Source: Elusimicrobia bacterium GWA2_51_34 (GTDB taxonomy: Bacteria; Elusimicrobiota; Elusimicrobia; Elusimicrobiales; UBA9959). From it: a stretch of DNA of 64,000 bases. How positions within the stretch are numbered: position 1 is the stretch's first letter; each line of letters starts with the position of its first letter. The notes beneath the pieces were generated by a model. It saw only the letters and a program-made list of their open reading frames with translations, made no database searches and was not told the DNA's origin. The position numbers and the translations under genes were made by a program. The stretch lies in assembly GCA_001799565.1 (NCBI GenBank), contig MGTS01000042.1, positions 1,016-65,015 of the forward strand, written 5' to 3'. Of the stretch, positions 1 through 64,000 are shown piece after piece.

Positions 1-132
1 ATCAGGAAAGTTTTCTCCGAAAAGCCGGGAGAATTTGACCCAAGAAAGTATCTTGGCCCCGCGCGCGAAGAATTGATAAAAATGTACATGGACAAAAACA
101 AGGATGTACTGGGCTCGGCCGGCAGAGTCTAG
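1..132 (+). CDS. 3' end of a class II fructose-bisphosphate aldolase-like gene (partial, runs off the window)
   Basis: Frame-1 reading frame is open from base 1 to TAG at 130-132. The tail ...EFDPRKYLGPAREELIKMYMDKNKDVLGSAGRV resembles FbaA-type aldolase C-termini (DPRKYxGPxR) from memory. Confidence 0.45.
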   Translation: MRKVFSEKPGEFDPRKYLGPAREELIKMYMDKNKDVLGSAGRV

Positions 133-296
133 TATTGCGACACGCGCAATACTAGACAGTGACAAGAGCACATGAGCACAGGAACACAAGTTTAAAGAAA
201 TGAAATATTAGAAAACTTGAATCCTAAATTTTAAATCTTCAACCTTTTCTCTCTCCCCTCTTGCTTGTGCTCTTGTGGCTTGTGCTCCTGCTACTT

Positions 297-1556
297 ATGA
301 CTTACGACCTTATCATAGTCGGCGGCGGAGCCTCGGGGCTGTCCGCCGCCTGCGCGGCCTCGAAAGCAGGCGGCAAAGTTCTGGTTTTGGAAAAGAACCA
401 TGTACCGGGCCGCAAAATTCTTTCCACAGGCGCGGGAAAATGCAACTTCAGCAACCTTGAAATTTCACCCGGCTTTTACCATTCCCGCAATCCGGCCTTC
501 CTCTCCCTGACATTTAAAGCTCTGCCCCCGGAGGAAATACCCGCGTTCTTTGAGGGGCTCGGCTTGCTTTGGACGCGCGCGGAACGGGGCCGTCTTTTTC
601 CCAGATCCATGAAAGCCCATGATGTGGTCAGCGTGCTGGTAAACCGGATGGGCACGTTGGGAGTCAATCTCCTTACGCTCTCGGAAGTGACGGAGATAAA
701 AAAAGAAAAAAACGGTTTCCTGGTGGCGGCGCGCAAAGTCGCGCCCAAATGGGAAAAGAACGCCCCATCAGGCGAGAAAACGGTCTACCGTGCCGCAAGG
801 GTAATACTTGCGGCAGGGGGGGCGGCCGGCCCGCGCTTGGGCGGCTCGCTTAATGGATACACTCTGCTTGAAAGCCTTGGTCACAGCGTCCTCACTCCGC
901 GCCCGGCCCTTGTACCGCTTAAGGTAAAGGAAAAAATTGTCAAAGATCTTGACGGCGTCCGGCTTGAGGCCTCTCTTACACTGACCGATGGAAAAAGGGT
1001 GCTGGGGGAAACCGCTGGAGAACTCCTTTTTACCGATTACGGTATTTCCGGCCCGGCCGCGCTGGACCTCAGCCGCGCCGCGCTTGAAAACCTGGCCGCC
1101 GCGCGCCTTTTTGCGGAAGCGGATTTTTTCAGGGATTTCACCGCGCAGAAATTAAAAACCTTACTGCTTAAACGCGCCAAGTCTTTTTCCGGCCGGCCCT
1201 TTTCCCATTTCGCCTGCGGTTTATTAAATGAAAAAATTCTGAAAACGGCGGCGGAAATCGCGGGCATTGCCTGGCAGGGGACGCTGTCTGGAACGGATAA
1301 GCTCGACAAATTTGCAGAAATACTTAAAGCCTTCCGGCTTGAAATCACCGGTTCTACCGGCTTTGAAGACGCCATGGTTACAGCGGGAGGCTGCGCCCCG
1401 GACGAAATAGACCCATCCACTTTTGCTTCAAAAAAAGTTAAGGGCCTTTATGTTACGGGCGAACTTCTGGATATTGACGGGGACTGCGGCGGCTACAATC
1501 TTCATCTGGCATGGACCTCCGGCATATTGGCCGGCCGTGCGGCCGCAGAAGGATAG
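297..1556 (+). CDS. NAD(P)/FAD-dependent oxidoreductase, HI0933/BaiN family
   Basis: ORF track 261-1556. The ATG at 297 gives MTYDLIIVGGGASGLSAA (GxGxxG Rossmann motif). Size (~420 aa) and the C-terminal GELLDIDGDCGGYNL motif are typical of this flavoprotein family. Confidence 0.8.
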   Translation: MTYDLIIVGGGASGLSAACAASKAGGKVLVLEKNHVPGRKILSTGAGKCNFSNLEISPGFYHSRNPAFLSLTFKALPPEEIPAFFEGLGLLWTRAERGRLFPRSMKAHDVVSVLVNRMGTLGVNLLTLSEVTEIKKEKNGFLVAARKVAPKWEKNAPSGEKTVYRAARVILAAGGAAGPRLGGSLNGYTLLESLGHSVLTPRPALVPLKVKEKIVKDLDGVRLEASLTLTDGKRVLGETAGELLFTDYGISGPAALDLSRAALENLAAARLFAEADFFRDFTAQKLKTLLLKRAKSFSGRPFSHFACGLLNEKILKTAAEIAGIAWQGTLSGTDKLDKFAEILKAFRLEITGSTGFEDAMVTAGGCAPDEIDPSTFASKKVKGLYVTGELLDIDGDCGGYNLHLAWTSGILAGRAAAEG

Positions 1557-1686
1557 CAACGGAAGGCAAAAGAAAGCTACTGAAAGAAACACAAAGTAAG
1601 TGAAACCAAAGAGCCGCGTTAAACGCGGCTCTTTGGTTTCAAACCTTCCGTCGCTTTCTTTTGCCTTCCGTATCTTTCCGTTGCTA
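1554..1686 (+). repeat. Divergent copy (A) of the tagcaacggaa...ttccgttgcta palindromic intergenic repeat family
   Basis: Termini tagcaacggaaggcaaaagaaagc / ctttccgttgcta match copies at 16106, 26402 and 27057. There is an internal 19-bp inverted repeat, 1559-1577 vs 1653-1671. The stop codons of both convergent genes lie in the termini. Confidence 0.7.
1602..1640. terminator. Bidirectional hairpin between convergent genes
   Basis: Perfect 17-bp stem gaaaccaaagagccgcg / cgcggctctttggtttc with a 5-nt loop, flanked by A/T-rich runs, between the flavoprotein (+) and pit (-). Confidence 0.6.
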
Positions 1687-2685
1687 ACTAAGCAGATGCA
1701 CCGACAGCCAGTAAACCAGGGCTGATATTAAAGCGGCGCCGGGAATGGTCAGGACCCAGGCCCATACTATCTGTCCGGCCACTCCCCATTTTACGGCGCT
1801 AAAGCGCTTCATGGTGCCCACTCCCATTATAGCGCCGGTGATAGTATGAGTGGTGCTTACTGGAACGCCCATTGAAGAGGCCAGGAAAAGCGTGGCAGCC
1901 GCGCCGGATTCCGCGCAGAAGCCGTCCACCGGTTTTAATTTGGAAATTTTGTGTCCCATGGTTTTTACTATACGCCAGCCGCCGGACATTGTCCCAAGGC
2001 CCATAGCTGAGTAGCAGGCTAAAGCCACCCAGCCCGGAACCTCAAACTTGCCGCCCAAATATCCCGCGCTGAACAGCAGGCCGGTTATTACTCCCATGGT
2101 CTTCTGCGCGTCATTGCCGCCATGACCCAGGCTGTAGGCGGCGGCGGAAATAAGCTGGCCCTTGCGAAATAAATGATCCACTTTACCCGGTATGGCCCTG
2201 CTGAACAGGCGGTAGACTACCACCCCGAAAAGCAGCCCCAGCAACATCCCCAGAACCGGGGAAATCACTATAAAAAGCAGCACCTTTATTATGCCGCTCA
2301 TTACAAGCACCCCGGTGCCGGCCTTTACCACCGCCGCGCCCGCCAGTCCGCCCATAAGAGCGTGGGAGGAACTTGATGGCAGGCCGTAATACCAGGTAAG
2401 TATATTCCAGGCGCACGCGCCCATAAGCGCGCCGAAGATGATATGCGCGTCTATAATATTTACGTCAATTATGCCTTTACCCATAGTCTTGGCCACCGCA
2501 TGGTTGAAAATAAAGAAGGCGACCACATTAAAAAAAGCGGCCCAGATAACCGCCTGACGCGGGGAAAGCACCCGCGTTGAGACTATGGTAGCTATGGAAT
2601 TGGCGGCGTCGTGAAAGCCGTTTAGGAAGTCAAAAACCAGGGCCAGTGTTACAAGCCCGATAACAGCCAGCAGTGTGCTATCCAT
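1684..2685 (-). CDS. pit: Inorganic phosphate transporter, PiT family
   Basis: 333-aa polytopic membrane ORF with the PiT signature GFHDAANSIAT near the N-terminus and a GHGGNDAQKTMG repeat motif. Confidence 0.9.
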   Translation of the reverse strand: MDSTLLAVIGLVTLALVFDFLNGFHDAANSIATIVSTRVLSPRQAVIWAAFFNVVAFFIFNHAVAKTMGKGIIDVNIIDAHIIFGALMGACAWNILTWYYGLPSSSSHALMGGLAGAAVVKAGTGVLVMSGIIKVLLFIVISPVLGMLLGLLFGVVVYRLFSRAIPGKVDHLFRKGQLISAAAYSLGHGGNDAQKTMGVITGLLFSAGYLGGKFEVPGWVALACYSAMGLGTMSGGWRIVKTMGHKISKLKPVDGFCAESGAAATLFLASSMGVPVSTTHTITGAIMGVGTMKRFSAVKWGVAGQIVWAWVLTIPGAALISALVYWLSVHLLS

Positions 2686-3304
2686 TTTTTACCAGTATAG
2701 ACTCAATAACTTTCGCCACATGCTCGCAGGTATCCAGTGTTCCTTCCGCCACCTCGTATATTTCTTTCCACTTTATAACCATTATGGGGTCTTTTTCGGT
2801 TTCAAACAGATTGCTGATGGCCTTTTCGCGTATCTGGTCGCCCAGGTTTTCCAGGCGGTTAACCTCTATGCAATAGTCCAGCACGCGGCGGGCGCGTTTG
2901 GTGTCATGCATGTGTTTTACGGCGTTGGTCAGCGCGTGCGCGGACTGGTCTATAGTGTCGGCGAACTGCACCATGCACTCCTCGTTGGCATTGAGTTTGT
3001 AGAGTTTTATCCGATTTGACATTGAGTTTATCATGTCCAGAATGTCGTCTAAGGTGTTGGCAAGGGCGTAGATGTCTTCGCGGTCAATGGGGGTTATAAA
3101 AGTGCGGTTGAGCATGTCCACTATTTCATGCGAGAGCGTGTCTCCCTCATGCTCAAAATTTTTTATTTTCCTCACTGTTTCGTCGTCAAAGACGCCTTTC
3201 TTTACGGAGGCCTTGAAGCAGTCCGAAGCTTTTACAATATTATCGGCCTGAAGGCTTAAAAAATCAAAAAACTTCAGTTCTTTAGGGAGAAAGCTTATGG
3301 ACAT
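2678..3304 (-). CDS. DUF47/PhoU-like phosphate transport accessory protein
   Basis: 208-aa helical ORF whose stop overlaps the pit start by 8 nt. This is the classic DUF47-PiT pairing. Confidence 0.8.
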   Translation of the reverse strand: MSISFLPKELKFFDFLSLQADNIVKASDCFKASVKKGVFDDETVRKIKNFEHEGDTLSHEIVDMLNRTFITPIDREDIYALANTLDDILDMINSMSNRIKLYKLNANEECMVQFADTIDQSAHALTNAVKHMHDTKRARRVLDYCIEVNRLENLGDQIREKAISNLFETEKDPIMVIKWKEIYEVAEGTLDTCEHVAKVIESILVKNG

Positions 3305-3515
3305 TTGTGAACTCCTTGAACCGCGGGATGGTTTAATTATATCCTTTTTCTAAGATGCACCGCAAAAATAGCAGGCGGAGGCGCAGGGGGAGGAGGCGTG
3401 GATGCGTAGAGGCGCAGGAAGAAGAGGCATTGTGACACCTGGCTCCAAATTGCTACGCATCCAAATTGCTATGCCTCTAAGTTGCCACGCATCTAATAAC
3501 CGGGGTGGAGGAAGA

Positions 3516-4748
3516 ATGAATTTTAAAAAACAGCTTTATAAACGGCTTGATAAATACGCCAGAATAGACACAAAATCCGACGAAACCTCAAAAACTTTCC
3601 CGTCCTCAAAAGGCCAGCTGGCGCTTGGCAAGTTGCTGGCGGCGGAGCTTAAAGCCATAGGCGCAAAAAGCGTTAAGATGGATAAATACGGCTATGTAAC
3701 GGCTGAAGTCCCGGCCACGGTAAAAAATAAAGCGCCGGTTATCGGCTTTTTGGCGCACATGGATACCTCGCCCGAAGCCGGCGGCACGGACGTTAAACCG
3801 CAGATCCATAAAAATTACAAGGGCGGCGATATTATTATCAGCAAAAAACTGGGCGTTGTTCTTACTCCCCAAAATTGCCCCGAGCTGCTGGCCTGTAAAG
3901 GCGAGGACATTATTACGGCTTCGGGTGATACTCTGCTTGGCGCCGACAACAAAGCGGGGCTCTCCATTATAATAACGGCCATGGAGTATCTTATAACTCA
4001 TCCCGAAATTCCGCACGGCAAATTAAAAATAGGTTTCACTCCGGACGAGGAAACGGGCCAGGGCGTTAAATTTTTTAATGTTAAGGCCTTCGGCGCGGAC
4101 TACGCCTATACTTTTGACGGCGACGTGGCGGGCGCGATAGAACAGGAAACTTTCAACGCCGACAGCGTGAAGATTTATATAAAAGGCAAAAGCGTGCACC
4201 CCGGCACGGCCAAGGACGCTTTGGCGAACGCCACCCGTATAGCGGCGGACATTGTTACAACCTGGCCGGAGAACCGTCTGCCTGAAACCACATCAAACCG
4301 CGATGGGTTCATAATGCTTATGGACATTAAAGGCGAAGTTGAAGCCGCGGAGGTTTCCGGCATAGCGCGGGAGCACGATCCGGCTAAACTGAAAGCCCTG
4401 GAGGAACATCTTAAAGCCATTGTCGCGGAAAAGCGCATTAAATATCCGCTGGCGGAAATCAAGCTGGAATTAAAAGAGCAGTACCGCAACATGGGGCCGG
4501 TTATCAAAAAACACCCGAAGGTGATGAGTAATTTAATAGCGGCGGTGAAGCAGGCGGGTCTCACTCCGCATATAAAGCCGGTGCGGGGGGGGACCGACGG
4601 GGCGCGGCTGTCTTACATGGGCCTGCCCACGCCGAACGTTTTCACCGGCGGCTACAACTACCACGGCCGCTACGAGTGGGTGTCGCTTGACGGCATGAAC
4701 AAATCCGCCGAAGTCCTGATAAATCTAGTCCAGCAATGGGCTAAATAA
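3516..4748 (+). CDS. pepT: Peptidase T (tripeptide aminopeptidase, M20B)
   Basis: ORF track 3402-4748. The ATG at 3516 is preceded by ggtggaggaaga (RBS). Motifs LAHMDTSPE, GADNKAG and FTPDEETG are typical of PepT. Confidence 0.85.
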   Translation: MNFKKQLYKRLDKYARIDTKSDETSKTFPSSKGQLALGKLLAAELKAIGAKSVKMDKYGYVTAEVPATVKNKAPVIGFLAHMDTSPEAGGTDVKPQIHKNYKGGDIIISKKLGVVLTPQNCPELLACKGEDIITASGDTLLGADNKAGLSIIITAMEYLITHPEIPHGKLKIGFTPDEETGQGVKFFNVKAFGADYAYTFDGDVAGAIEQETFNADSVKIYIKGKSVHPGTAKDALANATRIAADIVTTWPENRLPETTSNRDGFIMLMDIKGEVEAAEVSGIAREHDPAKLKALEEHLKAIVAEKRIKYPLAEIKLELKEQYRNMGPVIKKHPKVMSNLIAAVKQAGLTPHIKPVRGGTDGARLSYMGLPTPNVFTGGYNYHGRYEWVSLDGMNKSAEVLINLVQQWAK

Positions 4749-4870
4749 GGTAACGCCGGCTCATCGCTTTGGGTATCGCATCGCAGGTTTGCTAAGTCGG
4801 GTCGTCAGCGGGTTTCCCGCGCGCTCCGGGACCAAGTTTTGTGGGGAAGACGTCTAGGGTCAAACCGTAA

Positions 4871-4924
4871 CCCCACCACCTGCTTGCCCGAAAACGGGCA
4901 TTCTGCCCAAAGCAGGTGGTGGGG
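4871..4924. other. Nested stem-loop in the 340-bp pepT-lhgO spacer (unassigned structured element)
   Basis: The 15-bp arms ccccaccacctgctt (4871-4885) and aagcaggtggtgggg (4910-4924) enclose an inner hairpin gcccgaaaacgggc (4886-4899). Confidence 0.4.
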
Positions 4925-5087
4925 TAATAATCCTGAAAATCGGCTACCGGAGAGAAGTCTACCGTAAATTCGGACGTACCTGAAGTTAATGAGAAGGAAA
5001 AAACTTACGATGCCAGGCCTTATGCTTCCTGCAAATCTCAAAAACTCCTTCACTATTCGCTATTCTCTATTCGCTGCCGTATATATT

Positions 5088-6290
5088 ATGCAAACTAAAA
5101 AAACTGACTACCTTATGATAGGGGCGGGGATAATAGGGCTGACGCTTGCTAAACAGCTCAAAGAGCGGTTCCCTGATAAGAAAATAATTATATTGGAGAA
5201 GGAGCCGGATGTCGCCTGCCACAGCAGCGGCCGGAACAGCGGGGTGCTGCACTCCGGATTTTATTATACGGCGGACTCACTTAAAGCACGGTTCACCCGG
5301 GATGGCAACCGCCTGATGAAGGAATATTGTAAAGCCAACGGCCTGGCCTTGAATGAGTGCGGAAAGGTAGTGGTAGCCTCCAACGAGGGGGAATTAAAAG
5401 GGCTTTACGAGTTGGAAAGGCGCGGAAAAGCCAACGGCGTGGATGTGCGGCTTATAAACGAAAAAGAACTGGCCACTATAGAGCCGAACGCAAAAACCTT
5501 TAAACACGCCCTTTATTCGCCCTCCACCGCCACCGTGGATCCGGTGGGAATCAACTTGCATATAAAAAACAGCCTTTTGAACGCCGGGGTGGAAATACGC
5601 TTTTGCGAAGGCTACGCCGCGAGGTCCGGCGCGAACACGGTCAGGACTTCGTCCGGCGCGCTTATTGAAGCCGAAAAAATAATAAACGCCGCGGGGCTTT
5701 ACGCCGACAAGATAGCGCGCGATTTCGGCTATTCACAAAATTACGTGATAATCCCTTTCAAAGGCATATATCTGAAATATGACGGCGGCGCTAAAACCGC
5801 GCGCGCGAACATCTACCCTGTCCCAGATCTTAAGAACCCGTTCCTGGGAGTGCATTTCACCGTGACCGTGGACGGAACCGTTAAAATAGGCCCCACCGCG
5901 ATACCGGCTTTCTGGCGTGAGAACTACCAGGGGCTTGATAATTTCCGCCTTGGGGAAACCATGGCTGTCATGTATTATGAAGCCAGACTTTTCCTGACCA
6001 ACTCCTTCGGGTTCAGGAACCTGGCCTTTGAAGAAATGCGCAAATACTACAAGCCGTATTTTATCGGCCTGGGAAAAAAGCTGGTGCGCGAACTGGACCC
6101 GGCGGGATTCCGGCATTGGAGCAAACCCGGAATAAGGGCGCAGCTTTTAAACACCAAAACGCTTGAACTCCTTCAGGACTTCGTGGTGGAGGGGGACAAG
6201 AACAGTGTCCACATACTAAACGCCGTCAGCCCCGCTTTCACAAGCAGTTTTCCTTTCACCCGCTGGGTGATAGATAATCACTTAAACTAA
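5088..6290 (+). CDS. lhgO: L-2-hydroxyglutarate oxidase-like FAD-dependent oxidoreductase
   Basis: ORF track 4989-6290. The ATG at 5088 gives MQTKKTDYLMIGAGIIGLT (GxGxxG), followed by HSSGRNSGVLHSGFYY, which is characteristic of LhgO. Confidence 0.75.
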   Translation: MQTKKTDYLMIGAGIIGLTLAKQLKERFPDKKIIILEKEPDVACHSSGRNSGVLHSGFYYTADSLKARFTRDGNRLMKEYCKANGLALNECGKVVVASNEGELKGLYELERRGKANGVDVRLINEKELATIEPNAKTFKHALYSPSTATVDPVGINLHIKNSLLNAGVEIRFCEGYAARSGANTVRTSSGALIEAEKIINAAGLYADKIARDFGYSQNYVIIPFKGIYLKYDGGAKTARANIYPVPDLKNPFLGVHFTVTVDGTVKIGPTAIPAFWRENYQGLDNFRLGETMAVMYYEARLFLTNSFGFRNLAFEEMRKYYKPYFIGLGKKLVRELDPAGFRHWSKPGIRAQLLNTKTLELLQDFVVEGDKNSVHILNAVSPAFTSSFPFTRWVIDNHLN

Positions 6291-6307
6291 GCTTGCGGCA
6301 ACAACCT

Positions 6308-6443
6308 CACTACACTAATGTAGTGTCTTATTAGTCCTTAATATACATCTGTCATCCCCGCGAAAGCGGGGATCCAGTCTGGATTCCCGCCTGCGCGGGA
6401 ATGACGAACATTAAGTAAAGAAGCGTTAGCGACACTACACTAG
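6308..6443. repeat. Composite palindromic intergenic element (three short hairpins flanked by cactacacta repeats)
   Basis: The flanks are cactacacta (6308-6317) and gacactacactag (6431-6443). The hairpins are cactaca/tgtagtg, ccccgc-gaaa-gcgggg within 6351-6377, and ttcccgc-ctgc-gcgggaa within 6381-6405. Confidence 0.6.
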
Positions 6444-6481
6444 CCACATTCCTCCCATCCTGCGCTTGGCAACGAAGCGGC

Positions 6482-6510
6482 TTGGAAAAATGCTATACTT
6501 TAATTATATT
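6482..6510 (+). promoter_or_regulatory. Candidate sigma70-type promoter for the PFOR gene
   Basis: TTGGAA (6482-6487), a 17-nt spacer, then TATATT (6505-6510), about 45 nt upstream of the ATG at 6555. Pattern match only. Confidence 0.3.
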
Positions 6511-6554
6511 CTTCAGAATTTCCGCACCTTATATCACCAAGGAGAACAGTAAAA

Positions 6555-9500
6555 ATGCCTAAAACCATAACAGCGATGGATGGAAACACAGCCGCGGGCT
6601 ATGTGGCGCACGCGACAAACGAAGTTATAGCTATTTACCCTATTACCCCGTCATCCGTGATGGGCGAACTTGCGGACATAAAATCCGCCAAGGGCGACAA
6701 GAACATCTGGGGCACGGTGCCCCTGGTTATTGAAATGCAGTCCGAAGGCGGCGCCTCGGGCGCGGTACACGGCGCGCTTACGGCAGGCGCCCTTACCACC
6801 ACTTTCACGGCCTCACAGGGGCTGCTTTTGATGATACCGAATATGTATAAAATAGCCGGGGAACTGACCTCCACCGTATTCCATGTGTCGGCCAGGGCGC
6901 TTGCTTCCCACGCGCTGTCCATCTTCGGCGACCACTCCGACGTTATGGCCTGCCGCCAGACCGGCTGGGCGCTGCTCGCCTCGGCCAACCCGCAGGAGGC
7001 CATGGACTTCGCGCTTATCTCGCAGGCCGCCTCCCTTAAATCCCGCGTGCCTTTCCTGCACTTTTTTGACGGCTTCCGCACCTCCCACGAACTGAACATG
7101 GTGGAGCCTCTTTCTTTTGACGCAATGCGCGCCATGCTCAGCGAAAAACTTATAGCCGAACATAAAGCCCGCGGCCTTAACCCCGAACACCCTGTTCTGC
7201 GCGGCACCGCTCAGAACCCGGATGTGTTCTTCCAGGCCCGCGAAGCCTGCAATAAGTATTACCAGGCCGTTCCCGCCGTTGTCAAAGAAACCATGGACCA
7301 GTTCGCGAAACTGACCGGCCGCAAATACGGCCTGTTTGACTATGTGGGCGCGCCCGACGCGGAAAAGCTGGTTATTGTAATGGCCTCCGGCGCCGACACC
7401 GTGGAAGAAACCGTTAACTACCTTAACGCCAATTCAAAAGAAAAAACGGGCGTGCTTAAAGTGCGCCTTTACAGGCCTTACTCGGAAACGGATTTTATAA
7501 AGGCCCTGCCTAAAACCGTGAAATCAATAGCGGTGCTTGACCGCACCAAGGAACCGGGTTCCATAGGCGAGCCTATGTACCAGGATGTTGTTACCGCCTG
7601 CGCCAACGCCTTCAAGGCCGGAGCGCTTAAACAACTGCCGCTTATAGTGGGCGGCCGCTACGGGCTGGGCTCAAAGGAATTCACCCCGGCCATGGCTAAA
7701 GCCGTTATAGAGAACCTGTCGGCAAAAAAACCGGTTAACGGATTTACCGTAGGCATAAAAGACGATGTCACGAACCTCAGCCTGCCCTACGACGAGAACT
7801 GGGCCATTGAAAGCGCCGACATCTTCCGCGCGCTTTTCTTCGGGCTGGGCTCCGACGGCACCGTGGGCGCCAACAAGAACACTATAAAAATTATCAGCGA
7901 AGAAACCGGGCAATACGCGCAGGGCTACTTTGTGTATGACTCAAAGAAAGCCGGCTCCATGACCGTATCGCATGTGCGTTTCGGCAAGAATTACATCCGC
8001 GCGCCGTACCTGGTCTACAAGGCCCGCTTCATAGGCTGCCACCAGTTCAGCTTCCTGGAAAAGTATGAAATGCTGGACAAAGCGGAAAACGGGGCGATAT
8101 TCCTTATCAACAGCCCCTTCAAGGCCTCCGAAGTGTGGGACCATCTGCCCGTTGAAGTTCAGGAAAACATAATAAAGAAGAACCTTAAGGTTTATGTTAT
8201 CAACGCCTCCGAGATAGCCAACGAAACCGGAATGGGCGCGCGCATTAACGTGATAATGCAAACCGCCTTCTTCGGCATCTCCGGCGTGCTCCCCAAAAAA
8301 GAAGCTGTTGACGCCATAAAAAAATCCATTAAAAAGACCTACGCTTCAAAAGGCGACGAGGTGGTGAACAAGAACTTTGCCGCCGTGGACAGGACACTCG
8401 CCGCTATAGAGGAAGTGAAACATTCCGGCAAGGCTACCTCTAAAATAAAGCGAACCTGCGCGGTAGAGAACTTCCCCGCGTTCGTACGCAACACCCTGTG
8501 CGAGATGATGGCCTTTAAGGGCGACGGCCTGCCGGTATCGGCCATGCCTGTGGACGGAACCTTCCCTACGGCCACTTCACAGTACGAGAAACGCAATATA
8601 GCGCTTGAAAGCCCTGTATGGGACGAGAACCTCTGTATACAGTGCGGTATCTGCTCACTGGTTTGTCCGCACGCCGCCATAAGAATAAAGGCCTACGATG
8701 GGGCCGGACTTGCAAAAGCTCCCAAGTCCTTTAAGTCAGCCGAAGGCAAAGGCGCGCTTAAAGGCCTTAAATTCACCGCCCAGGTGGCGGTGGAGGACTG
8801 CACCGGCTGCGGCGCCTGCGTCTACAACTGCCCCGCCAAAGAAAAAGCTGAAGGCAAGGAAACCGGCCGCAAGGCTATCAATCTCCAGCCGCAGTTCCCG
8901 CTGCGCGAACCGGAACGTGAGAACCTTAAGTTCTTCATGTCGCTCAAAGACACCGGCTCCGCCAAGGTTAACCGTTACAGCGTGCAGGGCAGCCAGCTGG
9001 TACGCCCGCTGTTTGAATTCTCCGGCGCCTGCGCTGGCTGCGGCGAAACGCCTTATGTTAAGTTAATGACCCAGCTGTTCGGCGACCACCTCACCGTGGC
9101 CAACGCCACCGGTTGTTCTTCCATCTACGGCGGCAACCTGCCCAGCACGCCCTATTGCACCCGTGAAGACGGCTGCGGCCCCGCATGGTCTAATTCCCTG
9201 TTTGAAGACAATGCCGAGTTCGGCCTGGGTATGCGCCTGGCTTACGACAAGCTGTCGGAAGAAGCCGGCGAAATGCTGAACCTGCTGAAAGCCGGCCCTC
9301 TTAAAGCGCAAGCCGCCCTGGCGGATGAAATACTTAACTCAAAACAAGACGACTGGGCGGCCATAGAGCAGCAGCGCGGCCGCGTGGCCGACCTGAAGAA
9401 GGCCCTTTCGTCGGCCGGCGGCGAGCAGGCCGCCCGTATGCTGACCCTTGCCGACTACCTGATAAAAAAATCCGTGTGGATACTTGGCGGCGACGGCTGG

Positions 9501-10148
9501 GCTTACGATATAGGCTACGGCGGCCTTGACCACGTGCTGGCGAGCGGCCGCAAGGTGCGCGCCATGGTACTGGACACCGAAGTATATTCAAACACCGGCG
9601 GACAAATGTCCAAATCCACCCCGCTTGGCGCGGTGGCGCTGTTTGCCGCCGGAGGCAAGCCGCTGCCGAAAAAAGACCTTGGCATGATCTCCATGACCTA
9701 CGGCAACATCTACGTGGCCCAGATAGCCATGGGCGCGAACTACCTGCAGGCCGTTAAGGCCATGGCGGAAGCCGAAGCCTACGACGGACCTTCCATAATA
9801 ATAGCCTACAGCCACTGTATCGCCCACGGCATAGACATGCGCTCCGGCATGAACGAGCAGAAGAAGGCCGTGGCATCGGGCCGCTGGCCTCTCTACAGGT
9901 TCAACCCGGCGCTTAAAGCCCAGGGAAAGAACCCGCTTACCATAGACAGCGCCGCCCCCAGTATCTCAGTGGCGGACTTCATGATGGGGGAAAACCGCTT
10001 CCGCACGCTGCATAAGTCCAACCCGGAAACGGCCAAGCGCCTGCTTAAACTGGCGGAAGAGGAATATAAGTGGCGCCTGAGCGTTTACAAGCAGATAGCC
10101 GCCATGAGCTGCGAGACGCAGAAAGTGGAAGAAAAAGTGGCGGTCTAA
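6555..10148 (+). CDS. nifJ: Pyruvate:ferredoxin (flavodoxin) oxidoreductase, single-chain
   Basis: 1197 aa, with RBS aaggagaa upstream. It has two 4Fe-4S ferredoxin motifs (CIQCGICSLVCP, CTGCGACVYNCP) and the TPP motif GGDGWAYDIGYGGLDH. Confidence 0.95.
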   Translation: MPKTITAMDGNTAAGYVAHATNEVIAIYPITPSSVMGELADIKSAKGDKNIWGTVPLVIEMQSEGGASGAVHGALTAGALTTTFTASQGLLLMIPNMYKIAGELTSTVFHVSARALASHALSIFGDHSDVMACRQTGWALLASANPQEAMDFALISQAASLKSRVPFLHFFDGFRTSHELNMVEPLSFDAMRAMLSEKLIAEHKARGLNPEHPVLRGTAQNPDVFFQAREACNKYYQAVPAVVKETMDQFAKLTGRKYGLFDYVGAPDAEKLVIVMASGADTVEETVNYLNANSKEKTGVLKVRLYRPYSETDFIKALPKTVKSIAVLDRTKEPGSIGEPMYQDVVTACANAFKAGALKQLPLIVGGRYGLGSKEFTPAMAKAVIENLSAKKPVNGFTVGIKDDVTNLSLPYDENWAIESADIFRALFFGLGSDGTVGANKNTIKIISEETGQYAQGYFVYDSKKAGSMTVSHVRFGKNYIRAPYLVYKARFIGCHQFSFLEKYEMLDKAENGAIFLINSPFKASEVWDHLPVEVQENIIKKNLKVYVINASEIANETGMGARINVIMQTAFFGISGVLPKKEAVDAIKKSIKKTYASKGDEVVNKNFAAVDRTLAAIEEVKHSGKATSKIKRTCAVENFPAFVRNTLCEMMAFKGDGLPVSAMPVDGTFPTATSQYEKRNIALESPVWDENLCIQCGICSLVCPHAAIRIKAYDGAGLAKAPKSFKSAEGKGALKGLKFTAQVAVEDCTGCGACVYNCPAKEKAEGKETGRKAINLQPQFPLREPERENLKFFMSLKDTGSAKVNRYSVQGSQLVRPLFEFSGACAGCGETPYVKLMTQLFGDHLTVANATGCSSIYGGNLPSTPYCTREDGCGPAWSNSLFEDNAEFGLGMRLAYDKLSEEAGEMLNLLKAGPLKAQAALADEILNSKQDDWAAIEQQRGRVADLKKALSSAGGEQAARMLTLADYLIKKSVWILGGDGWAYDIGYGGLDHVLASGRKVRAMVLDTEVYSNTGGQMSKSTPLGAVALFAAGGKPLPKKDLGMISMTYGNIYVAQIAMGANYLQAVKAMAEAEAYDGPSIIIAYSHCIAHGIDMRSGMNEQKKAVASGRWPLYRFNPALKAQGKNPLTIDSAAPSISVADFMMGENRFRTLHKSNPETAKRLLKLAEEEYKWRLSVYKQIAAMSCETQKVEEKVAV

Positions 10149-10161
10149 GTATATATCACGC

Positions 10162-10202
10162 AAAAAAAGAGGCGTCCGCCTAAGGCGGACGCCTCTTTTT
10201 TG
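10162..10202. terminator. Bidirectional rho-independent terminator
   Basis: aaaaaaagaggcgtccgcc-taa-ggcggacgcctctttttt: a 13-bp GC-rich stem flanked by an A-run and a T-run, between PFOR (+) and the J-protein (-). Confidence 0.85.
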
Positions 10203-10262
10203 CTGCTTCATTACCGGCCTGCCAAGCCGCCCGATAAGCGCCGCTTGGCATATCCCCGGTTA

Positions 10263-11288
10263 TTATTCCAATTTTTTTAATTTTTTAAACAGGTCTTCCT
10301 GCTCGCGGCTAAGGCGGTCCGGTATATCTATTTCAATAACCGCGTACAAATCGCCGCGCGCGCCGTCTTTTTTGGGCAGGCCGCGGCCGGAAATCCTCAT
10401 ACTGCGGCCGGTGTGGGAATTGGGGGGGAGTTTTATTTTTAAGGGACCGTCAATCGCGGGAACGGAGATTTCCGCGCCCAAAGCCGCGTCCCATGGGGTA
10501 ACCGTCACTTTTACTTCAAGGTCATCGCCTTTTATTGAAAAACGCGCGTCGGCGGCTATTTTAATATTAAGGTAGAGGTCGCCCGTTCTCCCCTGGGCGC
10601 AGGCGCCCTGGCCTTTAAGTCTAAGCTTCGCTCCCGCGCGCAGCCCTCTGGGAATGTTCACGCACACATGTTTTGTTCCAGGCTTTCTGCCGACGCGGTA
10701 GGAGAAGCTCAGGTCTTTGCGGCCGCCGCTTATTAAATCTTCAAGGGAAAGTTCAAGTCCGGCTTCAAGGTCAAGCCTTGAGCGGGTCTGCGCGGGATAG
10801 CCGGATTCGTCATCTTCTCCGTTAAAACAGTGGGCGCCTCCGGCGGAAAAACCGTCATCGTTTCCAAAACCTCCACGCGCGGCCCCGCCGAAACCCTCAA
10901 CACCGCCAAAAACAGACTTAAAAAAATCGCTGAAGCCCTCAAATTGTGAAAAATCCTGCCCTCCCTGGCCCTGACTGTAATGGAAACCGCCGCGGCGCGG
11001 GTGCTCCCCGCCGTAAGCGGAAAATCCGTCTCCTGACGAGGGGGTAAAATTCTGTCCCTCGCGGTAATCCGCTCCCAACTGATCGTAAAGCTTTCTTTTT
11101 TGCGTGTTAGAAAGAACTTCGTTGGCCTCGTTTATTTCCTTGAATTTGGCCTCGGATATCTTATTTCCGGAGTTGCGGTCGGGGTGATGTTTGAGGGCCA
11201 GTTTGCGATAAGCCGACTTTATTTCGGCCTCAGAGGCGCTTTTAGATACGCCAAGAACGGAATAGTAGTCTATATATTTGGGTGGCAT
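10263..11288 (-). CDS. cbpA: J-domain co-chaperone, CbpA-like (no zinc-finger domain)
   Basis: N-terminal DYYSVLGVSKSASEAEIKSAYRKLALKHHPDRN (HPD motif), a G/F-rich linker and a DnaJ C-terminal substrate-binding domain. No CxxCxGxG repeats. Confidence 0.75.
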   Translation of the reverse strand: MPPKYIDYYSVLGVSKSASEAEIKSAYRKLALKHHPDRNSGNKISEAKFKEINEANEVLSNTQKRKLYDQLGADYREGQNFTPSSGDGFSAYGGEHPRRGGFHYSQGQGGQDFSQFEGFSDFFKSVFGGVEGFGGAARGGFGNDDGFSAGGAHCFNGEDDESGYPAQTRSRLDLEAGLELSLEDLISGGRKDLSFSYRVGRKPGTKHVCVNIPRGLRAGAKLRLKGQGACAQGRTGDLYLNIKIAADARFSIKGDDLEVKVTVTPWDAALGAEISVPAIDGPLKIKLPPNSHTGRSMRISGRGLPKKDGARGDLYAVIEIDIPDRLSREQEDLFKKLKKLE

Positions 11289-11367
11289 AGTCAGAAGAAA
11301 GAAGCCAGAATTCAGAAGTCAGTAGTCAGAATTTCCACCTCTGACTACTGTCTCCTGAGTAGTTGCC

Positions 11368-11679
11368 CTATTTCAGAAAAAAGAGGAAAACAACCAGGAA
11401 ACCGCCGAAAGCCAGCATTATCCAGCGCTCAATTATGTATTCGTGCGTCAAAGGCATAAAATATTCAAGCGTCCAGGCGGCGGCCACGGCAAGCGCGACC
11501 GCTATCCAGAAAACGAACAAATACTTCCTCATGGAAGGCTCGGTTGCGGACTGTCCGTCCAAGGCAGGAGGCACAGGCTCCGGCATGCCCGCTGCAGGCG
11601 GCTGCGCCGGAGCGCTTCCGCCTGAGGCGGATGGGACGATGTTTTGCTGAAGTTGAGGCGCTTTGTGTTTTTTACTCAT
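11368..11679 (-). CDS. Small hypothetical membrane protein (Pro/Ala-rich N-terminus, two predicted TM helices)
   Basis: ORF track 11368-11730. The ATG at 11679 (MSKKHK) avoids overlap with the upstream PAS gene, which stops at 11681. Hydrophobic stretches are YLFVFWIAVALAVAAAW and IMLAFGGFLVVFLFF. Confidence 0.5.
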   Translation of the reverse strand: MSKKHKAPQLQQNIVPSASGGSAPAQPPAAGMPEPVPPALDGQSATEPSMRKYLFVFWIAVALAVAAAWTLEYFMPLTHEYIIERWIMLAFGGFLVVFLFFLK

Positions 11680-11680
11680 A

Positions 11681-12055
11681 CTATTTTTTGGCCCCCACAA
11701 AAGAGATATCCTGGAAAATAACTGTAACACCCATTTCCTTACCGTCGGCGCCGCGCACGTGCATGGTGCTGTAGCCGATTATAAGGGGGGTGCTGGCGTG
11801 CATGATGGATATTTCCGCGCGGCGCACGGTTTTCCCGCTTTCAATGGTTTCACAAATAACATCTTTCAGCGCCGGGAAATTTTCAAAAGCTACGTCGTAT
11901 TTTTTGTCCAGGCAGGCGGGAACATCTTCAATGTGAAGTATGCGCCCGGCGGTGGGGTTTACATAAACCACTTTGCCGGCCATATCCACGCTTATAAGGC
12001 CGCCGGTAAGGTTATCCAGTATGCACTGATAGTATTGCTGAATATTTTTAACCAT
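11681..12055 (-). CDS. Stand-alone PAS domain protein
   Basis: 124 aa. ILDNLTGGLISVDMAGKVVYVNPTAGRIL fits a PAS fold N-terminal segment. Confidence 0.65.
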   Translation of the reverse strand: MVKNIQQYYQCILDNLTGGLISVDMAGKVVYVNPTAGRILHIEDVPACLDKKYDVAFENFPALKDVICETIESGKTVRRAEISIMHASTPLIIGYSTMHVRGADGKEMGVTVIFQDISFVGAKK

Positions 12056-12239
12056 AAGGATATTTTACAAAAAAAGCCGCGCGCTCCAGTTAAATATAAT
12101 ACAAATGTACCCCATTGGTGCGGGGAGATCTCCACTGCGGATAAAATGATAAAATACGACACACAGGCAGATACTGGCGGGCGGCTTCCCGCCGGATTTG
12201 TTTTTATAAAATTAAACGCACAAGCAGGTTTTTAAACCC

Positions 12240-13721
12240 ATGCGCCGGATAAAACTAATAGACCTTATTTTTAAACTGACCGTTATATTCTTTCTGAGCG
12301 AACTTTTTACGATGTTTGTTTTTTCCACCTGGCTGAATATCGTACCCGGTCCGAAACAGTACATTCTTGATGCCGTGACGATGTTATTGTTAAGCACTCC
12401 TTTCATCTACATACTCATCATCCGGAGGGAACGTGAAATAAACAAACTGGACGAGTTAGACCGCCAGCTCCAATATATCATCAACAAGGTGATGGATGTT
12501 TCCCTTCAGCATACTTCCCAGGAGGAACTTTTTAACAGGATACTTACGGTCGTAATAAAAACCTCTTTTATGCCGCTGGAACCCCATGCCGCGCTTTTCC
12601 TTCTTGAAAACAACCGGCTGGTAATGAAAGCGCAGATCGGGTTAACTGACGGGCACAAAGCGCTTTGCGCCGAAATCCCCCTGGGCAAATGTCTCTGCGG
12701 CCTGACCGCGCAGAATGGACGCACGGTCTTTGAGGCGGCAGTCGGTAGTTTGCATGAAATAAAGTCAGCGGGGATGCCGCCACACGGCCATTATTGCGTG
12801 CCTATAAAGTCGGGGGCGGCCGTACTGGGCGTTCTTACTCTTTATGTCAGGGAAAAATCCGAATACAACGAGTTTGAAGCCAGCTATCTTGAAACGGTCT
12901 GCTCAATACTGGCTAAGATAGTGGAATTCAAAAAACTGGAGCAGAACGCCCGACAACTGCAGAAAATGGAGTCGCTGGGGAGGTTCGCAAGCGCCATCGC
13001 GCACGACTTCAATAATATTCTGGCGGGAATTAAAGGTTTCAACGCTCTGGCGATAGAAGACGCGCCGGCGGATGCCCGGTTGAAGGGACATCTGGCGCTT
13101 ATAGAAAGCGGCGTCAACAAAGGGACGGAACTCACAACCCAGCTTCTGACTTTTAGCCGGAAACAACCGCAGGGAATGTCGGAACTTGACCTGGGCGGAA
13201 CAATCTCCTCCATGCAAAAAATACTGGAGATAATGATGCAAAAGAAAGTGAAGATCCGCGTTGAAATTGACAAGGACCTTTTCAAAATAACAGGAAATAA
13301 GAGCCAGATAGAACAGCTGATAATGAATCTCGCGGTAAACGCCAGAGATGCCATGCCGGACGGAGGCGAATTCCGCATTACGGCGGCCAATATCACCAAT
13401 TCAGCCGATACTAAGAGCTGTCTCAAAGTCCTGAGACATTGCAGTAAAGCCGTGCGGCTTACGTTCGAAGACACCGGGCCCGGCCTTAGCAAAGAGGTAT
13501 TGAATAATAATTTTGAGCCTTTTTTCACCACCAAACCGGAAGGTAAAGGGACCGGGCTTGGCCTTTCCACGGTGTACACAATTGCCACCGCGCATAACGG
13601 CTGCATAGACATTCTCAATGAGCCGGGTAAAGGCGCGTGCTTTCAGATCTGCATACCGGTTTCCGAATGCAAACCGGCCGTTCAGTCAGTGGAACCTCCG
13701 TCACTAACCCTTAAACCCTGA
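12240..13721 (+). CDS. Sensor histidine kinase with N-terminal TM segments and a GAF-like domain
   Basis: H-box FASAIAHDFNNIL, N-box LIMNLAVNARDAM and G-boxes FEDTGPGL / GKGTGLGLS, preceded by a ~150-aa GAF-like region. No adjacent response regulator. Confidence 0.85.
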   Translation: MRRIKLIDLIFKLTVIFFLSELFTMFVFSTWLNIVPGPKQYILDAVTMLLLSTPFIYILIIRREREINKLDELDRQLQYIINKVMDVSLQHTSQEELFNRILTVVIKTSFMPLEPHAALFLLENNRLVMKAQIGLTDGHKALCAEIPLGKCLCGLTAQNGRTVFEAAVGSLHEIKSAGMPPHGHYCVPIKSGAAVLGVLTLYVREKSEYNEFEASYLETVCSILAKIVEFKKLEQNARQLQKMESLGRFASAIAHDFNNILAGIKGFNALAIEDAPADARLKGHLALIESGVNKGTELTTQLLTFSRKQPQGMSELDLGGTISSMQKILEIMMQKKVKIRVEIDKDLFKITGNKSQIEQLIMNLAVNARDAMPDGGEFRITAANITNSADTKSCLKVLRHCSKAVRLTFEDTGPGLSKEVLNNNFEPFFTTKPEGKGTGLGLSTVYTIATAHNGCIDILNEPGKGACFQICIPVSECKPAVQSVEPPSLTLKP

Positions 13722-13860
13722 AACTGTTTTTATTTTTGCAGCGAACTACTCCACCGGAAAATAAGGAGTAGTCTTATGGGTAGAACGGCGCTCCGCGCGA
13801 CTCCATGATAAACGCGGGATGCCTGGTCGGTCCCGAACCTGGGAAGAGGTCCGAATCAGC

Positions 13861-13922
13861 CCCGGGGAGTAAAAATTTAGGCCGCCTTGAACTACAGGCG
13901 GCCTAAATTTTTACTCCCCGGG
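13861..13922. terminator. Perfect 26-bp inverted repeat / bidirectional terminator overlapping the tRNA 3' end
   Basis: The arms 13861-13886 (cccggggagtaaaaatttaggccgcc) and 13897-13922 are exact reverse complements. The GC core aggccgcc/ggcggcct is flanked by A/T runs on both strands. Confidence 0.7.
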
Positions 13923-13951
13923 TAGGACTCGAACCTACAACCTATCGGTTA

Positions 13952-14570
13952 CAAGTGCCTCTGAATTACTCCAGAGCTTGGACTATATCATATCCGTAGA
14001 ACACTTGGCCGTCTGACGGCCATAGGCCTTGATACGGCACTGGCATAGCCTTGTTCTTTACGGACTCAGGCGCTTCCCATCCGTCGTGCCTTAGGCAGAC
14101 GTCCGACTCAGTTGGACGCTTTAGGCGGACAGTACTCCCTTGCGGGATAGTCTCTGCACCTTCCGCGAAATCGTTCGCGGCTTGGCTCAGGATTGCCCTT
14201 ATTGTTTAAGGGGTTCCCTGAGTTCACCTGATTTTTCAACTACGGTTTCCCGTAGAAGCTGCTTTCCGGCGTGAACCTCTCTGTGACAATTGGCACACAA
14301 CATTGCACATTTATCCAATTCCCTCTTAACCCTTTTCCAGCCTCTGGTATATCCCTTGTGTGATATCCCAAAGTCTTTAACGGAAGAGTCAAGATGATGG
14401 AATTCAAGCGCTTCGCTGCACTTATTATAACCGCATAACCGGCATTTGCCGCCCTTATAATCCACTGCCATTTCACGGATTTTCTTTCTCCGCTTCCTGA
14501 CTGCTTCTATAAGATACTCTCTGCGGTCACTATATCGCCGCTTGTCCCGCATCGGTCCCCGCTTTTGTCT
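13952..14570 (-). mobile_element. Group I intron (IC3-like core) with an embedded homing-endonuclease ORF
   Basis: The 5' exon ends in U and the intron ends in G (...GGCACTTG|TAA). The minus strand contains CTGAGCCAAGCC...GGAAGGTGCAGAGACTA, closely matching the core remembered from the Azoarcus tRNA-Ile intron (GAGCCAAGC...GAAGGUGUAGAGACUA). There is a P2-like CTACGG-GAAA-CCGTAG tetraloop hairpin, and P4/P5 can form as CTCAGG..CCCTT-AAACAAT-AAGGG..CCTGAG. Confidence 0.8.
14199..14552 (-). CDS. HNH homing endonuclease (intron-encoded)
   Basis: 117 aa with CRLCGYNKC...EFHHLD...CANCHREVH (HNH with two CxxC pairs). It starts 18 nt into the intron, and its 3' end overlaps the proposed P2-P5 region. 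Confidence 0.85.
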   Translation of the reverse strand: MRDKRRYSDRREYLIEAVRKRRKKIREMAVDYKGGKCRLCGYNKCSEALEFHHLDSSVKDFGISHKGYTRGWKRVKRELDKCAMLCANCHREVHAGKQLLRETVVEKSGELREPLKQ

Positions 14571-14734
14571 ACAGCCGATCGCTCCACCATTGAGCTACCG
14601 GGGAATATCTATCGAACCTTGTAAAGTATATCAAAATAAACCCCCTGTTTTAAAATAAGAGCGAATTTTTTATAGCCTTTGGCGCCTCGCTTTTGGTATA
14701 GTTTCACTATTCTAAGATCAGGGAGCCCAAACCC

Positions 14735-16060
14735 ATGAAAAAACTTTTTATTTCAGCCGCTTTTGCCTTTGCGCTTGCAGGAACCACCGCCTACGCGGCC
14801 CAGCCCGCCGGGGAAAAGGCGCTCAATATTTCTTTTGAGCAGTTGCTGAACCAGCTTAAAAACAGCGCGTTAAACAACATCGGCCAGCCGAAGCCGGCCT
14901 CTGAAATAGTAGGCCTGCAAGATCTGAAAAATGACGACAGGTTCTGGGTGACTGTTTTAGCCGCCGACAAATACGCGCGCACGGCACTTCTTGAATTAGG
15001 CCTGGACATAGCTGAGATCAAGGATAAAACCGTTTCAGGCTTTGTTCATAAACCGGAACTTGCCGCGCTTTCAGAAAAGGGTTATGTGATCCAAAGCAAG
15101 CAAAGCATATACGCCTATGCCAAACAATATCTTAAAGATTTTCCCGACTCCGACAGCGCTTACCACAACTATAAAGAAACGACGGAGCTTCTTCAAAAAC
15201 TGGCCGCCGCCAACAAGAATATCGCTTCACTTTTCTCCATCGGCAAAACCGTGGAGGGGCGCGATATCTGGTGCCTGCGTCTTAACACCTCCGCCAAAGG
15301 CGAAGTTCCAAGCTCAAAGCCCGGCGCTCTTTATATAGGCAACCACCACGCCCGCGAACACCTTTCAAACGAAGTGGCCCTGCTTTACGCCGTTTACCTG
15401 CTTGAGCACAAAAACGACGCCGATATAAAAACCTATCTATCCACGCTGGATATCCACATTATTCCCATGCTCAATCCCGACGGGGTGGAGTATGATATCG
15501 CCGCGGGCAAATACCGCTGGCAGCGCAAAAATATGCGCGTTAACCCGGATAATTCCATAGGCGTGGATTTAAACCGCAATTACGATTCTCTCTGGTGCCA
15601 GAGCGGCGCCTCGCATTACCCGGCTGCTGAAACTTATTGCGGCCCCGCGGCCTTCTCCGAGCCTGAAACTCTGGCCATAAAAAATTTCGTTGAAGCACGC
15701 AGAAACATTAAAACCCTGATGAGCTACCATTCCTATTCAGGCCTTGTGCTTTATCCCTGGGCCGGCAAAGATACCCCTCTGGAAAACGAAAAAGACCGCA
15801 AAGTGTTTGAGATAATGGCCCAAAAAATGGCCGCCTTCACCGGCTACACGCCCGAGCAGTCCAGCGATCTTTATGTGGCCACCGGCGACACCACCGACTG
15901 GGCCTATGTCAACGGCGGTATATTCGCCTTCACCACCGAACTTGAGGGCAATAGCTTTTATCCAGGGCCGGAAGTAATAGACAATGCGGTTTCCAACAAC
16001 ATAAAAGCCGCGCTTTATATGTTAAGCGTAACTGATAATCCATACAAGCTGCTGCAATAG
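14735..16060 (+). CDS. Secreted M14 family zinc carboxypeptidase
   Basis: Signal peptide MKKLFISAAFAFALAGTTAYA. It has the zinc-ligand motif GNHHAREH, plus VDLNRNY and MSYHSYSG, typical of M14. Confidence 0.85.
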   Translation: MKKLFISAAFAFALAGTTAYAAQPAGEKALNISFEQLLNQLKNSALNNIGQPKPASEIVGLQDLKNDDRFWVTVLAADKYARTALLELGLDIAEIKDKTVSGFVHKPELAALSEKGYVIQSKQSIYAYAKQYLKDFPDSDSAYHNYKETTELLQKLAAANKNIASLFSIGKTVEGRDIWCLRLNTSAKGEVPSSKPGALYIGNHHAREHLSNEVALLYAVYLLEHKNDADIKTYLSTLDIHIIPMLNPDGVEYDIAAGKYRWQRKNMRVNPDNSIGVDLNRNYDSLWCQSGASHYPAAETYCGPAAFSEPETLAIKNFVEARRNIKTLMSYHSYSGLVLYPWAGKDTPLENEKDRKVFEIMAQKMAAFTGYTPEQSSDLYVATGDTTDWAYVNGGIFAFTTELEGNSFYPGPEVIDNAVSNNIKAALYMLSVTDNPYKLLQ

Positions 16061-16105
16061 TCCGGAAGGTTAAGGCCGTCATCATCTTTGTAGCACATTA
16101 TCTTT

Positions 16106-16222
16106 ATAGCAACGGAAGGCTATTGAATGCTACGGAAAGCAACTAAAAGTAACAAAACTGTTTTATTCGGCCCTCTTACTTTCTGTGGCATTCAGTTGTT
16201 TTCTTTTGCTTTCCGTTGCTAT
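16106..16222 (-). repeat. Copy B of the ~117-bp palindromic intergenic repeat (reverse orientation relative to C/D)
   Basis: The reverse complement aligns end to end with 26402-26518 at roughly 90% identity by eye. Termini are atagcaacggaa / ttccgttgctat. Confidence 0.85.
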
Positions 16223-16254
16223 TAATTAAGCCTGTCCACCTGAATAATTGCCAT

Positions 16255-16959
16255 ATGCTGAAAAGAAAAATATCACTTGTTCTGGTGTCAGCCGCCTTAC
16301 TGTGCGCCTGCGGCCAGCCCGGAGTCAAAAAGGCGCACTACAAAAAAAGCGACACTGTATATTACCTTGCTCCGGCGCAGCTAGCGCTGGAACAATTCCC
16401 GCCACCCCCGCTGCCCGGTTCCAACGCGGATAAGGCGGATATAGCCGCGATACGCGACTGGCAGCAAAAGCGCACTCAGGCCGAGTGCGTCCGCGCCGGC
16501 GCCGCGCCGGATGCTTATTACAGCGATTTTTTCGGGAGTGTCAGCCCTTTTCCAACCCCGCTTCCCGCCGACGCGGCGGATTTTTTCAACCGGGTCAGAG
16601 CTGATACCGACACCGCTGCGTCGGTTATTAAAAAGCGTTATCAGCGGCCACGCCCTTTCCGGCGCGACGAGGGCCTGACCACCTGCATAGACAAAGCCGG
16701 CGGATATTCATATCCAAGCGGCCACGCCGCAATATCAAGGATGTTCGCTCTTATCCTTTCCAGCCTGCTTCCCGGGCGCAGAGCGCAGTTCCTGGCCCGG
16801 GCGGATGAAGCGGCGCTGGACCGCGTTATCAGCGGGGTTCATCATCCTTCCGACATTGAAGCCGGCAAGCGGCTCTCCGACAGCCTTTACGCGCAACTTA
16901 GCGGCGTTCCATCCTTCCGCCGTGACATAGACGCTCTTCGCCGTTACCTTTCTCATTAA
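16255..16959 (+). CDS. Class A acid phosphatase (PAP2 superfamily), probable lipoprotein
   Basis: ORF track 16216-16959. The ATG at 16255 is preferred because the TTG at 16216 lies inside repeat B. It has the PAP2 tripartite motif KKRYQRPRP / PSGHAA / SGVHHPSD and a signal sequence with LLCAC. Confidence 0.85.
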   Translation: MLKRKISLVLVSAALLCACGQPGVKKAHYKKSDTVYYLAPAQLALEQFPPPPLPGSNADKADIAAIRDWQQKRTQAECVRAGAAPDAYYSDFFGSVSPFPTPLPADAADFFNRVRADTDTAASVIKKRYQRPRPFRRDEGLTTCIDKAGGYSYPSGHAAISRMFALILSSLLPGRRAQFLARADEAALDRVISGVHHPSDIEAGKRLSDSLYAQLSGVPSFRRDIDALRRYLSH

Positions 16960-17146
16960 CCTTAAAAGTTGTATTTAAAGTCATCCGCCTAAGACGGATG
17001 TCCATGGCTATTTTCAGGTCAGGCAACAGGAAACAGGAAAAACGTTGCAGCCTGACATCGGAGAGCCGGGGCATGCGCAAAACAACTGTTCCGGTCTGGA
17101 CTTAGGATTTGGGATTGGGCGGTCCCGGCTTCTAAAAGGATCGGTG

Positions 17147-18037
17147 TTAGTGTGAGGAAAACACCGCCGCGCCTACGCGGTCGGCCAGGGAGGAGTCGTC
17201 AATAAAGGGATTGCGGTTGCCCTGGAAGGCCTCCACAAGGTCGTTGCGGCGGCGCTCGTTGGCATCGGGGGGGTCGGCATGGTTCCACTCAAGAAACATC
17301 GGCACGCGCTTAACCCAAAAGTTATCGTAACCCATGCCGATACGGATGTTATGGTCGTAATAGCGCACTATGAAATACAACATGGCCCGCGCCACATTAC
17401 CTTTTACGGAGTCACAAGGTTCAAAACCTTCTTGTCCCAGCTTGGAACCGCAGGAGGTGCTGTAGGAGGCGTCGGATACCATGGCGAACGGCAGGTTGCC
17501 GCGGCGGGAATTGGGGGTGACAAAAGTGGCGGCTAGCTGGTGCAGGTCCGCCACCATAGGGTAGGCGCTTTTGAAATAGCCCTGCGGCCAGATATGTTCC
17601 GCGTTAATAAATTTATCCACCACTCCGTCATCGTTCATATCGCCCTGCTCCGGGTAATCGTTCCCGTTGGCGCTTGTGCCGTTCACGCAAACCTCGGAGT
17701 AAAAGGTTATTATGCCAGGTTGGCCGTTGCAGATGACATTATCGGCTTTTGAGTACATATAGGCCTTGGCGGTCTTGTACTGATTATTTGAAGACATGGA
17801 CGGATCCGGGAGGTTGTGCAGGTACTGAAAAAGCTGTTCACCCGCAAGGTTTTCCGGAATAACGGCTGCCAAAACCTTAGCGGCAGCGGGCTCTGAAATG
17901 GAAAATTCAAGGGCCTCGGGCAACACAGAAGCCTTGAGTGTTTCAATAGCGGATATTTGCGAAATAACGGGAAATTGGGCCGCCAAAAACGAAAAGGGAA
18001 GAATTGCAAGAACTGCCGCCGCTGCGAACCGTTTCAT
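17147..18037 (-). CDS. Secreted endonuclease I family nuclease
   Basis: ORF track 17147-18103. The ATG at 18037 (MKRFAAAAVLAILPF) has a ggaggaatt RBS. Motifs NAEHIWPQ, RGNLPF, KGNVARAMLYF and GNRNPFID are typical of EndA/endonuclease I. Confidence 0.8.
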   Translation of the reverse strand: MKRFAAAAVLAILPFSFLAAQFPVISQISAIETLKASVLPEALEFSISEPAAAKVLAAVIPENLAGEQLFQYLHNLPDPSMSSNNQYKTAKAYMYSKADNVICNGQPGIITFYSEVCVNGTSANGNDYPEQGDMNDDGVVDKFINAEHIWPQGYFKSAYPMVADLHQLAATFVTPNSRRGNLPFAMVSDASYSTSCGSKLGQEGFEPCDSVKGNVARAMLYFIVRYYDHNIRIGMGYDNFWVKRVPMFLEWNHADPPDANERRRNDLVEAFQGNRNPFIDDSSLADRVGAAVFSSH

Positions 18038-18443
18038 AATTCCTCCAAACATATGAATGATTGCTTCCATAACATAGTATACGCCGTAAAAACTATTCGG
18101 CAAGGGCCAAAGGACTTGGAGTTAATATAGGCCTTTTGACCCATACTCAAAGAACAGGATAGAGGGTAGAGGCTTAAGAAAACTCCTTCTAAAAAACCTC
18201 CCGCAAAACAACCCGGCGGGTCCGCCAAAGTTGTAGTGCGCAAAGAATGTTTATGCGCCATGATGATGCCGAGGAATCTTGCCGAATCAAGGCGGGAAAT
18301 TCGGCCCGCGACTATAATTTTGTATCATTTACCGCTGTAATCTTTTTTAAAATCCACGCAATCAAGCGCCGGCCGCGGACAGCGCCAGAGGCCGCAGGCG
18401 CACCAGAGAAAGGGGCCCGCGACAGATCAGAGCCACAGCCGTG

Positions 18444-19913
18444 ATGGAACTGAAAATAACCTTTTTTCAAAAAGTTTTTCTTATCCTGCTCGGGATTTTC
18501 CTTTCGCTTTTTCTTATTGAAACCGGATTGCGTCTGGGCGGTTTTACGCTTCTGGCTGTCCAGGAGCACAGGAACCGCGTCTCCATTAAAAAAGGGGGCG
18601 CTTACCGCATACTCTGCCTGGGTGAATCCACCACGGCGGGGCAATGGCCGCCTTTTCTGGAAGCCGCACTTAACCGGAGCGGCACAGGGATACAATTCAC
18701 CGTGACCGATGAGGGAAGGGGAGGCATAAATACAGGTATAATATTAAACTTGGTGGAGTCTTACCTGGATAAATATCATCCCGACATGGTGGTGGCCATG
18801 ATGGGCATAAATGACCCCGGGGCGGTGCACCTGCCGGCTGAAACACCTTCCGCGTCTAAACCGGCATTGTTTGTCAAATCCTTTAGAACATATAAATTGG
18901 CAAGGCTGCTGTTTCATATGGCCTTCAAAACCAACAGGTGGGCCCTGCCTCCCGAAGACATGCAGGCGCAGCTTACCACGCTACCGGCTCTTCCCGCTGC
19001 AGGACCGGATACAGAAGACGCGGAACCCGTCAAAAAATTAAAAAAAGAGCTGGAACTTAATCCGGGCTGTGACCGGGTATACCTCCAATTTGGGATGCTA
19101 TATCTGGATCAAAGGAAATTTCAGCAGGCAGAAATGTATCTTAAAAAAGCGCTGCAAATAAATCCAGGGAATGCTAAGGCATACCTAAAACTTGGGTGGC
19201 TATACTTGGATCAAAAGAAATTTCAGCAGGCAGAAATATATATGAAAAAAGCGCTGAAGCTTAATCCGGGCACTAATGAGGAGGCATACCATGAACTTGG
19301 CTGGATATACCTGAAACAACGGAAATTCAAGCAGGCAGAAATGTATATTAAAAAAGCGCTGAAAACAAATCCGCGGAATGAAAGGGTGTACATTCAATAT
19401 GGGGAGCTATACCGGGAACAGGGGAAATTTCAGCAAGCAGCAGAAGAATTTAAAAAAGCGCTGAAACTTAATCCGGGGAATTCCAGGGCATACTATGGAA
19501 TTAAAGGGATATCCCGGGAGCTCGGGCGATTTAGCCAGGCAGAAGAGCGTTACTACCTGGAATACAACCCGTTCACAACGAATAATTACCACGCCCTTAA
19601 AACTATTTTGGATAAAAGAAAGATACGATTAGTTTGTGTGCAATATCCCATGCGCAATGTCGCGCCGTTGAAAAACATATTCGCAGAAAAAGCGGATAAT
19701 ATTGTATTTGTGGATAATGAGAAGATTTTCAAGGAAGCAGTCAGAAAAGAGGGCTATGCGGCATATTTCCGGGACATATTCGGCGGCAATTTCGGCCACT
19801 GCACAGACACCGGCAACAAATTGCTTGGTGAAAATATCGCCGGGGTTATACTGAAAGAGATCTTCCATATTAAGCTCCTGCGAAATAAAGCCGGGACAGG
19901 CGGTGTAAGATGA
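18444..19913 (+). CDS. Membrane-anchored SGNH/GDSL-like hydrolase with an internal TPR array (paralog 1 of 4)
   Basis: TM helix FLILLGIFLSLFLI. It has SGNH-like blocks LCLGESTT (I), GRGGINT (II), MMGINDPG (III) and NFGHCTD (V), with ~5 TPR-like 34-aa units inserted between blocks III and V. GTG at 18441 or ATG at 18444. The stop overlaps the next start (ATGA at 19910-19913). Confidence 0.6.
   Translation: MELKITFFQKVFLILLGIFLSLFLIETGLRLGGFTLLAVQEHRNRVSIKKGGAYRILCLGESTTAGQWPPFLEAALNRSGTGIQFTVTDEGRGGINTGIILNLVESYLDKYHPDMVVAMMGINDPGAVHLPAETPSASKPALFVKSFRTYKLARLLFHMAFKTNRWALPPEDMQAQLTTLPALPAAGPDTEDAEPVKKLKKELELNPGCDRVYLQFGMLYLDQRKFQQAEMYLKKALQINPGNAKAYLKLGWLYLDQKKFQQAEIYMKKALKLNPGTNEEAYHELGWIYLKQRKFKQAEMYIKKALKTNPRNERVYIQYGELYREQGKFQQAAEEFKKALKLNPGNSRAYYGIKGISRELGRFSQAEERYYLEYNPFTTNNYHALKTILDKRKIRLVCVQYPMRNVAPLKNIFAEKADNIVFVDNEKIFKEAVRKEGYAAYFRDIFGGNFGHCTDTGNKLLGENIAGVILKEIFHIKLLRNKAGTGGVR
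19029..19556 (+). repeat. In-frame 102-bp (34-aa) TPR-like tandem units, paralog 1 (~5 units)
   Basis: Recurring ...AYLxLGWLYxxQxKFQQAExxxKKALxxNPGN... Boundaries are approximate. Confidence 0.7.
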
Positions 19914-21622
19914 AACTGAAAACAACCTTTTTCCAAAAAGCTTTTCTCATCCTCCTTGGTATTTTCCTTTCGCTTTTTCTTATTGAAACCGGATTGCGTC
20001 TGGGCGGTTTTACGCTCCTGGCTGTCCAGGAGCACAGGAACCGGGTCTCCATTAAAAAAGGGGGCGCTTACCGCATACTCTGCCTGGGTGAATCCACCAC
20101 GGCGGGGCAATGGCCGCCTTTTCTGGAAGCCGCACTTAACCGGAGCGGCACAGGAATACAATTCACCGTGATAGATGAGGGAAAGAATGGCACGAACACA
20201 GGCGCAGTATTAAACCGGTTGGAGTCTTACCTTGATAAATATCATCCCGACATGGTGGTGGCTATGATGGGTGTAAATGACCCCGGAGCGGTGCACCTGC
20301 CGGCTGATACGCCCTCCGCGTCTAAACCGGCATTGTTTATAAAGTCCTTTAAAACATACAAATTGGCAAGGCTGCTGTTTCATATGGCCTTCAAAACCAA
20401 CAGGTGGGCCCTGCCTCCCGAAGGCACACAGACGCAGCTTACCACGCTACCGGCTCTTCCCGCGACAGGACCGGATACAGGAGACGCGGAATCAGTCCAA
20501 AAATTAAAAAAAGAACTGAAACTTAATCCGGGGAATGGTAAGGCGCATCTTCAACTTGGATGGCTATACCGGGATCAAGGGAAATTGCAACAAGCTGAGG
20601 AAGAATTTAAAAAAGCGCTGAAACTTAATCCGGAGAATTATGAGGCATCCAGTAAACTTGGATGGCTATACCTGGAGCAGGAGAAATTCCAGCAGGCAGA
20701 AATGTGTATTAAAAAAGCGCTGCAAATAAATCCTGGCAATGACTCGGCATACCTTCAACTTTGGGCAATATACCGGGAACAAGGGAAATTTCAGCAGGCA
20801 GAAGAAGAGTTTAAAAAAGAGCTGGAATTTAATCCGGAGAATAGCGAGAGACACTTTCAACTTGGAAGTATATATCGGCACCAGGAGAAATTTAGACAGG
20901 CAGAAGAAAGGTTCAAAAAAGCGCTGGAACTTAACCCGGACAATAGCGAAACACACCTTCAACTTGGGAGTATATACCGGCACCAGGGAAAATTTAAGCA
21001 GGCAGAAGAAAGGTTCAAAAAAGCGCTGGAACTTAACCCGGGGGATGAAGAGGCATTCCTTCAGCTTGAGATGACATACCAGATTCAAGGGAAATCTCAG
21101 CAGGCAGAAGAAACGTTTAAAAAAGCGCTGAAATTTAATACGGGGACTAGCGAAACATACTTTCAACTTGCGAATCTATATAGGGAACAAGGGAAATTTC
21201 AGCAGGCAGAAGAAAGGTTTAAAAAAGCGATGAACCTTAACACGGAGACTCCCAAAGGGCATTATGGATCTTATAGCCGGTTTACAGCGAATAATTACCT
21301 CGCCATCAAAACTATTTTGGACGAAAGAAAGATACGATTGGTTTGCGTACAATATCCTATGAACAATGCAGCGTTAGTGAAAAACATATTTACGGGGAAA
21401 GCGGATGACATTGTTTTTGTGGACAATGAGAAGATTTTCAAGGAAGCAGTCAGAAAATTTGGCTATGCGGCATATTTCCGGGACATGTTCGGCGGCAATT
21501 TCGGCCACTGCACAGACAACGGCAACAAATTGCTTGGTGAAAATATCGCCGGGGTTATACTGAAAGAGATCTTCCATAGCAAGCTCCTGCGAAATAAAGC
21601 CGGGGCAGGCGGTGTAAGATGA
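19910..21622 (+). CDS. Membrane-anchored SGNH/GDSL-like hydrolase with an internal TPR array (paralog 2 of 4)
   Basis: Same N- and C-terminal modules as paralog 1, near-identical at nucleotide level in places. About 7 TPR-like units, 570 aa. ATGA overlaps at both ends. Confidence 0.6.
   Translation: MKLKTTFFQKAFLILLGIFLSLFLIETGLRLGGFTLLAVQEHRNRVSIKKGGAYRILCLGESTTAGQWPPFLEAALNRSGTGIQFTVIDEGKNGTNTGAVLNRLESYLDKYHPDMVVAMMGVNDPGAVHLPADTPSASKPALFIKSFKTYKLARLLFHMAFKTNRWALPPEGTQTQLTTLPALPATGPDTGDAESVQKLKKELKLNPGNGKAHLQLGWLYRDQGKLQQAEEEFKKALKLNPENYEASSKLGWLYLEQEKFQQAEMCIKKALQINPGNDSAYLQLWAIYREQGKFQQAEEEFKKELEFNPENSERHFQLGSIYRHQEKFRQAEERFKKALELNPDNSETHLQLGSIYRHQGKFKQAEERFKKALELNPGDEEAFLQLEMTYQIQGKSQQAEETFKKALKFNTGTSETYFQLANLYREQGKFQQAEERFKKAMNLNTETPKGHYGSYSRFTANNYLAIKTILDERKIRLVCVQYPMNNAALVKNIFTGKADDIVFVDNEKIFKEAVRKFGYAAYFRDMFGGNFGHCTDNGNKLLGENIAGVILKEIFHSKLLRNKAGAGGVR
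20495..21265 (+). repeat. In-frame 102-bp TPR-like tandem units, paralog 2 (~7 units)
   Basis: Adjacent units 20831-20932 and 20933-21034 are ~88% identical to each other by eye. Boundaries are approximate. Confidence 0.7.
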
Positions 21623-23211
21623 AACTAAAAACAACCTTTTTTCAAAAAGTTCTTCTTATCCTGCTCGGGATTTTCCTTTCGTTTTTTCTTATTGAAACCG
21701 GATTGCGTCTGGGCGGTTTTACGCTTCTGGCTGTCCAGGAGCGCAGAAACCGCATCACCATTAAAAAAGGGGGCGCGTACCGCATACTTTGCCTGGGTGA
21801 ATCCACCACGCAGTGGCAATGGCCGCCTTTTCTGGAAGCAGCCCTTAACCGGAGCGGCACAGGGATACAATTCACCGTGATCGATGAGGGGAGGGGAGGC
21901 ATTGGCACCGATACAATATTGAAACAGGCAGAGTCTTACCTTGATAAACATCATCCCGACATGGTGGTGGCCATGATGGGTATAAATGACCCCGGGGCGA
22001 TGCACCTGCCGGCTGAAACGCCCTCCGCGTCTAAACCGGCATTGTTTATAAAATCCTTTAGAACATATAAATTGGCAAGGCTGCTACTTCATATGGCCTT
22101 CAAAACCAACAGGTGGGCCCTGCCTCCCAAAGGCACGCAGGCGCAGTTTACCACGCAACCAGCTCTTCCCGCTATAGGACCGGCTATAGAAAACGCGGAA
22201 CCCGTTAAAAAATTAAAAAAAGAGCTGGGACTTAATCCAGGGAATGGTAAGGCATACCTTGAACTTGGAAGGCTCTATCGGAAGCAAGATAAATTTCAGC
22301 AGGCTGAAATGTATATTAAAAAAGCGCTCAAGATAAACCCCGGGAATACCAGGGCGCACCTTGAACTTGGAAGGCTATACCAGGGACATGGGGAATTTAT
22401 TGACCAGGGAGAAGAAGAGTTTAAAAAAGCTCTGAAACTTGATCCGGGTAATCATGAGGCATGCTTTGAACTTGCTTGGCTATACAAGGACATGGGGAAA
22501 TTTCAGCAGGCAGAAATGTATATTAAAAAAATGCTGCAAATAAATCCAGGGAATCATGGAGCATACCTTCTACTTGGGAGGCTATACCAGGAACATGGGA
22601 AAGTTCAGCAGGCAGAAGAAGAGTTTAAAAAAGCGCTGCAAATAGATCCAGGGGATGACAAAATATATCTTCAACTTGGGCAGCTATACCAGGAACAACA
22701 AAAATTTCAGCAGGCAGAAGAAGAGTTTAAAAAAGCTCTCCAAATAAATCCCGGCAATGACAAGGCGTATGCCGGTTTTAAATTCGCGCACGCGTATCAA
22801 GGGCGGCTTAAGCGGATAAAAAAGCCTTACTACAGGAAGGCCACACGGCTGAATACTTACGGATACAATCTGTTTACAGCAAGTAATTACCACGCCCTCA
22901 AAATCATTTTAGATAAAAGAAAGATACGACTAGTTTGTGTGCAATATCCCGTGCGCAATGTCGCATCATTGGAAAACATATTCGCAGGGAAGGCGGAAGA
23001 TATTGTTTTTGTGGACAATGAGAGGATTTTCAGGGAAGCGGTTAAGAAAGAAGGTTATGGAGCATATTTCCGGGACATATTCGGCGGCAATTTCGGCCAC
23101 TGCACAGACACCGGCAATAAATTGCTTGGTGAAAATATCGCCGGGGTTATACTAAGAGAAGTCTTCCATAAGAAATTCCCGCGAAATAAAGCCGGGGCAG
23201 GCGGCGTATGA
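21619..23211 (+). CDS. Membrane-anchored SGNH/GDSL-like hydrolase with an internal TPR array (paralog 3 of 4)
   Basis: Same architecture, 530 aa, about 6 TPR-like units. ATGA overlaps at 21619-21622 and 23208-23211. Confidence 0.6.
   Translation: MKLKTTFFQKVLLILLGIFLSFFLIETGLRLGGFTLLAVQERRNRITIKKGGAYRILCLGESTTQWQWPPFLEAALNRSGTGIQFTVIDEGRGGIGTDTILKQAESYLDKHHPDMVVAMMGINDPGAMHLPAETPSASKPALFIKSFRTYKLARLLLHMAFKTNRWALPPKGTQAQFTTQPALPAIGPAIENAEPVKKLKKELGLNPGNGKAYLELGRLYRKQDKFQQAEMYIKKALKINPGNTRAHLELGRLYQGHGEFIDQGEEEFKKALKLDPGNHEACFELAWLYKDMGKFQQAEMYIKKMLQINPGNHGAYLLLGRLYQEHGKVQQAEEEFKKALQIDPGDDKIYLQLGQLYQEQQKFQQAEEEFKKALQINPGNDKAYAGFKFAHAYQGRLKRIKKPYYRKATRLNTYGYNLFTASNYHALKIILDKRKIRLVCVQYPVRNVASLENIFAGKAEDIVFVDNERIFREAVKKEGYGAYFRDIFGGNFGHCTDTGNKLLGENIAGVILREVFHKKFPRNKAGAGGV
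22204..22857 (+). repeat. In-frame 102-bp TPR-like tandem units, paralog 3 (~6 units)
   Basis: Periodic NPGN...FQQAE...KKAL pattern. Boundaries are approximate. Confidence 0.65.
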
Positions 23212-24824
23212 TGGAACTGAAAACAACCTTTTTCCAAAAAGCTTTTCTTATCCTCCTTGGGATTTTCCTTTCGCTTTTTCTTATTGAAACCGGATTACGT
23301 CTGGGCGGTTTTACGCTTCTGGCTGTCCAGGAGCGCAGGAACCGGGTCTCCATTAAAAAAGTCGGCTCTTACCGCATACTTTGCCTTGGTGAATCTACCA
23401 CGCATGGACAATATCCGCCTTTTCTGGAAGCCGACCTTAACCGGAGCGGCACAGGGATACAATTCACCGTGATAGATAAGGGAAGGGCGGGAATAAACAC
23501 CGATGCGATATTAACCCGGGTGGAGTCTTACCTTGATAAATATCATCCCGACATGGTAGTGGCCATGATGGGTATAAATGACCCCGGAGCGGTGCACCTG
23601 CCGGCTGATACACCCTCCGCGTCTAAACCGGCATTGTTTATAAAGTCCTTTAAAACATACAAATTGGCAAGGCTGCTATTGCATATGGCCTTCAAAACCA
23701 ACAGGTGGTCCCTGCCTCCCGAAGACATGCAGGCGCAGCTTACCACGCTACCCGCCATTCCCGCTGCAGGACCGGATACAGAAGACACGGAACCCGTTAA
23801 AAAATTAAAAAAAGAGCTGAAACTTAACCCAGGCAACGATGAGGCATACCTTGAACTTGGGTGGGTATATCGGGAACAAGAGAAATTTCATCAGGCAGAA
23901 ATGTATATTAAAAAAGCTCTCAAAATAAATCCCGGGCATGTCAGGGGATACGTTGATCTTGGATGGCTATACCTGAAGCAGCGGAAATATCAGCAGGCAG
24001 AAATACATATTCAAAAAGCGCTGCGAATAAATCCGCTGAATGAAGGAGTATACCTTCAATTTGGGGAGCTATACAGGGACCAGGGTAAATTCCAGCAGGC
24101 AGAGATGTATATTAAAAAAGCGCTGCGAATAAATCCGGGCAATGATGCGGCATACGGTGAACTTGGGGCAACCTACCTGGAACAAAGGAAATTTCACCAG
24201 GCAGAAATGTATGTTAAAAAATCGCTGAAAATAAATCCAGATAATGATCGGATATGCGTTCAACTTGGGATGATATACTGGGAACAGGGGAAATTTCAGC
24301 AGGCATACCAGGAATTTAAAAAAGCGTTGCAAATAAATCCAGGGAATGCAGGGGCATACTATGTAATCGATAGGATATGCCTGGAGCGAGAACAATCTTG
24401 CCAGGCAAAAGAGCCTTACTACCGGAAGGCTACCCGGCGGTATATACACGGATACAATCTGTTCACAGCAAACAACTACCATGCCCTCAAAACCATTTTA
24501 GATAAAAGAAAGATACGACTGGTTTGTGTGCAATATCCCATGCGCGATATCACTCCGTTGAAAAACATATTCAAGGGGAAGGCGGAAGATATTGTTTTTG
24601 TGGACAATGAGAGGGTTTTCAGGGAAGCGGTTAAGAAAGAAGGCTATGGAGCATATTTCCGGGACATGTTCGGCGGCAATTTCGGCCACTGTACAGACAC
24701 CGGCAACAAATTGCTGGGTGAAAATATCGCCGGGGTTATATTAAGAGAAGTCTTCCATAAGAAGTTCCTGCTCTATACCCCTGCGGCAAAATATCCGGAA
24801 AAAACCACACCGCGTCCGTCTTAG
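23208..24824 (+). CDS. Membrane-anchored SGNH/GDSL-like hydrolase with an internal TPR array (paralog 4 of 4)
   Basis: Same architecture, 538 aa, about 6 TPR-like units. It has a distinct C-terminal tail (LLYTPAAKYPEKTTPRPS) in place of LLRNKAGxGGVR. Confidence 0.6.
   Translation: MMELKTTFFQKAFLILLGIFLSLFLIETGLRLGGFTLLAVQERRNRVSIKKVGSYRILCLGESTTHGQYPPFLEADLNRSGTGIQFTVIDKGRAGINTDAILTRVESYLDKYHPDMVVAMMGINDPGAVHLPADTPSASKPALFIKSFKTYKLARLLLHMAFKTNRWSLPPEDMQAQLTTLPAIPAAGPDTEDTEPVKKLKKELKLNPGNDEAYLELGWVYREQEKFHQAEMYIKKALKINPGHVRGYVDLGWLYLKQRKYQQAEIHIQKALRINPLNEGVYLQFGELYRDQGKFQQAEMYIKKALRINPGNDAAYGELGATYLEQRKFHQAEMYVKKSLKINPDNDRICVQLGMIYWEQGKFQQAYQEFKKALQINPGNAGAYYVIDRICLEREQSCQAKEPYYRKATRRYIHGYNLFTANNYHALKTILDKRKIRLVCVQYPMRDITPLKNIFKGKAEDIVFVDNERVFREAVKKEGYGAYFRDMFGGNFGHCTDTGNKLLGENIAGVILREVFHKKFLLYTPAAKYPEKTTPRPS
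23796..24446 (+). repeat. In-frame 102-bp TPR-like tandem units, paralog 4 (~6 units)
   Basis: Periodic NPGN...QQAE...KKAL pattern. Boundaries are approximate. Confidence 0.65.
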
Positions 24825-25066
24825 GCGGACAGCGCCGCTGCGAAAGGCTTTGCGGGCAGACACTGATCGGGGGCAAAAATGATTACAGGCGATAAACCCG
24901 CCATAAGTTTCCATGGTGCGGCAGGGCAGTGCCGCCCTAATCGGATATCATAAAACATCCCCAACGCAGCAATTCCGCGTCAATTTGCGGAATTATTGAG
25001 ACTTAAGCCTTCCTTCCCCCAAACCCTCCGGCGAATTATGTATACTTGTATTAAAGAGGACAAAAA

Positions 25067-26374
25067 ATGCTGAAGAAATTTATTTCCATGATAAAAAGAA
25101 AAGCCAAGGCGCCCGTTCCGGTGCCGGGCTTTTACGGGCTGGGTATCGCCCCGAAACTGCTTGAAGCCCTGGACCGCATGAAATTTATTATGCCTACCCC
25201 CATACAAAAACAGGCCATACCCATAGCCTGCTCGGGCAATGACATGGTGGGCATAGCGCAGACCGGCACCGGCAAAACCATCGCGTTTGCCATACCACTG
25301 ATACAAACCCTGGCCGCCAGGCAGGGCAAAGGGCTGATACTTGTGCCCACGCGCGAGCTTGCCATACAGGTAGACGACGTATTCAAGCAATTCGCCCCGC
25401 TTCTGGGAATGCAGTCTGTTGTGCTTATAGGCGGTGAAAACTACTCCCGCCAGCTCCTGGACCTTAAAAAGAAACCGCGCATCATTGTGGCCACTCCCGG
25501 CCGCCTGCTTGACTTTGTTCAGCAAAACACGGTAAAGCTCGATGACATCGCGGTACTGGTGCTGGATGAAGCCGATCGCATGTTTGACATGGGTTTCGCC
25601 CCGCAGATAAACCGCATACTGCAATATGTGCCGAAAGGCCGCCAGACAATGCTGTTCTCCGCCACCATGCCGGACGAAATAATGAAACTCGCCGCTAAAT
25701 ACATGAAACTACCCACCCGCGTGGAAGTGGCCCGTTCCGGCACCGTGGTGGATAATGTGGTACAGGAAGTTTATGTGGTAAACCGCGGCCTCAAACCCGC
25801 TCTGCTTTCAAAACTGCTGGATAAATATTGGGGCACCATGCTGCTGTTCGTGCGCACCCGTTATAACGCCTGCGATATCGCCCGCGATATCCGCGACATG
25901 GGCCACAGCGTGGCAGAAATACATTCCGACCGCACTCTGGGCCAGCGCAAAGAGGCTCTGGAGGGCTTCAAAACGGGCAAATACCGCATTTTAGTGGCCA
26001 CTGACATAGCCGCGCGCGGCATAGACGTAGTAGGCATAGAGATAGTATTGAATTACGATCTGCCCGATGACGATGAAAGCTATGTGCACCGCATAGGCCG
26101 CACCGGCCGCGCCGGCAAAGCGGGCCACGCTATTTCTTTTGTGACCCCCGAACAGGAAACAGACCTGCGCAATATTGAGCGCCTTATAAGGATGTCCATC
26201 ACTATCGTTTCCCATCCCGAAATTCCGGCGGCCAAACTTATAGGCCTGCCCCCCATGCCCAAGAACACCGGCGGGCGCGGCGGCTTCAGGGGCGGCGGAG
26301 GGGGAGGCGCAAGCCCTAAAAATCTGCCCACCAGCTTCCGCATGAAACGCCACAGCAGGTATAAAACAAAATAA
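25067..26374 (+). CDS. DEAD-box ATP-dependent RNA helicase (RhlE-like)
   Basis: Q-motif PTPIQ, motif I AQTGTGKT, motif II DEAD, SAT, and HRIGRTGRAG, with a short GGRGGFRGGGGG tail. Confidence 0.9.
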   Translation: MLKKFISMIKRKAKAPVPVPGFYGLGIAPKLLEALDRMKFIMPTPIQKQAIPIACSGNDMVGIAQTGTGKTIAFAIPLIQTLAARQGKGLILVPTRELAIQVDDVFKQFAPLLGMQSVVLIGGENYSRQLLDLKKKPRIIVATPGRLLDFVQQNTVKLDDIAVLVLDEADRMFDMGFAPQINRILQYVPKGRQTMLFSATMPDEIMKLAAKYMKLPTRVEVARSGTVVDNVVQEVYVVNRGLKPALLSKLLDKYWGTMLLFVRTRYNACDIARDIRDMGHSVAEIHSDRTLGQRKEALEGFKTGKYRILVATDIAARGIDVVGIEIVLNYDLPDDDESYVHRIGRTGRAGKAGHAISFVTPEQETDLRNIERLIRMSITIVSHPEIPAAKLIGLPPMPKNTGGRGGFRGGGGGGASPKNLPTSFRMKRHSRYKTK

Positions 26375-26401
26375 CTTTTTTAAAACCGCCCGGGCAGATA
26401 G

Positions 26402-26518
26402 ATAGCAGTGGAAAGCAAAAGAAAGCAACTGAATACCACAGAAAGTAAGAGGGCCGCATAAAACAGTTTTATTACTTTCACTTGCTTTCCGTAGCATTCA
26501 ATAGCTTTCCGTTGCTAT
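26402..26518 (+). repeat. Copy C of the ~117-bp palindromic intergenic repeat
   Basis: About 91% identical by eye to copy D (27057-27174) in the same orientation. Termini are atagca..ggaaagc / gctttccgttgctat. Confidence 0.85.
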
Positions 26519-26555
26519 AAAACACTAGCAGTCCTCAGCCTGACAAGCCAGATTT

Positions 26556-27017
26556 ATGGGACCGGAAAACGAAAAAGTGGAAATCAGGGTGGTGCGGGAA
26601 GACGCGGCGTGGAAAAAGCAGTTTGACTCTTTTTACTGCGATTACCCTCCGCCAAAGAGCACCCTGACCATGCCGCACGCGTATTTCGCGGCCTATCGCG
26701 ACGGCGAGATAGTAGCCCATTCGGTCATCTATAAGAAACGCGCGCAGTGGACGCTTGACGGCCTGCGGGTAAAACCCGAGTGGCGGCAGCAGGGCATAGG
26801 CAAGGCTCTTACGGCGGAGCGCATCCGCTACGCCATTAAGAACGGCGCCAAAGAGATCTGGTACGCCTGCGAAGACGGGAATTTAGTAACCACCTGCTGT
26901 CATTTGCGTTTTGGGTTTCAGAAAGTATGCCGCAAGGGACGCAGTTGTCCGCCGGCCCAGGTCCACCGGTACCGGCTTAAAGTCACCGCGGACCTGCTTC
27001 AAAAACTTAACACTTAA
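26556..27017 (+). CDS. GNAT family N-acetyltransferase
   Basis: 153 aa with the acetyl-CoA binding motif LRVKPEWRQQGIGKALT. Confidence 0.75.
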   Translation: MGPENEKVEIRVVREDAAWKKQFDSFYCDYPPPKSTLTMPHAYFAAYRDGEIVAHSVIYKKRAQWTLDGLRVKPEWRQQGIGKALTAERIRYAIKNGAKEIWYACEDGNLVTTCCHLRFGFQKVCRKGRSCPPAQVHRYRLKVTADLLQKLNT

Positions 27018-27056
27018 GGAAACCAAATTGAATAGCTGTAGATACACTGGTAATTG

Positions 27057-27174
27057 ATAGCAACGGAAAGCAAAAGAAAGCGACTGAATGCCACAGAAAG
27101 TAAGAGGGTCGCATAAAAACAGTTTTCTTACTTTCACCTGCTTTCCGTAGCCTTCAATAGCCTTCCGTTGCTAT
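27057..27174 (+). repeat. Copy D of the ~117-bp palindromic intergenic repeat
   Basis: See copy C. Together the two bracket the GNAT gene in direct orientation. Confidence 0.85.
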
Positions 27175-27210
27175 AAGATGATAACAGCCTGCAGCCTAAG
27201 CGATTTAATT

Positions 27211-29001
27211 ATGAATGATAACACTAAAAATAGTTCAGCGGGTTTTTACGGGCTTGGCATCGCCCCAAAACTTTTATCAGCGCTTGACGCGCTGAAGTTT
27301 GAAACGCCTACTCCGATACAGGCCAAAGCCATACCGCCGGCCCTTGAAGGCAAGGATGTGGTGGGCATAGCGCAGACCGGCACCGGCAAAACCATAGCCT
27401 TCGCTATACCCATGCTGCAGCGCCTGGCGGCTCTTACAGGCAAAGGCCTTGTGCTTGTTCCCACAAGGGAACTTGCCTTGCAGGTACATGAAGTCTTTAA
27501 AAAATTCGCTCCGCTCATGGGTATGCAGACCTCGGTTATAATAGGCGGCGAGGCCATAAGCCGCCAGCAGCAGGACCTGCGTAAAAAACCGCGCGTTATT
27601 ATAGCCACGCCCGGCCGCCTTATTGACCACATGCAGCACCGCACCGTTCGCCTTGACGACGCCTGCGTGCTGGTGCTTGACGAAGCGGACCGCATGTTTG
27701 ACATGGGTTTCGCTCCGCAGATAAACCGCATACTGGAAGGTGTGCCCAAAGAGCGCCAGACCATGCTGTTCTCGGCCACCATGCCGGACAGTATAATGAA
27801 GCTTGCCGCCGCGCGCATGAAACTGCCGCTCAGAGTGGAAGTGGCAAGGCCCGGCACCGCGATAGAAAAAACAAAGCAGGAAGTTTTTATGGTTTCAAAG
27901 GCGGAAAAGGCCGCTTTACTTACCACTATTTTAGGGCAATACGGCGGCAGCGTTCTTCTTTTCGTGCGCACCAAGCGCAGCGCGCACCGGATAGTGCAGA
28001 ACATCCGTGATAGCGGATACAACGCGGCAGAAATACATTCCAACCGCTCGCTTAACCAGCGCAGGGAAGCCCTTGACGGATTCAAGTCCGGCCGCTACCG
28101 CGTGCTTGTGGCAACCGATATTGCCGCGCGCGGTATAGATGTTATAGGCATAGAGCTGGTGATAAATTACGACCTGCCGGACGAAAATGAAAATTATGTG
28201 CACCGCATAGGCCGTACCGGCCGGGCGGGCCAGCCGGGGCACGCCATTTCTTTCGCCACTCCCGACCAGCGCGGCGACTTGAAAGCAATAGAACGGCTGC
28301 TTAGAACCATAATTCCTGTTTCCACCCTGCCGAAACTGACCGCGGCGGTTCGCGCTCCGGTAAAGCTTAAACCGCCGGCCGCGCAATTAAATTCCCAGGC
28401 TCACCCTGCGCCAACGCCGCGGCCCTGTCCGGCGCGCGCAAGCGCCCAAAACCAATTTCCAAAAAGGGCGCATCAACAACAGAGTCAGCCCCGCCCTTTT
28501 GGACCGGGAATCGGGGCTGAACGCCCCACGCATAATCCTACGCACCAGCAGACCACTCCAAAAGAGCGGGGCGGCAATTTCAGGTTTACAGCCCCCTCCA
28601 GGCGACCGGATTTCAACAGGGGGGGAAGGCCGGCAGGCCCCGGGCCCAACCCGCGCAGCTTTGCGGGTCCTCCTTCCCGTAGCCCCGGGGGAAGCCGCGT
28701 AGAGGTGTCTCCATATTTTGACGAACCGCGCCGTCCTTTCAGGGCACAGGCCCCGCGGCAGGATTACCGCGGCCATACCTACGGCGAGCGACAGGCTGCC
28801 AGAGGGCCGCAGCGGGGGGGCACACCAGCTCCAGGCAGGTGGAACGCAGGCGGCCCGCCCGCAGGCGGACGCCGCGCACGGGGGCAGGGACAAAGCAAAT
28901 GGCAGGCGCAGCAACCCGGACAGGCACAGCCAAAAAAGCCGGTTCCGGTAAGCTGGTTCGCCCGCTTTATAAAAAAAAAGAAAGATGATTTTCCGGATTA
29001 G
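27211..29001 (+). CDS. DEAD-box RNA helicase paralog with a ~225-aa Arg/Gly/Pro/Gln-rich C-terminal tail
   Basis: ORF track 27178-29001. The ATG at 27211 lies just past repeat D. The core motifs match the 25067 gene (AQTGTGKT, DEAD, SAT, HRIGRTGRAG). The low-complexity tail starts at about 28330. Confidence 0.9.
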   Translation: MNDNTKNSSAGFYGLGIAPKLLSALDALKFETPTPIQAKAIPPALEGKDVVGIAQTGTGKTIAFAIPMLQRLAALTGKGLVLVPTRELALQVHEVFKKFAPLMGMQTSVIIGGEAISRQQQDLRKKPRVIIATPGRLIDHMQHRTVRLDDACVLVLDEADRMFDMGFAPQINRILEGVPKERQTMLFSATMPDSIMKLAAARMKLPLRVEVARPGTAIEKTKQEVFMVSKAEKAALLTTILGQYGGSVLLFVRTKRSAHRIVQNIRDSGYNAAEIHSNRSLNQRREALDGFKSGRYRVLVATDIAARGIDVIGIELVINYDLPDENENYVHRIGRTGRAGQPGHAISFATPDQRGDLKAIERLLRTIIPVSTLPKLTAAVRAPVKLKPPAAQLNSQAHPAPTPRPCPARASAQNQFPKRAHQQQSQPRPFGPGIGAERPTHNPTHQQTTPKERGGNFRFTAPSRRPDFNRGGRPAGPGPNPRSFAGPPSRSPGGSRVEVSPYFDEPRRPFRAQAPRQDYRGHTYGERQAARGPQRGGTPAPGRWNAGGPPAGGRRARGQGQSKWQAQQPGQAQPKKPVPVSWFARFIKKKKDDFPD

Positions 29002-29020
29002 CCGGTTTGTAGATATACGC

Positions 29021-29070
29021 AAAAAAAGCTCCCGGAACTTTTACCCCTAAAAGTTCCGGGAGCTTTTTTT
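29021..29070. terminator. Bidirectional rho-independent terminator
   Basis: aaaaaaagctcccggaactttta-cccc-taaaagttccgggagcttttttt lies between the helicase (+) and the porin (-). Confidence 0.85.
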
Positions 29071-29077
29071 CGGGGGG

Positions 29078-30163
29078 TTAAAACTGCAGCTTAAAAGTTA
29101 ACTGGTAGTTCATTGATTGACGGTTGTAACAACCGTCAGGCCCCTTGTACCGGGTTACCAGTGAAGCGGCCTCAAATCCTGTTTCAACACTGTCATAGAG
29201 CCTTACCGTCATATTGCCAAGCGCGGTGGAGTTCTTTGTTTTTCCATTTACAGACACCTTTGAATTATCCGGATCATCCAGTCCATACATCACACTGAAC
29301 CATAAATCACTATCTGGTTTCACCTTAAAAGCCAGGTAGCCGCCTTTTGAATGAACGGCGCCGGCTCCATAGCCGGTGTTCCCAAGGCCGCCAAGGAAAT
29401 CCGACATATTTTTACCCGTCCAGGCTTCGCCATACAGGGTATATATGTAAAACGGCGCGTTAAAAGCCGCCACAACAGCCTGCACCTCGGCCTCGTTTTG
29501 GGTTGAAGTGCTTTTCCATACGCCGGAAGCGCCGGCAAAACTTAATTTTATTTTACCCAGCCTTTTTTCTATTTTAGCCTGTAAACCCGGCAGGGCCGAA
29601 TGCGTGCCTTCGGCGTCGGTAAGTTTGGAAGTGGGACGATTGACGGAAGCCTGGAATTTAAGCGTCTCCAAAGGAAAATAGGTAATACGGATCTGGGGTG
29701 CCCTGGCCCATAAGGCGCCTGAATTACCCAGATAATAATCGTTGATGGTTTCGGGGAGGTCGGCGGTTATAACATAATAAGTCTGCCCCGCCAGTATTTC
29801 AAAGTTCCGGCTAGTAATGGTTATATACGCGAGACGCAGGCGCAGGTCTGAAACTGTGCCGGCCGCTCCGGCAAGACTGTCGGTCAGGCCGAGAAAGTCA
29901 GCCTCCAGCTTGCCTGCCACATTGCCTCCATTGTCTATATTAAATCCGAACCTGCTGGCCCGGGCTGAAGCTCTGAAAGCCCTGTCCTGCCTGCCGCTTA
30001 CGGTGTAAGTCCGATATTCGTTCGTGGAGGTACCATGGTCGGAATAGATGAAATCTGTTTTAAGGAAACCATAAAAATCCACTTTATATTTTGAACCCAT
30101 TTCCGCCGAAACCGGCGCCGCGGCGGCGCAAAGCGCGCAGGCAAGAATAAAATTATTTTTCAT
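29078..30163 (-). CDS. Outer-membrane beta-barrel porin-like protein
   Basis: Signal peptide MKNNFILACALCAAAAPVSA, alternating amphipathic beta-strand pattern, C-terminal ...QLTFKLQF (terminal Phe). Confidence 0.6.
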   Translation of the reverse strand: MKNNFILACALCAAAAPVSAEMGSKYKVDFYGFLKTDFIYSDHGTSTNEYRTYTVSGRQDRAFRASARASRFGFNIDNGGNVAGKLEADFLGLTDSLAGAAGTVSDLRLRLAYITITSRNFEILAGQTYYVITADLPETINDYYLGNSGALWARAPQIRITYFPLETLKFQASVNRPTSKLTDAEGTHSALPGLQAKIEKRLGKIKLSFAGASGVWKSTSTQNEAEVQAVVAAFNAPFYIYTLYGEAWTGKNMSDFLGGLGNTGYGAGAVHSKGGYLAFKVKPDSDLWFSVMYGLDDPDNSKVSVNGKTKNSTALGNMTVRLYDSVETGFEAASLVTRYKGPDGCYNRQSMNYQLTFKLQF

Positions 30164-30239
30164 AGATTGTCCCTTTAGATAAAATCATTTATAAGCCCTG
30201 ATGCAGCGCCGTTTGTGTATTATAGATAAAATAGAAGAC

Positions 30240-30442
30240 ATGAATTCCAAAACCATAGATTTTTTCAACCGTCACGCTTCCCGCCGGGACAGCGATGAGA
30301 AGCCGCCATCACCGCGTCGGCGGGGGAGGAAGTGGCGGGACATCTGCTCTACGCGAACACGAGCTTTCTCAAACTCTACTCCGCCGCCGGATTTAAAAAC
30401 ATAGAGGTGAATGACGGCTCACGTTTTTTTCCGCCCGCATAA
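30240..30442 (+). pseudogene. Possible relic of a SAM-dependent methyltransferase gene (internally deleted/frameshifted)
   Basis: One frame reads MNSKTIDFFNRHA... A second frame reads ...EVAGHLLYANTSFLKLYSAAGFKNIEVNDGSRFFPPA*, which looks like a methyltransferase C-terminus. No intact ORF spans both. Confidence 0.25.
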
Positions 30443-30656
30443 GCCATTGCAGCCATAACCCCTTATTGAGATAATCATACAGCGTTCCGCATTAAGCATT
30501 ATAGCCCCGCTCCCGCATTTTTTGTATTATAGACGCAATAGACGGGCCGGATAATGGCAGTGGGCTGAATTGTCCGGCGCAAGAAAAACTTCCGCTGAGT
30601 AAAAGACGCGTCCTGGCAAGTGCGGATAATTTAAAACAGGAGTTAAAACTTAAAAC

Positions 30657-31640
30657 ATGAGTACCTACCATAGTTGCGGAAAACAGAACGGGCAGCGGGT
30701 TGGATTCTGCGGGCATTGCGGCGCGCCTTTGGCCGGCGGACTTACGGCTAAACGACTCCGCCTTGCCGCCGCGGTACTGCTGTTGGCGGGGCTGGGCTTG
30801 GGCGGCTACTCGCTTTGGAACACGCGCGCGCCGCACCCCACGCAAAAGACCGCAGATGGAAGCTCCGCGCTGTTAAGCACAGCCGGGAAGGCGGCTCCCG
30901 CAATTAAAAGAGCCGATTATAACGACATGGTGGAAATCCCCGCGGGTGAGTTTCTGATGGGTTCGCCCGAAAGCGAGGGGGAAGACAATGAGCATCCCCG
31001 CCATAAGGTATACCTTGACGCTTACCGCATAGACAAGCACGAAGTGACTGTGGCGCAGTATAAAAGGTTTGTCAAGGCCACAGGCCGAAGGCAAAAGGCG
31101 AAGCCGCCCAGTTGCACGCAAAAGGTTGAGTGGGGCACAGACCGCCATCCTGTATTTAATGTGGATTGGTACGATGCCGATGCCTATTGCAAATGGGCAG
31201 GCGGCCGCCTGCCCACCGAAGCCGAGTGGGAGAAAGCCGCGCGCGGGGGGACAACCACTCAATATAGTTTTGGTAATGATGAAAGCAAGCTTGGCGAGTA
31301 CTCCTGGCACGAAGAGAATTCAGAAGGGAATCCGAATGGAGCGAGCCCTGTGGGCCGGAAGAAACCGAACCAGTACGGGTTATACGACATGCACGGCAAT
31401 GTCTGGGAGTGGGTGTCTGATTGGTATGGCGAGGATTACTATAAAAATAGTTCCCAAAAAAACCCTAAAGGTCCGGCTTCCGGGTCCAGGCGCAGCTTGC
31501 GTGGCGGGGCATGGGACAGTAAAGTCCACAACCAGCAGCGCTCGGCTTTCCGGGCAGGGGCAGCCCCTCCCTTCGAAAGGTGCCAATGTAAAGGCTTCCG
31601 GTGCGTGGTCCCCGCCCAAAACTCAAAATTATCACACTGA
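30657..31640 (+). CDS. Formylglycine-generating enzyme (SUMF1/FGE) family protein with an N-terminal zinc ribbon and TM anchor
   Basis: CGKQNGQRVGFCGHCG zinc ribbon and TM segment AAAVLLLAGLGLGGY. The FGE-sulfatase domain motifs are HPVFNVDWYDADAYCKWAGGRLPTEAEWEKAARGG, MHGNVWEWVSDWY and LRGGAW. Confidence 0.8.
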   Translation: MSTYHSCGKQNGQRVGFCGHCGAPLAGGLTAKRLRLAAAVLLLAGLGLGGYSLWNTRAPHPTQKTADGSSALLSTAGKAAPAIKRADYNDMVEIPAGEFLMGSPESEGEDNEHPRHKVYLDAYRIDKHEVTVAQYKRFVKATGRRQKAKPPSCTQKVEWGTDRHPVFNVDWYDADAYCKWAGGRLPTEAEWEKAARGGTTTQYSFGNDESKLGEYSWHEENSEGNPNGASPVGRKKPNQYGLYDMHGNVWEWVSDWYGEDYYKNSSQKNPKGPASGSRRSLRGGAWDSKVHNQQRSAFRAGAAPPFERCQCKGFRCVVPAQNSKLSH

Positions 31641-31681
31641 CAGCGTATGTTTCCCTCGGATTTGTCAGCGGACCGCGGTAG

Positions 31682-32050
31682 CTACTGAATTAAATTCCCA
31701 AACGTGCCGCCACCTGAATTCATCATCGGGCACAAAAACGCGCTGAAAGCAAGCCACCAGTTGTATATTGTTAAGACCAAATACCATGTCGCCGCCAGTA
31801 TCGCGGCTGTGTAAGCCCACTTGGCCCGGCGGGACAAAAGCGGCGATTTCCACACAAAGATAAGACTGAACGGGCCCATAGCCATAACTGTAAGCGCTAT
31901 TATGCCCCAGTGTTTGTAATACCAGGGGATGTATTTTCCCTGCCCCTTTGCGCAAAACCGGCAATAATTATCTTCAGGGGATATTTTGCCGCCGCATGCC
32001 CAGCAAACTGCCGTTGTTAAGTCTTCCATACTATAAGGGGATTGTACCAT
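31682..32050 (-). CDS. Zinc-ribbon membrane protein (hypothetical)
   Basis: CWACGGKISPEDNYCRFC followed by three hydrophobic segments. Confidence 0.55.
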   Translation of the reverse strand: MVQSPYSMEDLTTAVCWACGGKISPEDNYCRFCAKGQGKYIPWYYKHWGIIALTVMAMGPFSLIFVWKSPLLSRRAKWAYTAAILAATWYLVLTIYNWWLAFSAFLCPMMNSGGGTFGNLIQ

Positions 32051-32099
32051 TTCAAAAACCCAGGAACATATTTCGCGTAATTTTTACTAAAATATACTG

Positions 32100-32297
32100 A
32101 TGAAAAAACTTTATCGGAGCGACAGCAATAAAGTGTTTGCCGGTATAATCGGAGGGCTCGGAGAGTATTTCAACGTTGACCCGGTGGCGCTCAGGCTGGG
32201 CTGCGTATTCCTGGCGGCCTGTACGGCCTTCGTACCGGGCCTCATCGCCTATCTGCTCGCCATCTTCATAGTTCCCCGAAAGCCGTCCGTTCCGTAA
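32100..32297 (+). CDS. PspC domain-containing small membrane protein
   Basis: MKKLYRSDSNKVFAGIIGGLGEYFNVDPVALRLGCVFLA is the canonical PspC N-terminal domain. Confidence 0.8.
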   Translation: MKKLYRSDSNKVFAGIIGGLGEYFNVDPVALRLGCVFLAACTAFVPGLIAYLLAIFIVPRKPSVP

Positions 32298-32359
32298 AAG
32301 CCGCGCCAGCAAAAAACTCACGCGTCCTCACGCATTCCTGCATGCGCGGGAGCCGTCCG

Positions 32360-33376
32360 CTATTTTTCAAGAATACGTACGGAGAGGGGGGGCATGTCGG
32401 ACGGAAGGCCGCGCCTCTCCTCAAAGAGCGGGCGCCAGCCTTTCATTACCTCGGTGTCCAGCGCAACGGGAAAGGAGGCGGAGTTCACAAGCACAAGATA
32501 CCGCCGCCCGCCTTTTTTGAAGGCCGCGGCGGAGAGCGCCGGGTCAAGCCCGGCCGGCGGATCGGTTTGCCGGCCTTCCATAAACACCGGGCCCATGCGC
32601 CCCAGCTCAGCCGCCATGCGCCCATAAATATCCCAGCGCTCCGGCCGGTCCGCCAGCGGCACGCCATCCTGCGAGGCGTACTTGAAATAGAAAATTCCCC
32701 GCGCGCCGCGCGCGAGCGCAAGGTAAGTCATAAAGCGCACCTGGGCAAAAGTGGGAAAACCGCCCACTTTCTTCGCCCTGCGCTGCGGGAATTCCATCCA
32801 GTCAAAAGCCTGCAGCACCGCCCATACCGGCTTGCCCGGGTTTTTCGCATCCAGCATCTTGGCGCCTTCCCGCAGCAGAGCAATCTGCTGGCCCACCGAA
32901 CCCAAATCCAGATGCGGCACCGGGTACCAGTCCGCCATCAGCACGTCAGCCGCGCCGCCGTAGGTGAAAGCCGCTATGCCGTCGCCCATAACAAAAGCGG
33001 TTCTCTGCGCGGGCGACCACTCTTTTACCCTCCGGTCCAGCTTTAGAAGTTCTTCCAGCGGCATCCTGCGCACCTCTGGTTCGTCATAAAGATACCAGGC
33101 CAGCATCGGCCAGTCTTTAGCTTCCTTATCGTAGGCTGAACCTATCACTTTGTCGGGATACGCCGCCATTTTCAGGTTCAGCTTTCCGGCCTCCGCAGCC
33201 AGCGCCGCCAGCAGCTCCGGGGCCTGCTCGTAGGTCTGGAAGCAGTTGAACCCCGCTCGCTTTAAAACCTGCAGCTCAGCCGGCTTTCCTATGCCATACA
33301 TGCACACCGGCAGGTTATTGCCCGCCCAAAGCAAAGGCGCCGCCAGGAACGAGAAGAGGAAAAGTGTAATTTTCAT
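32360..33376 (-). CDS. Exported hypothetical protein (possibly a TIM-barrel glycosidase-like fold)
   Basis: 338 aa with signal peptide MKITLFLFSFLAAPLLWA. The alternating beta/alpha pattern with WYLYDEPE and WAVLQAF is suggestive only. The coding call is strong but the function is weak. Confidence 0.4.
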   Translation of the reverse strand: MKITLFLFSFLAAPLLWAGNNLPVCMYGIGKPAELQVLKRAGFNCFQTYEQAPELLAALAAEAGKLNLKMAAYPDKVIGSAYDKEAKDWPMLAWYLYDEPEVRRMPLEELLKLDRRVKEWSPAQRTAFVMGDGIAAFTYGGAADVLMADWYPVPHLDLGSVGQQIALLREGAKMLDAKNPGKPVWAVLQAFDWMEFPQRRAKKVGGFPTFAQVRFMTYLALARGARGIFYFKYASQDGVPLADRPERWDIYGRMAAELGRMGPVFMEGRQTDPPAGLDPALSAAAFKKGGRRYLVLVNSASFPVALDTEVMKGWRPLFEERRGLPSDMPPLSVRILEK

Positions 33377-33476
33377 TTTTAAATTCTAGCAAATGACGGG
33401 GATATTTGCATTTTCTGTGTATATATTAATATAATTCTTTACAATTGACCATTGACCCTTAACATGGAGGCAGCAA

Positions 33477-34172
33477 ATGAAATTAGTCCAGATAGCCGTA
33501 TTAGCCGCCGCGGTGTCCTTAGGTGGAAGCGTTATAGCCCAGGCAGCGGCCACACCCGCTAAAGGCTTAAAGATCACCAAAATAACCGGCACCGTAAATA
33601 TTATGAAGGACGGCGTGATAGTAATGACCCTTAAACCGGGCGACTCCATACCGGAAATTAAAGACAATCAAATGACTTTTGCCGTGGTGGAAGGCTCCAT
33701 GGAATTGCAGGCTGGCGGCAAGGCCATAACCGCCGGCGCCGGCGCTAACTTCAGCGTTACCTCCAATAGAAGTGAAGTTGAAATATCTGTAACGGCAGGC
33801 GCCCCTGTGGCCATAAAGAGCGAATCCGGCCACAATGTGGTGCTTACCCCCAACACCACGGTTTCAATGGTAAACACAAGGGGAAAAGTTGAGATATCAG
33901 TGGAAAAAGGAAACGCCGTGGTAAGCAACGCTTCCGGCGGTGAAACGCAGAGCGTTAAAGCCGGCGAAACTGCCTCCATCCCCGCCATGCCCCCGGCCCC
34001 TATAGCAGCAGCCGCTCCAGCCCCCGCTAAAGAAGAACCCGAAGCCGAAATCCCCGCTGAAACCCCGGCCGACGCCGCTGTTACGGTTCCCGTAACCGAG
34101 CCCCCGCCCACCACCGTCATCCAAACACAGACCGTGGAAGAAGCCACAGAAGTCAGCGGTTCCAATCCCTAA
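33477..34172 (+). CDS. Exported FecR-like beta-sandwich protein with a Pro/Ala/Glu linker and conserved C-terminal tail (copy 1)
   Basis: It has a signal peptide and RBS ggagg. The repetitive beta-strand region resembles the FecR fold. The tail EPPPTTVIQTQTVEEATEVSGSNP (34098-34169) is shared with the 37984 gene. Confidence 0.5.
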   Translation: MKLVQIAVLAAAVSLGGSVIAQAAATPAKGLKITKITGTVNIMKDGVIVMTLKPGDSIPEIKDNQMTFAVVEGSMELQAGGKAITAGAGANFSVTSNRSEVEISVTAGAPVAIKSESGHNVVLTPNTTVSMVNTRGKVEISVEKGNAVVSNASGGETQSVKAGETASIPAMPPAPIAAAAPAPAKEEPEAEIPAETPADAAVTVPVTEPPPTTVIQTQTVEEATEVSGSNP

Positions 34173-34199
34173 ACGAAACTTTTTAAAGGAGAATAAACA

Positions 34200-35363
34200 A
34201 TGAAAAAACTTTTAATAGCCTTTTTACTGCTCACCACCGCTAACGCGGGGGCCATGCAGAATATCAAGCTTGGAACCCTTGAAATTAACCCGCAGGTCTC
34301 AGTACAGCAGAGCTACGACAGCAATATCTACCTGACCAGGACCAAACCCTTGTCAGCCAATATCAACCGCACCGGGCTGGGCGTAAACCTGCTGAACAAA
34401 ATAGGTTCCCGCCTTGATCTGAAGGGCGCCTATACAGCGGAATTCCTGTCCTACTCCCGCTCCACCAATATCAACAACGCCACGCACCACCTGGCCAGCC
34501 TGGGAGTTGAAGCCCGCCTCCCAAAAAGCACAACCTTCATACTGGACGACAAATACATGCAGACAACCGACCAGGCCACCTCCGAGCTGACCGCGCGCGC
34601 GCTGCGCGTGCAGAACACAGCCGGAGCCGGCCTTGAAGCCCCGCTCCGCGGCAAATTTGGCTTCAATCTGGCCGCGCAGCATACTTACCACAATTATCTG
34701 GCCGCGGTTAATAACCTGCTGGACCGCCAGGAAATGCTGTCGGGCGCCGATCTCACTTTCAAGGTGCAGCCAAAAACCAAGCTGGTCCTTGGCTTCCGCT
34801 ACGGCACCATGTCCTACAAACTGGCCTCCGCCGATAACGGAGACGCCTTCTACAATAACTGGGACTTGGGTCTTACCGGCAACATCGCCCCGAAGCTGGT
34901 GGGCACCATAAAAGCCGGCGTGCAGTACAGACGCTACGAAAAAAGCCTTAACCAGGCCGCCGATAAAATAAATACCGGCGGCTACAGCGCGCAACTGCTC
35001 TGGAAGCCCGCTGAACTTACCGAAGTGATATTATACGGCAAGCGCGGCAACGTTGAAACCTCATACGGCGACAACCGCTTCTACACCTCCAATACAGGCG
35101 ACATCACGCTGTCGCGGCAGGTGCATAAATTAAAAGCCGGCCTCGGTTTCAACTATGAAGCTATCGCCTATCCGGAAATAACCGCTCTTACCGGCAAGAA
35201 ACGCCTGGACACTAACACTAATATGCGCGCGACCGCCGAATACGATATGCGGAAATGGCTTAAAGCCGGCGTAGGCTATATGTACAAGAACCGCACCACT
35301 AACGAGAAGGACTTTAAGTACCACGACAACATCGTCAGCGTAGAATTAAAAGGCATGTTTTAA
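34200..35363 (+). CDS. Outer-membrane beta-barrel protein (polysaccharide-locus associated)
   Basis: Signal peptide MKKLLIAFLLLTTANAGA, an early YDSNIYL motif, many amphipathic strands, C-terminal VELKGMF. Confidence 0.6.
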   Translation: MKKLLIAFLLLTTANAGAMQNIKLGTLEINPQVSVQQSYDSNIYLTRTKPLSANINRTGLGVNLLNKIGSRLDLKGAYTAEFLSYSRSTNINNATHHLASLGVEARLPKSTTFILDDKYMQTTDQATSELTARALRVQNTAGAGLEAPLRGKFGFNLAAQHTYHNYLAAVNNLLDRQEMLSGADLTFKVQPKTKLVLGFRYGTMSYKLASADNGDAFYNNWDLGLTGNIAPKLVGTIKAGVQYRRYEKSLNQAADKINTGGYSAQLLWKPAELTEVILYGKRGNVETSYGDNRFYTSNTGDITLSRQVHKLKAGLGFNYEAIAYPEITALTGKKRLDTNTNMRATAEYDMRKWLKAGVGYMYKNRTTNEKDFKYHDNIVSVELKGMF

Positions 35364-35382
35364 GCAGCCGGCTGTTTAAAAG

Positions 35383-35417
35383 AAAAAGGCCGTCCGAAAT
35401 AAACGGACGGCCTTTTT
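35383..35417. terminator. Bidirectional rho-independent terminator
   Basis: aaaaaggccgtccg-aaataaa-cggacggccttttt lies between the OM barrel (+) and the LMW-PTP (-). Confidence 0.8.
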
Positions 35418-35477
35418 CTTTCCACCTTGCGGTTTTATTCCCTCTCAGCTCTTATCTCCAATTCCAAGTTTTAAGCT

Positions 35478-35927
35478 CTAATCTCCCGGCTGTCCCGCCG
35501 CCTGGCCGCCCCGCTGTCCAGCAATAAATTTCATTATCTCTTCTTTAATTCGGTTAAGCACCTCTTCGTACACTTTATCACCCTTTCCCATCGGGTCCAA
35601 CACCTCCCCGCAGGCAAACAACCGGGTTTTGCGCGCGCTATGGGGGAACTTGTCCGCCAGTATAGCGGCATGGACGCTCTCCATAACAATTATCAGGTCG
35701 GCCCAGTTTATGTCCTCTTCCGCCACCTGCACGGACTTGTGCGCGGTGTCGGCCGCCCCTACGCGCTTCAGGAAATTTTCCACCTGCGGGGACATGCCGC
35801 AATATGGCTGGACGGCCGTGCCGCGCGAGCGGGCCTTAAAACCGGCGCCCGCGCCGTAAAGCGTCAGCAGTTTCTCAGCCGCGGGGCTGCGGCACATATT
35901 GCCGGTGCATACAAAAAGAACTTTCAT
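35478..35927 (-). CDS. Low-molecular-weight protein-tyrosine phosphatase (Wzb-like)
   Basis: N-terminal VLFVCTGNMCRSPAAE (CX5R(S/T) P-loop). 149 aa. Confidence 0.85.
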   Translation of the reverse strand: MKVLFVCTGNMCRSPAAEKLLTLYGAGAGFKARSRGTAVQPYCGMSPQVENFLKRVGAADTAHKSVQVAEEDINWADLIIVMESVHAAILADKFPHSARKTRLFACGEVLDPMGKGDKVYEEVLNRIKEEIMKFIAGQRGGQAAGQPGD

Positions 35928-35972
35928 GTTAAAATTCTACCATTTCACAGTTAGGTGATAGAACGCTAGTAT

Positions 35973-36042
35973 GCTGGTATGCGAGTAGGCTAGGATGCTG
36001 GTATGCATGCGTACTCGCCTACTAGCCTACTCGCATACCAGC
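35973..36042. promoter_or_regulatory. Nested 21-bp perfect inverted repeat in a divergent promoter region
   Basis: gctggtatgcgagtaggctag (35973-35993) and ctagcctactcgcataccagc (36022-36042) are exact reverse complements. Partial inner copies (atgctggtatgc / gtactcgcctac) lie between them. The function is unknown. Confidence 0.45.
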
Positions 36043-36085
36043 TTCCTAGCTTTCCAGCTTTTCAAATAAGGTAAAATTCATTTTA

Positions 36086-37816
36086 ATGGAAATACTCCTG
36101 CTGGGGTCTATTATCTTCGCGCCGCTCGCTTTCGCGGCCGTGGAACCCTGGGCTTTCGGCCCGCTGTACGCGGTATTTTTCGGCATGTCCGCGCGGCTTT
36201 ACTCAACAGGCCGGGCCAATAATCCAAACCCGCTTTATAAAAACCTCATCCCCGCCGTGCTTGCCGTGGCAGCCATAGGCCTTTTGCAGACCATAACGGA
36301 AAACCCCGTAAACGCGCCCTCGGCCCTTATTTTTACCGCCTGGCGGCAGGCCACACTTAACGCCGTGGTTACCTGGCTGTTCTACGCGGCAGTGCTTTAC
36401 TGCGTGCCGCAGATAATCACCACTCCACAGCGCCTCAAGCGCCTGTTATGGACCATATTCGCCATGGGCGTTATCATAGCGCTTATAGGAATGCTTCAAA
36501 AAAGCGGGGAAAACAGTATTGTTTACGGCTTGCGCAAAGTAAGGGGCGATTCATTCGGCCCTTTTGTGAACCGCGATCATGGCGCCAATTTTATGGCCAT
36601 GGCGGCCCTGGCCGGGATGGGATTGTTCTTTTCCGGGTTCCGGGCGATGTTCGCGCAACAGAGCCATACGCGTTTTTTTGACCTGCTGGCGGTGCAATCT
36701 TTGAAGCTGGTCATGATAGTGGCCGTGATTTACGGCATCTACCGCACCGGCTCGCGCGGCGGACTGCATTTTTTCGTGCTGGCCGCGGCTGCCGCCGGGT
36801 TCGTCTCCGCCGGCTTCGTAAAAACAAGGAAACTTAAAGTGGCCGCTTACGCTGGGCTTTTACTCCTTTTGGCCGGTTATGGTGTTTTTGTCTCGCGCAA
36901 TGAAAAACTTATGGGCCTCAACGGCGGCGCTTTTGACCGCTCTATCACTATGCGGTTCTCAATGTACGCAAGCGGCTGGCGGATGTTGAAGGATTTCCCC
37001 GTATTCGGCGTGGGCCTTGGCGCCGTGGAGCACGCCTTCCCTCACTACACGCTCCCCGGTTTTCCGGTAGGCAGGCTTGTGCGCCACGTGCACAGCGACT
37101 GGCTGGAGCTTTTCCTGCAGACGGGCCTTGCGGGCGGGCTTATCTACCTGGCCGGCCTGCTGGCTGCGCTGTACTTCTCTTTCAAAACCTGGACCGGCGC
37201 CCGGTCATTCACGATAAAGGCGCTATGCGGCGGGGCGCTGGGCGCGGCAGCGGCAGCTTCGGCACATAACCTGGTGGAGTTCGGCTCGCAAATGCCGGCC
37301 AACACACTTACCTTTTACGCCCTGCTGGGCGCGCTGGTTTCCATACCCGCCTTACAAGGTCTTCCCAGCCGCAACACCGGCGAAGAAGAGCTGCCTGAAC
37401 CCGCCGCCCCCGCGCCGCGCCTGCGCGCCGCCGCGGTCTTTGCGCTGGCCGCGCTGCTGTCCGCCTGGGTTATACCGCAATTCATGGCCTGGCGCTATGA
37501 CCAGTTGGCAAAAACCGCACCTTTCGCCCATAAAATAGAATTCCGCGCAGCCTCGCTTAAATGGTCCCCCAACCCGCAGGCCGCCTTCCGCCTGGGCGGG
37601 GAGTATTATAATCAGGGGCTGCAAAATAAAACCGCCCCCTGCGCGCTGTTCCGGGATTCCCGGCAGGCCATATCGCCGTTTCTGCGCCGCGCCCCAGTAA
37701 ATTACGATCTCAACATCCTTGATGGGAACCTGCGCTTGCAGCTGGCGCACTGCTATAACCCCCGCAAAATAAAGGCCGGTTCCGGCGCCCCGCCAGCGCG
37801 CGCCAGCCGCCCCTAA
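36086..37816 (+). CDS. O-antigen ligase/polymerase family (Wzy_C) polytopic membrane protein with a soluble C-terminal extension
   Basis: More than 10 TM segments. It has the characteristic loop HVHSDWLELFLQTGLAGGLIYL and a ~150-aa non-membrane tail. Confidence 0.75.
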   Translation: MEILLLGSIIFAPLAFAAVEPWAFGPLYAVFFGMSARLYSTGRANNPNPLYKNLIPAVLAVAAIGLLQTITENPVNAPSALIFTAWRQATLNAVVTWLFYAAVLYCVPQIITTPQRLKRLLWTIFAMGVIIALIGMLQKSGENSIVYGLRKVRGDSFGPFVNRDHGANFMAMAALAGMGLFFSGFRAMFAQQSHTRFFDLLAVQSLKLVMIVAVIYGIYRTGSRGGLHFFVLAAAAAGFVSAGFVKTRKLKVAAYAGLLLLLAGYGVFVSRNEKLMGLNGGAFDRSITMRFSMYASGWRMLKDFPVFGVGLGAVEHAFPHYTLPGFPVGRLVRHVHSDWLELFLQTGLAGGLIYLAGLLAALYFSFKTWTGARSFTIKALCGGALGAAAAASAHNLVEFGSQMPANTLTFYALLGALVSIPALQGLPSRNTGEEELPEPAAPAPRLRAAAVFALAALLSAWVIPQFMAWRYDQLAKTAPFAHKIEFRAASLKWSPNPQAAFRLGGEYYNQGLQNKTAPCALFRDSRQAISPFLRRAPVNYDLNILDGNLRLQLAHCYNPRKIKAGSGAPPARASRP

Positions 37817-37983
37817 CCTCTACCCCTCACTTGGAATCGCGCCGTGAAAACTGCGGGGGGCAATAAGCGCGTCAGTAAATATTTGCCATCTCCCCGCTTT
37901 ACATTATAAAATAGGCGCTTAGCCGTCTGGCTGTCCAGCTGCCTGGCTGCCCAGCAGTGGATGTATCTTTACAAGGGGGAACA

Positions 37984-38730
37984 ATGAAATACTTATTCAG
38001 CTTATGCCTGGCGGTGACAATTATATCACCGGCCGCCGCGCAGAACGAGGCCTTCACCGGCAAGATCTTTACCGCCGAGGGCACAGTGAAATACCTTAAA
38101 GACGGCTCAGCCACATGGCTTCCGGTAAAGGTCCCGCAGCTTCTAGAGATTGGGGACAAAGTAAAAACCGGCCCCGGCTCCAAAGCGGAGCTTTACATTA
38201 AGTACGGCTCAAAAATACGCCTTGGCGCGAATTCCATTTTTGTGCTGAATAAAGTAGGCCCCAGGGAAAACTCGGTGGAAATGCTGTTGGGCAGGATGCA
38301 GGCCTGGATACGCAAAACCGCGGACCGCAAGTTTACAGTGCGCACGCCGTCCGCCGTTTGCGCCGTGCGCGGCACGGTTTTTGAGGTGGAGGTGGGCGAG
38401 TCCGGCCAGACCGTGTGGAACCTGTTCTCCGGAGTAATACGGGTTTCCGATTCACACAACAATAGCGTAACCCTGGCGCCCAACCAGCAATTAGCCGTTA
38501 CAAAAGAAAAAGGCGTGGAACAGCCCGCCCAGATACCCGCCCAGGTAAAGCCGCCGGAAGAACCGAAACAGCTCATCAAAGAAGAGATCTCTGAAGTAAA
38601 GGTGGAACAGATTGCGGCTGCAAAAGCTGAAGAGCAGGCTAAAGCCGCCGCCCAGGAACCTCCGCCCACCACCGTAATAGAAACCAAAGTGGTGGAGGAA
38701 AGCATGGAAGTAAGCGGCTCCACTCCCTGA
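37984..38730 (+). CDS. Exported FecR domain protein with a charged linker and conserved C-terminal tail (copy 2)
   Basis: ORF track 37957-38730, with ATG at 37984 (MKYLFSLCLAVTIISPAAA). It has the FecR-type core ...RTPSAVCAVRGTVFEVEV.... The tail is EPPPTTVIETKVVEESMEVSGSTP (38656-38727). Confidence 0.65.
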   Translation: MKYLFSLCLAVTIISPAAAQNEAFTGKIFTAEGTVKYLKDGSATWLPVKVPQLLEIGDKVKTGPGSKAELYIKYGSKIRLGANSIFVLNKVGPRENSVEMLLGRMQAWIRKTADRKFTVRTPSAVCAVRGTVFEVEVGESGQTVWNLFSGVIRVSDSHNNSVTLAPNQQLAVTKEKGVEQPAQIPAQVKPPEEPKQLIKEEISEVKVEQIAAAKAEEQAKAAAQEPPPTTVIETKVVEESMEVSGSTP

Positions 38731-38906
38731 GAGCGGCCAGCCGAGTATAAAGTGGACAGGCTTTAATAAAGCTTGTCCCTTTATCTTTGTAAGCAATACT
38801 ACAACCAAAGCGGACATAATCCTGCCCTATTTGGGTAATTAAATATACTGTCCCCAAATCTCAAATCTCACAAAGCCTGTAGTATTTGATTTGGTATAAT
38901 ATACCA

Positions 38907-39560
38907 ATGAAAGTTGGGGGAATAATTGCCTTTGCTATAGCTTTTTGCGCCTGCGCCGCGCACCATACCCAGCCAGCAGCACCCGTAACCCCCGGCGAGC
39001 AGACCGCTATAGAGCAGCGCCTGCTGCAAACCGCCCTGGATCTGAAGAACAAAAGCCAAGTCAACTATAAAATACAGCCCGGAGATTTGCTTGAAATAAC
39101 CGTTTTCCAGGAAGCCGATATGTCCCGCACCGCCCGCATAAGCGGCAACGGTACTATAACTTTCCCGCTGGCCGGCAACCTTAAACTGGCGGAACTTTCG
39201 GTACCAGAAGCCGAAAGCTTCCTGGCCGAGAAACTTTCCGAATTCCTGATAAAACCGCAGGTGACCGTGCTTATAAAAGAGTACGGCAACAAGCAGATAT
39301 ACGTTCTGGGCGAGGTTAAAAAACCCGGTTCCATAACCCTACCGCCAGAGCGCCGCCTGACCGTGCTTGAGGCCATAACCCTTGCCGGCGGCTTTACCGA
39401 CCTGGCCGCCCCGGACCGCACCAAGGTGCTCAGGAACGCCAACGGCCAGAACCAGAAAATACCGGTGGAAATTTCACGCATTACCAAGCAGGGCGATAAA
39501 AGCGCCGACATCTTCCTGGAACCCAACGACACAGTTTTCGTTCCCCAGAGTTTCTTTTGA
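38907..39560 (+). CDS. wza: Polysaccharide export outer-membrane lipoprotein (Wza-like, Poly_export + SLBB)
   Basis: ORF track 38886-39560, with ATG at 38907. It has lipobox-like AFCAC. YKIQPGDLLEITVF...ISGNGTITFPLAGNLKLAELS...IYVLGEVKKPGS is typical of Wza/GfcE N-terminal domains. Confidence 0.8.
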   Translation: MKVGGIIAFAIAFCACAAHHTQPAAPVTPGEQTAIEQRLLQTALDLKNKSQVNYKIQPGDLLEITVFQEADMSRTARISGNGTITFPLAGNLKLAELSVPEAESFLAEKLSEFLIKPQVTVLIKEYGNKQIYVLGEVKKPGSITLPPERRLTVLEAITLAGGFTDLAAPDRTKVLRNANGQNQKIPVEISRITKQGDKSADIFLEPNDTVFVPQSFF

Positions 39561-39590
39561 AAAAAGCAGTCTATCTCCTTAAATTTGATT

Positions 39591-39839
39591 ATGCCACTAA
39601 ACAGCGACACAAACATCAAAGCGCGGGAGTTCCTTATAGCACGTTTACGCACCACCCCGCCCGGCATAAAGCTGCTCCAAGCCGCTGAAATGACCAATTC
39701 TTGCGCTGCCTTCTGCATGGCAGGCATACGGTCCCGCCGCCCCGGCATATCTGAAGAAGATGTACGGCTGGAATTCGCCCGCCTGCACCTAGGCGGCACG
39801 TTGACCGCAAAAGTCTACGGCGGAAGAAAACTTTTATGA
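39591..39839 (+). CDS. Small hypothetical protein, partner of the downstream nucleotidyltransferase
   Basis: 82-84 aa (TTG at 39585 or ATG at 39591). Its stop overlaps the next start (ATGA at 39836-39839). I recognise no family. Confidence 0.45.
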   Translation: MPLNSDTNIKAREFLIARLRTTPPGIKLLQAAEMTNSCAAFCMAGIRSRRPGISEEDVRLEFARLHLGGTLTAKVYGGRKLL

Positions 39840-40399
39840 CCGTTAATCCCACAGAAGTTCTGGACCTGGTGGTCAAAGTCCTTAACACGCTTGACATCCC
39901 GCACATGATCTGCGGTTCTCTGGCAAGTTCCGTGCACGGTCTACCCCGCGCCACCATGGACGCCGACCTGGTAGCTGAAATTAAACCCAAACAGGCCGCG
40001 GCGCTGGTTCAAGCCCTTGAAAAAGAATGTTATATTGATGAAGACTCAGTAATGGAAGCGATTTCCAACCGGTCTTCTTTCAACATAATCCACTTGGCGT
40101 CTTCGTTTAAAGTGGATGTTTTTATATTGCGGGATAACCCATATTCAATTAATGAATTTTCACGCAGAACGCCGCAGACTGTTGCCGGCGTTCCGGAAAC
40201 GTCTTTCTTTGTGGCCACTCCTGAGGATGTAATATTAACCAAATTGCGCTGGTATCACCAGGGAGGGGAAACCTCCGAAAACCAATGGAGCGATGTTGCA
40301 GGAATAATTAAAGTGCAGGGTGAACGGCTGGACAGAAAATATCTGAAACACTGGGCATCGGAGCTTGGACTAGCCAGCCTCCTGGAAAAAGCTCTTTGA
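39836..40399 (+). CDS. Nucleotidyltransferase-fold (MNT/AbiEii-like) protein
   Basis: The motif CGSLASSVHGLPRATMDADLV matches the minimal NTase signature hG[GS]x9-13Dh[DE]h. 187 aa. Confidence 0.55.
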   Translation: MTVNPTEVLDLVVKVLNTLDIPHMICGSLASSVHGLPRATMDADLVAEIKPKQAAALVQALEKECYIDEDSVMEAISNRSSFNIIHLASSFKVDVFILRDNPYSINEFSRRTPQTVAGVPETSFFVATPEDVILTKLRWYHQGGETSENQWSDVAGIIKVQGERLDRKYLKHWASELGLASLLEKAL

Positions 40400-40532
40400 C
40401 GAAGAACATAGTAAACTGGAGGTTTTAATAAAAGAGCTGGACGCAAAACCCTGGATGTTTTTCCAAAAAGTACGAGGCGAAAGGTAGGCTTTCGTTTTTT
40501 CTTATAGCCTACCAGCAACAGGTAGCACTTAT

Positions 40533-42302
40533 ATGCCCGATAACGAACTTGAATTTGACCTTTCTTACTATCTGGACCTTATACTCCGCCGGCGCTTGGT
40601 GGCACTGTCGGCCTTTATTTCCGTGGTTATTGTTACCGCTCTTGTAACCTTTAACACCCGCCCGGTGTACCAGGCCAGCGCCCTGCTTGTTATAGAAAAA
40701 GAGCGCGGCAATAATACAATTTACCAGGGCGGCCCCACGGTGGAGCGCGGTAACGACGATTATTACCAGACGCAGTACAAGTTGCTTAAAAGCGAAGCTC
40801 TGCTTAAAACAGTGCACAAACGCCTTAACCTGGACAGCGTCTCAGAATTTGCCGGTGTGTACGGCTATCGCAGGCTGCTTGGGCCGGTGGCAATTGCTCC
40901 GGTGCCCCGCAGCCGTTTGGTATATGTAAAAGTTAACTCTTACGACCCCCTGCTGGCAGCAAAAATAGCCAATACAGTGGCCACTGTTTTCATAGAACAG
41001 AATCTGTCAAACCAGCTTTTTATTTCCAAAGATGTACTTAACGCCCTGCAAATAGAAAGGTCCGGCAACCAAAGCCGCGCTATTTATGAATCCCTTCCGG
41101 CTGTGGTAAACAATACTCTCATACAGGACCTTAAGCGGGAAACCGCAAAATTACAGGCGCAGGTGGCGGAGGCCTCCGGCCGCTATACACCAAGGCACCC
41201 TCAACTGTTGGCCATGGCAGCCACTTTGCAGACCTTGCAGCGGCAGATAAAAGAAGAGACCGACAAGGTTATCCAAAGCCTTAAAATAGACCTATCCGGC
41301 CAGCTTATGGGCAATAACATACGCCTTATAGACGCGGCCGTACCGCCGCTGGGCCCCATAAAGCCGCGCAAGATGTTTAATATGCTTCTTTCACTTATAG
41401 GCGGCCTGGTACTGGGCCTTTTTGCAGCTGTAGCGGTAGACTTTATAGACCAAACAGTGCGTACACAGGAAGACGTGGAAAATAAGCTGGGCCTGCCCTT
41501 CCTGGGCGTAGTGCCCTTCACCCGCCAGACCAAAGAACAGACCGCCTATCACCACCTGCTGCTGCCGGAGCATTCGCTTATAGGCGAATCCATACGCAAT
41601 CTGCGCACCATGGTGCATTTCGCCGAGGTTGGGCGCAAAAACAAAGCTTTAATAGTCAGCAGCACTGTGCAGGGTGAAGGCAAAAGCTATGTAGCCGCCA
41701 ATCTGGCCGTGGCTATAGCACAGGCGGGGGAGAAGGTTTTAGTAATGGACGGCGACCTGCGCCGATCCAACCTGCATAAACTTTTCGGGGTGTCAAATTC
41801 AAAAGGGCTCAGCGACTTTCTGGCCTCAGGTAATAATGTGGAAGAGTTGCGTCCCCATATTCAGTCCTCCGATGTCTCCAACCTTTCAATTTTAACCTGC
41901 GGTCCGCGCCCGCCCAACCCGGCGGAACTGCTTAACACGCCGCGCCTTTCCGCCGCGCTGGCCTGGGCCCAGCAGGCATACGACCGCGTTATAGTGGACT
42001 GCCCGCCCATGTTCCCCATAAGCGACGCCCTGCTTTGGGGTAAGCACATCAACAGCTGCATTTTTGTGGCCGCCTTCGGTAAAACCCGCGTGCCGCTTAT
42101 TAAAACAGCAGCGAAACGCATGACTGCCGCCGGCCTGAAAATACTCGGCACGGTGGTCAACATGTCTAAATTCGGTGGGCTTTCATACTCTTACTACGGC
42201 TATTACCAGTACGACTATCATTACGGCCCGGATAAACCGGAAACCGAAAAGCACCAGGAACCGCGCCATAAAAAGCCTACCCCTAAAAAAGAATTGGTGT
42301 AG
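40533..42302 (+). CDS. wzc: Polysaccharide co-polymerase / tyrosine autokinase (Wzc/GumC-like)
   Basis: N-terminal Wzz-like domain with two TM segments. The BY-kinase domain has Walker A VQGEGKS, Walker A' VLVMDGDLRR and Walker B VIVDCPP. The C-terminal tyrosine cluster is YSYYGYYQYDYHYG. Confidence 0.85.
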   Translation: MPDNELEFDLSYYLDLILRRRLVALSAFISVVIVTALVTFNTRPVYQASALLVIEKERGNNTIYQGGPTVERGNDDYYQTQYKLLKSEALLKTVHKRLNLDSVSEFAGVYGYRRLLGPVAIAPVPRSRLVYVKVNSYDPLLAAKIANTVATVFIEQNLSNQLFISKDVLNALQIERSGNQSRAIYESLPAVVNNTLIQDLKRETAKLQAQVAEASGRYTPRHPQLLAMAATLQTLQRQIKEETDKVIQSLKIDLSGQLMGNNIRLIDAAVPPLGPIKPRKMFNMLLSLIGGLVLGLFAAVAVDFIDQTVRTQEDVENKLGLPFLGVVPFTRQTKEQTAYHHLLLPEHSLIGESIRNLRTMVHFAEVGRKNKALIVSSTVQGEGKSYVAANLAVAIAQAGEKVLVMDGDLRRSNLHKLFGVSNSKGLSDFLASGNNVEELRPHIQSSDVSNLSILTCGPRPPNPAELLNTPRLSAALAWAQQAYDRVIVDCPPMFPISDALLWGKHINSCIFVAAFGKTRVPLIKTAAKRMTAAGLKILGTVVNMSKFGGLSYSYYGYYQYDYHYGPDKPETEKHQEPRHKKPTPKKELV

Positions 42303-42470
42303 TCATCCTGCGGCCAAGTCGCCTATTCGGTCCACTTTTGTATTGACTTACATACCTGGACATAAAAAAGCTCGTACATAATAAGAAAGTAGCAAAGAAG
42401 GCGGCAGGCAAAAACAATTCAAACCGTGATGTCAATTATCTAGGTGTTTATACAACATCTCCCGCACTCT

Positions 42471-44270
42471 ATGACTGAACACAAAAAAACTCCCCTGGGG
42501 CTCCCTACACTGCTGGCCCATCTTTTCAAACATATCAGTCTTCGTCGGCGCTATCAATTCCTTTTTATGCTCGGCTTGATACTGGCCAGTTCCGCTGCCG
42601 AGGTTGTCAGCCTAGGCGCTGTTCTGCCGTTCATCGGTATTCTTACCCAGCCGGAAAAGGTTTTCAATTACCCGATACTGGCCAGCTTTATTAAAATGCT
42701 GGGGATCACCTCTCCGTCGGGCTTGATTCTACCCCTCACAGCGGCTTTCGCCATGTCAGCCATAGTAGCCGCAGGATTACGGCTATTATTGCTGTGGGTC
42801 AGCATCCGCTTAGCAAACGCTGCCGGTGCAGATCTAAGCATCGAAGTCTACCGCCGCACGCTTTACCAACCCTATAGTGTGCATGTTGCCCGCAACAGCA
42901 GTGAAATTATCAGTGGGATTACCCAAAAAGTCGGAACTGCAACAGCCGTGTTGATATCTTTAGTTATTGTAGTTAATTCAGTTGTGCTGTTTATCGCCAT
43001 CCTTTTAACATTGCTCGCAATTGACCCTTTAGTGGCCACCTCGGCAATCCTAGTATTTGGAACAGGATATGGGATTATTGCCGGGCTAATGCGTCGCCGC
43101 TTGGTACGGAATAGCCAATGTATTGCGCGGCAACAGCCACGGGCTGTTCAAGCTCTACAAGAAGGGTTAGGTGCTATTCGTGACGTACTCCTGGATAGCG
43201 CACAGGCAGTTTATTGTGATGTGTATAATAAAGCTATCCGGCAATGGTTTCGAGCGAGCAGCGGGAATACTTATATACATCAATTCCCACGCTACGTTAT
43301 GGAAGCAATGGGCATGGTTATGATCGCAGGTTTAGCGTATACTTTAGGCCGGCGCCCGGGCGGGATGCAGGCTGCTATGCCTATAATGGGGGTACTGGCG
43401 CTTGGTGCGCAGCGCATACTGCCTCTGATGCAGCAATTGTATTCCAATTGGACGGTTGTGGTTGGAAGCTATTCCTCGTTGAATGATGTTCTTGATCTGC
43501 TTGCTCAGCCTCTGCCTAATGATGCTGATCTGCCGGTGCCAGCGCCACTTGTGTTTCAAGATAGCATCAGTTTTAAAAATGTCAGCTTCCGGTATGGCAA
43601 CTCTGGTCCATTAGTGTTGGAGGAGCTTAATCTGGTGATCCCAAAAGGAGCCAGAATTGGGTTTGTTGGCAGTACCGGAAGCGGTAAGAGCACCGCGCTG
43701 GATTTACTTATGTCCTTGCTTGAGCCTTCGCAGGGACAGATATTAGTGGACAACCGGCCTATAACAAGTGACCTTCGTAGTGCCTGGCAGCGCGCTATTG
43801 CTCATGTGCCGCAAAGCATATTCCTTTCTGACGCCACCATCGCCGAAAACATAGCTTTTGGTGTGCCGCCTGCGGAGATAGATAGTGTTCGCGTTCGGCA
43901 AGCCGCCACCCAAGCGCATATAGCAGAATTTATAGAAAGCAGGCCCGAAGGATATAGCACCTTAGTAGGTGAACGCGGTATGCGGCTCAGTGGTGGACAG
44001 CGTCAGCGAGTGGGCATAGCCCGGGCACTATATAAGCAGGCAACCGTGCTGGTTTTTGATGAAGCTACCAGTGCACTGGACAATGTCACTGAAAAAGAGG
44101 TGATGAATGCTATTGAAAGCCTAAATAAAAACCTGACCATATTTATGGTAGCTCATCGCTTTACTACACTCCGGAATTGCGACACAATTGTGCAGTTAGA
44201 CCGTGGACATATTCTAGCTACTGGGTCTTACGAACATTTTAAAAAGATATCTTCACTTTTCACGGCCTAA
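42471..44270 (+). CDS. ABC exporter, fused permease/ATPase (MsbA/PglK-type)
   Basis: Six N-terminal TM helices. It has Walker A GSTGSGKST, signature LSGGQRQR and Walker B VLVFDEATSALD. GTG at 42444 or ATG at 42471. Confidence 0.85.
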   Translation: MTEHKKTPLGLPTLLAHLFKHISLRRRYQFLFMLGLILASSAAEVVSLGAVLPFIGILTQPEKVFNYPILASFIKMLGITSPSGLILPLTAAFAMSAIVAAGLRLLLLWVSIRLANAAGADLSIEVYRRTLYQPYSVHVARNSSEIISGITQKVGTATAVLISLVIVVNSVVLFIAILLTLLAIDPLVATSAILVFGTGYGIIAGLMRRRLVRNSQCIARQQPRAVQALQEGLGAIRDVLLDSAQAVYCDVYNKAIRQWFRASSGNTYIHQFPRYVMEAMGMVMIAGLAYTLGRRPGGMQAAMPIMGVLALGAQRILPLMQQLYSNWTVVVGSYSSLNDVLDLLAQPLPNDADLPVPAPLVFQDSISFKNVSFRYGNSGPLVLEELNLVIPKGARIGFVGSTGSGKSTALDLLMSLLEPSQGQILVDNRPITSDLRSAWQRAIAHVPQSIFLSDATIAENIAFGVPPAEIDSVRVRQAATQAHIAEFIESRPEGYSTLVGERGMRLSGGQRQRVGIARALYKQATVLVFDEATSALDNVTEKEVMNAIESLNKNLTIFMVAHRFTTLRNCDTIVQLDRGHILATGSYEHFKKISSLFTA

Positions 44271-44338
44271 TATTTGATGTCTCTGTAAATACTGCATAAC
44301 TGCCTGCCGGTGTTTAGTGCAAGAGTAGGTTGCAAAAG

Positions 44339-45616
44339 ATGGAACAGATTTATTCAGAAGCTATTCAATTAAACACGGTAATTAGTTTAGGTGTGGCAAT
44401 ATTGTGTTTGTTATTGGTTTTTAAAGGACGGCCAGAAATATCTACAGGTATTTATCTGGCAGGAATGTCATGGTGTGTTATTTTAAAAATAGGAAATATA
44501 GCTCAGACATGGATATTTTTAGCAACCATGTTCGCCGCGGCTTTTGTATTTTATCTTAAAGAAGCCCGGTTTCGCTTGCCTAAAAGAGACCGTTGGATTA
44601 TTCCATGGCTTTTACTTTGGTGGATTTGGACACTTACCCTGCTCTTCTTCTCTATACCGGACAACACGACGCTTATTCGAGCATTTATTCTTAGCACCGT
44701 CCTGCCAATTCCGGTAGTCTTGCTATATTCGCAAAGTTTAGAGCGTGTTGGATCCTTTTCACTCGCGTATGTGCTTACCACTGTATTGGGAGGATTTGTG
44801 GTTTTGCAATACATAGCTGCTAACTATTCAAATCTAATTATAAATCCTTTGACAGGGGCTTATGGAATGGGCCGTTTGCCCATACGAAATTATCATACAT
44901 TCGCCTATGTGTATGGGGTATCAATTATTATGCTGATAGCTTTGTTCCAACAATCACGCCATTTAATCACGCGCATCTTTTATGCTTGTGCAATGGTTTA
45001 TTGTTTATATTTCCTATACTTTAGTAATTCAAGGCAAACGCTTTTAGCGACCTTTATTGCCTGTATACTATTCCTTTATTGGCTGTTTCGTTGCAACTCT
45101 GCAACAAGTAATAGGTTAAGGCACCTTACTAAAGGCAAGGTATGGTTATTGTCTGCAATTGGCGGCTTTACGCTGTGGTTTGTGTATGCAAAGAATCCAG
45201 TTATTGTGTTGCGGAACTTTGCGACAGCAACGGAAGCTGCATCTAGTATTGGTGAAGAAAGTCGTTTTGTGAGATGGAGCACGACGGTGCAAACGATTTT
45301 AGATTCAAATTTCCTTGGCACAGCATATGAAGCGGGGAATGTGCATAATTTCTTTTTGTCAGTGTTAGCCAACGAAGGTATAATAGGCTTTCTTTTAATG
45401 TCTGTGTTTTTTGTGTTCTCATTTCGGCAAATGAAAAATGTCTGGTCAGTAAAGGAGATTAGCGAGGTCACCATCTGGCGAATGGCATTTTGTTGCATTT
45501 TTCTTTCTACTTTTATTCATGCCCAATTTTCGGGCGATAATCTCTGTGCCCCGGAACTTTTCTGGTCAGTTGTGTTTTTATGGTACTCAAAGCAAGATAC
45601 GGGCCAATTGGATTAA
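44339..45616 (+). CDS. O-antigen polymerase/ligase family membrane protein (Wzy-like)
   Basis: About 10 TM segments and AT-rich codon usage. It has a late loop with GNVHNFFLSVLANEGIIGFLLM (Wzy_C-like). TTG at 44330 or ATG at 44339. Confidence 0.65.
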   Translation: MEQIYSEAIQLNTVISLGVAILCLLLVFKGRPEISTGIYLAGMSWCVILKIGNIAQTWIFLATMFAAAFVFYLKEARFRLPKRDRWIIPWLLLWWIWTLTLLFFSIPDNTTLIRAFILSTVLPIPVVLLYSQSLERVGSFSLAYVLTTVLGGFVVLQYIAANYSNLIINPLTGAYGMGRLPIRNYHTFAYVYGVSIIMLIALFQQSRHLITRIFYACAMVYCLYFLYFSNSRQTLLATFIACILFLYWLFRCNSATSNRLRHLTKGKVWLLSAIGGFTLWFVYAKNPVIVLRNFATATEAASSIGEESRFVRWSTTVQTILDSNFLGTAYEAGNVHNFFLSVLANEGIIGFLLMSVFFVFSFRQMKNVWSVKEISEVTIWRMAFCCIFLSTFIHAQFSGDNLCAPELFWSVVFLWYSKQDTGQLD

Positions 45617-45693
45617 ATAGCAGGTTCTTACGTGGTTGCTAGACTCTATATTGTGGGGTAGCGTTTTAAACTTTAGACTTAAGGTTCTCCAAT

Positions 45694-46827
45694 ATGAAAC
45701 TAGATATTCATGAAAACAAACCCATTCATATTACTCAACCCGACTTGCCTCCTTTTGGGGAGTTTACTGCATCCCTAAAGCAAATATGGGGCAATAAATG
45801 GCTAACCAATAGTGGCCCCTTCCACCAAGAGTTTGAGCAGGCGATAGCCAAATATTTAGGGGTTAAATATATTTCTGTTTTTTCAAATGGGACGCTTGCT
45901 TTGGTGACTGCCTTGCAGGCATTGCGTATTACAGGAGAGGTAATCACGACCCCTTTCAGTTTCGTGGCTACTACTCACTCTATCTGGTGGAATAATATTA
46001 AGCCTGTTTTCGCCGATATTGAACCTAATTATTTCAATCTCGACCCCGGAAAAGTTGAAGCTGCTATTACTCCGCAAACCACTGCTATTATGCCGGTCCA
46101 TGTGTATGGCAACCCGTGTGATGTCGCAAAACTGCAGCAAATAGCCGATACCTATGGGCTGAAGCTCATTTATGATGCTGCTCACGCGTTTGGGGTTAAA
46201 AAAGATGATAATTCAATACTTAACCATGGTGACCTGGCAATACTTAGCTTCCATGCGACAAAAGTATTTAATACCATCGAGGGAGGCGCCATTGTTTGCC
46301 ATAATGCAAAAATGAAGCAGAGAATAGATTATTTAAAGAATTTTGGATATGCCGGGGAAAACACTATTATAGCTCCGGGTATTAACGCAAAAATGAATGA
46401 ACTTCAGGCTGCTTACGGATTGTTGCAGCTCAAATATGTGGACGGCCATATAGCTAAACGTAAAATTATTTCCGAAAAATACAGAGCACAATTGGGTGGC
46501 ATGCAGGGAATCCGGTTGCTGCCTGATATCAAGGCGGTGCACCACAATTATTCTTATTTTCCAGTTCTGATTGATTCGCGAAAGTTTGGGAAGACCAGGG
46601 ATGAAGTATACGAAGAACTTAAAAAGCACAACGTGTTTTCAAGAAAATACTTCTATCCACTTATCAGCCAGTTCCCGACATACCGAGGGCTACCTTCGGC
46701 AACGCGGGGAAATCTTCCAATTGCAGAGAAAGTTACAAAGGAAGTTCTATGTCTGCCGATTTATCCAGCTCTTGATTTAAGCAGCGTTGACCTTATTTGC
46801 GGTATTATCAGGAAGTCTATTTCATGA
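45694..46827 (+). CDS. DegT/DnrJ/EryC1/StrS family sugar aminotransferase
   Basis: 377 aa. DAAHAFG...SFHATKVF contains the PLP lysine, with family-typical N-terminal HITQPDLPP... Confidence 0.85.
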   Translation: MKLDIHENKPIHITQPDLPPFGEFTASLKQIWGNKWLTNSGPFHQEFEQAIAKYLGVKYISVFSNGTLALVTALQALRITGEVITTPFSFVATTHSIWWNNIKPVFADIEPNYFNLDPGKVEAAITPQTTAIMPVHVYGNPCDVAKLQQIADTYGLKLIYDAAHAFGVKKDDNSILNHGDLAILSFHATKVFNTIEGGAIVCHNAKMKQRIDYLKNFGYAGENTIIAPGINAKMNELQAAYGLLQLKYVDGHIAKRKIISEKYRAQLGGMQGIRLLPDIKAVHHNYSYFPVLIDSRKFGKTRDEVYEELKKHNVFSRKYFYPLISQFPTYRGLPSATRGNLPIAEKVTKEVLCLPIYPALDLSSVDLICGIIRKSIS

Positions 46828-47519
46828 AGGTAGCTGTAATGCAGCCCTATTTCTTTCCCTATATTGGCTATTTCCAGCTTATTTCGTCGGTTGATTTGTT
46901 TGTATTGTATGACAATATAAAATACGCAAAAAAGGGCTGGATCAACCGTAATCGGATGCTTCAAAACGGCAAGGATATGATATTCTCGTTGCCGTTAAAA
47001 AGAGACTCGGATTCTTTGGATGTGCGCGGCAGGGAGTTGGCAACGGATTTTGATTGTACTAAATTTCTTTCCCAAATCAGGGGTGCGTATCTCCGTGCAC
47101 CATATTTTAAAGAGACCTTCCAGCTAATTGAGACTGTGATGCAGTATCCAGAGCATAATCTGTTTCGATTCCTCTTCAACTCGATCACCAAGGTATGTGA
47201 ACACCTTGGGATTTCGACGCAGATCAAAATTTCCTCAGACATCAGCATTGACCACGCACTGAAGAATCAGGACAAAGTGCTCGCCTTGTGTGGCGCGGTC
47301 AAGGCAAGCACGTATATTAACGCTATAGGGGGCATTGAACTTTACAAAAAAAGTGCGTTCCAAAAGAGGAGTCTAGAGTTAAAATTCATCAAATCTAAAC
47401 CACTTGATTATGTCCAGTTTGACAACCAGTTTGTTCCGTGGCTTTCCATCATTGATGTGATGATGTTTAATCCCAAGAGCAGGATTGTTCAGATTTTGCA
47501 GGAGTACGAGCTTGTATAA
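46824..47519 (+). CDS. WbqC family protein
   Basis: MKVAVMQPYFFPYIGYFQLI is the hallmark WbqC N-terminus. The start overlaps the upstream stop (ATGA). Confidence 0.75.
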   Translation: MKVAVMQPYFFPYIGYFQLISSVDLFVLYDNIKYAKKGWINRNRMLQNGKDMIFSLPLKRDSDSLDVRGRELATDFDCTKFLSQIRGAYLRAPYFKETFQLIETVMQYPEHNLFRFLFNSITKVCEHLGISTQIKISSDISIDHALKNQDKVLALCGAVKASTYINAIGGIELYKKSAFQKRSLELKFIKSKPLDYVQFDNQFVPWLSIIDVMMFNPKSRIVQILQEYELV

Positions 47520-47538
47520 TTGAAAGAGTAAACAAACC

Positions 47539-48882
47539 ATGAAAGTTTTATTAATCCAGCCACCCAATAACGAAGAAACAATGACCGGGTTGTTGCCGGA
47601 AGGTTATGCAAAAAAAGGCCGCTCAATTTCTCCTCCATTAGGATTACTTTATCTTGCCAGCTTTATCAAACAGAAGCATGATGTGGTGGTTTTGGATATG
47701 ATTCTAAGCGGGCAGACTGTTCAAGATTTGCCGGCCATATTAAAGACAATTAAACCGGACATGGTTGGTATTACTGCTGTGATAGGTTTGTGGGCCTCAG
47801 CACTTACTATTTTTAAAAAAATAAAAAGCCTTGCCCCCTCAATTTATACAGTGGTCGGAGGTCCGAATGTCACATATTTCACTAAAGAGACTTTCTCACA
47901 TAAGGAAATAGATTATTTCATAGTCGGGTACGGTCAAAGGCCACTTATGGATCTTTGCAATAAGTTGGCAAGCGGCAAAACTGTCGAGGGAATTGAGAAT
48001 TGTTTCGTACAAGGGGCCAGTTATACTAGATTTGATGTTGTGTATTCTGACGAATGCAACTTAGATAAATTCCCATTGCCAGACAGAACATTTACTCCAC
48101 ATCTGCAATATCGCATTCCTTTCTGCCCTGAAAATCCAGCGACTACAATGATTACAAGCATGGGATGCCCGTATAAGTGTGCATTCTGTACGGCTGCGCG
48201 CCCACCTGTATATATTCGAGACACGGGGGGAATTATTGATGAATTGGCGGAAATTCACAGATTAGGCATTAAATCTGTCCTTTTTCAGGATGAACTGTTT
48301 ACTGTGAACGGAAAACGTGTTAAAGAGGTATGCGAGGCTATAATAAACAGGGGTATACACCTCCACTGGACTATAAAATCCCGCATTGACAGAATAGAGC
48401 CATGGATGCCCGAACTTATGAAAAAGGCCGGTTGCTTCAATATTCATTTCGGGATAGAGTCCGGAAATGATACCACGCTTAAGCGCATGAAGAAGGGGTA
48501 TACACGGGATAAAATAAGAGCCACAATTAACCTTGTAAAAAATACAGGTCTTTCTGCTACAGGCAATTTTATGCTGGCCTACCCAGGTGAAAGTAAAGAA
48601 GATATTCTTCAAACAATTAATTTTGCAAAGGAATTGGATCTGAATCTCGCTCAATTTATGCTTACTATTGATTCGCCAGGGTCGGAATTATTTGAAGAAG
48701 CAATTATGGTAGGTAGAAGGACCCATAACTATTTGAGTGAATATGTCAGCCATCCAGACCCGAAGAATAGTGATCTTCCAACAGTACTTTTTTCGGCATC
48801 GGATAGTTTTTCACATGATGAATTGCAATCTTTTTTGCAGCTTGCTTACACACGCACAAAGACACTCTTTAACATAGGTTAA
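47539..48882 (+). CDS. B12-binding domain radical SAM enzyme (class B, methyltransferase-like)
   Basis: N-terminal Rossmann-like B12-binding region (KVLLIQPP...PPLGLLYLASF...), then the CPYKCAFC (CxxxCxxC) radical SAM cluster motif. Confidence 0.75.
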   Translation: MKVLLIQPPNNEETMTGLLPEGYAKKGRSISPPLGLLYLASFIKQKHDVVVLDMILSGQTVQDLPAILKTIKPDMVGITAVIGLWASALTIFKKIKSLAPSIYTVVGGPNVTYFTKETFSHKEIDYFIVGYGQRPLMDLCNKLASGKTVEGIENCFVQGASYTRFDVVYSDECNLDKFPLPDRTFTPHLQYRIPFCPENPATTMITSMGCPYKCAFCTAARPPVYIRDTGGIIDELAEIHRLGIKSVLFQDELFTVNGKRVKEVCEAIINRGIHLHWTIKSRIDRIEPWMPELMKKAGCFNIHFGIESGNDTTLKRMKKGYTRDKIRATINLVKNTGLSATGNFMLAYPGESKEDILQTINFAKELDLNLAQFMLTIDSPGSELFEEAIMVGRRTHNYLSEYVSHPDPKNSDLPTVLFSASDSFSHDELQSFLQLAYTRTKTLFNIG

Positions 48883-48905
48883 GTTACGGGGCGAAATATG
48901 TTCCT

Positions 48906-49484
48906 ATGGTAAATAATTTCAATATCACAGTCTGCGCTTCCGGAAACGGGGGGAACCTCCAAAGTTTAATAGACAATCAGGGGAAAATTGGGATCAGAAT
49001 TAATATGGTAATTGTTGATAGAAAGTGTGGGGCAATCGATAGAGCTGTTAATAGCAATATCCCCTACAAAATGATATTAAACAACCAGTACGTCGACAAC
49101 TTTTTAAAAGAAATTGATGCCAATATACCACCGAATACTGATCTGGTGGTGTTGGCTGGTTTTTTCCCAGTTTTAGATGTTACATTTTGTAAAAAATGGA
49201 AGAATAAGATTATAAACACACACCCATCATTGCTACCGAAATATGGCGGGAAAGGCATGTATGGTGTCCGTGTGCAGGAAGCTGTTATGCGAGCTAAAGA
49301 AAAATATGCCGGCTGTACCGTTCACTATGTTACGCCCGAGATTGATGGGGGGGCAATAATTCTGCAAAAAGTAATTGAGGTTGACTACACACAGACACCC
49401 AGGGAATTAGGCGGAAGAATACATATGGAAGAAAATAAATTGCTGGTCAATGCCATAAGCCTAATCAAGAATTCGAAAATCTAA
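48906..49484 (+). CDS. PurN-like formyltransferase
   Basis: NTHPSLLPKYGGKGMYG...HYVTPEIDGGAIILQ mirrors the GAR transformylase catalytic motifs (HPSLLP, D of the DxG region). 192 aa. Confidence 0.7.
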   Translation: MVNNFNITVCASGNGGNLQSLIDNQGKIGIRINMVIVDRKCGAIDRAVNSNIPYKMILNNQYVDNFLKEIDANIPPNTDLVVLAGFFPVLDVTFCKKWKNKIINTHPSLLPKYGGKGMYGVRVQEAVMRAKEKYAGCTVHYVTPEIDGGAIILQKVIEVDYTQTPRELGGRIHMEENKLLVNAISLIKNSKI

Positions 49485-49499
49485 TAAGGTGATAATATT

Positions 49500-50468
49500 A
49501 TGTTTAGATGGAGAAAATATGGGCTTATTTTTAACCCAACAGATTTTAAAGACAGGCCGGAATGGATAAATGAATATGCACAAGCCCCTAATGCGATTGT
49601 GTTTGAAAAATTCGTTAGAGTGTTTTTTTGTTGTCGTCCCAAGCCCGATGCGAAAGGTCAATTTGTGAGCTATTGCGCTTTTGTGGACCTGAATAGGCAT
49701 GACTTGTCTAAAATAATTAATATCGCAACAAAACCCGTGCTAGAGTTGGGAGCATTGGGAACATTTGATGAATTCGGCACCTATCCCGTATCCGTAATAA
49801 AGGAGTCTGATGAAATTATTGCGTATTACGGCGGCTGGACAAGGTGTGAGTCAGTTCCTTTTAATATTTCACTTGGATGTGCTAAAAGCAAAGACAATGG
49901 GGAATCTTTTGCGAAAACCGGCGTGGGCCCGGTTTTGTCTCATTCCTTGGATGAACCGTTTGTTGTCACATCACCCAAAATCCGGAAATATAATAACTCA
50001 TGGTATCTTTTTTATACCTCAGGCCAAAAGTGGTTTATTTATAATGGCAGGGCTGAAATAGTTTATAAGTTGCGATTAGCGACCTCAAGTGATCGTCTAA
50101 CCTGGAAAAAGGTAAATAAAAACATAATCACTGACAAGCTTGGGCCTGATGAAGCACAAGCATGCCCGGATGTCATATATGCGAACGGAAAATATCACAT
50201 GTTTTATTGCTATAGGCAGGCGGTCGACTTCAGAGTAAATACAAACAATACCTACAGGATAGGTTACGCTTTTTCTAACGATTTAATTAACTGGACGCGA
50301 GACGACTCAAAAGCCGGCATTGATATCTCAGAGAGCGGCTTTGACAACGAAATGGTTGCTTATCCCACCGTGATTGAATTGGATCGCAAATACTACATGT
50401 TTTATTTGGGGAACAAGGTTGGGAAAGCTGGTTTTGGCTTGGCTGAATTAGAAGGGGATCTGAAATAA
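49500..50468 (+). CDS. Uncharacterised beta-propeller (GH43/32/130-superfamily-like) protein, paralog 1
   Basis: 322 aa. It has repeated W/Y-rich blade pattern. It aligns along its full length with the next ORF (WRK.G.IF.P...YAQ/KSP.A.VF...GAFDE.G..P...W.R.D.K.GID.S...). Confidence 0.4.
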   Translation: MFRWRKYGLIFNPTDFKDRPEWINEYAQAPNAIVFEKFVRVFFCCRPKPDAKGQFVSYCAFVDLNRHDLSKIINIATKPVLELGALGTFDEFGTYPVSVIKESDEIIAYYGGWTRCESVPFNISLGCAKSKDNGESFAKTGVGPVLSHSLDEPFVVTSPKIRKYNNSWYLFYTSGQKWFIYNGRAEIVYKLRLATSSDRLTWKKVNKNIITDKLGPDEAQACPDVIYANGKYHMFYCYRQAVDFRVNTNNTYRIGYAFSNDLINWTRDDSKAGIDISESGFDNEMVAYPTVIELDRKYYMFYLGNKVGKAGFGLAELEGDLK

Positions 50469-51421
50469 TGAAGTGGAGAAAATTAGGTAAGATATTTGAT
50501 CCGGCCAGATACGGCTTGGCGGACGGCTGCACGGAATATGCTAAATCCCCGCAGGCGGTAGTGTTCGACAATTATATTCGCATATACTTTTCTTCGCAAA
50601 AAAGAATAGATGAAAAATATCTTAGCTATGTGCAATTTATAGATATAGATAAAGAGTTTAAAAATATTTTAAATATATCAAAAGAAACACCGATTAAACT
50701 GGGCAACCTTGGTGCGTTTGATGAACACGGAATTTTTCCATTTAATGTGATTAAATATCAGGGAAAGCTCCTTGCGTATATTTGTGGGTGGAGTAGGCGG
50801 AAAAGTGTTTCAATAGATATGGCAATAGGAGCGGCAAAAAGCGAGGATGGCGGAACGACATTTTCCCGGCTTGGCGACGGCCCGGTACTGACAGCATCGC
50901 TACATGAACCATTTCTGGTCGGTGATGGGTTTGTTCGTGTCTATGACGGTGTTTTTCATATGTGGTATATATATGGAAATGCATGGAGGGCTTCTCATCC
51001 TGGCAGCAATCCGGATCGGACCTATATAATTGCGCATGCGACTTCCGCTGACGGAATTAACTGGATAAAAGAGGGGCGCAACATAATCGAGCAGAAATAC
51101 CCGCTGGAATGCCAAGCGTTACCTACAGTCATAAAAATAGAAAACAGGTATCACATGTATTTTTGCCGGAGACACTCATTTAATTTTAGAAATAATCCAG
51201 ATTATGCTTACAGGCTTGGCTATGCATATAGTGACGATCTTACGAATTGGACGCGAGCAGACGAAAAGTCGGGCATTGATACTTCTAAAGATGATTGGGA
51301 TTCGGATATGATATGCTACCCTAATCTTTTTGACTGTGATGGGAAGACCTATTTGCTTTATAATGGCAATGAGTTCGGCAAATATGGATTCGGAATAGCT
51401 GAATTGATGGAGTGGGACTAA
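50468..51421 (+). CDS. Uncharacterised beta-propeller (GH43/32/130-superfamily-like) protein, paralog 2
   Basis: 317 aa. Its start shares one base with the upstream stop (taATG). It is collinear with 49500-50468. Confidence 0.4.
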   Translation: MKWRKLGKIFDPARYGLADGCTEYAKSPQAVVFDNYIRIYFSSQKRIDEKYLSYVQFIDIDKEFKNILNISKETPIKLGNLGAFDEHGIFPFNVIKYQGKLLAYICGWSRRKSVSIDMAIGAAKSEDGGTTFSRLGDGPVLTASLHEPFLVGDGFVRVYDGVFHMWYIYGNAWRASHPGSNPDRTYIIAHATSADGINWIKEGRNIIEQKYPLECQALPTVIKIENRYHMYFCRRHSFNFRNNPDYAYRLGYAYSDDLTNWTRADEKSGIDTSKDDWDSDMICYPNLFDCDGKTYLLYNGNEFGKYGFGIAELMEWD

Positions 51422-51425
51422 TATT

Positions 51426-52175
51426 ATGAATTCTAAAAGAGATTACAACCAAGAAAAAGAAGACACAACAGACGGAAAGTATTTCCATAGCTTTGATTTC
51501 AATGTGATGCATCCTTATATGCTCAAATCTTTTATCCCGTTCTTCAATAAAGGCAGTATTCTGGAACTAGGATGTTTTAAGGGGGATTTTACAAAAAGGT
51601 TGCTACCGTACTTTTCAGATATCACATGTGTTGAAGCTTCGGCGGCTGCCTTCGGTAAGGCGCAAGACAAGTTGGGCGCGCAAGTGAATATGATTAATGC
51701 TCTTTTTGAAGATGTTGTTCTGCCTGCTAAGTATAACAACATTATAATGACGCATGTTCTGGAGCATCTGGATGATCCGATTAAGGTGCTTAAGCGAGTA
51801 AATGATGAGTGGCTCTCTGACAACGGAAAATTTTTTCTAGTTTGCCCCAATGCCAACGCCCCTTCCAGGCAGATTGCTGTTAAAATGGGTTTGATACCCC
51901 ACAACTCCGCTGTGCTTCCTACTGAAAAAGAACATGGGCACAGAATCACATACTCGTTTGACACTTTAGAAAGAGATGTCAGAAGGGCTGGATTAAAAGT
52001 GGTCCATCGCTCGGGGATATTTTTCAAAGCACTGGCAAACTTTCAATGGGACAAACTTTTAAATACTGATATTATTTCAAAAGAATATTTGGAAGGCTGC
52101 TATGAACTTGGACAGCAGTATCCAGATTTATGTTCCAGTATTTTTCTCTTATGCGAGAAGGGAAAGCAGCTTTAG
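51426..52175 (+). CDS. Class I SAM-dependent methyltransferase
   Basis: Motif I ILELGCFKGDFT, then THVLEHLDDP typical of the Methyltransf_11/23 type. Confidence 0.75.
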   Translation: MNSKRDYNQEKEDTTDGKYFHSFDFNVMHPYMLKSFIPFFNKGSILELGCFKGDFTKRLLPYFSDITCVEASAAAFGKAQDKLGAQVNMINALFEDVVLPAKYNNIIMTHVLEHLDDPIKVLKRVNDEWLSDNGKFFLVCPNANAPSRQIAVKMGLIPHNSAVLPTEKEHGHRITYSFDTLERDVRRAGLKVVHRSGIFFKALANFQWDKLLNTDIISKEYLEGCYELGQQYPDLCSSIFLLCEKGKQL

Positions 52176-52198
52176 GAACTATAAGCGCAAAGAATCCG

Positions 52199-53146
52199 AT
52201 GAATATTATATTTAAGTCAATCCGCCTGGGTAGACGAATCGCAGCTAAAATAGGCATGCCTCAATTAAATCGCGGGCGGACGTATGCCGGGGCAGAATAT
52301 TCGGGAGAAGCGGCCTCTGAATTGATTAAAAACACTTTGCTACAAAAAGAACCTTGCATGATAGCCCGGTTTGGCGCCGCAGATGTATTTGCGGCGGTAA
52401 ATTACATTGACAGAAATAATTATAAAAAGGTGTCGGACATCCTAAAGTATGTGTTAGGCAAAAAAGTATTTCTTTATTGGTCTTCACAAGGCGCAGGCTA
52501 TTTCCCGGAAGATATTGGGAAGGTTGAAGATTACATGCGGCTGTTATTCAATGATATGCGATTTGTTGATATTTTGGGGTCATGGTGGAGAGAAGAAATG
52601 TTTTTGCAAAAAGAATTGTCGCAGGCTGTCAAAGTTAGGCTCCCGGATTTGGAGCCTTATTACCACACAAACCCCTGGTCCATTGTACTGAAAAATAAAA
52701 GAGTGCTTGTAATTCACCCCTTTGAAGAGAGCATAAAAAGTCAATACGCAAAAAGAAAGTTATTATTTAAGGATAATAATATCCTCCCTGATTTTAAACT
52801 ATTGACGATAAAAGCAGATTACTCTTTAGCCGAGACTAAAACAATTTGCACTGATTGGATTAATGTCTATGAACCTATTAAAGAAAAGATTGATCAGACT
52901 GATTTTGACATAGCCATTATAGGCTGCGGCTCATGTGGGTTTAATTTGGCGGCACATATCAAAAGAATAGGAAAAAAAGCTGTTGTTTTAGGTGGCGCAA
53001 CACAAATTCTATTTGGAATTAAAGGAAAGAGGTGGGCGGACCATCCTGTTATATCAAAATTATTTAACGAGCACTGGGTGTATCCTCAGCCCAGTGAAGT
53101 GCCGATAAACTATAAACAAGCAGACCAGGGCTGTTTCTGGCAGTAA
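52199..53146 (+). CDS. Hypothetical protein (possibly a GT-D/DUF1792-like glycosyltransferase)
   Basis: ORF track 52130-53146. The ATG at 52199 avoids overlap. MIARFGAADVFAAVNY vaguely resembles the DUF1792 RFGDGE region. Weak. Confidence 0.3.
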   Translation: MNIIFKSIRLGRRIAAKIGMPQLNRGRTYAGAEYSGEAASELIKNTLLQKEPCMIARFGAADVFAAVNYIDRNNYKKVSDILKYVLGKKVFLYWSSQGAGYFPEDIGKVEDYMRLLFNDMRFVDILGSWWREEMFLQKELSQAVKVRLPDLEPYYHTNPWSIVLKNKRVLVIHPFEESIKSQYAKRKLLFKDNNILPDFKLLTIKADYSLAETKTICTDWINVYEPIKEKIDQTDFDIAIIGCGSCGFNLAAHIKRIGKKAVVLGGATQILFGIKGKRWADHPVISKLFNEHWVYPQPSEVPINYKQADQGCFWQ

Positions 53147-53203
53147 AGATATTATCAGGCGACCTTGGAAATGCAGTAACGTGTCAATGACTAATAAAAT
53201 TAT

Positions 53204-54295
53204 ATGGGTGACTTTGCAGAAAAAAACACAATACTGATTTTCCCAGCGGGAATGCCGCGTTCGCTTGAGTATCTGGATCGGGCGTTGAGGGAAGGCAGGA
53301 ATGTAATTGGTGCATCTTCACTTGCACATGATCCATCACGGGAACGCTATCCCGCCTGGTTACATCTTCCCTATATTACGACCCTTCAATTCAACGATGC
53401 GCTCATACAAGCCATTGCCGATTTCAATATTGGCGAAATTTACACGCCGAATCTCGTCGTTTGGAATTACCTTAATCTACGACTAAAAGAACTTGCCCCG
53501 GAAGTTGCCTTGGTTAATAGTTCTCCAATTGATACAGAGCTTTCACCATACCGCAAGGCACAACAATTTAGCCAATCGTTAATTGAACAACCAGTATTAT
53601 TGGCGTCTGGGGACGTGCCCAAGGCAGCCATGTCTCTCATTGAGATTGCTTCTTTATTTCGCCACGCAGAATTGATACCAGGCATGTGTAGTCATGATAA
53701 AATTAAAGCCTTGTATGAAATTTCACGCCGCAGCCCGACCGGAGATGTAGTTGAAATCGGAAGCTGGTGGGGCAAGTCTGCTTTCGTTCTAGCCCGATTG
53801 GCATGTTGCTATGGAATAGGGAAATTACTGTGTATTGATCCATGGTCAAACGAGCATTTAATTCAAGGCGATGAAAATGGATTGGTTGATAGCGTCCCAA
53901 TTAGTGCCGATGAAGCGTTCACCGTTTTTAAAATTAACCTGTTGCCATATGCCAACGGCAAGCTAAACTATTTAAGAATGCCCTCGGTTACTGCATTGGA
54001 ACATTACCTTAAACACCCGATTGTGCAAACAGCCACGTTTGGTGAAACCGTTTACGCTAGTCATATTGCCATACTTCATATAGATGGAAACCATAGTTAT
54101 TCCAATGCCAGCGCTGACATTACATCGTGGAGCAATTTGGTTATTCCTGGGGGATGGATTATTATTGACGACTATATCTGGCCTTACGGAGATGGCCCCA
54201 AAAAGGCTGGGGATGAGTTTTTGGAAAAGAATTATCACAAATGCGCTCTTTCATTTGTGATGGGTGATGCCTTGTTTATTAAATTGTCTTACTAA
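53204..54295 (+). CDS. Class I SAM-dependent methyltransferase (Methyltransf_24/TylF-like C-terminal domain)
   Basis: GDVVEIGSWWGKSAFVLA (motif I) and HIDGNHSYSNASADITSW...GGWIIIDDY. The N-terminal ~160 aa are unassigned. Confidence 0.6.
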   Translation: MGDFAEKNTILIFPAGMPRSLEYLDRALREGRNVIGASSLAHDPSRERYPAWLHLPYITTLQFNDALIQAIADFNIGEIYTPNLVVWNYLNLRLKELAPEVALVNSSPIDTELSPYRKAQQFSQSLIEQPVLLASGDVPKAAMSLIEIASLFRHAELIPGMCSHDKIKALYEISRRSPTGDVVEIGSWWGKSAFVLARLACCYGIGKLLCIDPWSNEHLIQGDENGLVDSVPISADEAFTVFKINLLPYANGKLNYLRMPSVTALEHYLKHPIVQTATFGETVYASHIAILHIDGNHSYSNASADITSWSNLVIPGGWIIIDDYIWPYGDGPKKAGDEFLEKNYHKCALSFVMGDALFIKLSY

Positions 54296-54437
54296 TAAAT
54301 TACATTGCGATGACATTTTTAGAACACTAGCAGGCGATAACACAGTCACCATAAAAGCATATTAATTTGGATTTGCCAATGATGGAATTGTCTATTTGAA
54401 ACTCTACTAATTTAGAGTTTGTTTATCAAACATAATC

Positions 54438-55472
54438 ATGGAAAACAAAATACGAATTACCTTTGGCATAATAGTGTTGAATGGTGAGCCCTTCACACGT
54501 TATAATTTGCGAGCACTTTACCCTTTTGCACATCAGATTATCGTTGTGGAAGGGGCATGTCGTGCCGCAGAACAGGTCTCTAGCCCGAATGGACATTCAA
54601 AAGATGGCACCCTAGAGACTTTGCGCCGTTTCAAGCAGGAAGAAGACCCAGATAGGAAGATTACAATTGTCACTGCAGAGGAAGAGGGGCATCCTGATGG
54701 CTTTTGGCCGGGAGAAAAGAATGAAATGTCCCAGGCATACGCAAAACGTGCCACCGGTAACTGGCTTTGGCAGGTGGATGTGGATGAGTTCTACCAGCCT
54801 GAAGATATAGCAGTAGTTGTCGGAATGCTGAAAGCAAACCCTTGTATCAGAAAAGTTTGCTTTCGCGTTTTAACTTTCTGGGGCGGCCCTGACTATGTAG
54901 TAGACGGAGTATACTTGCAGCGCGGAGGCCACAATTTCCATCGTCTTTTCGCTTGGGATGAAGGCTATCGATATACTACCCATCGGCCTCCAACGGTTGT
55001 TGATAAAGAGGGCAAGGACCTCTGTAATATCAAGGCTGTTAGTGCCAGTGAACTGGCAGGGAATGGCGTATTTATGTATCATTATGAACTTCTTTTCCCC
55101 AAACAGGTTCAGGAAAAATGTTCTTATTACGCCAAGCAGTCGCCTGAATTAAAACAGCTGAATAACTGGGCGAAGGATTGTTATTTTAAGCTTCAGCATC
55201 CTTACCGTGTTCACATGGTTTACCACTATCCAAGCTGGCTTGAGCGATACCGTGGGGCCTCCCCACCTGCTGCGCTGCAGATGATGGAGGCCATTAAGCT
55301 TGGGAAGCACCCTGGCGTTGAGTTGCGTCAAACAGAGGACGTTAACAAATTACTGAAATCTCCATTATATATATCTGGGCGCAGTTTTTTAAAAATTGTC
55401 TCAATACTCTATAGTGCCTATTTTCATGCCCGCGTATCTCTGGGCAGATGGAAACGGTGCTGTTTCGACTGA
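54438..55472 (+). CDS. Glycosyltransferase, GT2-like
   Basis: The N-terminal ITFGIIVLNGEPF...IIVVEGA and QVDVDEF (DxD-like) resemble GT-A fold enzymes. Confidence 0.5.
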   Translation: MENKIRITFGIIVLNGEPFTRYNLRALYPFAHQIIVVEGACRAAEQVSSPNGHSKDGTLETLRRFKQEEDPDRKITIVTAEEEGHPDGFWPGEKNEMSQAYAKRATGNWLWQVDVDEFYQPEDIAVVVGMLKANPCIRKVCFRVLTFWGGPDYVVDGVYLQRGGHNFHRLFAWDEGYRYTTHRPPTVVDKEGKDLCNIKAVSASELAGNGVFMYHYELLFPKQVQEKCSYYAKQSPELKQLNNWAKDCYFKLQHPYRVHMVYHYPSWLERYRGASPPAALQMMEAIKLGKHPGVELRQTEDVNKLLKSPLYISGRSFLKIVSILYSAYFHARVSLGRWKRCCFD

Positions 55473-55488
55473 ATAGTGGGGTCTGAGT

Positions 55489-56430
55489 ATGCAAATTGTC
55501 TTTATTCACCGGGGGCGTAGCTGGTACCTACCGTATGCCTTATATCAGGCAAAAGCTGCCAGTCCGGGCTCCGATATTATTCTACTTGGTGATGGTTTTA
55601 CGGGCGAAGGCATTCAAGTCCATTCTCTTCAGAACCTCCAGACCCCAAACATACAAAAATTTAAAAAACACTATATTCATATGTCATCAAATACTGTGGA
55701 GTTTGAATCATTCTGCTGGTTGAAGTACTTCTATCTACTGGAGTATATGCGTAAAAATCAGGTGAAATTTGTTTTATACCTTGATTCTGATGTTTTGCTA
55801 TATAGTTCGATTGAAGAGATAAAAAAAGCTTACCCTGAAACATTCTGGAGCAGCGGTTGTGGCGTATCAATGCCGAAACAAGATTTTGAGTCATTTACAT
55901 GGTGCGCATCCGGTCATATCAGCTATTGGACTTATGAATTACTGGAAGAATTTTGTGAATTCATTCTAAATAGTTTCATTGACAACAAATACCTAGGATT
56001 ATACAGAGGAAAGTTTAACTGGCATTTAGCCAAGAAGAAACCCGGTGGGATATGCGATATGACGACAATTTATCTTTTCTGGAATGAAAATAAAGATCGA
56101 GTCCAGAATATGTTAATTAATCACAACGGGAATGTGTTCGACGATAATATTAACACAGCGACAAATTATTACAAAAATGAGTTCGTTTTCGATTCAGGCA
56201 CTAAAAAAGTAAAATTTATTGACGGACATCCACACTTTCTTTCAGCAGATGGGACAAACACCTCGGTTCGGGCCCATGCTTTACATTTCCAAGGTGTCGG
56301 AAAAAAATACATGCCAGATTTGTATACAGGAAGACCGTTAAGAGGGATAACATCTAATAACATTCTGAGCGCTTTGCGCGCAATTAAACGAATAGCGAGA
56401 AATAGACTAAATAGATACTTCGGAATCTAG
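55489..56430 (+). CDS. Hypothetical protein, putative glycosyltransferase (DxD)
   Basis: 313 aa in a glycan locus. YLDSDVLLY is a DxD-like motif. I recognise no family. Confidence 0.3.
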   Translation: MQIVFIHRGRSWYLPYALYQAKAASPGSDIILLGDGFTGEGIQVHSLQNLQTPNIQKFKKHYIHMSSNTVEFESFCWLKYFYLLEYMRKNQVKFVLYLDSDVLLYSSIEEIKKAYPETFWSSGCGVSMPKQDFESFTWCASGHISYWTYELLEEFCEFILNSFIDNKYLGLYRGKFNWHLAKKKPGGICDMTTIYLFWNENKDRVQNMLINHNGNVFDDNINTATNYYKNEFVFDSGTKKVKFIDGHPHFLSADGTNTSVRAHALHFQGVGKKYMPDLYTGRPLRGITSNNILSALRAIKRIARNRLNRYFGI

Positions 56431-56442
56431 ACGATTGTTGTA

Positions 56443-57150
56443 ATGCTAAAAGATATCAAGCGATTAATCCAGAAGCAGTCTTTTGCCCCAGGTTTCCTGG
56501 GTCTCTTCGTCAATCCTTTTTATTTTGCCAGAAAAGGACTACATCAACATATAACTGCATATGCTCCATTGCTGCGTGGCAGGCTGTTGGATGTGGGCTG
56601 CGGTTCCAAGCCATATCTGAAATACTTTAAGGTTTCAGAGTATGTCGGACTGGAAATAGAAGGGCGGAATAAACTCGCGGAGAAGCACTACAATGGGAAG
56701 GATTTCCCGTTTGGAGATGGAGAATTTGATTCTGTACTTGTGAGCCAGGTTCTGGAGCACGTTTTTAATCCGCAGGAATTCCTCGCGGAAGTTAACAGGG
56801 CACTAAAAGGCGGTGGATTGCTATTGCTTACAGTCCCTTTTATCTGGGATGAGCATGAACAACCGTTTGATTGCGCACGATATACAACTTTTGGACTGCG
56901 TCACCTCCTTGAGAAACAGGGGTTTGAGATCGTTGATTTTAAAAAAAGCATGGCTGATATAAGAGTTATTTTTCAGATGGTTAATTCCTATATCTACAAA
57001 AAAACACATACTGATAATACGGCATTAAATTTATTGTTCACTTTAGTTGTGATAGCGCCCGTTAATTTATTGGGAGAGTTTTCTGCCTGTATCTTGCCAG
57101 GGAATGATGATCTTTATCTTGACAACATCGTGCTTGCACGCAAAAAATAG
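56443..57150 (+). CDS. Class I SAM-dependent methyltransferase (Methyltransf_11-like)
   Basis: LLDVGCGSKPY (motif I), FDSVLVSQVLEHV and GGLLLLTVP. Confidence 0.8.
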   Translation: MLKDIKRLIQKQSFAPGFLGLFVNPFYFARKGLHQHITAYAPLLRGRLLDVGCGSKPYLKYFKVSEYVGLEIEGRNKLAEKHYNGKDFPFGDGEFDSVLVSQVLEHVFNPQEFLAEVNRALKGGGLLLLTVPFIWDEHEQPFDCARYTTFGLRHLLEKQGFEIVDFKKSMADIRVIFQMVNSYIYKKTHTDNTALNLLFTLVVIAPVNLLGEFSACILPGNDDLYLDNIVLARKK

Positions 57151-57156
57151 ATTATT

Positions 57157-58116
57157 ATGCAACATTACTGCACTTATTTCGATATAAATTATATTTACAA
57201 GGGGCTTGCGTTGTATAGATCTCTAGAGCGCTATAGCGGTCAATTCACTCTATGGATCTTATGTTTCGATAGTAAAACTTACCAGATCCTGGCAGCGTTA
57301 AATCTAGTTAATGCGAGATTGATCAGCCGCGAGGAATTCGATGGCAAAGATAGCGAATTAATCGCCGCGCAGAAGGACCGCACTTTGATCGAATACTACT
57401 GGACATGTACGTCCAGTTTGCCGCTATATATTTTTAAGAAGCATTCGGAAATAGAATCTCTTTGTTATCTGGACGCCGATATCTTTTTCTTTTCAGATCC
57501 TCGCCCCATATTCGACGCGTTAGGCCAGGAAAGCATTTTTATAGTGCCGCACGATTATGATGAGAAGATATTTACTAGATCCCGCCCTGCGGGCCTTTTT
57601 AATGTGGGGGTTGTAGTGTTCCGGCATAATGAGACCGGCTTGCAGTGCCTCCGGAGATGGCGAACACAGTGCCTGGGCTGGTGCAAACATGAAAGTGAAG
57701 ATGGTAAATTTGGTGATCAGGGATATCTAAATGACTGGCCTGACCAATTTCGGGGAGTGGTTGTTTCTACTCATCCTGGCATACATGCCGGCCCTTGGAA
57801 TATCGGAAAATACCACTTAGAATTCAATAACGGCAATCATTTACTGCTCGATGGCGAGCGGTTGACATGCTTCCATTTCCATGCGTTAAAAATGATATGT
57901 CGTAATGTCGCGCTTAATCCCGAAGGGCATGTTTTTATGACTAGAAAAATTAGTGAACATATATACCGTCCGTATATCCTTGCCCTTGGAGAGTCATTGA
58001 AACAGTTGCGGATTGCGGGCCATTGTGTCTCGCTTAAATTGGATTTTCCGATTTTCTCGTTTCTTGCCAAGAGGTTTATTCGAGGCACCTGGTCAGCTAA
58101 CGTTATACATGTGTAA
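57157..58116 (+). CDS. Putative nucleotide-diphospho-sugar transferase (GT8-like)
   Basis: YLDADIFFFSDP (DxD), and the N-terminal HYCTYFDINYIYKGLALYRSL resembles GT-A family members. Confidence 0.45.
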   Translation: MQHYCTYFDINYIYKGLALYRSLERYSGQFTLWILCFDSKTYQILAALNLVNARLISREEFDGKDSELIAAQKDRTLIEYYWTCTSSLPLYIFKKHSEIESLCYLDADIFFFSDPRPIFDALGQESIFIVPHDYDEKIFTRSRPAGLFNVGVVVFRHNETGLQCLRRWRTQCLGWCKHESEDGKFGDQGYLNDWPDQFRGVVVSTHPGIHAGPWNIGKYHLEFNNGNHLLLDGERLTCFHFHALKMICRNVALNPEGHVFMTRKISEHIYRPYILALGESLKQLRIAGHCVSLKLDFPIFSFLAKRFIRGTWSANVIHV

Positions 58117-58179
58117 ATTATTGACTGCCCTAGAGACAGACTGCTTGCTTCAGGCGGATGGATTGTTTGTGCGTAAATC

Positions 58180-59118
58180 ATGATAACATTCCTTTCAAGT
58201 CCTAAAGCCTTTTCAGAACATACCGGAAAAATTCAGCGGAATGCAATCCGCAGCTGGCTGGCAGTGCACCCGGATACGGAAGTGATTATCTATGGTAATA
58301 GCGAAGGGACGGCGGATGTTTGCCGCGAAATGGGTGTGCACCATGTGCCTGACATCTCATACAGCCCTTCCGGGGTGCCCTATTTCAACAGCATTGTGGA
58401 ACATGCTCGTATTTATGCCCGGCATAATGTCCAGTGCTACCTCAATTGCGATATCCTGATGACGGAGGCGATACTTAAAGCGATAAAACCGCTTGAGTTT
58501 CCCCGTTATCTTATTATCGGGCAAAGAATAGATCTATCTGAGGGCGTGGATTTAGATGTAACAGCCGGAAATTGGAAGGAAGAATTGCGAAGACTCGTAG
58601 AACAGGGAAAGGCAAATATGCATGCGCCCTCAGGAATGGACTACTTCATCTTCCCCAGGGGGGTGTGGGAAGGCCTTCCGCCACTGGTAATAGGGCGTGG
58701 CGGGTATGACAGTGCTTTGCCCGCATTCTGTTTTCGCAATAAAATCCCTTTGATCAACGGAACACTCGCAATTATAGCGATACATCAGTTCCATGATTAC
58801 GGACATTTACTCGGTGGTGTAAAAGAGGTTTTATATTGTACAGACGCTCAGAATAACCGGCGATTACATAATGTCTATTACAGTGTATCGAATTCGGTCG
58901 ATGCGCAGTGGTTGCTGGTAAATGGCGCATCAATTCTGAATTCCATACAAAAAGATCGGCTGCGACGCATTGAGCTAAAACTGCGATTTGATATGGAATA
59001 TGAGTTCTTATCCAAGGTTGTCAGGCTGATATGGAGAATAGCCAAGGCTACTAAAATAATCAGACCGAAATGGTTTACAATTAAAGATATCCTCAATTTG
59101 CTCGAACCAGGCAGATAA
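58180..59118 (+). CDS. Hypothetical protein, possible GT-A-like glycosyltransferase
   Basis: 312 aa in a glycan locus. It has an N-terminal MITFLSSPKAF...QRNAIRSW pattern and YLNCDILM. Weak. Confidence 0.3.
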   Translation: MITFLSSPKAFSEHTGKIQRNAIRSWLAVHPDTEVIIYGNSEGTADVCREMGVHHVPDISYSPSGVPYFNSIVEHARIYARHNVQCYLNCDILMTEAILKAIKPLEFPRYLIIGQRIDLSEGVDLDVTAGNWKEELRRLVEQGKANMHAPSGMDYFIFPRGVWEGLPPLVIGRGGYDSALPAFCFRNKIPLINGTLAIIAIHQFHDYGHLLGGVKEVLYCTDAQNNRRLHNVYYSVSNSVDAQWLLVNGASILNSIQKDRLRRIELKLRFDMEYEFLSKVVRLIWRIAKATKIIRPKWFTIKDILNLLEPGR

Positions 59119-59124
59119 ATATTT

Positions 59125-60021
59125 ATGCAAAGCGCACTGTCTAAGAATAAATACAATTCCACAAAGACATTTGTTTACCCAAGATTGCCTGCTGTATATG
59201 ATTTCGGATTCATTCGTTATAGAGCGCCTCAAGGGCTGGGAAACCTATTGTTTGTCGCCGCCAGGGCCTATCTGATTGCGCAAAGCAATGGATGGAATTA
59301 TATCAATCCAACTTGGGGGAATATAACTTTTGGTACTTATTTAAGAAACGAAAAGGATAAAAGGCATTTCTTCGGTCTTTTTAAAAGTAAGGGCATCTCC
59401 GGTTTTTTAAAACTATTTTATCTACTTTTCTCAAAGGAAATTACTCTGGAATCAGCCATCTCGGGGGCGGAAGGAAAAGTTGTAATAGAAGGACTGGGCA
59501 ATTATTTCGAAGATTTGCTATGCGCACAGGAAACAGTAAAGGAGTTTGTTTACAGTATAATGCGTTCAACAATCCTTTCAAGCTTTGAAAATATTGATTT
59601 TAAGAATGTTATAGGTGTTCATGTAAGATTGGGCGATTACACCATCCTTCAACGCGGAACAAGTGTAAGCTGGTATGCGACAATAGTAAATGAGATCATT
59701 AAAAGACACGGGGGCAAATACAAATTCTTTGTTTTTTCGGATGGAGAAGACCAAGAATTATCAGAACTTTTACTCATGCCGCAAGTTAAAAGAGTTTTCT
59801 TCGGGAATGCTCTTTCAGATTTGATAGCATTGAGTAAATGTAAATTAATCATAGGGTCGGATTCAACATTCTCTGGCTGGAGCGCTTTTTTAGAACAAGT
59901 CCCGGTAATATTCCCGAAAAGGCATTTTAGGAGAGTGCTGGTTGATGCGGAGAAAGAGCTAGTGTTTAACGGCGATTTAGGCCGCCTAGAGGCATTTATA
60001 AATGATCAGAGGATTCTGTAA
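59125..60021 (+). CDS. GT11-like alpha-1,2-fucosyltransferase family protein
   Basis: GVHVRLGDY (GT11 motif I HxRRGDY) and IIGSDSTFSGWSAFL (motif resembling SNSTFSWWAAYL). Confidence 0.6.
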   Translation: MQSALSKNKYNSTKTFVYPRLPAVYDFGFIRYRAPQGLGNLLFVAARAYLIAQSNGWNYINPTWGNITFGTYLRNEKDKRHFFGLFKSKGISGFLKLFYLLFSKEITLESAISGAEGKVVIEGLGNYFEDLLCAQETVKEFVYSIMRSTILSSFENIDFKNVIGVHVRLGDYTILQRGTSVSWYATIVNEIIKRHGGKYKFFVFSDGEDQELSELLLMPQVKRVFFGNALSDLIALSKCKLIIGSDSTFSGWSAFLEQVPVIFPKRHFRRVLVDAEKELVFNGDLGRLEAFINDQRIL

Positions 60022-60055
60022 CTTTTTATATATTATGCTTTGAGATATAAACGAT

Positions 60056-60889
60056 ATGAAACTCAATGTCAGACAATTTATCAACGACTGGGTCCCGCCG
60101 GCTGTTGTCCGCGGAGTTAAATCGCTCAAGGCCATGACACAACCTGCTTCTTTTGAGTTTGCTGGGTTTGAATGGCCCGACAATATGACACTGTCGGGAT
60201 GGCAGGCAAATGGAGTTACAGAGGCAAGAGAGAAAATATGGGGGGCCTTTCTTCAATCAATGGAGGGGCCACATCCTTTCGGCATTAGTGAAGTTGAGTT
60301 TTTATGCTCCGATCATGTAAATATCGATGTCCAAAATTTATATCTATCCTTTGGCTATTGTCTAGGTTTGGCCTGCCAGGGGAAACAAGCATTGACAATG
60401 TTGGACTGGGGCGGGGGCACCGGGAATTATTTCATTATAGGCAAAAAACTGATGCCTATGATAGAGTTTAACTATTCTTCCGCCGATCTCCCTGCAATAT
60501 GTGAAATAGGAAGAAAACTGCTTCCTGATGTAATATTTTATGGGGACAATGGTTGGCATGGAAAATGTTATGACTTTGTGTTTTCAAGCAGTGCGCTTCA
60601 GTACCTTGAAGACTGGCGGCCAACGCTACAGGCTCTTATTCAGTCATCTAACAAGTATCTGTATGTGACCCGAATGCCATTTGTGGCGGGCAAGTCTTTT
60701 GTCATGCTTCAGCGGGTTAAGGAATATGGAACAGATTATTATGGATGGGTGCTTAATCGTCAGGAATTTGTGGGATTTGTTGAGCAAAGAGGCATGAAAT
60801 TAGTCCGGGAATTTGTAAATCATACAGGGCCGGCAATACGGAATGCGCCAGAGCAGAACCTTTATATGGGTTTTCTTTTTGAGAAATAG
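60056..60889 (+). CDS. SAM-dependent methyltransferase (LIC12133/TIGR04325-like)
   Basis: MLDWGGGTGNYF (motif I) and SSSALQYLEDW. The family name is from memory of O-antigen-cluster methyltransferases. Confidence 0.55.
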   Translation: MKLNVRQFINDWVPPAVVRGVKSLKAMTQPASFEFAGFEWPDNMTLSGWQANGVTEAREKIWGAFLQSMEGPHPFGISEVEFLCSDHVNIDVQNLYLSFGYCLGLACQGKQALTMLDWGGGTGNYFIIGKKLMPMIEFNYSSADLPAICEIGRKLLPDVIFYGDNGWHGKCYDFVFSSSALQYLEDWRPTLQALIQSSNKYLYVTRMPFVAGKSFVMLQRVKEYGTDYYGWVLNRQEFVGFVEQRGMKLVREFVNHTGPAIRNAPEQNLYMGFLFEK

Positions 60890-60948
60890 TTTTATTTTCG
60901 CATGGCTTATCCCTTTTTGGCAAGATGCATAGTAAAGGGAATTTAAAT

Positions 60949-61932
60949 ATGGATATAACATATCAGGACAAGCGAGTGCTAATTACCGGTGGTTTGGGTT
61001 TCATTGGATCTAATCTGGCGGCCAGGCTAGTTGGCTTTGGCGCGCGGGTTACAGTTATTGACAGCCTTATCCCGGAATATGGGGGGAATCTGTTTAATAT
61101 TTCAGATATCAAAGATAAAATCACGGTTAGTATCTCGGATGTTCGCGACGAACATAGTATGCGTTCACTTATGCAGGGGCAGGACTATCTTTTTAACCTG
61201 GCCGGGCAAACCAGCCACATAGACTCAATGCAGGACCCTGAGACTGATATGGAAATTAACTGCCATGCACAGCTTGCTATTCTTGAATCTTGTCGAAAAT
61301 ATAACCCGGGTATTAAAATTGTCTTCGCAAGTACGCGGCAGATTTATGGGAAACCCGATTATTTGCCGGTGGATGAAAAGCATTTGTTGCGGCCAACAGA
61401 TGTTAATGGCATAAATAAGATGGCGGGTGAATGGTATCACATTCTTTATAACAATGTGTACGGAATCAGGGCCTGTGCCCTACGGTTGACAAACACCTAT
61501 GGCCCACGTATGCGGATTAAAGATGCCCGTCAGACCTTTTTGGGGATATGGGTTAAGTTGATACTGGAGGCGAAGCCTTTTGAGGTTTGGGACGGAGCGC
61601 AACTGCGTGATTTTACTTATATTGACGACGCTGTTGACGCATTACTTTTAGCAGCGACTAAAGAAACAGCTAATGGCAGAGTGTTTAATTTGGGTGGCTG
61701 TGAAGTGATAAGTCTGCTCGACCTTGCTAATAGACTGGTGGCAGCTAATGCCGGCGGCACATTTCAGGAACGCGAATTCCCTGCCGAACGCAAACGCATT
61801 GACATCGGCAACTATTACGCTGACTACCGTTTAATTCAAACGGAATTGGGCTGGACGCCACAGGTTAACCTTCAAAAAGGGCTGGACGCCACCTTAGACT
61901 ATTACCGGACTAATCTTCAAAAATACCTGTGA
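60949..61932 (+). CDS. NAD-dependent sugar epimerase/dehydratase (extended SDR)
   Basis: VLITGGLGFIGSNL (GxxGxxG) and a catalytic YxxxK in MAGEWYHILY... The ATG at 60949 has an aaaggga RBS. The alternative is 60925. Confidence 0.85.
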   Translation: MDITYQDKRVLITGGLGFIGSNLAARLVGFGARVTVIDSLIPEYGGNLFNISDIKDKITVSISDVRDEHSMRSLMQGQDYLFNLAGQTSHIDSMQDPETDMEINCHAQLAILESCRKYNPGIKIVFASTRQIYGKPDYLPVDEKHLLRPTDVNGINKMAGEWYHILYNNVYGIRACALRLTNTYGPRMRIKDARQTFLGIWVKLILEAKPFEVWDGAQLRDFTYIDDAVDALLLAATKETANGRVFNLGGCEVISLLDLANRLVAANAGGTFQEREFPAERKRIDIGNYYADYRLIQTELGWTPQVNLQKGLDATLDYYRTNLQKYL

Positions 61933-61934
61933 TT

Positions 61935-63074
61935 ATGAAAAGAAGTAATACTATTATTCCCCAAAGCAATCCAAAAGCCGGTTATCTGGCCCACCGCGCG
62001 GAAATTGACAGGGCAATCAAACGCGTAATGGAGTGCGGCTGGTATATTTTAGGCCGCGAAGTTGAGGCTTTTGAAAAGGAGTTCGCCGCCTATTTGGGTG
62101 TTCACCATGCCATCGGAGTCGGCAACGGCACCGACGCGCTGGAACTGGCGCTGCGGGCCTGTGGGGTGGGTTCGGGTGATTTGGTGTTTACGGTCTCCCA
62201 TACGGCCGTGGCCACAATTGCCGCTATCGAGTTGGTCGGGGCAACACCGGTATTTGTGGATATTGATCCAAAAACATATACCATGGACCCAAATAGTCTG
62301 GCTGCTGCGCTTGTCAGGCCTCTTAAGGGATCCCCCAAAGCGGTTATCCCTGTACACCTGTATGGGCAATCGGCTGATATGCCTGTAATTCTTAAACTTG
62401 CCCACCGTTACGGCTTAAAAGTTATTGAGGACTGCGCTCAGTCACATGGAGCTATGCTTAACGGGCGGATGACCGGCACATGGGGTGATATCGCGGCGTT
62501 TAGTTTTTATCCCACCAAAAACCTTGGCGCTTTTGGTGATGGCGGCATGGTGGCAACTAAAGATACTTCACTGGCCGAGCGGGTGCGCTTATTGCAGCAG
62601 TACGGCTGGAGGAAGCGCTACATAAGCGATATCCCGGGTGGAAATTCGCGTCTGGATGAGCTTCAGTCCGCTATTTTGCGGGTTAAATTGAAATACCTCA
62701 ATAAAGAAAATAAAAGGCGCAATAAACTGGCCGCGATATATACCGACACGTTTTCCGGGCATTCACTGGTTTTACCTGCTTCAACAGCCCGCGAGGAACA
62801 TGTCTTTCACCAGTATGTAATAGGCACTGCCTACAGGGATGGATTGAAAGATTACCTTAAGCAAAACGGTATAAATACCCTTATCCATTATCCGGTCCCG
62901 GTTCATCTCCAACCGGCCTATAAAGGCAGAATTAAAGTTGTGTCATCGCTCATATACACAGAAAATGCGGCTAAACGGATCCTGAGCCTTCCTATTTATC
63001 CTGAACTATCAGAAAAAGAAGTCCGGTTCGTGGCGATGAAAGTTCTGGAATGGTTTGTTTTGAAAAAACTTTAA
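61935..63074 (+). CDS. DegT/DnrJ/EryC1/StrS family sugar aminotransferase (second copy)
   Basis: DCAQSHGA...SFYPTKNLGAFGDGG (PLP lysine) and the family-typical GREVEAFEKEFAAYLG. GTG at 61929 or ATG at 61935. Confidence 0.85.
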   Translation: MKRSNTIIPQSNPKAGYLAHRAEIDRAIKRVMECGWYILGREVEAFEKEFAAYLGVHHAIGVGNGTDALELALRACGVGSGDLVFTVSHTAVATIAAIELVGATPVFVDIDPKTYTMDPNSLAAALVRPLKGSPKAVIPVHLYGQSADMPVILKLAHRYGLKVIEDCAQSHGAMLNGRMTGTWGDIAAFSFYPTKNLGAFGDGGMVATKDTSLAERVRLLQQYGWRKRYISDIPGGNSRLDELQSAILRVKLKYLNKENKRRNKLAAIYTDTFSGHSLVLPASTAREEHVFHQYVIGTAYRDGLKDYLKQNGINTLIHYPVPVHLQPAYKGRIKVVSSLIYTENAAKRILSLPIYPELSEKEVRFVAMKVLEWFVLKKL

Positions 63075-63084
63075 CCCCGTCTAT

Positions 63085-63996
63085 ATGATCCCAGTTGTTC
63101 TTTTCGCATATTCCCGGCCTGCTCATTTAAGTCGGGCTCTCAATGCTCTAAAGGCAAATCAGGTCCCGTTAATATATGCTTTTAGCGACGGCCCCCGAAA
63201 ACCTGATAATGCGGGGGCTGTGGCCGAAGTTCGCCGGTTACTGCATGCTGTCGACTGGTGTAGGGTTGTGGTTTGTGAACGTAATACGAATCTCGGCCTG
63301 GGGCGCTCAATTCTTGCCGGGGTGACAGAAATATTAAAAAAGCATTCCGCAGCTATTATCATAGAGGATGATATCGTTTGTGTGCCCGGTTCTTATAACT
63401 ATTTATGCGCCGCATTGGAGCATTATAAGGATGATTCGCGTGTTATGAGCGTGTCTGCCTGGAACCATTCCCTTATTACTCCCGCTGATATTAAGGAGCA
63501 GCCCTATTTTGATGGAAGGCCGGGATGCTGGGGGTGGGGCACATGGGATAGGGCTTGGGAAGGGATGCAAACTGACGCTAAAACATTAATGCAAAACTGC
63601 CTGGAACAGGGTATTGATGTATACAAATATGGAACAGACCTGGTTGAAATGGCTAAGGTTGAGCTTAAATGGAATATCTGGGCGGTCAGGTTTGCATATC
63701 TGCATATCTTAAAAAAAGGCCTTTCTTTACGGCCGCCGTGGGGCATGGCAGAGCAGATTGGCTTTGGTACCGAGGGGAGTAATACCCTGAGTTCCGGGCG
63801 GTGGGTTCCGCAGGCGGCTAAGCCCTGTCCCCCGTTGACTGGGCGCTGGCCCGAACCACTGGAGCACCCGGATTGTGCGTTATTGCATCAGAACACTTCC
63901 GGTAAGCGTCCAGGCCTTGCTATGCGTCAGTATTATTTTCTGCGGAGGATAACCCCGCGCCCGATTTGGAGAATGCTGCAGCGCCTGAAGGCTTAA
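63085..63996 (+). CDS. Putative glycosyltransferase (GT-A, GNT-I/GT2-like)
   Basis: MIPVVLFAYSRPAHLSRAL...IIIEDDIVC (EDD acidic motif). The ORF ends 4 nt before the window edge. Confidence 0.5.
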   Translation: MIPVVLFAYSRPAHLSRALNALKANQVPLIYAFSDGPRKPDNAGAVAEVRRLLHAVDWCRVVVCERNTNLGLGRSILAGVTEILKKHSAAIIIEDDIVCVPGSYNYLCAALEHYKDDSRVMSVSAWNHSLITPADIKEQPYFDGRPGCWGWGTWDRAWEGMQTDAKTLMQNCLEQGIDVYKYGTDLVEMAKVELKWNIWAVRFAYLHILKKGLSLRPPWGMAEQIGFGTEGSNTLSSGRWVPQAAKPCPPLTGRWPEPLEHPDCALLHQNTSGKRPGLAMRQYYFLRRITPRPIWRMLQRLKA

Positions 63997-64000
63997 TTGT

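What the first reader, a model, noticed from the sequence alone, without database searches (positions are those of the whole stretch)
33477..38730. Two FecR-like exported proteins share a conserved 24-aa C-terminal tail, and each precedes an outer-membrane component
The proteins at 33477-34172 and 37984-38730 both have a signal peptide, a FecR-type beta domain and a Pro/Ala/Glu/Lys-rich linker. Both end in EPPPTTVI(Q/E)T(Q/K)(T/V)VEE(A/S)(T/M)EVSGS(N/T)P-stop (34098-34169 and 38656-38727). The tails differ at many synonymous positions (gagcccccgcccaccaccgtcatc vs gaacctccgcccaccaccgtaata). This argues for selection on the peptide rather than a recent DNA copy. One gene is followed by an OM beta-barrel (34200) and the other by Wza (38907). 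The tail could be a docking or sorting peptide linking a periplasmic FecR-like module to OM export machinery. I do not know of a described function for such a motif.
Basis: partly seen in the sequence, partly recalled or inferred. Interest (0 to 1): 0.55.

Follow-up and report, generated by a model that had tools for sequence, protein, structure and literature searches.

The report
Shared tail on two polysaccharide-export proteins
Two distantly related periplasmic proteins in the polysaccharide-export gene cluster of uncultivated Elusimicrobia carry the same short tail, which is kept matched between them across the lineage and found on no other protein; it is most likely a sugar-attachment site or a docking peptide, and which one is untested.

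Summary
Proteins A (33477-34172) and B (37984-38730) end in the same 24 residues, 18/24 identical. Eight of those 18 identical codons differ synonymously.

- The window is from Elusimicrobia bacterium GWC2_51_8.
- Both proteins define families restricted to Elusimicrobiota. 75/78 A clusters and 61/62 B clusters keep a two-box tail: xTVIPTQ, a variable spacer, then S-x-S-x-P. There are four variants, one with a C-x8-C loop.
- The tails of A and B in one genome match each other better than tails of orthologues in other genomes (0.73 vs 0.45 identity; 1 of 720 permutations).
- Two searches for other tail-bearing proteins found only A or B.
- A always precedes the beta-barrel porin. B precedes the short Wza-like gene in only 2 species.
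- The "Wza" is a Class-3 OPX lipoprotein ending in SFF, so the barrel is the outer-membrane channel.
- The conserved core also holds a WaaL/PglL-type Wzy_C protein.

Best guess (0.38): the tail is a dedicated O-glycan acceptor for that enzyme. Main rival (0.30): a docking peptide for the export machine. A general sorting signal is unlikely. Function is untested.

The parts
33477..34172 (+). Protein A (231 aa). It has a signal peptide (about residues 1-23), a divergent FecR-like all-beta domain (31-169), a Pro/Ala/Glu-rich disordered linker (170-207) and the tail (208-231).
   Evidence: It is 100% identical to P0115 from Elusimicrobia bacterium GWC2_51_8. AlphaFold2 pLDDT is above 94 for residues 31-169 and 51-72 for the linker and tail.
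34098..34169 (+). Tail of A: EPPPTTVIQTQTVEEATEVSGSNP. Box 1 is TTVIQTQ and box 2 is S-G-S-N-P.
34200..35363 (+). Outer-membrane beta-barrel (BBP2_2, EpsL/TIGR03016-like), the likely porin partner of the Class-3 OPX protein. It lies 27 nt downstream of A.
   Evidence: Pfam PF10082 E=2.1e-16. Weak matches to NCBIfam TIGR03016/TIGR03014. A-then-barrel synteny holds in all 27 species loci.
35478..35927 (-). Low-molecular-weight phosphotyrosine phosphatase (Wzb-like).
   Evidence: Pfam PF01451 E=6.4e-22. Its position is conserved.
36086..37816 (+). Conserved-core Wzy_C-family (WaaL/PglL/Wzy superfamily) membrane protein, 576 aa. It has about 13 predicted TM helices, then a roughly 110-aa probably periplasmic C-terminal domain with two conserved Cys, and its own ...S-R-P end. 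It is the candidate enzyme or partner for the tails.
   Evidence: Pfam PF04932 at 70 bits. It is present in every locus at 56-73% identity. R224, R290 and H336 are invariant; C519 and C556 are at least 90% conserved. TM count. No PglL_A match.
37984..38730 (+). Protein B (248 aa). It has a signal peptide, a FecR-fold beta domain (26-182), a predicted helix (199-224) and the tail (225-248).
38656..38727 (+). Tail of B: EPPPTTVIETKVVEESMEVSGSTP.
38907..39560 (+). Class-3 OPX lipoprotein (Poly_export + one SLBB, no Wza_C helix), ending in PQSFF.
   Evidence: Pfam. The C-terminal PQSFF is invariant in 17/17 species and a lipobox is present. An SFF porin-docking motif was shown experimentally for M. 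xanthus WzaB (PMC12819527).
40533..42302 (+). Wzc-like polysaccharide co-polymerase and tyrosine autokinase.
   Evidence: Pfam Wzz, GNVR and P-loop domains; NCBIfam TIGR01007 at 154 bits.
32360..33376 (-). Conserved exported protein of unknown family (338 aa), transcribed divergently from A in every locus.
   Evidence: Synteny. No Pfam, NCBIfam or PDB sequence match.
42444..45616 (+). Start of the strain-specific glycan region: a PglK/MsbA-like ABC transporter (42444-44270) and a second, weaker Wzy_C-like protein of 428 aa (44330-45616). The latter is the more likely repeat-unit polymerase.
   Evidence: Neither has a homologue in any other fetched locus.

Best explanation
A and B are paralogous, Sec-exported periplasmic proteins with a FecR-type beta domain. 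They are core accessory components of an Elusimicrobiota Wzx/Wzy-type polysaccharide cluster. That cluster exports through a Class-3 OPX lipoprotein plus a BBP2_2 beta-barrel porin.

Each protein carries a two-box peptide at the end of a flexible 40-70-residue spacer: xTVIPTQ, then 4-16 residues, then S-x-S-x-P. The peptide is under strong purifying selection. It is kept matched between the two paralogues in each genome by occasional gene conversion plus selection. This implies that one shared partner reads both tails.

The mechanism I think most likely is that the tail is a dedicated O-glycosylation or ligation acceptor. One of the invariant serines would receive the undecaprenyl-pyrophosphate-linked glycan made by the cluster. 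The transfer would happen in the periplasm and be catalysed by the conserved-core WaaL/PglL-type Wzy_C protein at 36086-37816.

Shown:
- the motif and its conservation;
- its restriction to two families;
- the concerted evolution of the two tails;
- the synteny;
- the folds.

Inferred:
- the periplasmic location of A and B;
- the ligase-like rather than polymerase role of the 576-aa enzyme;
- the modification itself.
For: 1. The only invariant tail residues are Ser, Ser and Pro. Thr10 is conserved in at least 90% of sequences. S-x-S-x-P is present in 75/78 A clusters and 61/62 B clusters.

2. The motif lies in a disordered, acidic, Pro/Ala-rich C-terminal extension. This is the context reported for PglL targets:
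- they have a Pro next to the acceptor Ser;
- their genes are often adjacent to the enzyme gene, in the same orientation (PMC3643930);
- Acinetobacter PglL prefers disordered Ala/Pro regions near D/E (PMC12645811).

3. Known dedicated O-OTases use a C-terminal Ser/Thr (TfpO, TfpM) or a Ser between two Cys (PglS glycotag C...S...C), according to Table 1 of PMC12645811. The tail variants mirror both. Class I, III and IV tails are near-terminal. Class II encloses the motif in a constant C-x8-C loop.

4. A free carboxyl end is not required. Eleven B clusters carry 8-19 extra residues after the motif. This argues against a carboxylate-clamp type of docking.

5. The 576-aa Wzy_C protein is in every locus at 56-73% identity, with invariant R224, R290 and H336. 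The second Wzy_C-like protein and the rest of the glycan region have no homologue in any other locus. The conserved enzyme therefore probably recognises something conserved, an acceptor, rather than a strain-specific repeat unit.

6. B sits directly after this enzyme gene here and in GWA2_61_42. Elsewhere it sits directly after the PglF-like gene of a PglC/D/E/F-like sugar set. A is two genes upstream of the enzyme everywhere.

7. The two tails co-vary within genomes, which fits one reader for both (0.73 vs 0.45 identity, 1 of 720 permutations).

8. The tail is limited to two families. This fits a dedicated enzyme-acceptor pair and not a general signal.
Against: - No experiment or co-folding supports the transfer.
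- The enzyme lacks the PglL_A signature. It matches TIGR03097 (putative O-glycosylation ligase) in only 2 of 20 orthologues and below the cut-off. It also weakly matches a repeat-unit polymerase model. It could therefore be a Wzy polymerase or a WaaL acting on lipid A-core.
- Profile searches against PDB sequences found nothing.
- Box 1 (TVIPTQ, with hydrophobic V7 and V13 conserved) looks like a strand-forming docking element and is not explained by a simple acceptor serine.
- The enzyme's own periplasmic C-terminus also ends in S-x-P. This fits a shared docking site at least as well.
- Distances of the locus proteins did not single out the Wzy_C protein as tracking tail class.
- Glycosylation does not explain why a FecR-fold protein is translationally linked to the porin gene.
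Confidence: 0.38

Rival explanations
1. Docking peptide. The tail is a tethered ligand at the end of a periplasm-spanning spacer. It binds, by strand or loop insertion, to one shared site on the export machine (the BBP2_2 porin rim, the OPX ring, the Wzc periplasmic domain or the Wzy_C C-terminal domain). This would recruit or position the FecR-fold modules.
For: - The architecture is globular domain + long spacer + conserved terminal peptide.
- Box 1 has conserved hydrophobic positions V7, I8 and V13.
- A is coupled to the porin gene in 27/27 loci.
- In the same kind of machine, a C-terminal Ser-Phe-Phe of the Class-3 OPX protein WzaB docks onto its porin (PMC12819527). The OPX here ends in invariant SFF.
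- The Wzy_C protein also ends in S-x-P, so three periplasmic proteins share that end.
- The two tails co-vary, implying one receptor.
- FecR-fold domains are periplasmic protein-binding modules, as in PupR 6ovk.
Against: - The invariant residues are small and polar (Ser, Ser, Pro).
- The spacing between the two boxes varies from about 4 to 16 residues among variants, which is awkward for a single rigid interface.
- Extensions of 8-19 residues after the motif are tolerated in B.
- No protein of the locus stood out as tracking tail class.
- No co-folding could be run.
Confidence: 0.3
2. Another tail-directed post-translational event. Examples are O-mannosylation by a GT-C (PMT_2) enzyme, phosphorylation, or recognition by a periplasmic protease as a regulatory switch for export.
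For: - The tail is rich in Thr, Ser and Pro (PPPTT..., S-x-S-x-P).
- A GT2+PMT_2 gene lies 4-6 genes downstream of B in three genomes.
- A zinc carboxypeptidase gene lies at 14735-16060 in the window.
Against: - No PMT_2 gene was seen among the ORFs of this window that were scanned, nor next to A in any locus.
- The carboxypeptidase is not part of the conserved locus.
- Nothing ties a kinase or a protease to the tail.
Confidence: 0.12
3. Sorting or secretion signal. The tail would take A and B across or into the outer membrane, as a functional analogue of PEP-CTERM, the T9SS CTD or a T1SS signal.
For: - The tail sits at or near the C-terminus of exported proteins.
- The barrel, OPX, Wzc and a few Wzy_C orthologues have their nearest NCBIfam matches in PEP-CTERM/exosortase-associated families, all below the cut-offs.
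- An ABC transporter is encoded nearby.
Against: - The tail is confined to two paralogous families in 1.84 billion representative proteins and in metagenome contigs. Sorting signals mark many unrelated cargo proteins.
- There is no hydrophobic helix or Arg cluster, no TIGR02595 match and no exosortase in any locus.
- The ABC transporter is strain-specific.
Confidence: 0.07
4. No function of its own. The similarity would be maintained merely by gene conversion between paralogues.
For: A likely conversion tract was found. L049 (A) and L050 (B), from one metagenome, share 33/34 residues and 94/102 nt, with sharp borders on both sides.
Against: - Conversion alone does not explain 20/20 identical residues with 6 synonymous differences (STC_50), or 17/20 with 9 (GWF2_62_30), or 18/24 with 8 in the window.
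- It also does not explain retention of S-x-S-x-P in about 97% of clusters of both families, while the adjoining linkers are unalignable.
Confidence: 0.03

Closest known systems
Dedicated O-oligosaccharyltransferase and acceptor pairs: TfpO/PilO-pilin, TfpM-pilin and PglS-ComP. Also PglL acting on flexible C-terminal extensions such as that of AniA.
   Same: - The enzyme is a Wzy_C-family membrane protein encoded beside its few acceptor genes.
- The acceptor Ser/Thr lies at or near the C-terminus, or inside a Cys-bounded loop.
- The acceptor region is disordered, Pro/Ala/acid-rich, with a Pro next to the Ser.
- Genes for a Und-PP-linked glycan with a PglC/D/E/F-like sugar set are in the cluster.
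   Different: - The acceptors are not pilins but FecR-fold periplasmic proteins.
- The last residue is Pro, not Ser or Thr.
- A second conserved box (TVIPTQ) lies 4-16 residues upstream.
- The enzyme lacks the PglL_A motif and sits inside an OPX/Wzc export operon.
- No glycosylation has been shown.
Class-3 OPX/beta-barrel porin translocon of Myxococcus xanthus (WzaB-WzpB-WzcB), with its C-terminal Ser-Phe-Phe docking motif
   Same: - The OPX is a short Poly_export+SLBB lipoprotein ending in SFF.
- It is paired genomically with an OM beta-barrel, a Wzc-type co-polymerase/kinase and a phosphatase.
- The principle of a C-terminal peptide acting as connector applies.
   Different: - No FecR-like accessory proteins or S-x-S-x-P tails are described for those systems.
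- The barrel here is a 387-aa BBP2_2/EpsL-like protein. Its equivalence to WzpB was not tested.
FecR/PupR-type anti-sigma regulators (periplasmic cell-surface-signalling domain)
   Same: The beta-solenoid-like FecR fold matches: B aligns to 4m0n and 6ovk_R at rmsd 2.1-2.4 A over about 131 columns. The domain is periplasmic and acts next to an OM barrel.
   Different: - There is no cytoplasmic anti-sigma domain and no TM anchor; A and B have cleavable signal peptides instead.
- There is no neighbouring ECF sigma factor or TonB-dependent transducer.
- The C-terminal subdomain of the solved structures is replaced by a linker plus the tail.
PEP-CTERM/exosortase (XrtA, EpsH) exopolysaccharide-associated protein sorting
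   Same: - A C-terminal tag sits on exported proteins encoded in an EPS locus.
- The locus barrel, OPX, chain-length/kinase and O-antigen-ligase-like genes find their nearest NCBIfam relatives in this system: TIGR03016, TIGR03027, TIGR03018/03007 and TIGR03097.
   Different: - All those matches are below the family cut-offs.
- The tail has no TM helix and no Arg cluster.
- There is no exosortase gene in any locus.
- The tag is limited to two paralogues rather than many cargo proteins.

Membership tests
FecR domain (Pfam PF04773) | A match to the FecR profile above the curated cut-off (24 bits). | tested here: met
   Met for B only: 61 bits, E=1.5e-16, with the fold confirmed by Foldseek against 4m0n at E=1e-7. 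A scores 15.2 bits, below the cut-off. A is linked to B only by hhalign (98.8%) and by weak fold matches.
FecR-type anti-sigma factor / cell-surface signalling | An N-terminal cytoplasmic anti-sigma domain plus a TM helix, and a partner ECF sigma factor and TonB-dependent transducer nearby. | tested here: not met
   A and B are 231 and 248 aa with N-terminal signal peptides. No sigma-70_r2/r4 or TonB-dependent receptor genes are in the conserved locus.
Cupin (PF07883), as annotated for A by some sources | A cupin barrel with the conserved metal-binding His/Glu motifs. | tested here: inconclusive
   The Pfam Cupin_2 score is 29.4 bits against a cut-off of 27.2, over residues 49-97 only. By eye, that stretch has no His. 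The best high-probability fold matches are FecR-type, not cupins.
Class-3 OPX + porin translocon | Poly_export plus SLBB without a Wza_C helix; a lipoprotein; a C-terminal Phe-Phe; an adjacent OM beta-barrel; a Wzc partner. | tested here: met
   Pfam Poly_export, SLBB and no Wza_C in a 217-224-aa protein. PQSFF end in 17/17 species, with a lipobox judged by eye. A BBP2_2 barrel and Wzc are in the same locus. Physical interaction was not tested.
WaaL/PglL/Wzy superfamily (Pfam Wzy_C PF04932) | A Wzy_C domain with the conserved periplasmic-loop Arg, Arg and His. | tested here: met
   70 bits against a cut-off of 31.7, and all 20 orthologues match. R224, R290 and H336 are invariant. Their equivalence to E. 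coli WaaL R215/R288/H338 is inferred from position and PMC3643930, not from a structural alignment.
PglL-type general O-oligosaccharyltransferase | PglL_A / PglL_B motifs flanking Wzy_C, and demonstrated transfer to protein Ser/Thr. | tested here: not met
   No PglL_A (or other) Pfam match at E<=1 in any of the 20 orthologues. Activity is not testable here. PilO also lacks these motifs (PMC3643930), so this does not exclude O-OTase activity.
TfpO/TfpM C-terminal sequon | The acceptor is the C-terminal Ser or Thr of a pilin-like protein. | tested here: not met
   The last residue is Pro, or the motif is followed by further residues: 3-4 in 33 A clusters and 1-19 in 31 B clusters. The proteins are not pilins.
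PEP-CTERM sorting domain (TIGR02595) | A PEP motif, a hydrophobic TM helix, a basic cluster at the C-terminus, and an exosortase in the genome. | tested here: not met
   No NCBIfam match for A and none of this kind for B. The tail is acidic and polar. No exosortase is present in the window or in the fetched loci. Whole genomes were not searched.

The most novel reading that the evidence does not exclude
The cluster makes a protein-anchored polysaccharide. The conserved ligase-like Wzy_C enzyme would attach the polymer, not just one repeat unit, to the tail serine of A and B. The polymer and the 40-70-residue spacer would thread through the OPX-porin channel. The FecR-fold domain, too large to pass, would stay in the periplasm bound at the porin as a stopper. 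That would tether a capsule to the cell without a lipid anchor.
Probability: 0.08. Interest if true: 0.85.

Novelty: new variant of a known kind. Interest (0 to 1): 0.5.

Why it matters
- Class-3 OPX/porin systems are the most widespread route for polysaccharide export in diderm bacteria, and their periplasmic accessory factors are poorly known.
- This work defines two previously unannotated core accessory proteins of such a system in an uncultivated phylum.
- It also defines a short, sharply bounded peptide that both proteins must share.
- If the tail is an acceptor site, it would be a new dedicated O-glycosylation system with a compact, transferable tag of about 20 residues. That could interest glycoengineers.
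- If the tail is a docking peptide, it identifies a new connector in the trans-envelope export machine.
- Either way the prediction is directly testable by heterologous expression.

Tried and rejected
1. A tail-only profile search with the search for homologous proteins failed. A2 was too short. The 42-residue version A3 returned nothing at E<=10, although the same profile finds family members locally. That search was wasted.

2. I looked for a locus protein whose divergence tracks tail class. The between-class to within-class distance ratios were 1.03-1.19 for all seven proteins, so the test did not discriminate. It is confounded by phylogeny.

3. Sequence and profile searches of PDB found no useful match for A, for the Wzy_C protein or for the 338-aa neighbour. 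B gave only two weak matches (E=0.11 and 0.85).

4. Literature searches for FecR-like accessory proteins in OPX systems or in Elusimicrobia found nothing relevant.

5. The antisense ORFs 33668-34165 and 38193-38723 overlap the tails and share N-termini only because they mirror the tails. I treat them as mechanical artefacts.

6. The tail's box 1 resembles a TonB box (TTVIVTQ vs the DTxVVTA type, from memory), and ExbBD-TonB genes flank the locus in GWA2_61_42. That adjacency is absent in the window and in other genomes, so I dropped the idea.

7. By eye the Wzy_C C-terminal domain looks TPR-like, but Pfam gives no TPR match. I make no claim on this.


Full report
**1. The observation**

- A (33477-34172, 231 aa) ends EPPPTTVIQTQTVEEATEVSGSNP.
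- B (37984-38730, 248 aa) ends EPPPTTVIETKVVEESMEVSGSTP.

Eighteen of the 24 residues are identical. Eight of the 18 identical codons differ synonymously, and 53 of 72 nucleotides are identical. Outside the tail the two proteins share only about 23% identity. A six-frame scan finds the motif nowhere else in the 64-kb window.

**2. Source and families**

A is 100% identical to a protein of Elusimicrobia bacterium GWC2_51_8.

A search with B returned 62 orthologue clusters, and a search with A returned 78. Every named source is Elusimicrobiota. Nearly all of these clusters keep the tail: S-x-S-x-P lies in the last 45 residues of 75/78 A clusters and 61/62 B clusters.

In an alignment of 60 distinct tails, S20, S22 and P24 are invariant. 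P3, V7, T10 and V13 are at least 90% conserved.

The tail has two boxes, xTVIPTQ and S-x-S-x-P, separated by a variable spacer. Four variants occur, and each is found in both families:
- I: ...TQxVxESxEVS[GASP]S[TN]P-end.
- II: ...TQEIVQAVC[DE]VS[AS]S[ST]P[DG]Cx-end, with a constant C-x8-C spacing.
- III: ...TQETEExVVxETPVVSES[TM]P-end.
- IV: a short form, ...SVIPSQELS[TP]Sxx-end.

More distant FecR-domain hits (P0064 onward) end in Lys-rich tails and lack the motif.

**3. The two proteins**

*B* matches Pfam FecR at E=1.5e-16. Its AlphaFold2 model has mean pLDDT 88. It shows a beta domain at 26-182, a helix at 199-224 and a low-confidence tail. The model superposes on a FecR-type anti-sigma periplasmic domain (4m0n: E=1e-7, rmsd 2.4 A) and on PupR (6ovk_R: E=1.2e-6).

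*A* matches FecR only weakly (E=0.03, below the cut-off) and has a marginal Cupin_2 hit. Its model has an all-beta domain at 31-169 with pLDDT above 94. Its high-probability fold matches are the same FecR-type structures, but at weak E-values. The A-family profile aligns to the B-family profile at 98.8% probability. That alignment includes the shared signal peptide and tail, so it overstates the evidence for the beta domains.

I treat A and B as old paralogues. Neither has an anti-sigma domain or a TM anchor. Both start with what look like cleavable signal peptides; this was judged by eye, with no predictor available. They are therefore probably soluble periplasmic proteins.

**4. The locus**

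Pfam and NCBIfam annotation of the window and 27 species-level loci from GTDB genomes show an invariant core:
- a 338-aa exported protein of unknown family, on the minus strand;
- A;
- a BBP2_2 beta-barrel;
- a low-molecular-weight phosphotyrosine phosphatase, on the minus strand;
- a 556-601-aa Wzy_C protein;
- a short OPX protein;
- Wzc.

A is followed by the barrel at 21-60 nt in all 27 loci.

The OPX protein has Poly_export plus one SLBB domain and no Wza_C helix. It has a lipobox and ends in PQSFF in 17/17 species. A C-terminal Ser-Phe-Phe is the experimentally defined porin-docking motif of the M. xanthus Class-3 OPX protein WzaB (PMC12819527). So the outer-membrane channel here is the barrel, with the Wza-like lipoprotein beneath it.

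B lies between the Wzy_C gene and the OPX gene only in this genome and in GWA2_61_42. In GWF2_62_30 it lies before the Wzy_C gene. In five other genomes it lies up to about 34 kb away, directly after a PglF-like gene and before rmlC/rmlA, at the far end of the glycan-synthesis region.

**5. Is the tail found elsewhere?**

- A profile of 81 tails searched against 1.84 billion representative proteins gave 8 significant hits. All are A- or B-family proteins or fragments of them. Sensitivity was limited, because short profiles reach only E of about 1e-7 at best.
- An exact degenerate DNA pattern for V-x-E-x-x-E-V-S-G-S-[TN]-P-stop in metagenome contigs gave 27 matches. Twenty are real ORF ends: 9 A and 11 B. 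Seven are chance matches in short or unterminated frames.

The tail therefore belongs to these two families and is not a general cargo tag.

**6. Concerted evolution**

In six genomes where both genes could be paired, the A and B tails belong to the same variant. They average 0.73 identity, against 0.45 for A-B pairs from different genomes and 0.43-0.47 for orthologous tails. Only 1 of 720 possible pairings reaches the observed value. One of the six pairings rests only on the two proteins sharing the same longest-contig length of 212,739 bp.

Peptide identity persists despite synonymous change:
- 20/20 residues with 6 synonymous codon differences, in genes 34 kb apart (STC_50);
- 17/20 with 9 (GWF2_62_30);
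- 18/24 with 8 (the window).

One pair from a single metagenome shares 33/34 residues and 94/102 nt, with abrupt borders on both sides. This looks like a gene-conversion tract, although co-residence of the two genes in one genome is not proven.

My reading is that occasional conversion spreads changes between the tails, and strong purifying selection keeps them. Both tails must stay the same, which implies one common reader.

**7. Which reader?**

The conserved-core Wzy_C protein:
- matches PF04932 at 70 bits;
- is 56-73% identical across species;
- has invariant R224, R290 and H336, which sit at positions like the WaaL/PglL catalytic Arg/Arg/His.

By hydropathy count it has about 13 TM helices. 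That places its last roughly 110 residues, with two conserved Cys, in the periplasm.

In contrast, the window's second Wzy_C-like protein (428 aa) and the neighbouring ABC transporter have no homologue in any other locus, as expected for a strain-specific polymerase and flippase. This makes the conserved enzyme more like a ligase with a conserved acceptor.

The tail's features resemble what is reported for bacterial O-OTase acceptors (PMC3643930; PMC12645811 Table 1):
- invariant Ser-x-Ser-x-Pro;
- an acidic, Pro/Ala-rich, disordered context;
- a near-terminal position;
- a Cys-bounded loop variant;
- tolerance of extra C-terminal residues in 11 B clusters.

I therefore rank 'dedicated O-glycan acceptor' first, at 0.38.

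The evidence against is real:
- no PglL_A motif, and only weak, mixed NCBIfam hits;
- no structural relative found by sequence;
- box 1 is left unexplained;
- the enzyme's own C-terminus also ends in S-x-P in 17/20 species.

That last point, and the SFF precedent, fit a shared docking site equally well. I rank 'docking peptide' at 0.30. A test for a locus protein whose divergence tracks tail class was uninformative.

**8. Comparison with known systems, and novelty**

The locus itself is a known kind: a Wzx/Wzy-type cluster with a Class-3 OPX/porin translocon. It is distantly related to PEP-CTERM-associated EPS loci, with all NCBIfam matches below cut-off.

The parts I found described nowhere are:
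- two FecR-fold accessory proteins as core components;
- their shared two-box tail;
- its concerted evolution.

No protein-family model covers these features, and the held literature does not mention them. I class the finding as a new variant of a known kind. It has moderate interest (0.5), because the function is inferred only, although it is easy to test.

Noticed in passing
window 37744-37816 (C-terminus of the Wzy_C protein); also L008-L033: The conserved Wzy_C-family protein itself ends in a Pro-rich stretch and ...[NS][SA]SRP-stop in 17 of 20 species. This is an S-x-P end like the A/B tails. It follows a probably periplasmic domain with two conserved Cys. The GWF2_62_30 genome, whose A/B tails lack the final Pro, also lacks this end. 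However, L019 lacks it while keeping ...SESTP on A.
   Followed up: partly
window 18441-24824: Four tandem paralogous genes (490-570 aa) each combine an N-terminal GDSL/SGNH-lipase-like region with multiple TPR repeats. They are unrelated to the finding.
   Followed up: no
window 32360-33376 (-): A 338-aa exported protein with no Pfam, NCBIfam or PDB sequence match is divergently paired with A in every locus, at 54-67% identity to the window protein. It is an uncharacterised core member of the export cluster.
   Followed up: partly
window 39836-40399: A 187-aa ORF lies between the OPX and Wzc genes and has no homologue in any other locus. Other genomes carry DUF3800, DUF1016/YhcG or toxin-antitoxin genes at comparable points, so the core operon is repeatedly interrupted by small mobile or defence-like genes.
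   Followed up: no
L001 17336-19327, L035 15596-17581, L036 13016-15198: A GT2 + PMT_2 (GT-C, ArnT/PMT-like) glycosyltransferase, fused or split, lies 4-6 genes downstream of B in three genomes. It is a possible alternative periplasmic glycosylating enzyme.
   Followed up: no
P0197 (81 aa): A short predicted protein, or fragment, carries two copies of box 1 (TTVNPTKELVE... and SIIITQEIVQAVC...) before a class II end. It may be a partial B-family gene or a duplicated tail.
   Followed up: no
L066 (ENA NODE_8295, 7.6 kb) versus L065: One contig carrying the same A protein goes from the phosphatase and a DUF3800 gene straight to Wzc, without the Wzy_C and OPX genes seen in the sister contig. This is either a natural deletion variant or a misassembly.
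   Followed up: no
P0064-P0112: Other Elusimicrobiota FecR-domain proteins of similar size lack the tail. They end in coiled-coil-like, Lys/Arg-rich C-termini (...EKLKKR...KLKKK), which suggests further paralogue families with a different C-terminal module.
   Followed up: no
window 33668-34165 (-) and 38193-38723 (-): Long antisense ORFs overlap both genes and begin with similar peptides (MEPLTS...). This is only because they are the reverse complement of the two tails, so they are mechanical ORFs.
   Followed up: yes

Follow-up and report, generated by a model that had tools for sequence, protein, structure and literature searches.

The viosamine island of P. syringae (vioA, vioB, vioR, vioS, vioM and vioT; PMC3927599, PMC4622738) supplies flagellin with modified viosamine, using a DegT-type aminotransferase, an N-acylation module and a SAM methyltransferase to give an N-acyl, O-methyl 4-amino-4,6-dideoxyglucose. 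The gene cassette described here has the same combination (the methyltransferases and acyl enzymes being compared by type), and its betaproteobacterial copies likewise adjoin flagellin genes, but the island's published gene lists (PMC3927599, PMC4622738) include no WbqC, propeller pair, formyltransferase or radical SAM enzyme. Further comparators are the flagellin island of Acidovorax avenae K1 (Fgt, Fmt, Fcs, Fst; PMC4622738) and Burkholderia cenocepacia FlmQ (PMC4462625), whose glycans are partly defined and which encode a methyltransferase, a carbamoyl-phosphate-synthase-like ATP-grasp protein, a sugar transaminase and a flagellin glycosyltransferase: the cassette recalls them in its ATP-grasp variant (L031, L085) and in the TPR-glycosyltransferase beside it at one locus (L007), but neither WbqC nor propellers occur in those islands. 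The Arn pathway also pairs an aminotransferase (ArnB) with an N-formyltransferase (ArnA), ArnC being its undecaprenyl-phosphate transferase, but differs in sugar scaffold and formyltransferase type; the cassette has no deformylase or ArnT, and nothing in Arn corresponds to its WbqC, propeller and methyltransferase genes. Among single enzymes, PurN and the sugar N-formyltransferases (the ArnA N-domain, the VioF/WbtJ/FdtF type, PseJ) share with the cassette's formyltransferase (FT) the Formyl_trans_N fold, an Asn/His/Asp triad and, presumably, the transfer of formyl from N10-formyl-THF to a primary amine, and GH130 phosphorylases and GT108 (PMC12814180) resemble its propellers in their five-bladed fold, cytoplasmic location and possible biosynthetic role with phosphorylated donors. 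As the initial annotation had supposed, no characterised pathway with this gene set was found in the literature.

The window (the whole stretch of 64,000 nucleotides that was analysed, from Elusimicrobia bacterium GWA2_51_34) carries the cassette within an island of low GC content, itself part of a Wza/Wzc/ABC/Wzy-like cluster (Table 1). The initial annotation had described six linked genes between 45694 and 51421, and these reading frames and their overlaps (ATGA at the aminotransferase/WbqC junction, 46824-46827; TAATG between the propellers, 50466-50470) were recovered exactly where it had placed them, with gaps of at most 23 nt throughout; Pfam and NCBIfam searches bore out the families assigned to all six. 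Its treatment of the six as the functional unit did not hold: it missed the methyltransferase MT1, which starts 4 nt past the end of propeller 2, and the block extends to this gene and, in the formyl variant, further, to the TylF-like MT24. The protein encoded between MT1 and MT24, its start taken as called in L001, has a tblastn match at only 1 of 80 loci, lies outside the conserved cassette and is probably a locus-specific glycosyltransferase. The aminotransferase (AT), WbqC, FT, the propellers, the methyltransferases and the radical SAM enzyme are all predicted to be soluble and without export signal.

Table 1. Genes of the cassette and its 3' neighbours in the window
Feature	Positions	Strand	Basis of assignment
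AT, DegT-type PLP sugar aminotransferase	45694..46827	+	DegT_DnrJ_EryC1 PF01041, E 3e-101
WbqC-family protein, core member	46824..47519	+	PF08889, E 2e-65
Class B (B12-binding) radical SAM enzyme, optional add-on	47539..48882	+	PF02310 + PF04055
FT, PurN-like N10-formyl-THF formyltransferase, 192 aa	48906..49484	+	Formyl_trans_N PF00551, E 1e-34
Propeller 1, core member	49500..50468	+	weak GH32/43/130 matches; AF2 model
Propeller 2, paralog of propeller 1, core member	50468..51421	+	weak GH32/43/130 matches; alignment
MT1, class I SAM methyltransferase (Methyltransf_23 / NodS-like), core member	51426..52175	+	Pfam
Weak GT-D-fold-like protein	52199..53146	+	PF22882, 23.5 bits, below cutoff
MT24, Methyltransf_24 / TylF-like methyltransferase, N-terminal extension	53204..54295	+	Pfam

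The surroundings of 80 homologues of propeller 1 in other genomes, at loci from at least 12 phyla, contained propeller 2 every time, WbqC at 77 loci, MT1 at 76 and an AT orthologue at 71. The canonical gene order is AT, WbqC, propeller 1, propeller 2, capping enzyme, MT1, and the linkage is far beyond chance. The conserved core thus comprises five genes (AT, WbqC, both propellers and MT1) together with a swappable cap slot; MT1 is the best-conserved member (mostly 62-77% identity, 48-50% at three loci), and a GT2 glycosyltransferase usually lies 3' of the cassette, in several loci as a GtrB/ArnC-like GT2 with GtrA. The cassette is a self-contained unit: on Rhizobium leguminosarum plasmids it stands alone as an operon (AT-WbqC-Prop1-Prop2-GNAT-MT-GT2) with unrelated genes on either side. 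The combination of WbqC, B12 radical SAM enzyme and PurN-like protein that the initial annotation had singled out also co-occurs elsewhere, and the full window set recurs in one Microgenomates genome (L095, in a different order) and on one metagenome contig (L096, in identical order). The six window genes belong to a widespread, horizontally mobile cassette, probably for a modified amino sugar of surface glycans or flagella.

The radical SAM gene, absent from all 80 genome loci, has orthologues inside the cassette in six of eight sampled contexts (L085, L086, L094, L095, L096, L097) and is an optional, recurrent add-on rather than a core member. Its product has the CxxxCxxC motif (GCPYKCAFC), and all its NCBIfam matches fall far below cutoff (the best, to the PhpK family, at 151 bits against 600); action as a C-methyltransferase is plausible from the enzyme class. 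MT24 is likewise an add-on, found at 12 of the 80 loci (53-63% identity) and mostly with the formyl variant, FT being present at seven of these; in betaproteobacterial flagellin islands it lies directly 3' of MT1.

A small GNAT alone occupies the cap slot at 65 of 82 loci and FT alone at 12, while none has both and five have neither (Fisher p 7.5e-11 for mutual exclusion of FT and GNAT); these five encode either a 3-hydroxybutyryl-CoA dehydrogenase with a PseH-like GNAT or a CPS-like ATP-grasp protein with a metallophosphoesterase. The slot holds interchangeable amine-capping (N-acyl) enzymes, and the version in the window, with FT, is the rarer one. As first annotated, FT is PurN-like and not a long sugar N-formyltransferase: its score is 148.1 bits for PurN (TIGR00639, cutoff 150.1) but only 23-29 bits for sugar formyltransferase models, and unlike most sugar formyltransferases it has no C-terminal domain. 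It differs from PurN in falling 2 bits under the cutoff and in its context of glycan rather than purine synthesis. In an alignment with human GAR Tfase (1zlx), FT keeps N106, H108 and D144 as well as E173, with the loop SGTGSNL changed to SGNGGNL and K170 to H, and is predicted from its sequence to be catalytically competent.

AT has the lysine motif SFHATK and matches DesI best, both in NCBIfam (318 bits, under the cutoff of 650) and by sequence in the PDB (2po3, E 9e-68), so that it probably aminates dTDP-4-keto-6-deoxyglucose at C4. Because the window encodes neither RmlA nor RmlB, the nucleotide and sugar scaffold are assumed; an RmlA gene embedded in the cassette at about 10 loci and a WecE-type transaminase in a distant variant, that of Rhizobium sp. 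N1314, point with the DesI similarity to a dTDP-sugar. By identity, the AT orthologues form two classes (~60% and ~41-45%), and sugar stereochemistry may therefore differ among lineages. In Betaproteobacteria, the formyl version sits in flagellin glycosylation islands, as in the order motA-motB ... AT-WbqC-FT-Prop1-Prop2-MT1-MT24-(TPR+GT41 protein)-flagellin x2-flaG-fliD (L007).

From the gene set, its conservation, the exclusivity of the caps, the folds and the flagellin and polysaccharide contexts, we infer, with a probability of roughly 0.7, that the cassette makes an activated, N-acylated, methylated 4-amino-4,6-dideoxyhexose of the viosamine type for surface polysaccharide or flagellin. 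RmlA and RmlB encoded elsewhere would provide dTDP-4-keto-6-deoxyglucose, which AT, given its similarity to DesI, would transaminate at C4; WbqC and the propeller pair would then perform one or more steps on the still free-amine intermediate, a position before capping suggested by gene order and by propeller-GNAT fusions. FT would next formylate the putative amine acceptor with N10-formyl-THF, MT1 and MT24 would add SAM-dependent methylations, and the B12 radical SAM enzyme would make one further modification, judging by its class probably a C-methylation. The cap would be acetyl in most genomes (GNAT) and formyl in a minority (FT), while a few would add 3-hydroxybutyryl or an acyl group made by an ATP-grasp enzyme. 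Locus-specific glycosyltransferases would then place the sugar on surface polysaccharide (in the window) or flagellin (in Betaproteobacteria). The window's product is thus likely an N-formylated, multiply methylated viosamine-type sugar: of the N-formylated or N-acylated, C-methylated amino-dideoxy sugar first proposed, the N-formylated, methylated form is the most reasonable. Since P. syringae needs neither WbqC nor propellers for its N-acyl, O-methyl viosamine (PMC3927599, PMC4622738), the cassette may make something more complex, or a different compound; WbqC and both propellers, three of the core proteins, are uncharacterised enzymes.

The propellers are 41% identical to each other, and propeller 1 has 5549 homologues, at 58-72% identity across phyla. 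Propeller 1 precedes propeller 2 directly in 82 of 82 loci, with an extrapolated gap of -7 to +24 nt in 81 and of 66 nt in one, and 70 columns conserved at 95% or more are common to both, among them R40, D63, D90, E91, R115, E218, H233, R245, D269 and D282. The AF2 model of propeller 1 (pLDDT 91.9) is that of a five-bladed beta-propeller with a GH32/43/130/137-like fold, cytoplasmic as neither propeller has a predicted TM segment or signal peptide, and Foldseek matched it to BT_0996, GH32 and GH130 phosphorylases at TM ~0.7 and 16-18% identity. The fold suspected in the initial annotation is therefore present in the model, but the active site appears not to be the expected one: judging by motif correspondence, the canonical catalytic Asp/Glu sites of GH32, GH43 and GH130 appear to be Ala, Tyr, Ser or Cys. 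Propeller-GNAT fusion proteins occur in three separate 50%-identity clusters; they might, in principle, be artefacts of gene calling that read through overlapping genes.

A less likely alternative is that the propellers are inverting glycosyltransferases or phosphorylases of the GH130/GT108 style, adding one or two residues from an NDP-sugar or sugar-1-phosphate, so that the cassette makes a short conserved oligosaccharide and not one sugar. Such enzymes acting as glycosyltransferases with GDP-mannose are documented (GT108 and dual-activity GH130; PMC12814180), and the likeness to GH130 mannoside phosphorylases, weak profile matches of both paralogs to beta-1,2-mannobiose phosphorylase, the many conserved Arg and His residues that could bind phosphate, and flagellin islands with only one canonical glycosyltransferase all fit this. 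However, Pfam GH130 scores are 22.5 and 15.7 bits (cutoff 26), and the catalytic Asp of EDPR aligns to Ser158 or Tyr288, or in a colinear blade register to Tyr95 (Phe in propeller 2). The invariant pairing inside an amino-sugar operon also sets the propellers apart from GH130/GT108, the cassette is usually followed by a GT2, and the GNAT fusions suggest consecutive steps on one soluble substrate. Identity of 58-66% in flagellin and polysaccharide contexts alike fits a constant small-molecule substrate better than variable acceptors.

It is rather unlikely that WbqC instead joins an amino acid (e.g., glycine or alanine), possibly from aminoacyl-tRNA, to the sugar 4-amine, with the caps acting on the amino acid's alpha-amine. 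On this reading FT would formylate a glycinamide, just as PurN formylates GAR, and the aminoacyl side chain would be modified by the radical SAM enzyme. In E. coli O121, the source of the founding WbqC, the O antigen has Qui4N(N-acetylglycyl), which counts in favour of such a bridge, as do FT's nearness to PurN, with its triad, phosphate-loop motif and E173, and the likeness of the usual cap GNAT to the N-alpha-acetyltransferase RimI (61 bits), but all these GNAT and PurN similarities lie under family cutoffs. Counted by hand, nine bonds separate phosphate from terminal amine in both GAR and a dTDP-Qui4N-glycyl sugar. In unrelated contexts WbqC has as neighbours enzymes that form or unmask a sugar amine (DegT aminotransferases, PIG-L/LmbE deacetylases), and a Streptomyces WbqC operon has a ProRS paralog, a dedicated tRNA, GT4, LmbE and murG (PMC10404621 Fig. 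2); tRNA or synthetase genes, however, occur in none of 60 cassette loci scanned. Searches of the PDB with the WbqC sequence and profile gave no match, and its AF2 model (pLDDT 84) no significant one among PDB folds (best E 0.1, TM < 0.4), the only hints, to class I aminoacyl-tRNA synthetase catalytic domains, being non-significant (probability 0.1-0.4). Moreover, PseH acts on the sugar amine directly, and a PseH-like GNAT serves the 3-hydroxybutyryl variant; ATP-grasp ligases beside WbqC in some variants would be redundant if WbqC were a ligase, and the two propellers would be left without a role.

That the propellers are ordinary glycoside hydrolases which trim the polysaccharide, as the initial annotation had allowed, or recycle it, and the PurN-like gene a housekeeping purine enzyme is very improbable: weak GH32/GH43/GH130 profile matches, the NCBI name 'glycosylase' and FT's small shortfall against PurN speak for it, but the propellers, without signal peptide, would be away from the polymer and appear to lack catalytic carboxylates at the canonical positions, their fixed order and strict co-occurrence with biosynthetic genes extend over 80+ loci, and FT fills the GNAT's slot, never alongside it, in 12 unrelated genomes, flagellin glycosylation islands included.

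The six open reading frames that the initial annotation had grouped as one sub-cluster are all present between 45694 and 51421 (see table), and they are as tightly linked as it described: the largest gap in the block is at most 23 nt, and both reported overlaps are real, an ATGA at 46824 and a TAATG at 50466-50470. They lie in a low-GC island at roughly 44-62 kb of the window (about 40-44% GC versus 50-58% in the flanks), where genes on the + strand are densely packed and which holds the whole glycan cluster, a contrast consistent with horizontal acquisition. The genes on the 5' side (a beta-barrel porin, two Wzy_C-like proteins, Wza, a Wzc-type kinase and an ABC exporter) and those on the 3' side (glycosyltransferase-like genes and more methyltransferases) mark the setting as a surface-polysaccharide cluster.

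Features of the window: glycan cluster, followed by other content
Feature	Position	Strand	Basis or remark
DegT_DnrJ_EryC1 aminotransferase (AT)	45694-46827	+	Pfam profile
WbqC	46824-47519	+	Pfam PF08889
B12-binding + radical SAM protein	47539-48882	+	PF02310, PF04055
Formyl_trans_N, single domain, 192 aa (FT)	48906-49484	+	Pfam profile
Prop1	49500-50468	+	weak GH32/GH43/GH130 profile matches
Prop2, paralog 41% identical to Prop1	50468-51421	+	weak GH32/GH43/GH130 profile matches
MT1, methyltransferase	51426-52175		
MT24, Methyltransf_24 protein	53204-54295		
Further methyltransferase	56443-57150		
Probable methyltransferase	60056-60889		LDWGGGTG motif, no Pfam match
Membrane protein of Wzy_C / O-antigen-ligase-like type	36086-37816	+	
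Wzc-type kinase	40533-42302		
MsbA-like ABC exporter	42444-44270		
Second membrane protein of Wzy_C / O-antigen-ligase-like type	44330-45616	+	
SDR epimerase/dehydratase	60925-61932	+	
Second DegT aminotransferase	61929-63074	+	GTG start
Single-chain pyruvate:ferredoxin oxidoreductase, 1197 aa	6555-10148	+	
Four tandem paralogs	18441-24824	+	490/570/530/538 aa
DEAD-box helicase	25067-26374	+	
DEAD-box helicase	27178-29001	+	

The island is unusually rich in methyltransferases. Two different Wzy_C-like proteins in one cluster, alongside a kinase of the Wzc type as well as an MsbA-like ABC exporter, make an unusual mix of export systems. A second amino-sugar pair is also present, in which the SDR gene overlaps that of a DegT aminotransferase only about 28% identical to AT.

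For Prop1, the first of the two propeller paralogs, 5549 homologues reach E <= 1e-5, and the top 120 of the listing are 61-72% identical and come from very different phyla. When 80 genome loci fetched around Prop1 homologues were searched with the window proteins, Prop2 was found in all 80, WbqC in 77, MT1 in 76 and AT in 71; homologues of FT and of MT24 were found in 12 each, and the radical SAM enzyme in none. When all open reading frames of these loci were clustered, a canonical order emerged (AT, WbqC, Prop1, Prop2, a GNAT acetyltransferase of about 150 aa, MT1), and Prop1 lies 5' of Prop2 in 82 of 82 loci, mostly overlapping it or less than 25 nt away. The formyltransferase and the GNAT exclude one another: 12 loci have only the former, 65 only the latter, five neither and none both (Fisher p = 7.5e-11). 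Some of the five encode a 3-hydroxybutyryl-CoA dehydrogenase, a PseH-like GNAT and a second copy of MT1, and the remainder a carbamoyl-phosphate-synthase-like ATP-grasp protein with a metallophosphoesterase. This exclusivity, together with the alternatives found in those five loci, indicates a constant core of five proteins with a single slot that sets the acyl group capping an amine. The cassette is unusually widespread and unusually conserved: there are thousands of homologues in at least 12 phyla, some on plasmids of rhizobia and some in candidate-phyla bacteria, mostly with 50-75% identity between phyla. Among cultured bacteria, Variovorax sp. E3, Polaromonas jejuensis, Cupriavidus sp. TA19, Methylomonas defluvii and Paenibacillus sp. 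481 carry it. The initial annotation had made its reading depend on co-occurrence outside this genome, and such co-occurrence is found.

The settings in which the cassette occurs are varied. On plasmids of Rhizobium leguminosarum it forms an isolated seven-gene operon (AT-WbqC-Prop1-Prop2-GNAT-MT-GT2; 288157-294112 of NZ_CP050088) with unrelated genes on both sides, which behaves as a self-contained decoration unit and is a tractable system; Rhizobium sp. N1314 has a remote variant (24-29% identity) comprising a WecE-type transaminase, WbqC, methyltransferases, an acetyltransferase, one propeller, a GT2 and a flippase. Many loci, from Bacteroidota and others, have a GT2, or a GtrB/ArnC-like GT2 with GtrA, 3' of the cassette and flippases nearby, and RmlA is encoded in or beside it in about ten. 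In Betaproteobacteria the formyl-type cassette sits in flagellar regions: locus L007 (12103-19086) has motA and motB and, further on, AT, WbqC, FT, Prop1, Prop2, MT1, MT24, a 1193-aa TPR + GT41-like protein, two flagellins, flaG and fliD. Cassettes in flagellar regions (L007 and L017, also L006, L009, L015, L019 and L063, from Betaproteobacteria and one Kiloniellaceae genome) adjoin a very large TPR + GT41-like protein (734-1216 aa), flagellins, flaG and fliD, which implies that the cassette sugar is put on flagellin; flagellin glycosyltransferases of the TPR type are known in Burkholderia and Pseudomonas, as is, in Pseudomonas, N-acyl viosamine on flagellin, and the roles of the genes have been described (PMC4462625, PMC3927599, PMC4622738). 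L007 and L017 qualify as flagellin islands but the window does not, its cassette sitting in a Wza/Wzc/ABC/Wzy-like polysaccharide cluster.

The radical SAM protein scores 53 bits against PF02310 (cutoff 32.1) and 88.5 bits against PF04055 and has the CxxxCxxC motif as GCPYKCAFC in its translation; judged by these signatures, it is a class B (cobalamin-dependent) enzyme. Of the class B methyltransferase subfamilies searched (PhpK, HpnR and GenK-like among them) none scored over its cutoff, the PhpK family giving the best match (151.6 versus 600 bits) and the others likewise falling far short, and the best PDB match, confined to the core, is the non-methylating dehydratase AprD4. Orthologues form about 90 clusters at >=40% identity, and among eight contexts sampled from them the gene lies inside a cassette in six and outside in two, its partner cap enzyme being a GNAT in L086, L094 and L097, an ATP-grasp protein in L085 and a formyltransferase in L095 and L096. 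The enzyme is an optional add-on whose presence does not depend on the cap type, and this independence argues that it acts on the sugar or a constant substituent, not on the cap. The six-gene set of the initial annotation holds in part: the exact gene order of the window recurs in metagenome contig L096 (about 78-80% identity), and in L095, from a Microgenomates genome (candidate phyla radiation), WbqC, both propellers, the radical SAM enzyme, the formyltransferase, MT1, GT2 and DegT are found in a different order, but the 80 genome loci lack the radical SAM member. The GNAT-type metagenome contig L097 has three B12-radical SAM genes (175-1359, 7001-8341 and 10960-12348) along with NeuB and a CMP-sugar synthetase-like gene, which suggests that several sugars of one cluster are heavily tailored by radical SAM chemistry.

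AT matches PF01041 over residues 23-372 of its 377 aa (E 3e-101) and has the PLP-lysine motif SFHATK in its translation. Its nearest match among NCBIfam models and PDB sequences is DesI, the C4 aminotransferase for dTDP-4-keto-6-deoxyglucose; it reaches 318 bits of a 650-bit equivalog cutoff, so this likeness assigns no substrate specificity. FT resembles PurN and not the long sugar formyltransferases, as had been noted initially, with 148.1 bits against the PurN equivalog TIGR00639 (under the cutoff of 150.1) versus 29 and 23 bits against models of the ArnA and dTDP-Qui4N type (cutoffs 777 and 238), and it is without the nucleotide-sugar-binding C-terminal domain of sugar N-formyltransferases. 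Aligned to human GAR transformylase, it conserves the Asn106/His108/Asp144 triad and Glu173, with SGNGGNL for SGTGSNL in the phosphate loop and His for K170. Despite its low scores it may work like a sugar N-formyltransferase. In the 12 genome loci, L095 and L096 its gene fills the cassette's cap slot, a setting of glycan and not purine synthesis. An identical protein is present in Elusimicrobia MAGs.

Prop1 is modeled as a five-bladed propeller (pLDDT 91.9) whose nearest folds are BT_0996, GH32 enzymes and GH130 mannoside phosphorylases (TM about 0.7, 16-18% identity), which, with the profile matches and paralogy in the table, bears out the GH43/32/130-like pair first proposed. Both propellers fall under the gathering score of 26 for GH130 (PF04041; Prop1 22.5, Prop2 15.7 bits), and the Asp of the GH130 EDPR motif aligns with S158 or Y288 in blade-shifted HMM alignments and would lie at Y95/F90 in colinear register. 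The GH32 match (PF00251) reaches 34 bits (cutoff 22.1) but is blade-shifted and covers only profile positions 15-89; by inferred residue correspondence, AQAP, TSP and ACP blade starts stand in place of the NDPNG Asp, RDP Asp and EC(P) Glu. By the same correspondence, the blade starts at GH32/GH43/GH130 carboxylate positions read AQAP, TYP, TSP, ACP and AYP across the family alignment. As far as alignment can tell, the catalytic residues of the hydrolase/phosphorylase fold appear to be missing, and about 70 columns common to the Prop1 and Prop2 families, rich in Arg, Asp, Glu and His, are conserved at >=95%. Of the 910 family representatives (50% clustering, E <= 1e-30), nearly all stand alone, with a length of about 315 aa; three clusters (P0371, P0389, P0409) are fusions of about 470 aa with a C-terminal GNAT, which links the action of the propellers to capping. 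The representatives also include giant multi-propeller proteins (P0361, 5844 aa with 41 matched stretches; P0471, 2300 aa; P0425, 1935 aa with GH130 matches).

Gene content, conservation, cap exclusivity, genomic contexts and folds are shown, whereas every chemical step is inferred. In the general picture, which we hold with a probability of about 0.7, the cassette of the window would make an N-formylated, methylated sugar that is put in place by the glycosyltransferases of the cluster. AT would aminate C4 of dTDP-4-keto-6-deoxyglucose, with RmlA and RmlB encoded elsewhere, and WbqC and the propeller pair would act on the still-free amine, the arrangement of the genes and the existence of propeller-GNAT fusions suggesting that capping follows their steps. 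The PurN-like enzyme would then formylate, MT1 and MT24 would methylate, the radical SAM enzyme would add probably one C-methyl group, and the cluster glycosyltransferases would install the finished sugar.

A rather doubtful alternative has the propellers themselves act as glycosyltransferases that add further sugar residues, an activity known for GH130-fold enzymes, the criteria being transfer from an NDP-sugar or sugar-1-phosphate and a loop L2 shaped to let the nucleotide in (PMC12814180). The known resemblance of the propellers to GT108 and GH130-fold glycosyltransferases is one of fold. The catalytic Asp appears to be missing, propeller conservation is the same whatever the context, a GT2 lies 3' of the cassette, and GNAT fusions occur, all of which speaks against such a role.

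WbqC covers 215 of the 218 positions of PF08889 (221 bits, gathering 21.3), and neither its sequence, its profile nor the fold of its predicted model (pLDDT 84) had a significant match in the PDB. The predicted folds of five unnamed viral proteins (A0A6J4EHY4, A0A6B9SW24, A0A411BJX6, A0A6B9STS8 and A0A1B0Z0N5 in the viral structure library BFVD) resemble that of WbqC (TM 0.57-0.82, E down to 2e-14), which indicates that the family is also virus-encoded. In Bacillus, Proteus and Aliiroseovarius, WbqC adjoins amine-generating DegT or PIG-L/LmbE enzymes, and the tRNA-ProX operon of Streptomyces combines it with a divergent prolyl-tRNA synthetase, GT4, LmbE, an unusual tRNA-Pro and murG (PMC10404621, Fig. 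2), which hints that the family could connect aminoacyl-tRNA with amino-sugar chemistry. A 323-aa neighbor of WbqC in Proteus mirabilis was rejected as a propeller homologue (hhalign probability 0.2), and when E. coli genomes were searched by blastn with the wbqC region of Proteus, only an unrelated glycosyltransferase fragment was matched.

These neighborhoods, including the Streptomyces synthetase paralog with its own tRNA, fit an unlikely scheme in which WbqC joins an amino acid to the amine of the sugar and the alpha-amine of that amino acid is what the cap enzymes modify, which would account both for the likeness of FT to PurN, whose substrate is a glycinamide, and for that of the cap GNAT to RimI. 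It is countered by fold hints from WbqC to class I synthetases that are not significant, by the use of a PseH-like GNAT in the 3-hydroxybutyryl variant, and by the distribution of tRNA genes, of which 60 cassette loci contained three, scattered and none inside the cassette itself. Distinctly improbable is a joint version, in which WbqC would be a new-fold amino-sugar N-aminoacylase, possibly drawing on aminoacyl-tRNA, FT would have been recruited because its new substrate, a phosphorylated sugar bearing a glycyl- or aminoacyl-amide, resembles GAR, alkylation of the aminoacyl group would fall to the B12 radical SAM enzyme, and the paired propellers would have branched off from the GH32/43/130 fold as non-hydrolytic enzymes with a new type of nucleotide-sugar reaction; if true, it would amount to a very widespread new route to N-(acyl-aminoacyl) deoxy-amino sugars in flagella and polysaccharides. 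Glycan trimming by catabolic propeller hydrolases, a role the initial annotation had considered, is effectively excluded by context and localisation (all cassette proteins lack a signal peptide or TM segment), as is a stray housekeeping purN by the glycan context and the exclusivity with GNAT.

N-acyl viosamine is also a flagellin glycan in Burkholderia. Viosamine-type islands in Pseudomonas syringae and Acidovorax share with the cassette an aminotransferase, an acyl module and a methyltransferase, just as Arn shares the logic of aminotransferase, formyltransferase and lipid-carrier transferase. Unlike the cassette, these systems are without WbqC, the propeller pair, a PurN-type formyltransferase and a class B radical SAM enzyme, and searchable literature (WbqC; GH130 with O-antigen; DUF377) yielded no account of it. 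Amino-sugar tailoring cassettes, which determine what surface antigens, phage receptors and flagellar glycans a bacterium has, are already known as a kind, and the enzymology of the present one is possibly new. Its exchangeable slot (acetyl, formyl, 3-hydroxybutyryl, ATP-grasp) is a natural experiment for pathway work, and with the pathway solved, several large 'hypothetical' families would gain a function and a new reaction of nucleotide sugars would probably come to light.

Elsewhere in the window, the two neighboring DEAD-box helicase genes and, upstream of them, the pyruvate:ferredoxin oxidoreductase are ordinary housekeeping content, compatible with an anaerobe. The four tandem paralogs overlap by 4 nt and each have a weak GDSL/SGNH-lipase-like region at the N terminus followed by many TPR repeats; GC is lower there (about 46-47%) and the AT skew is strong.
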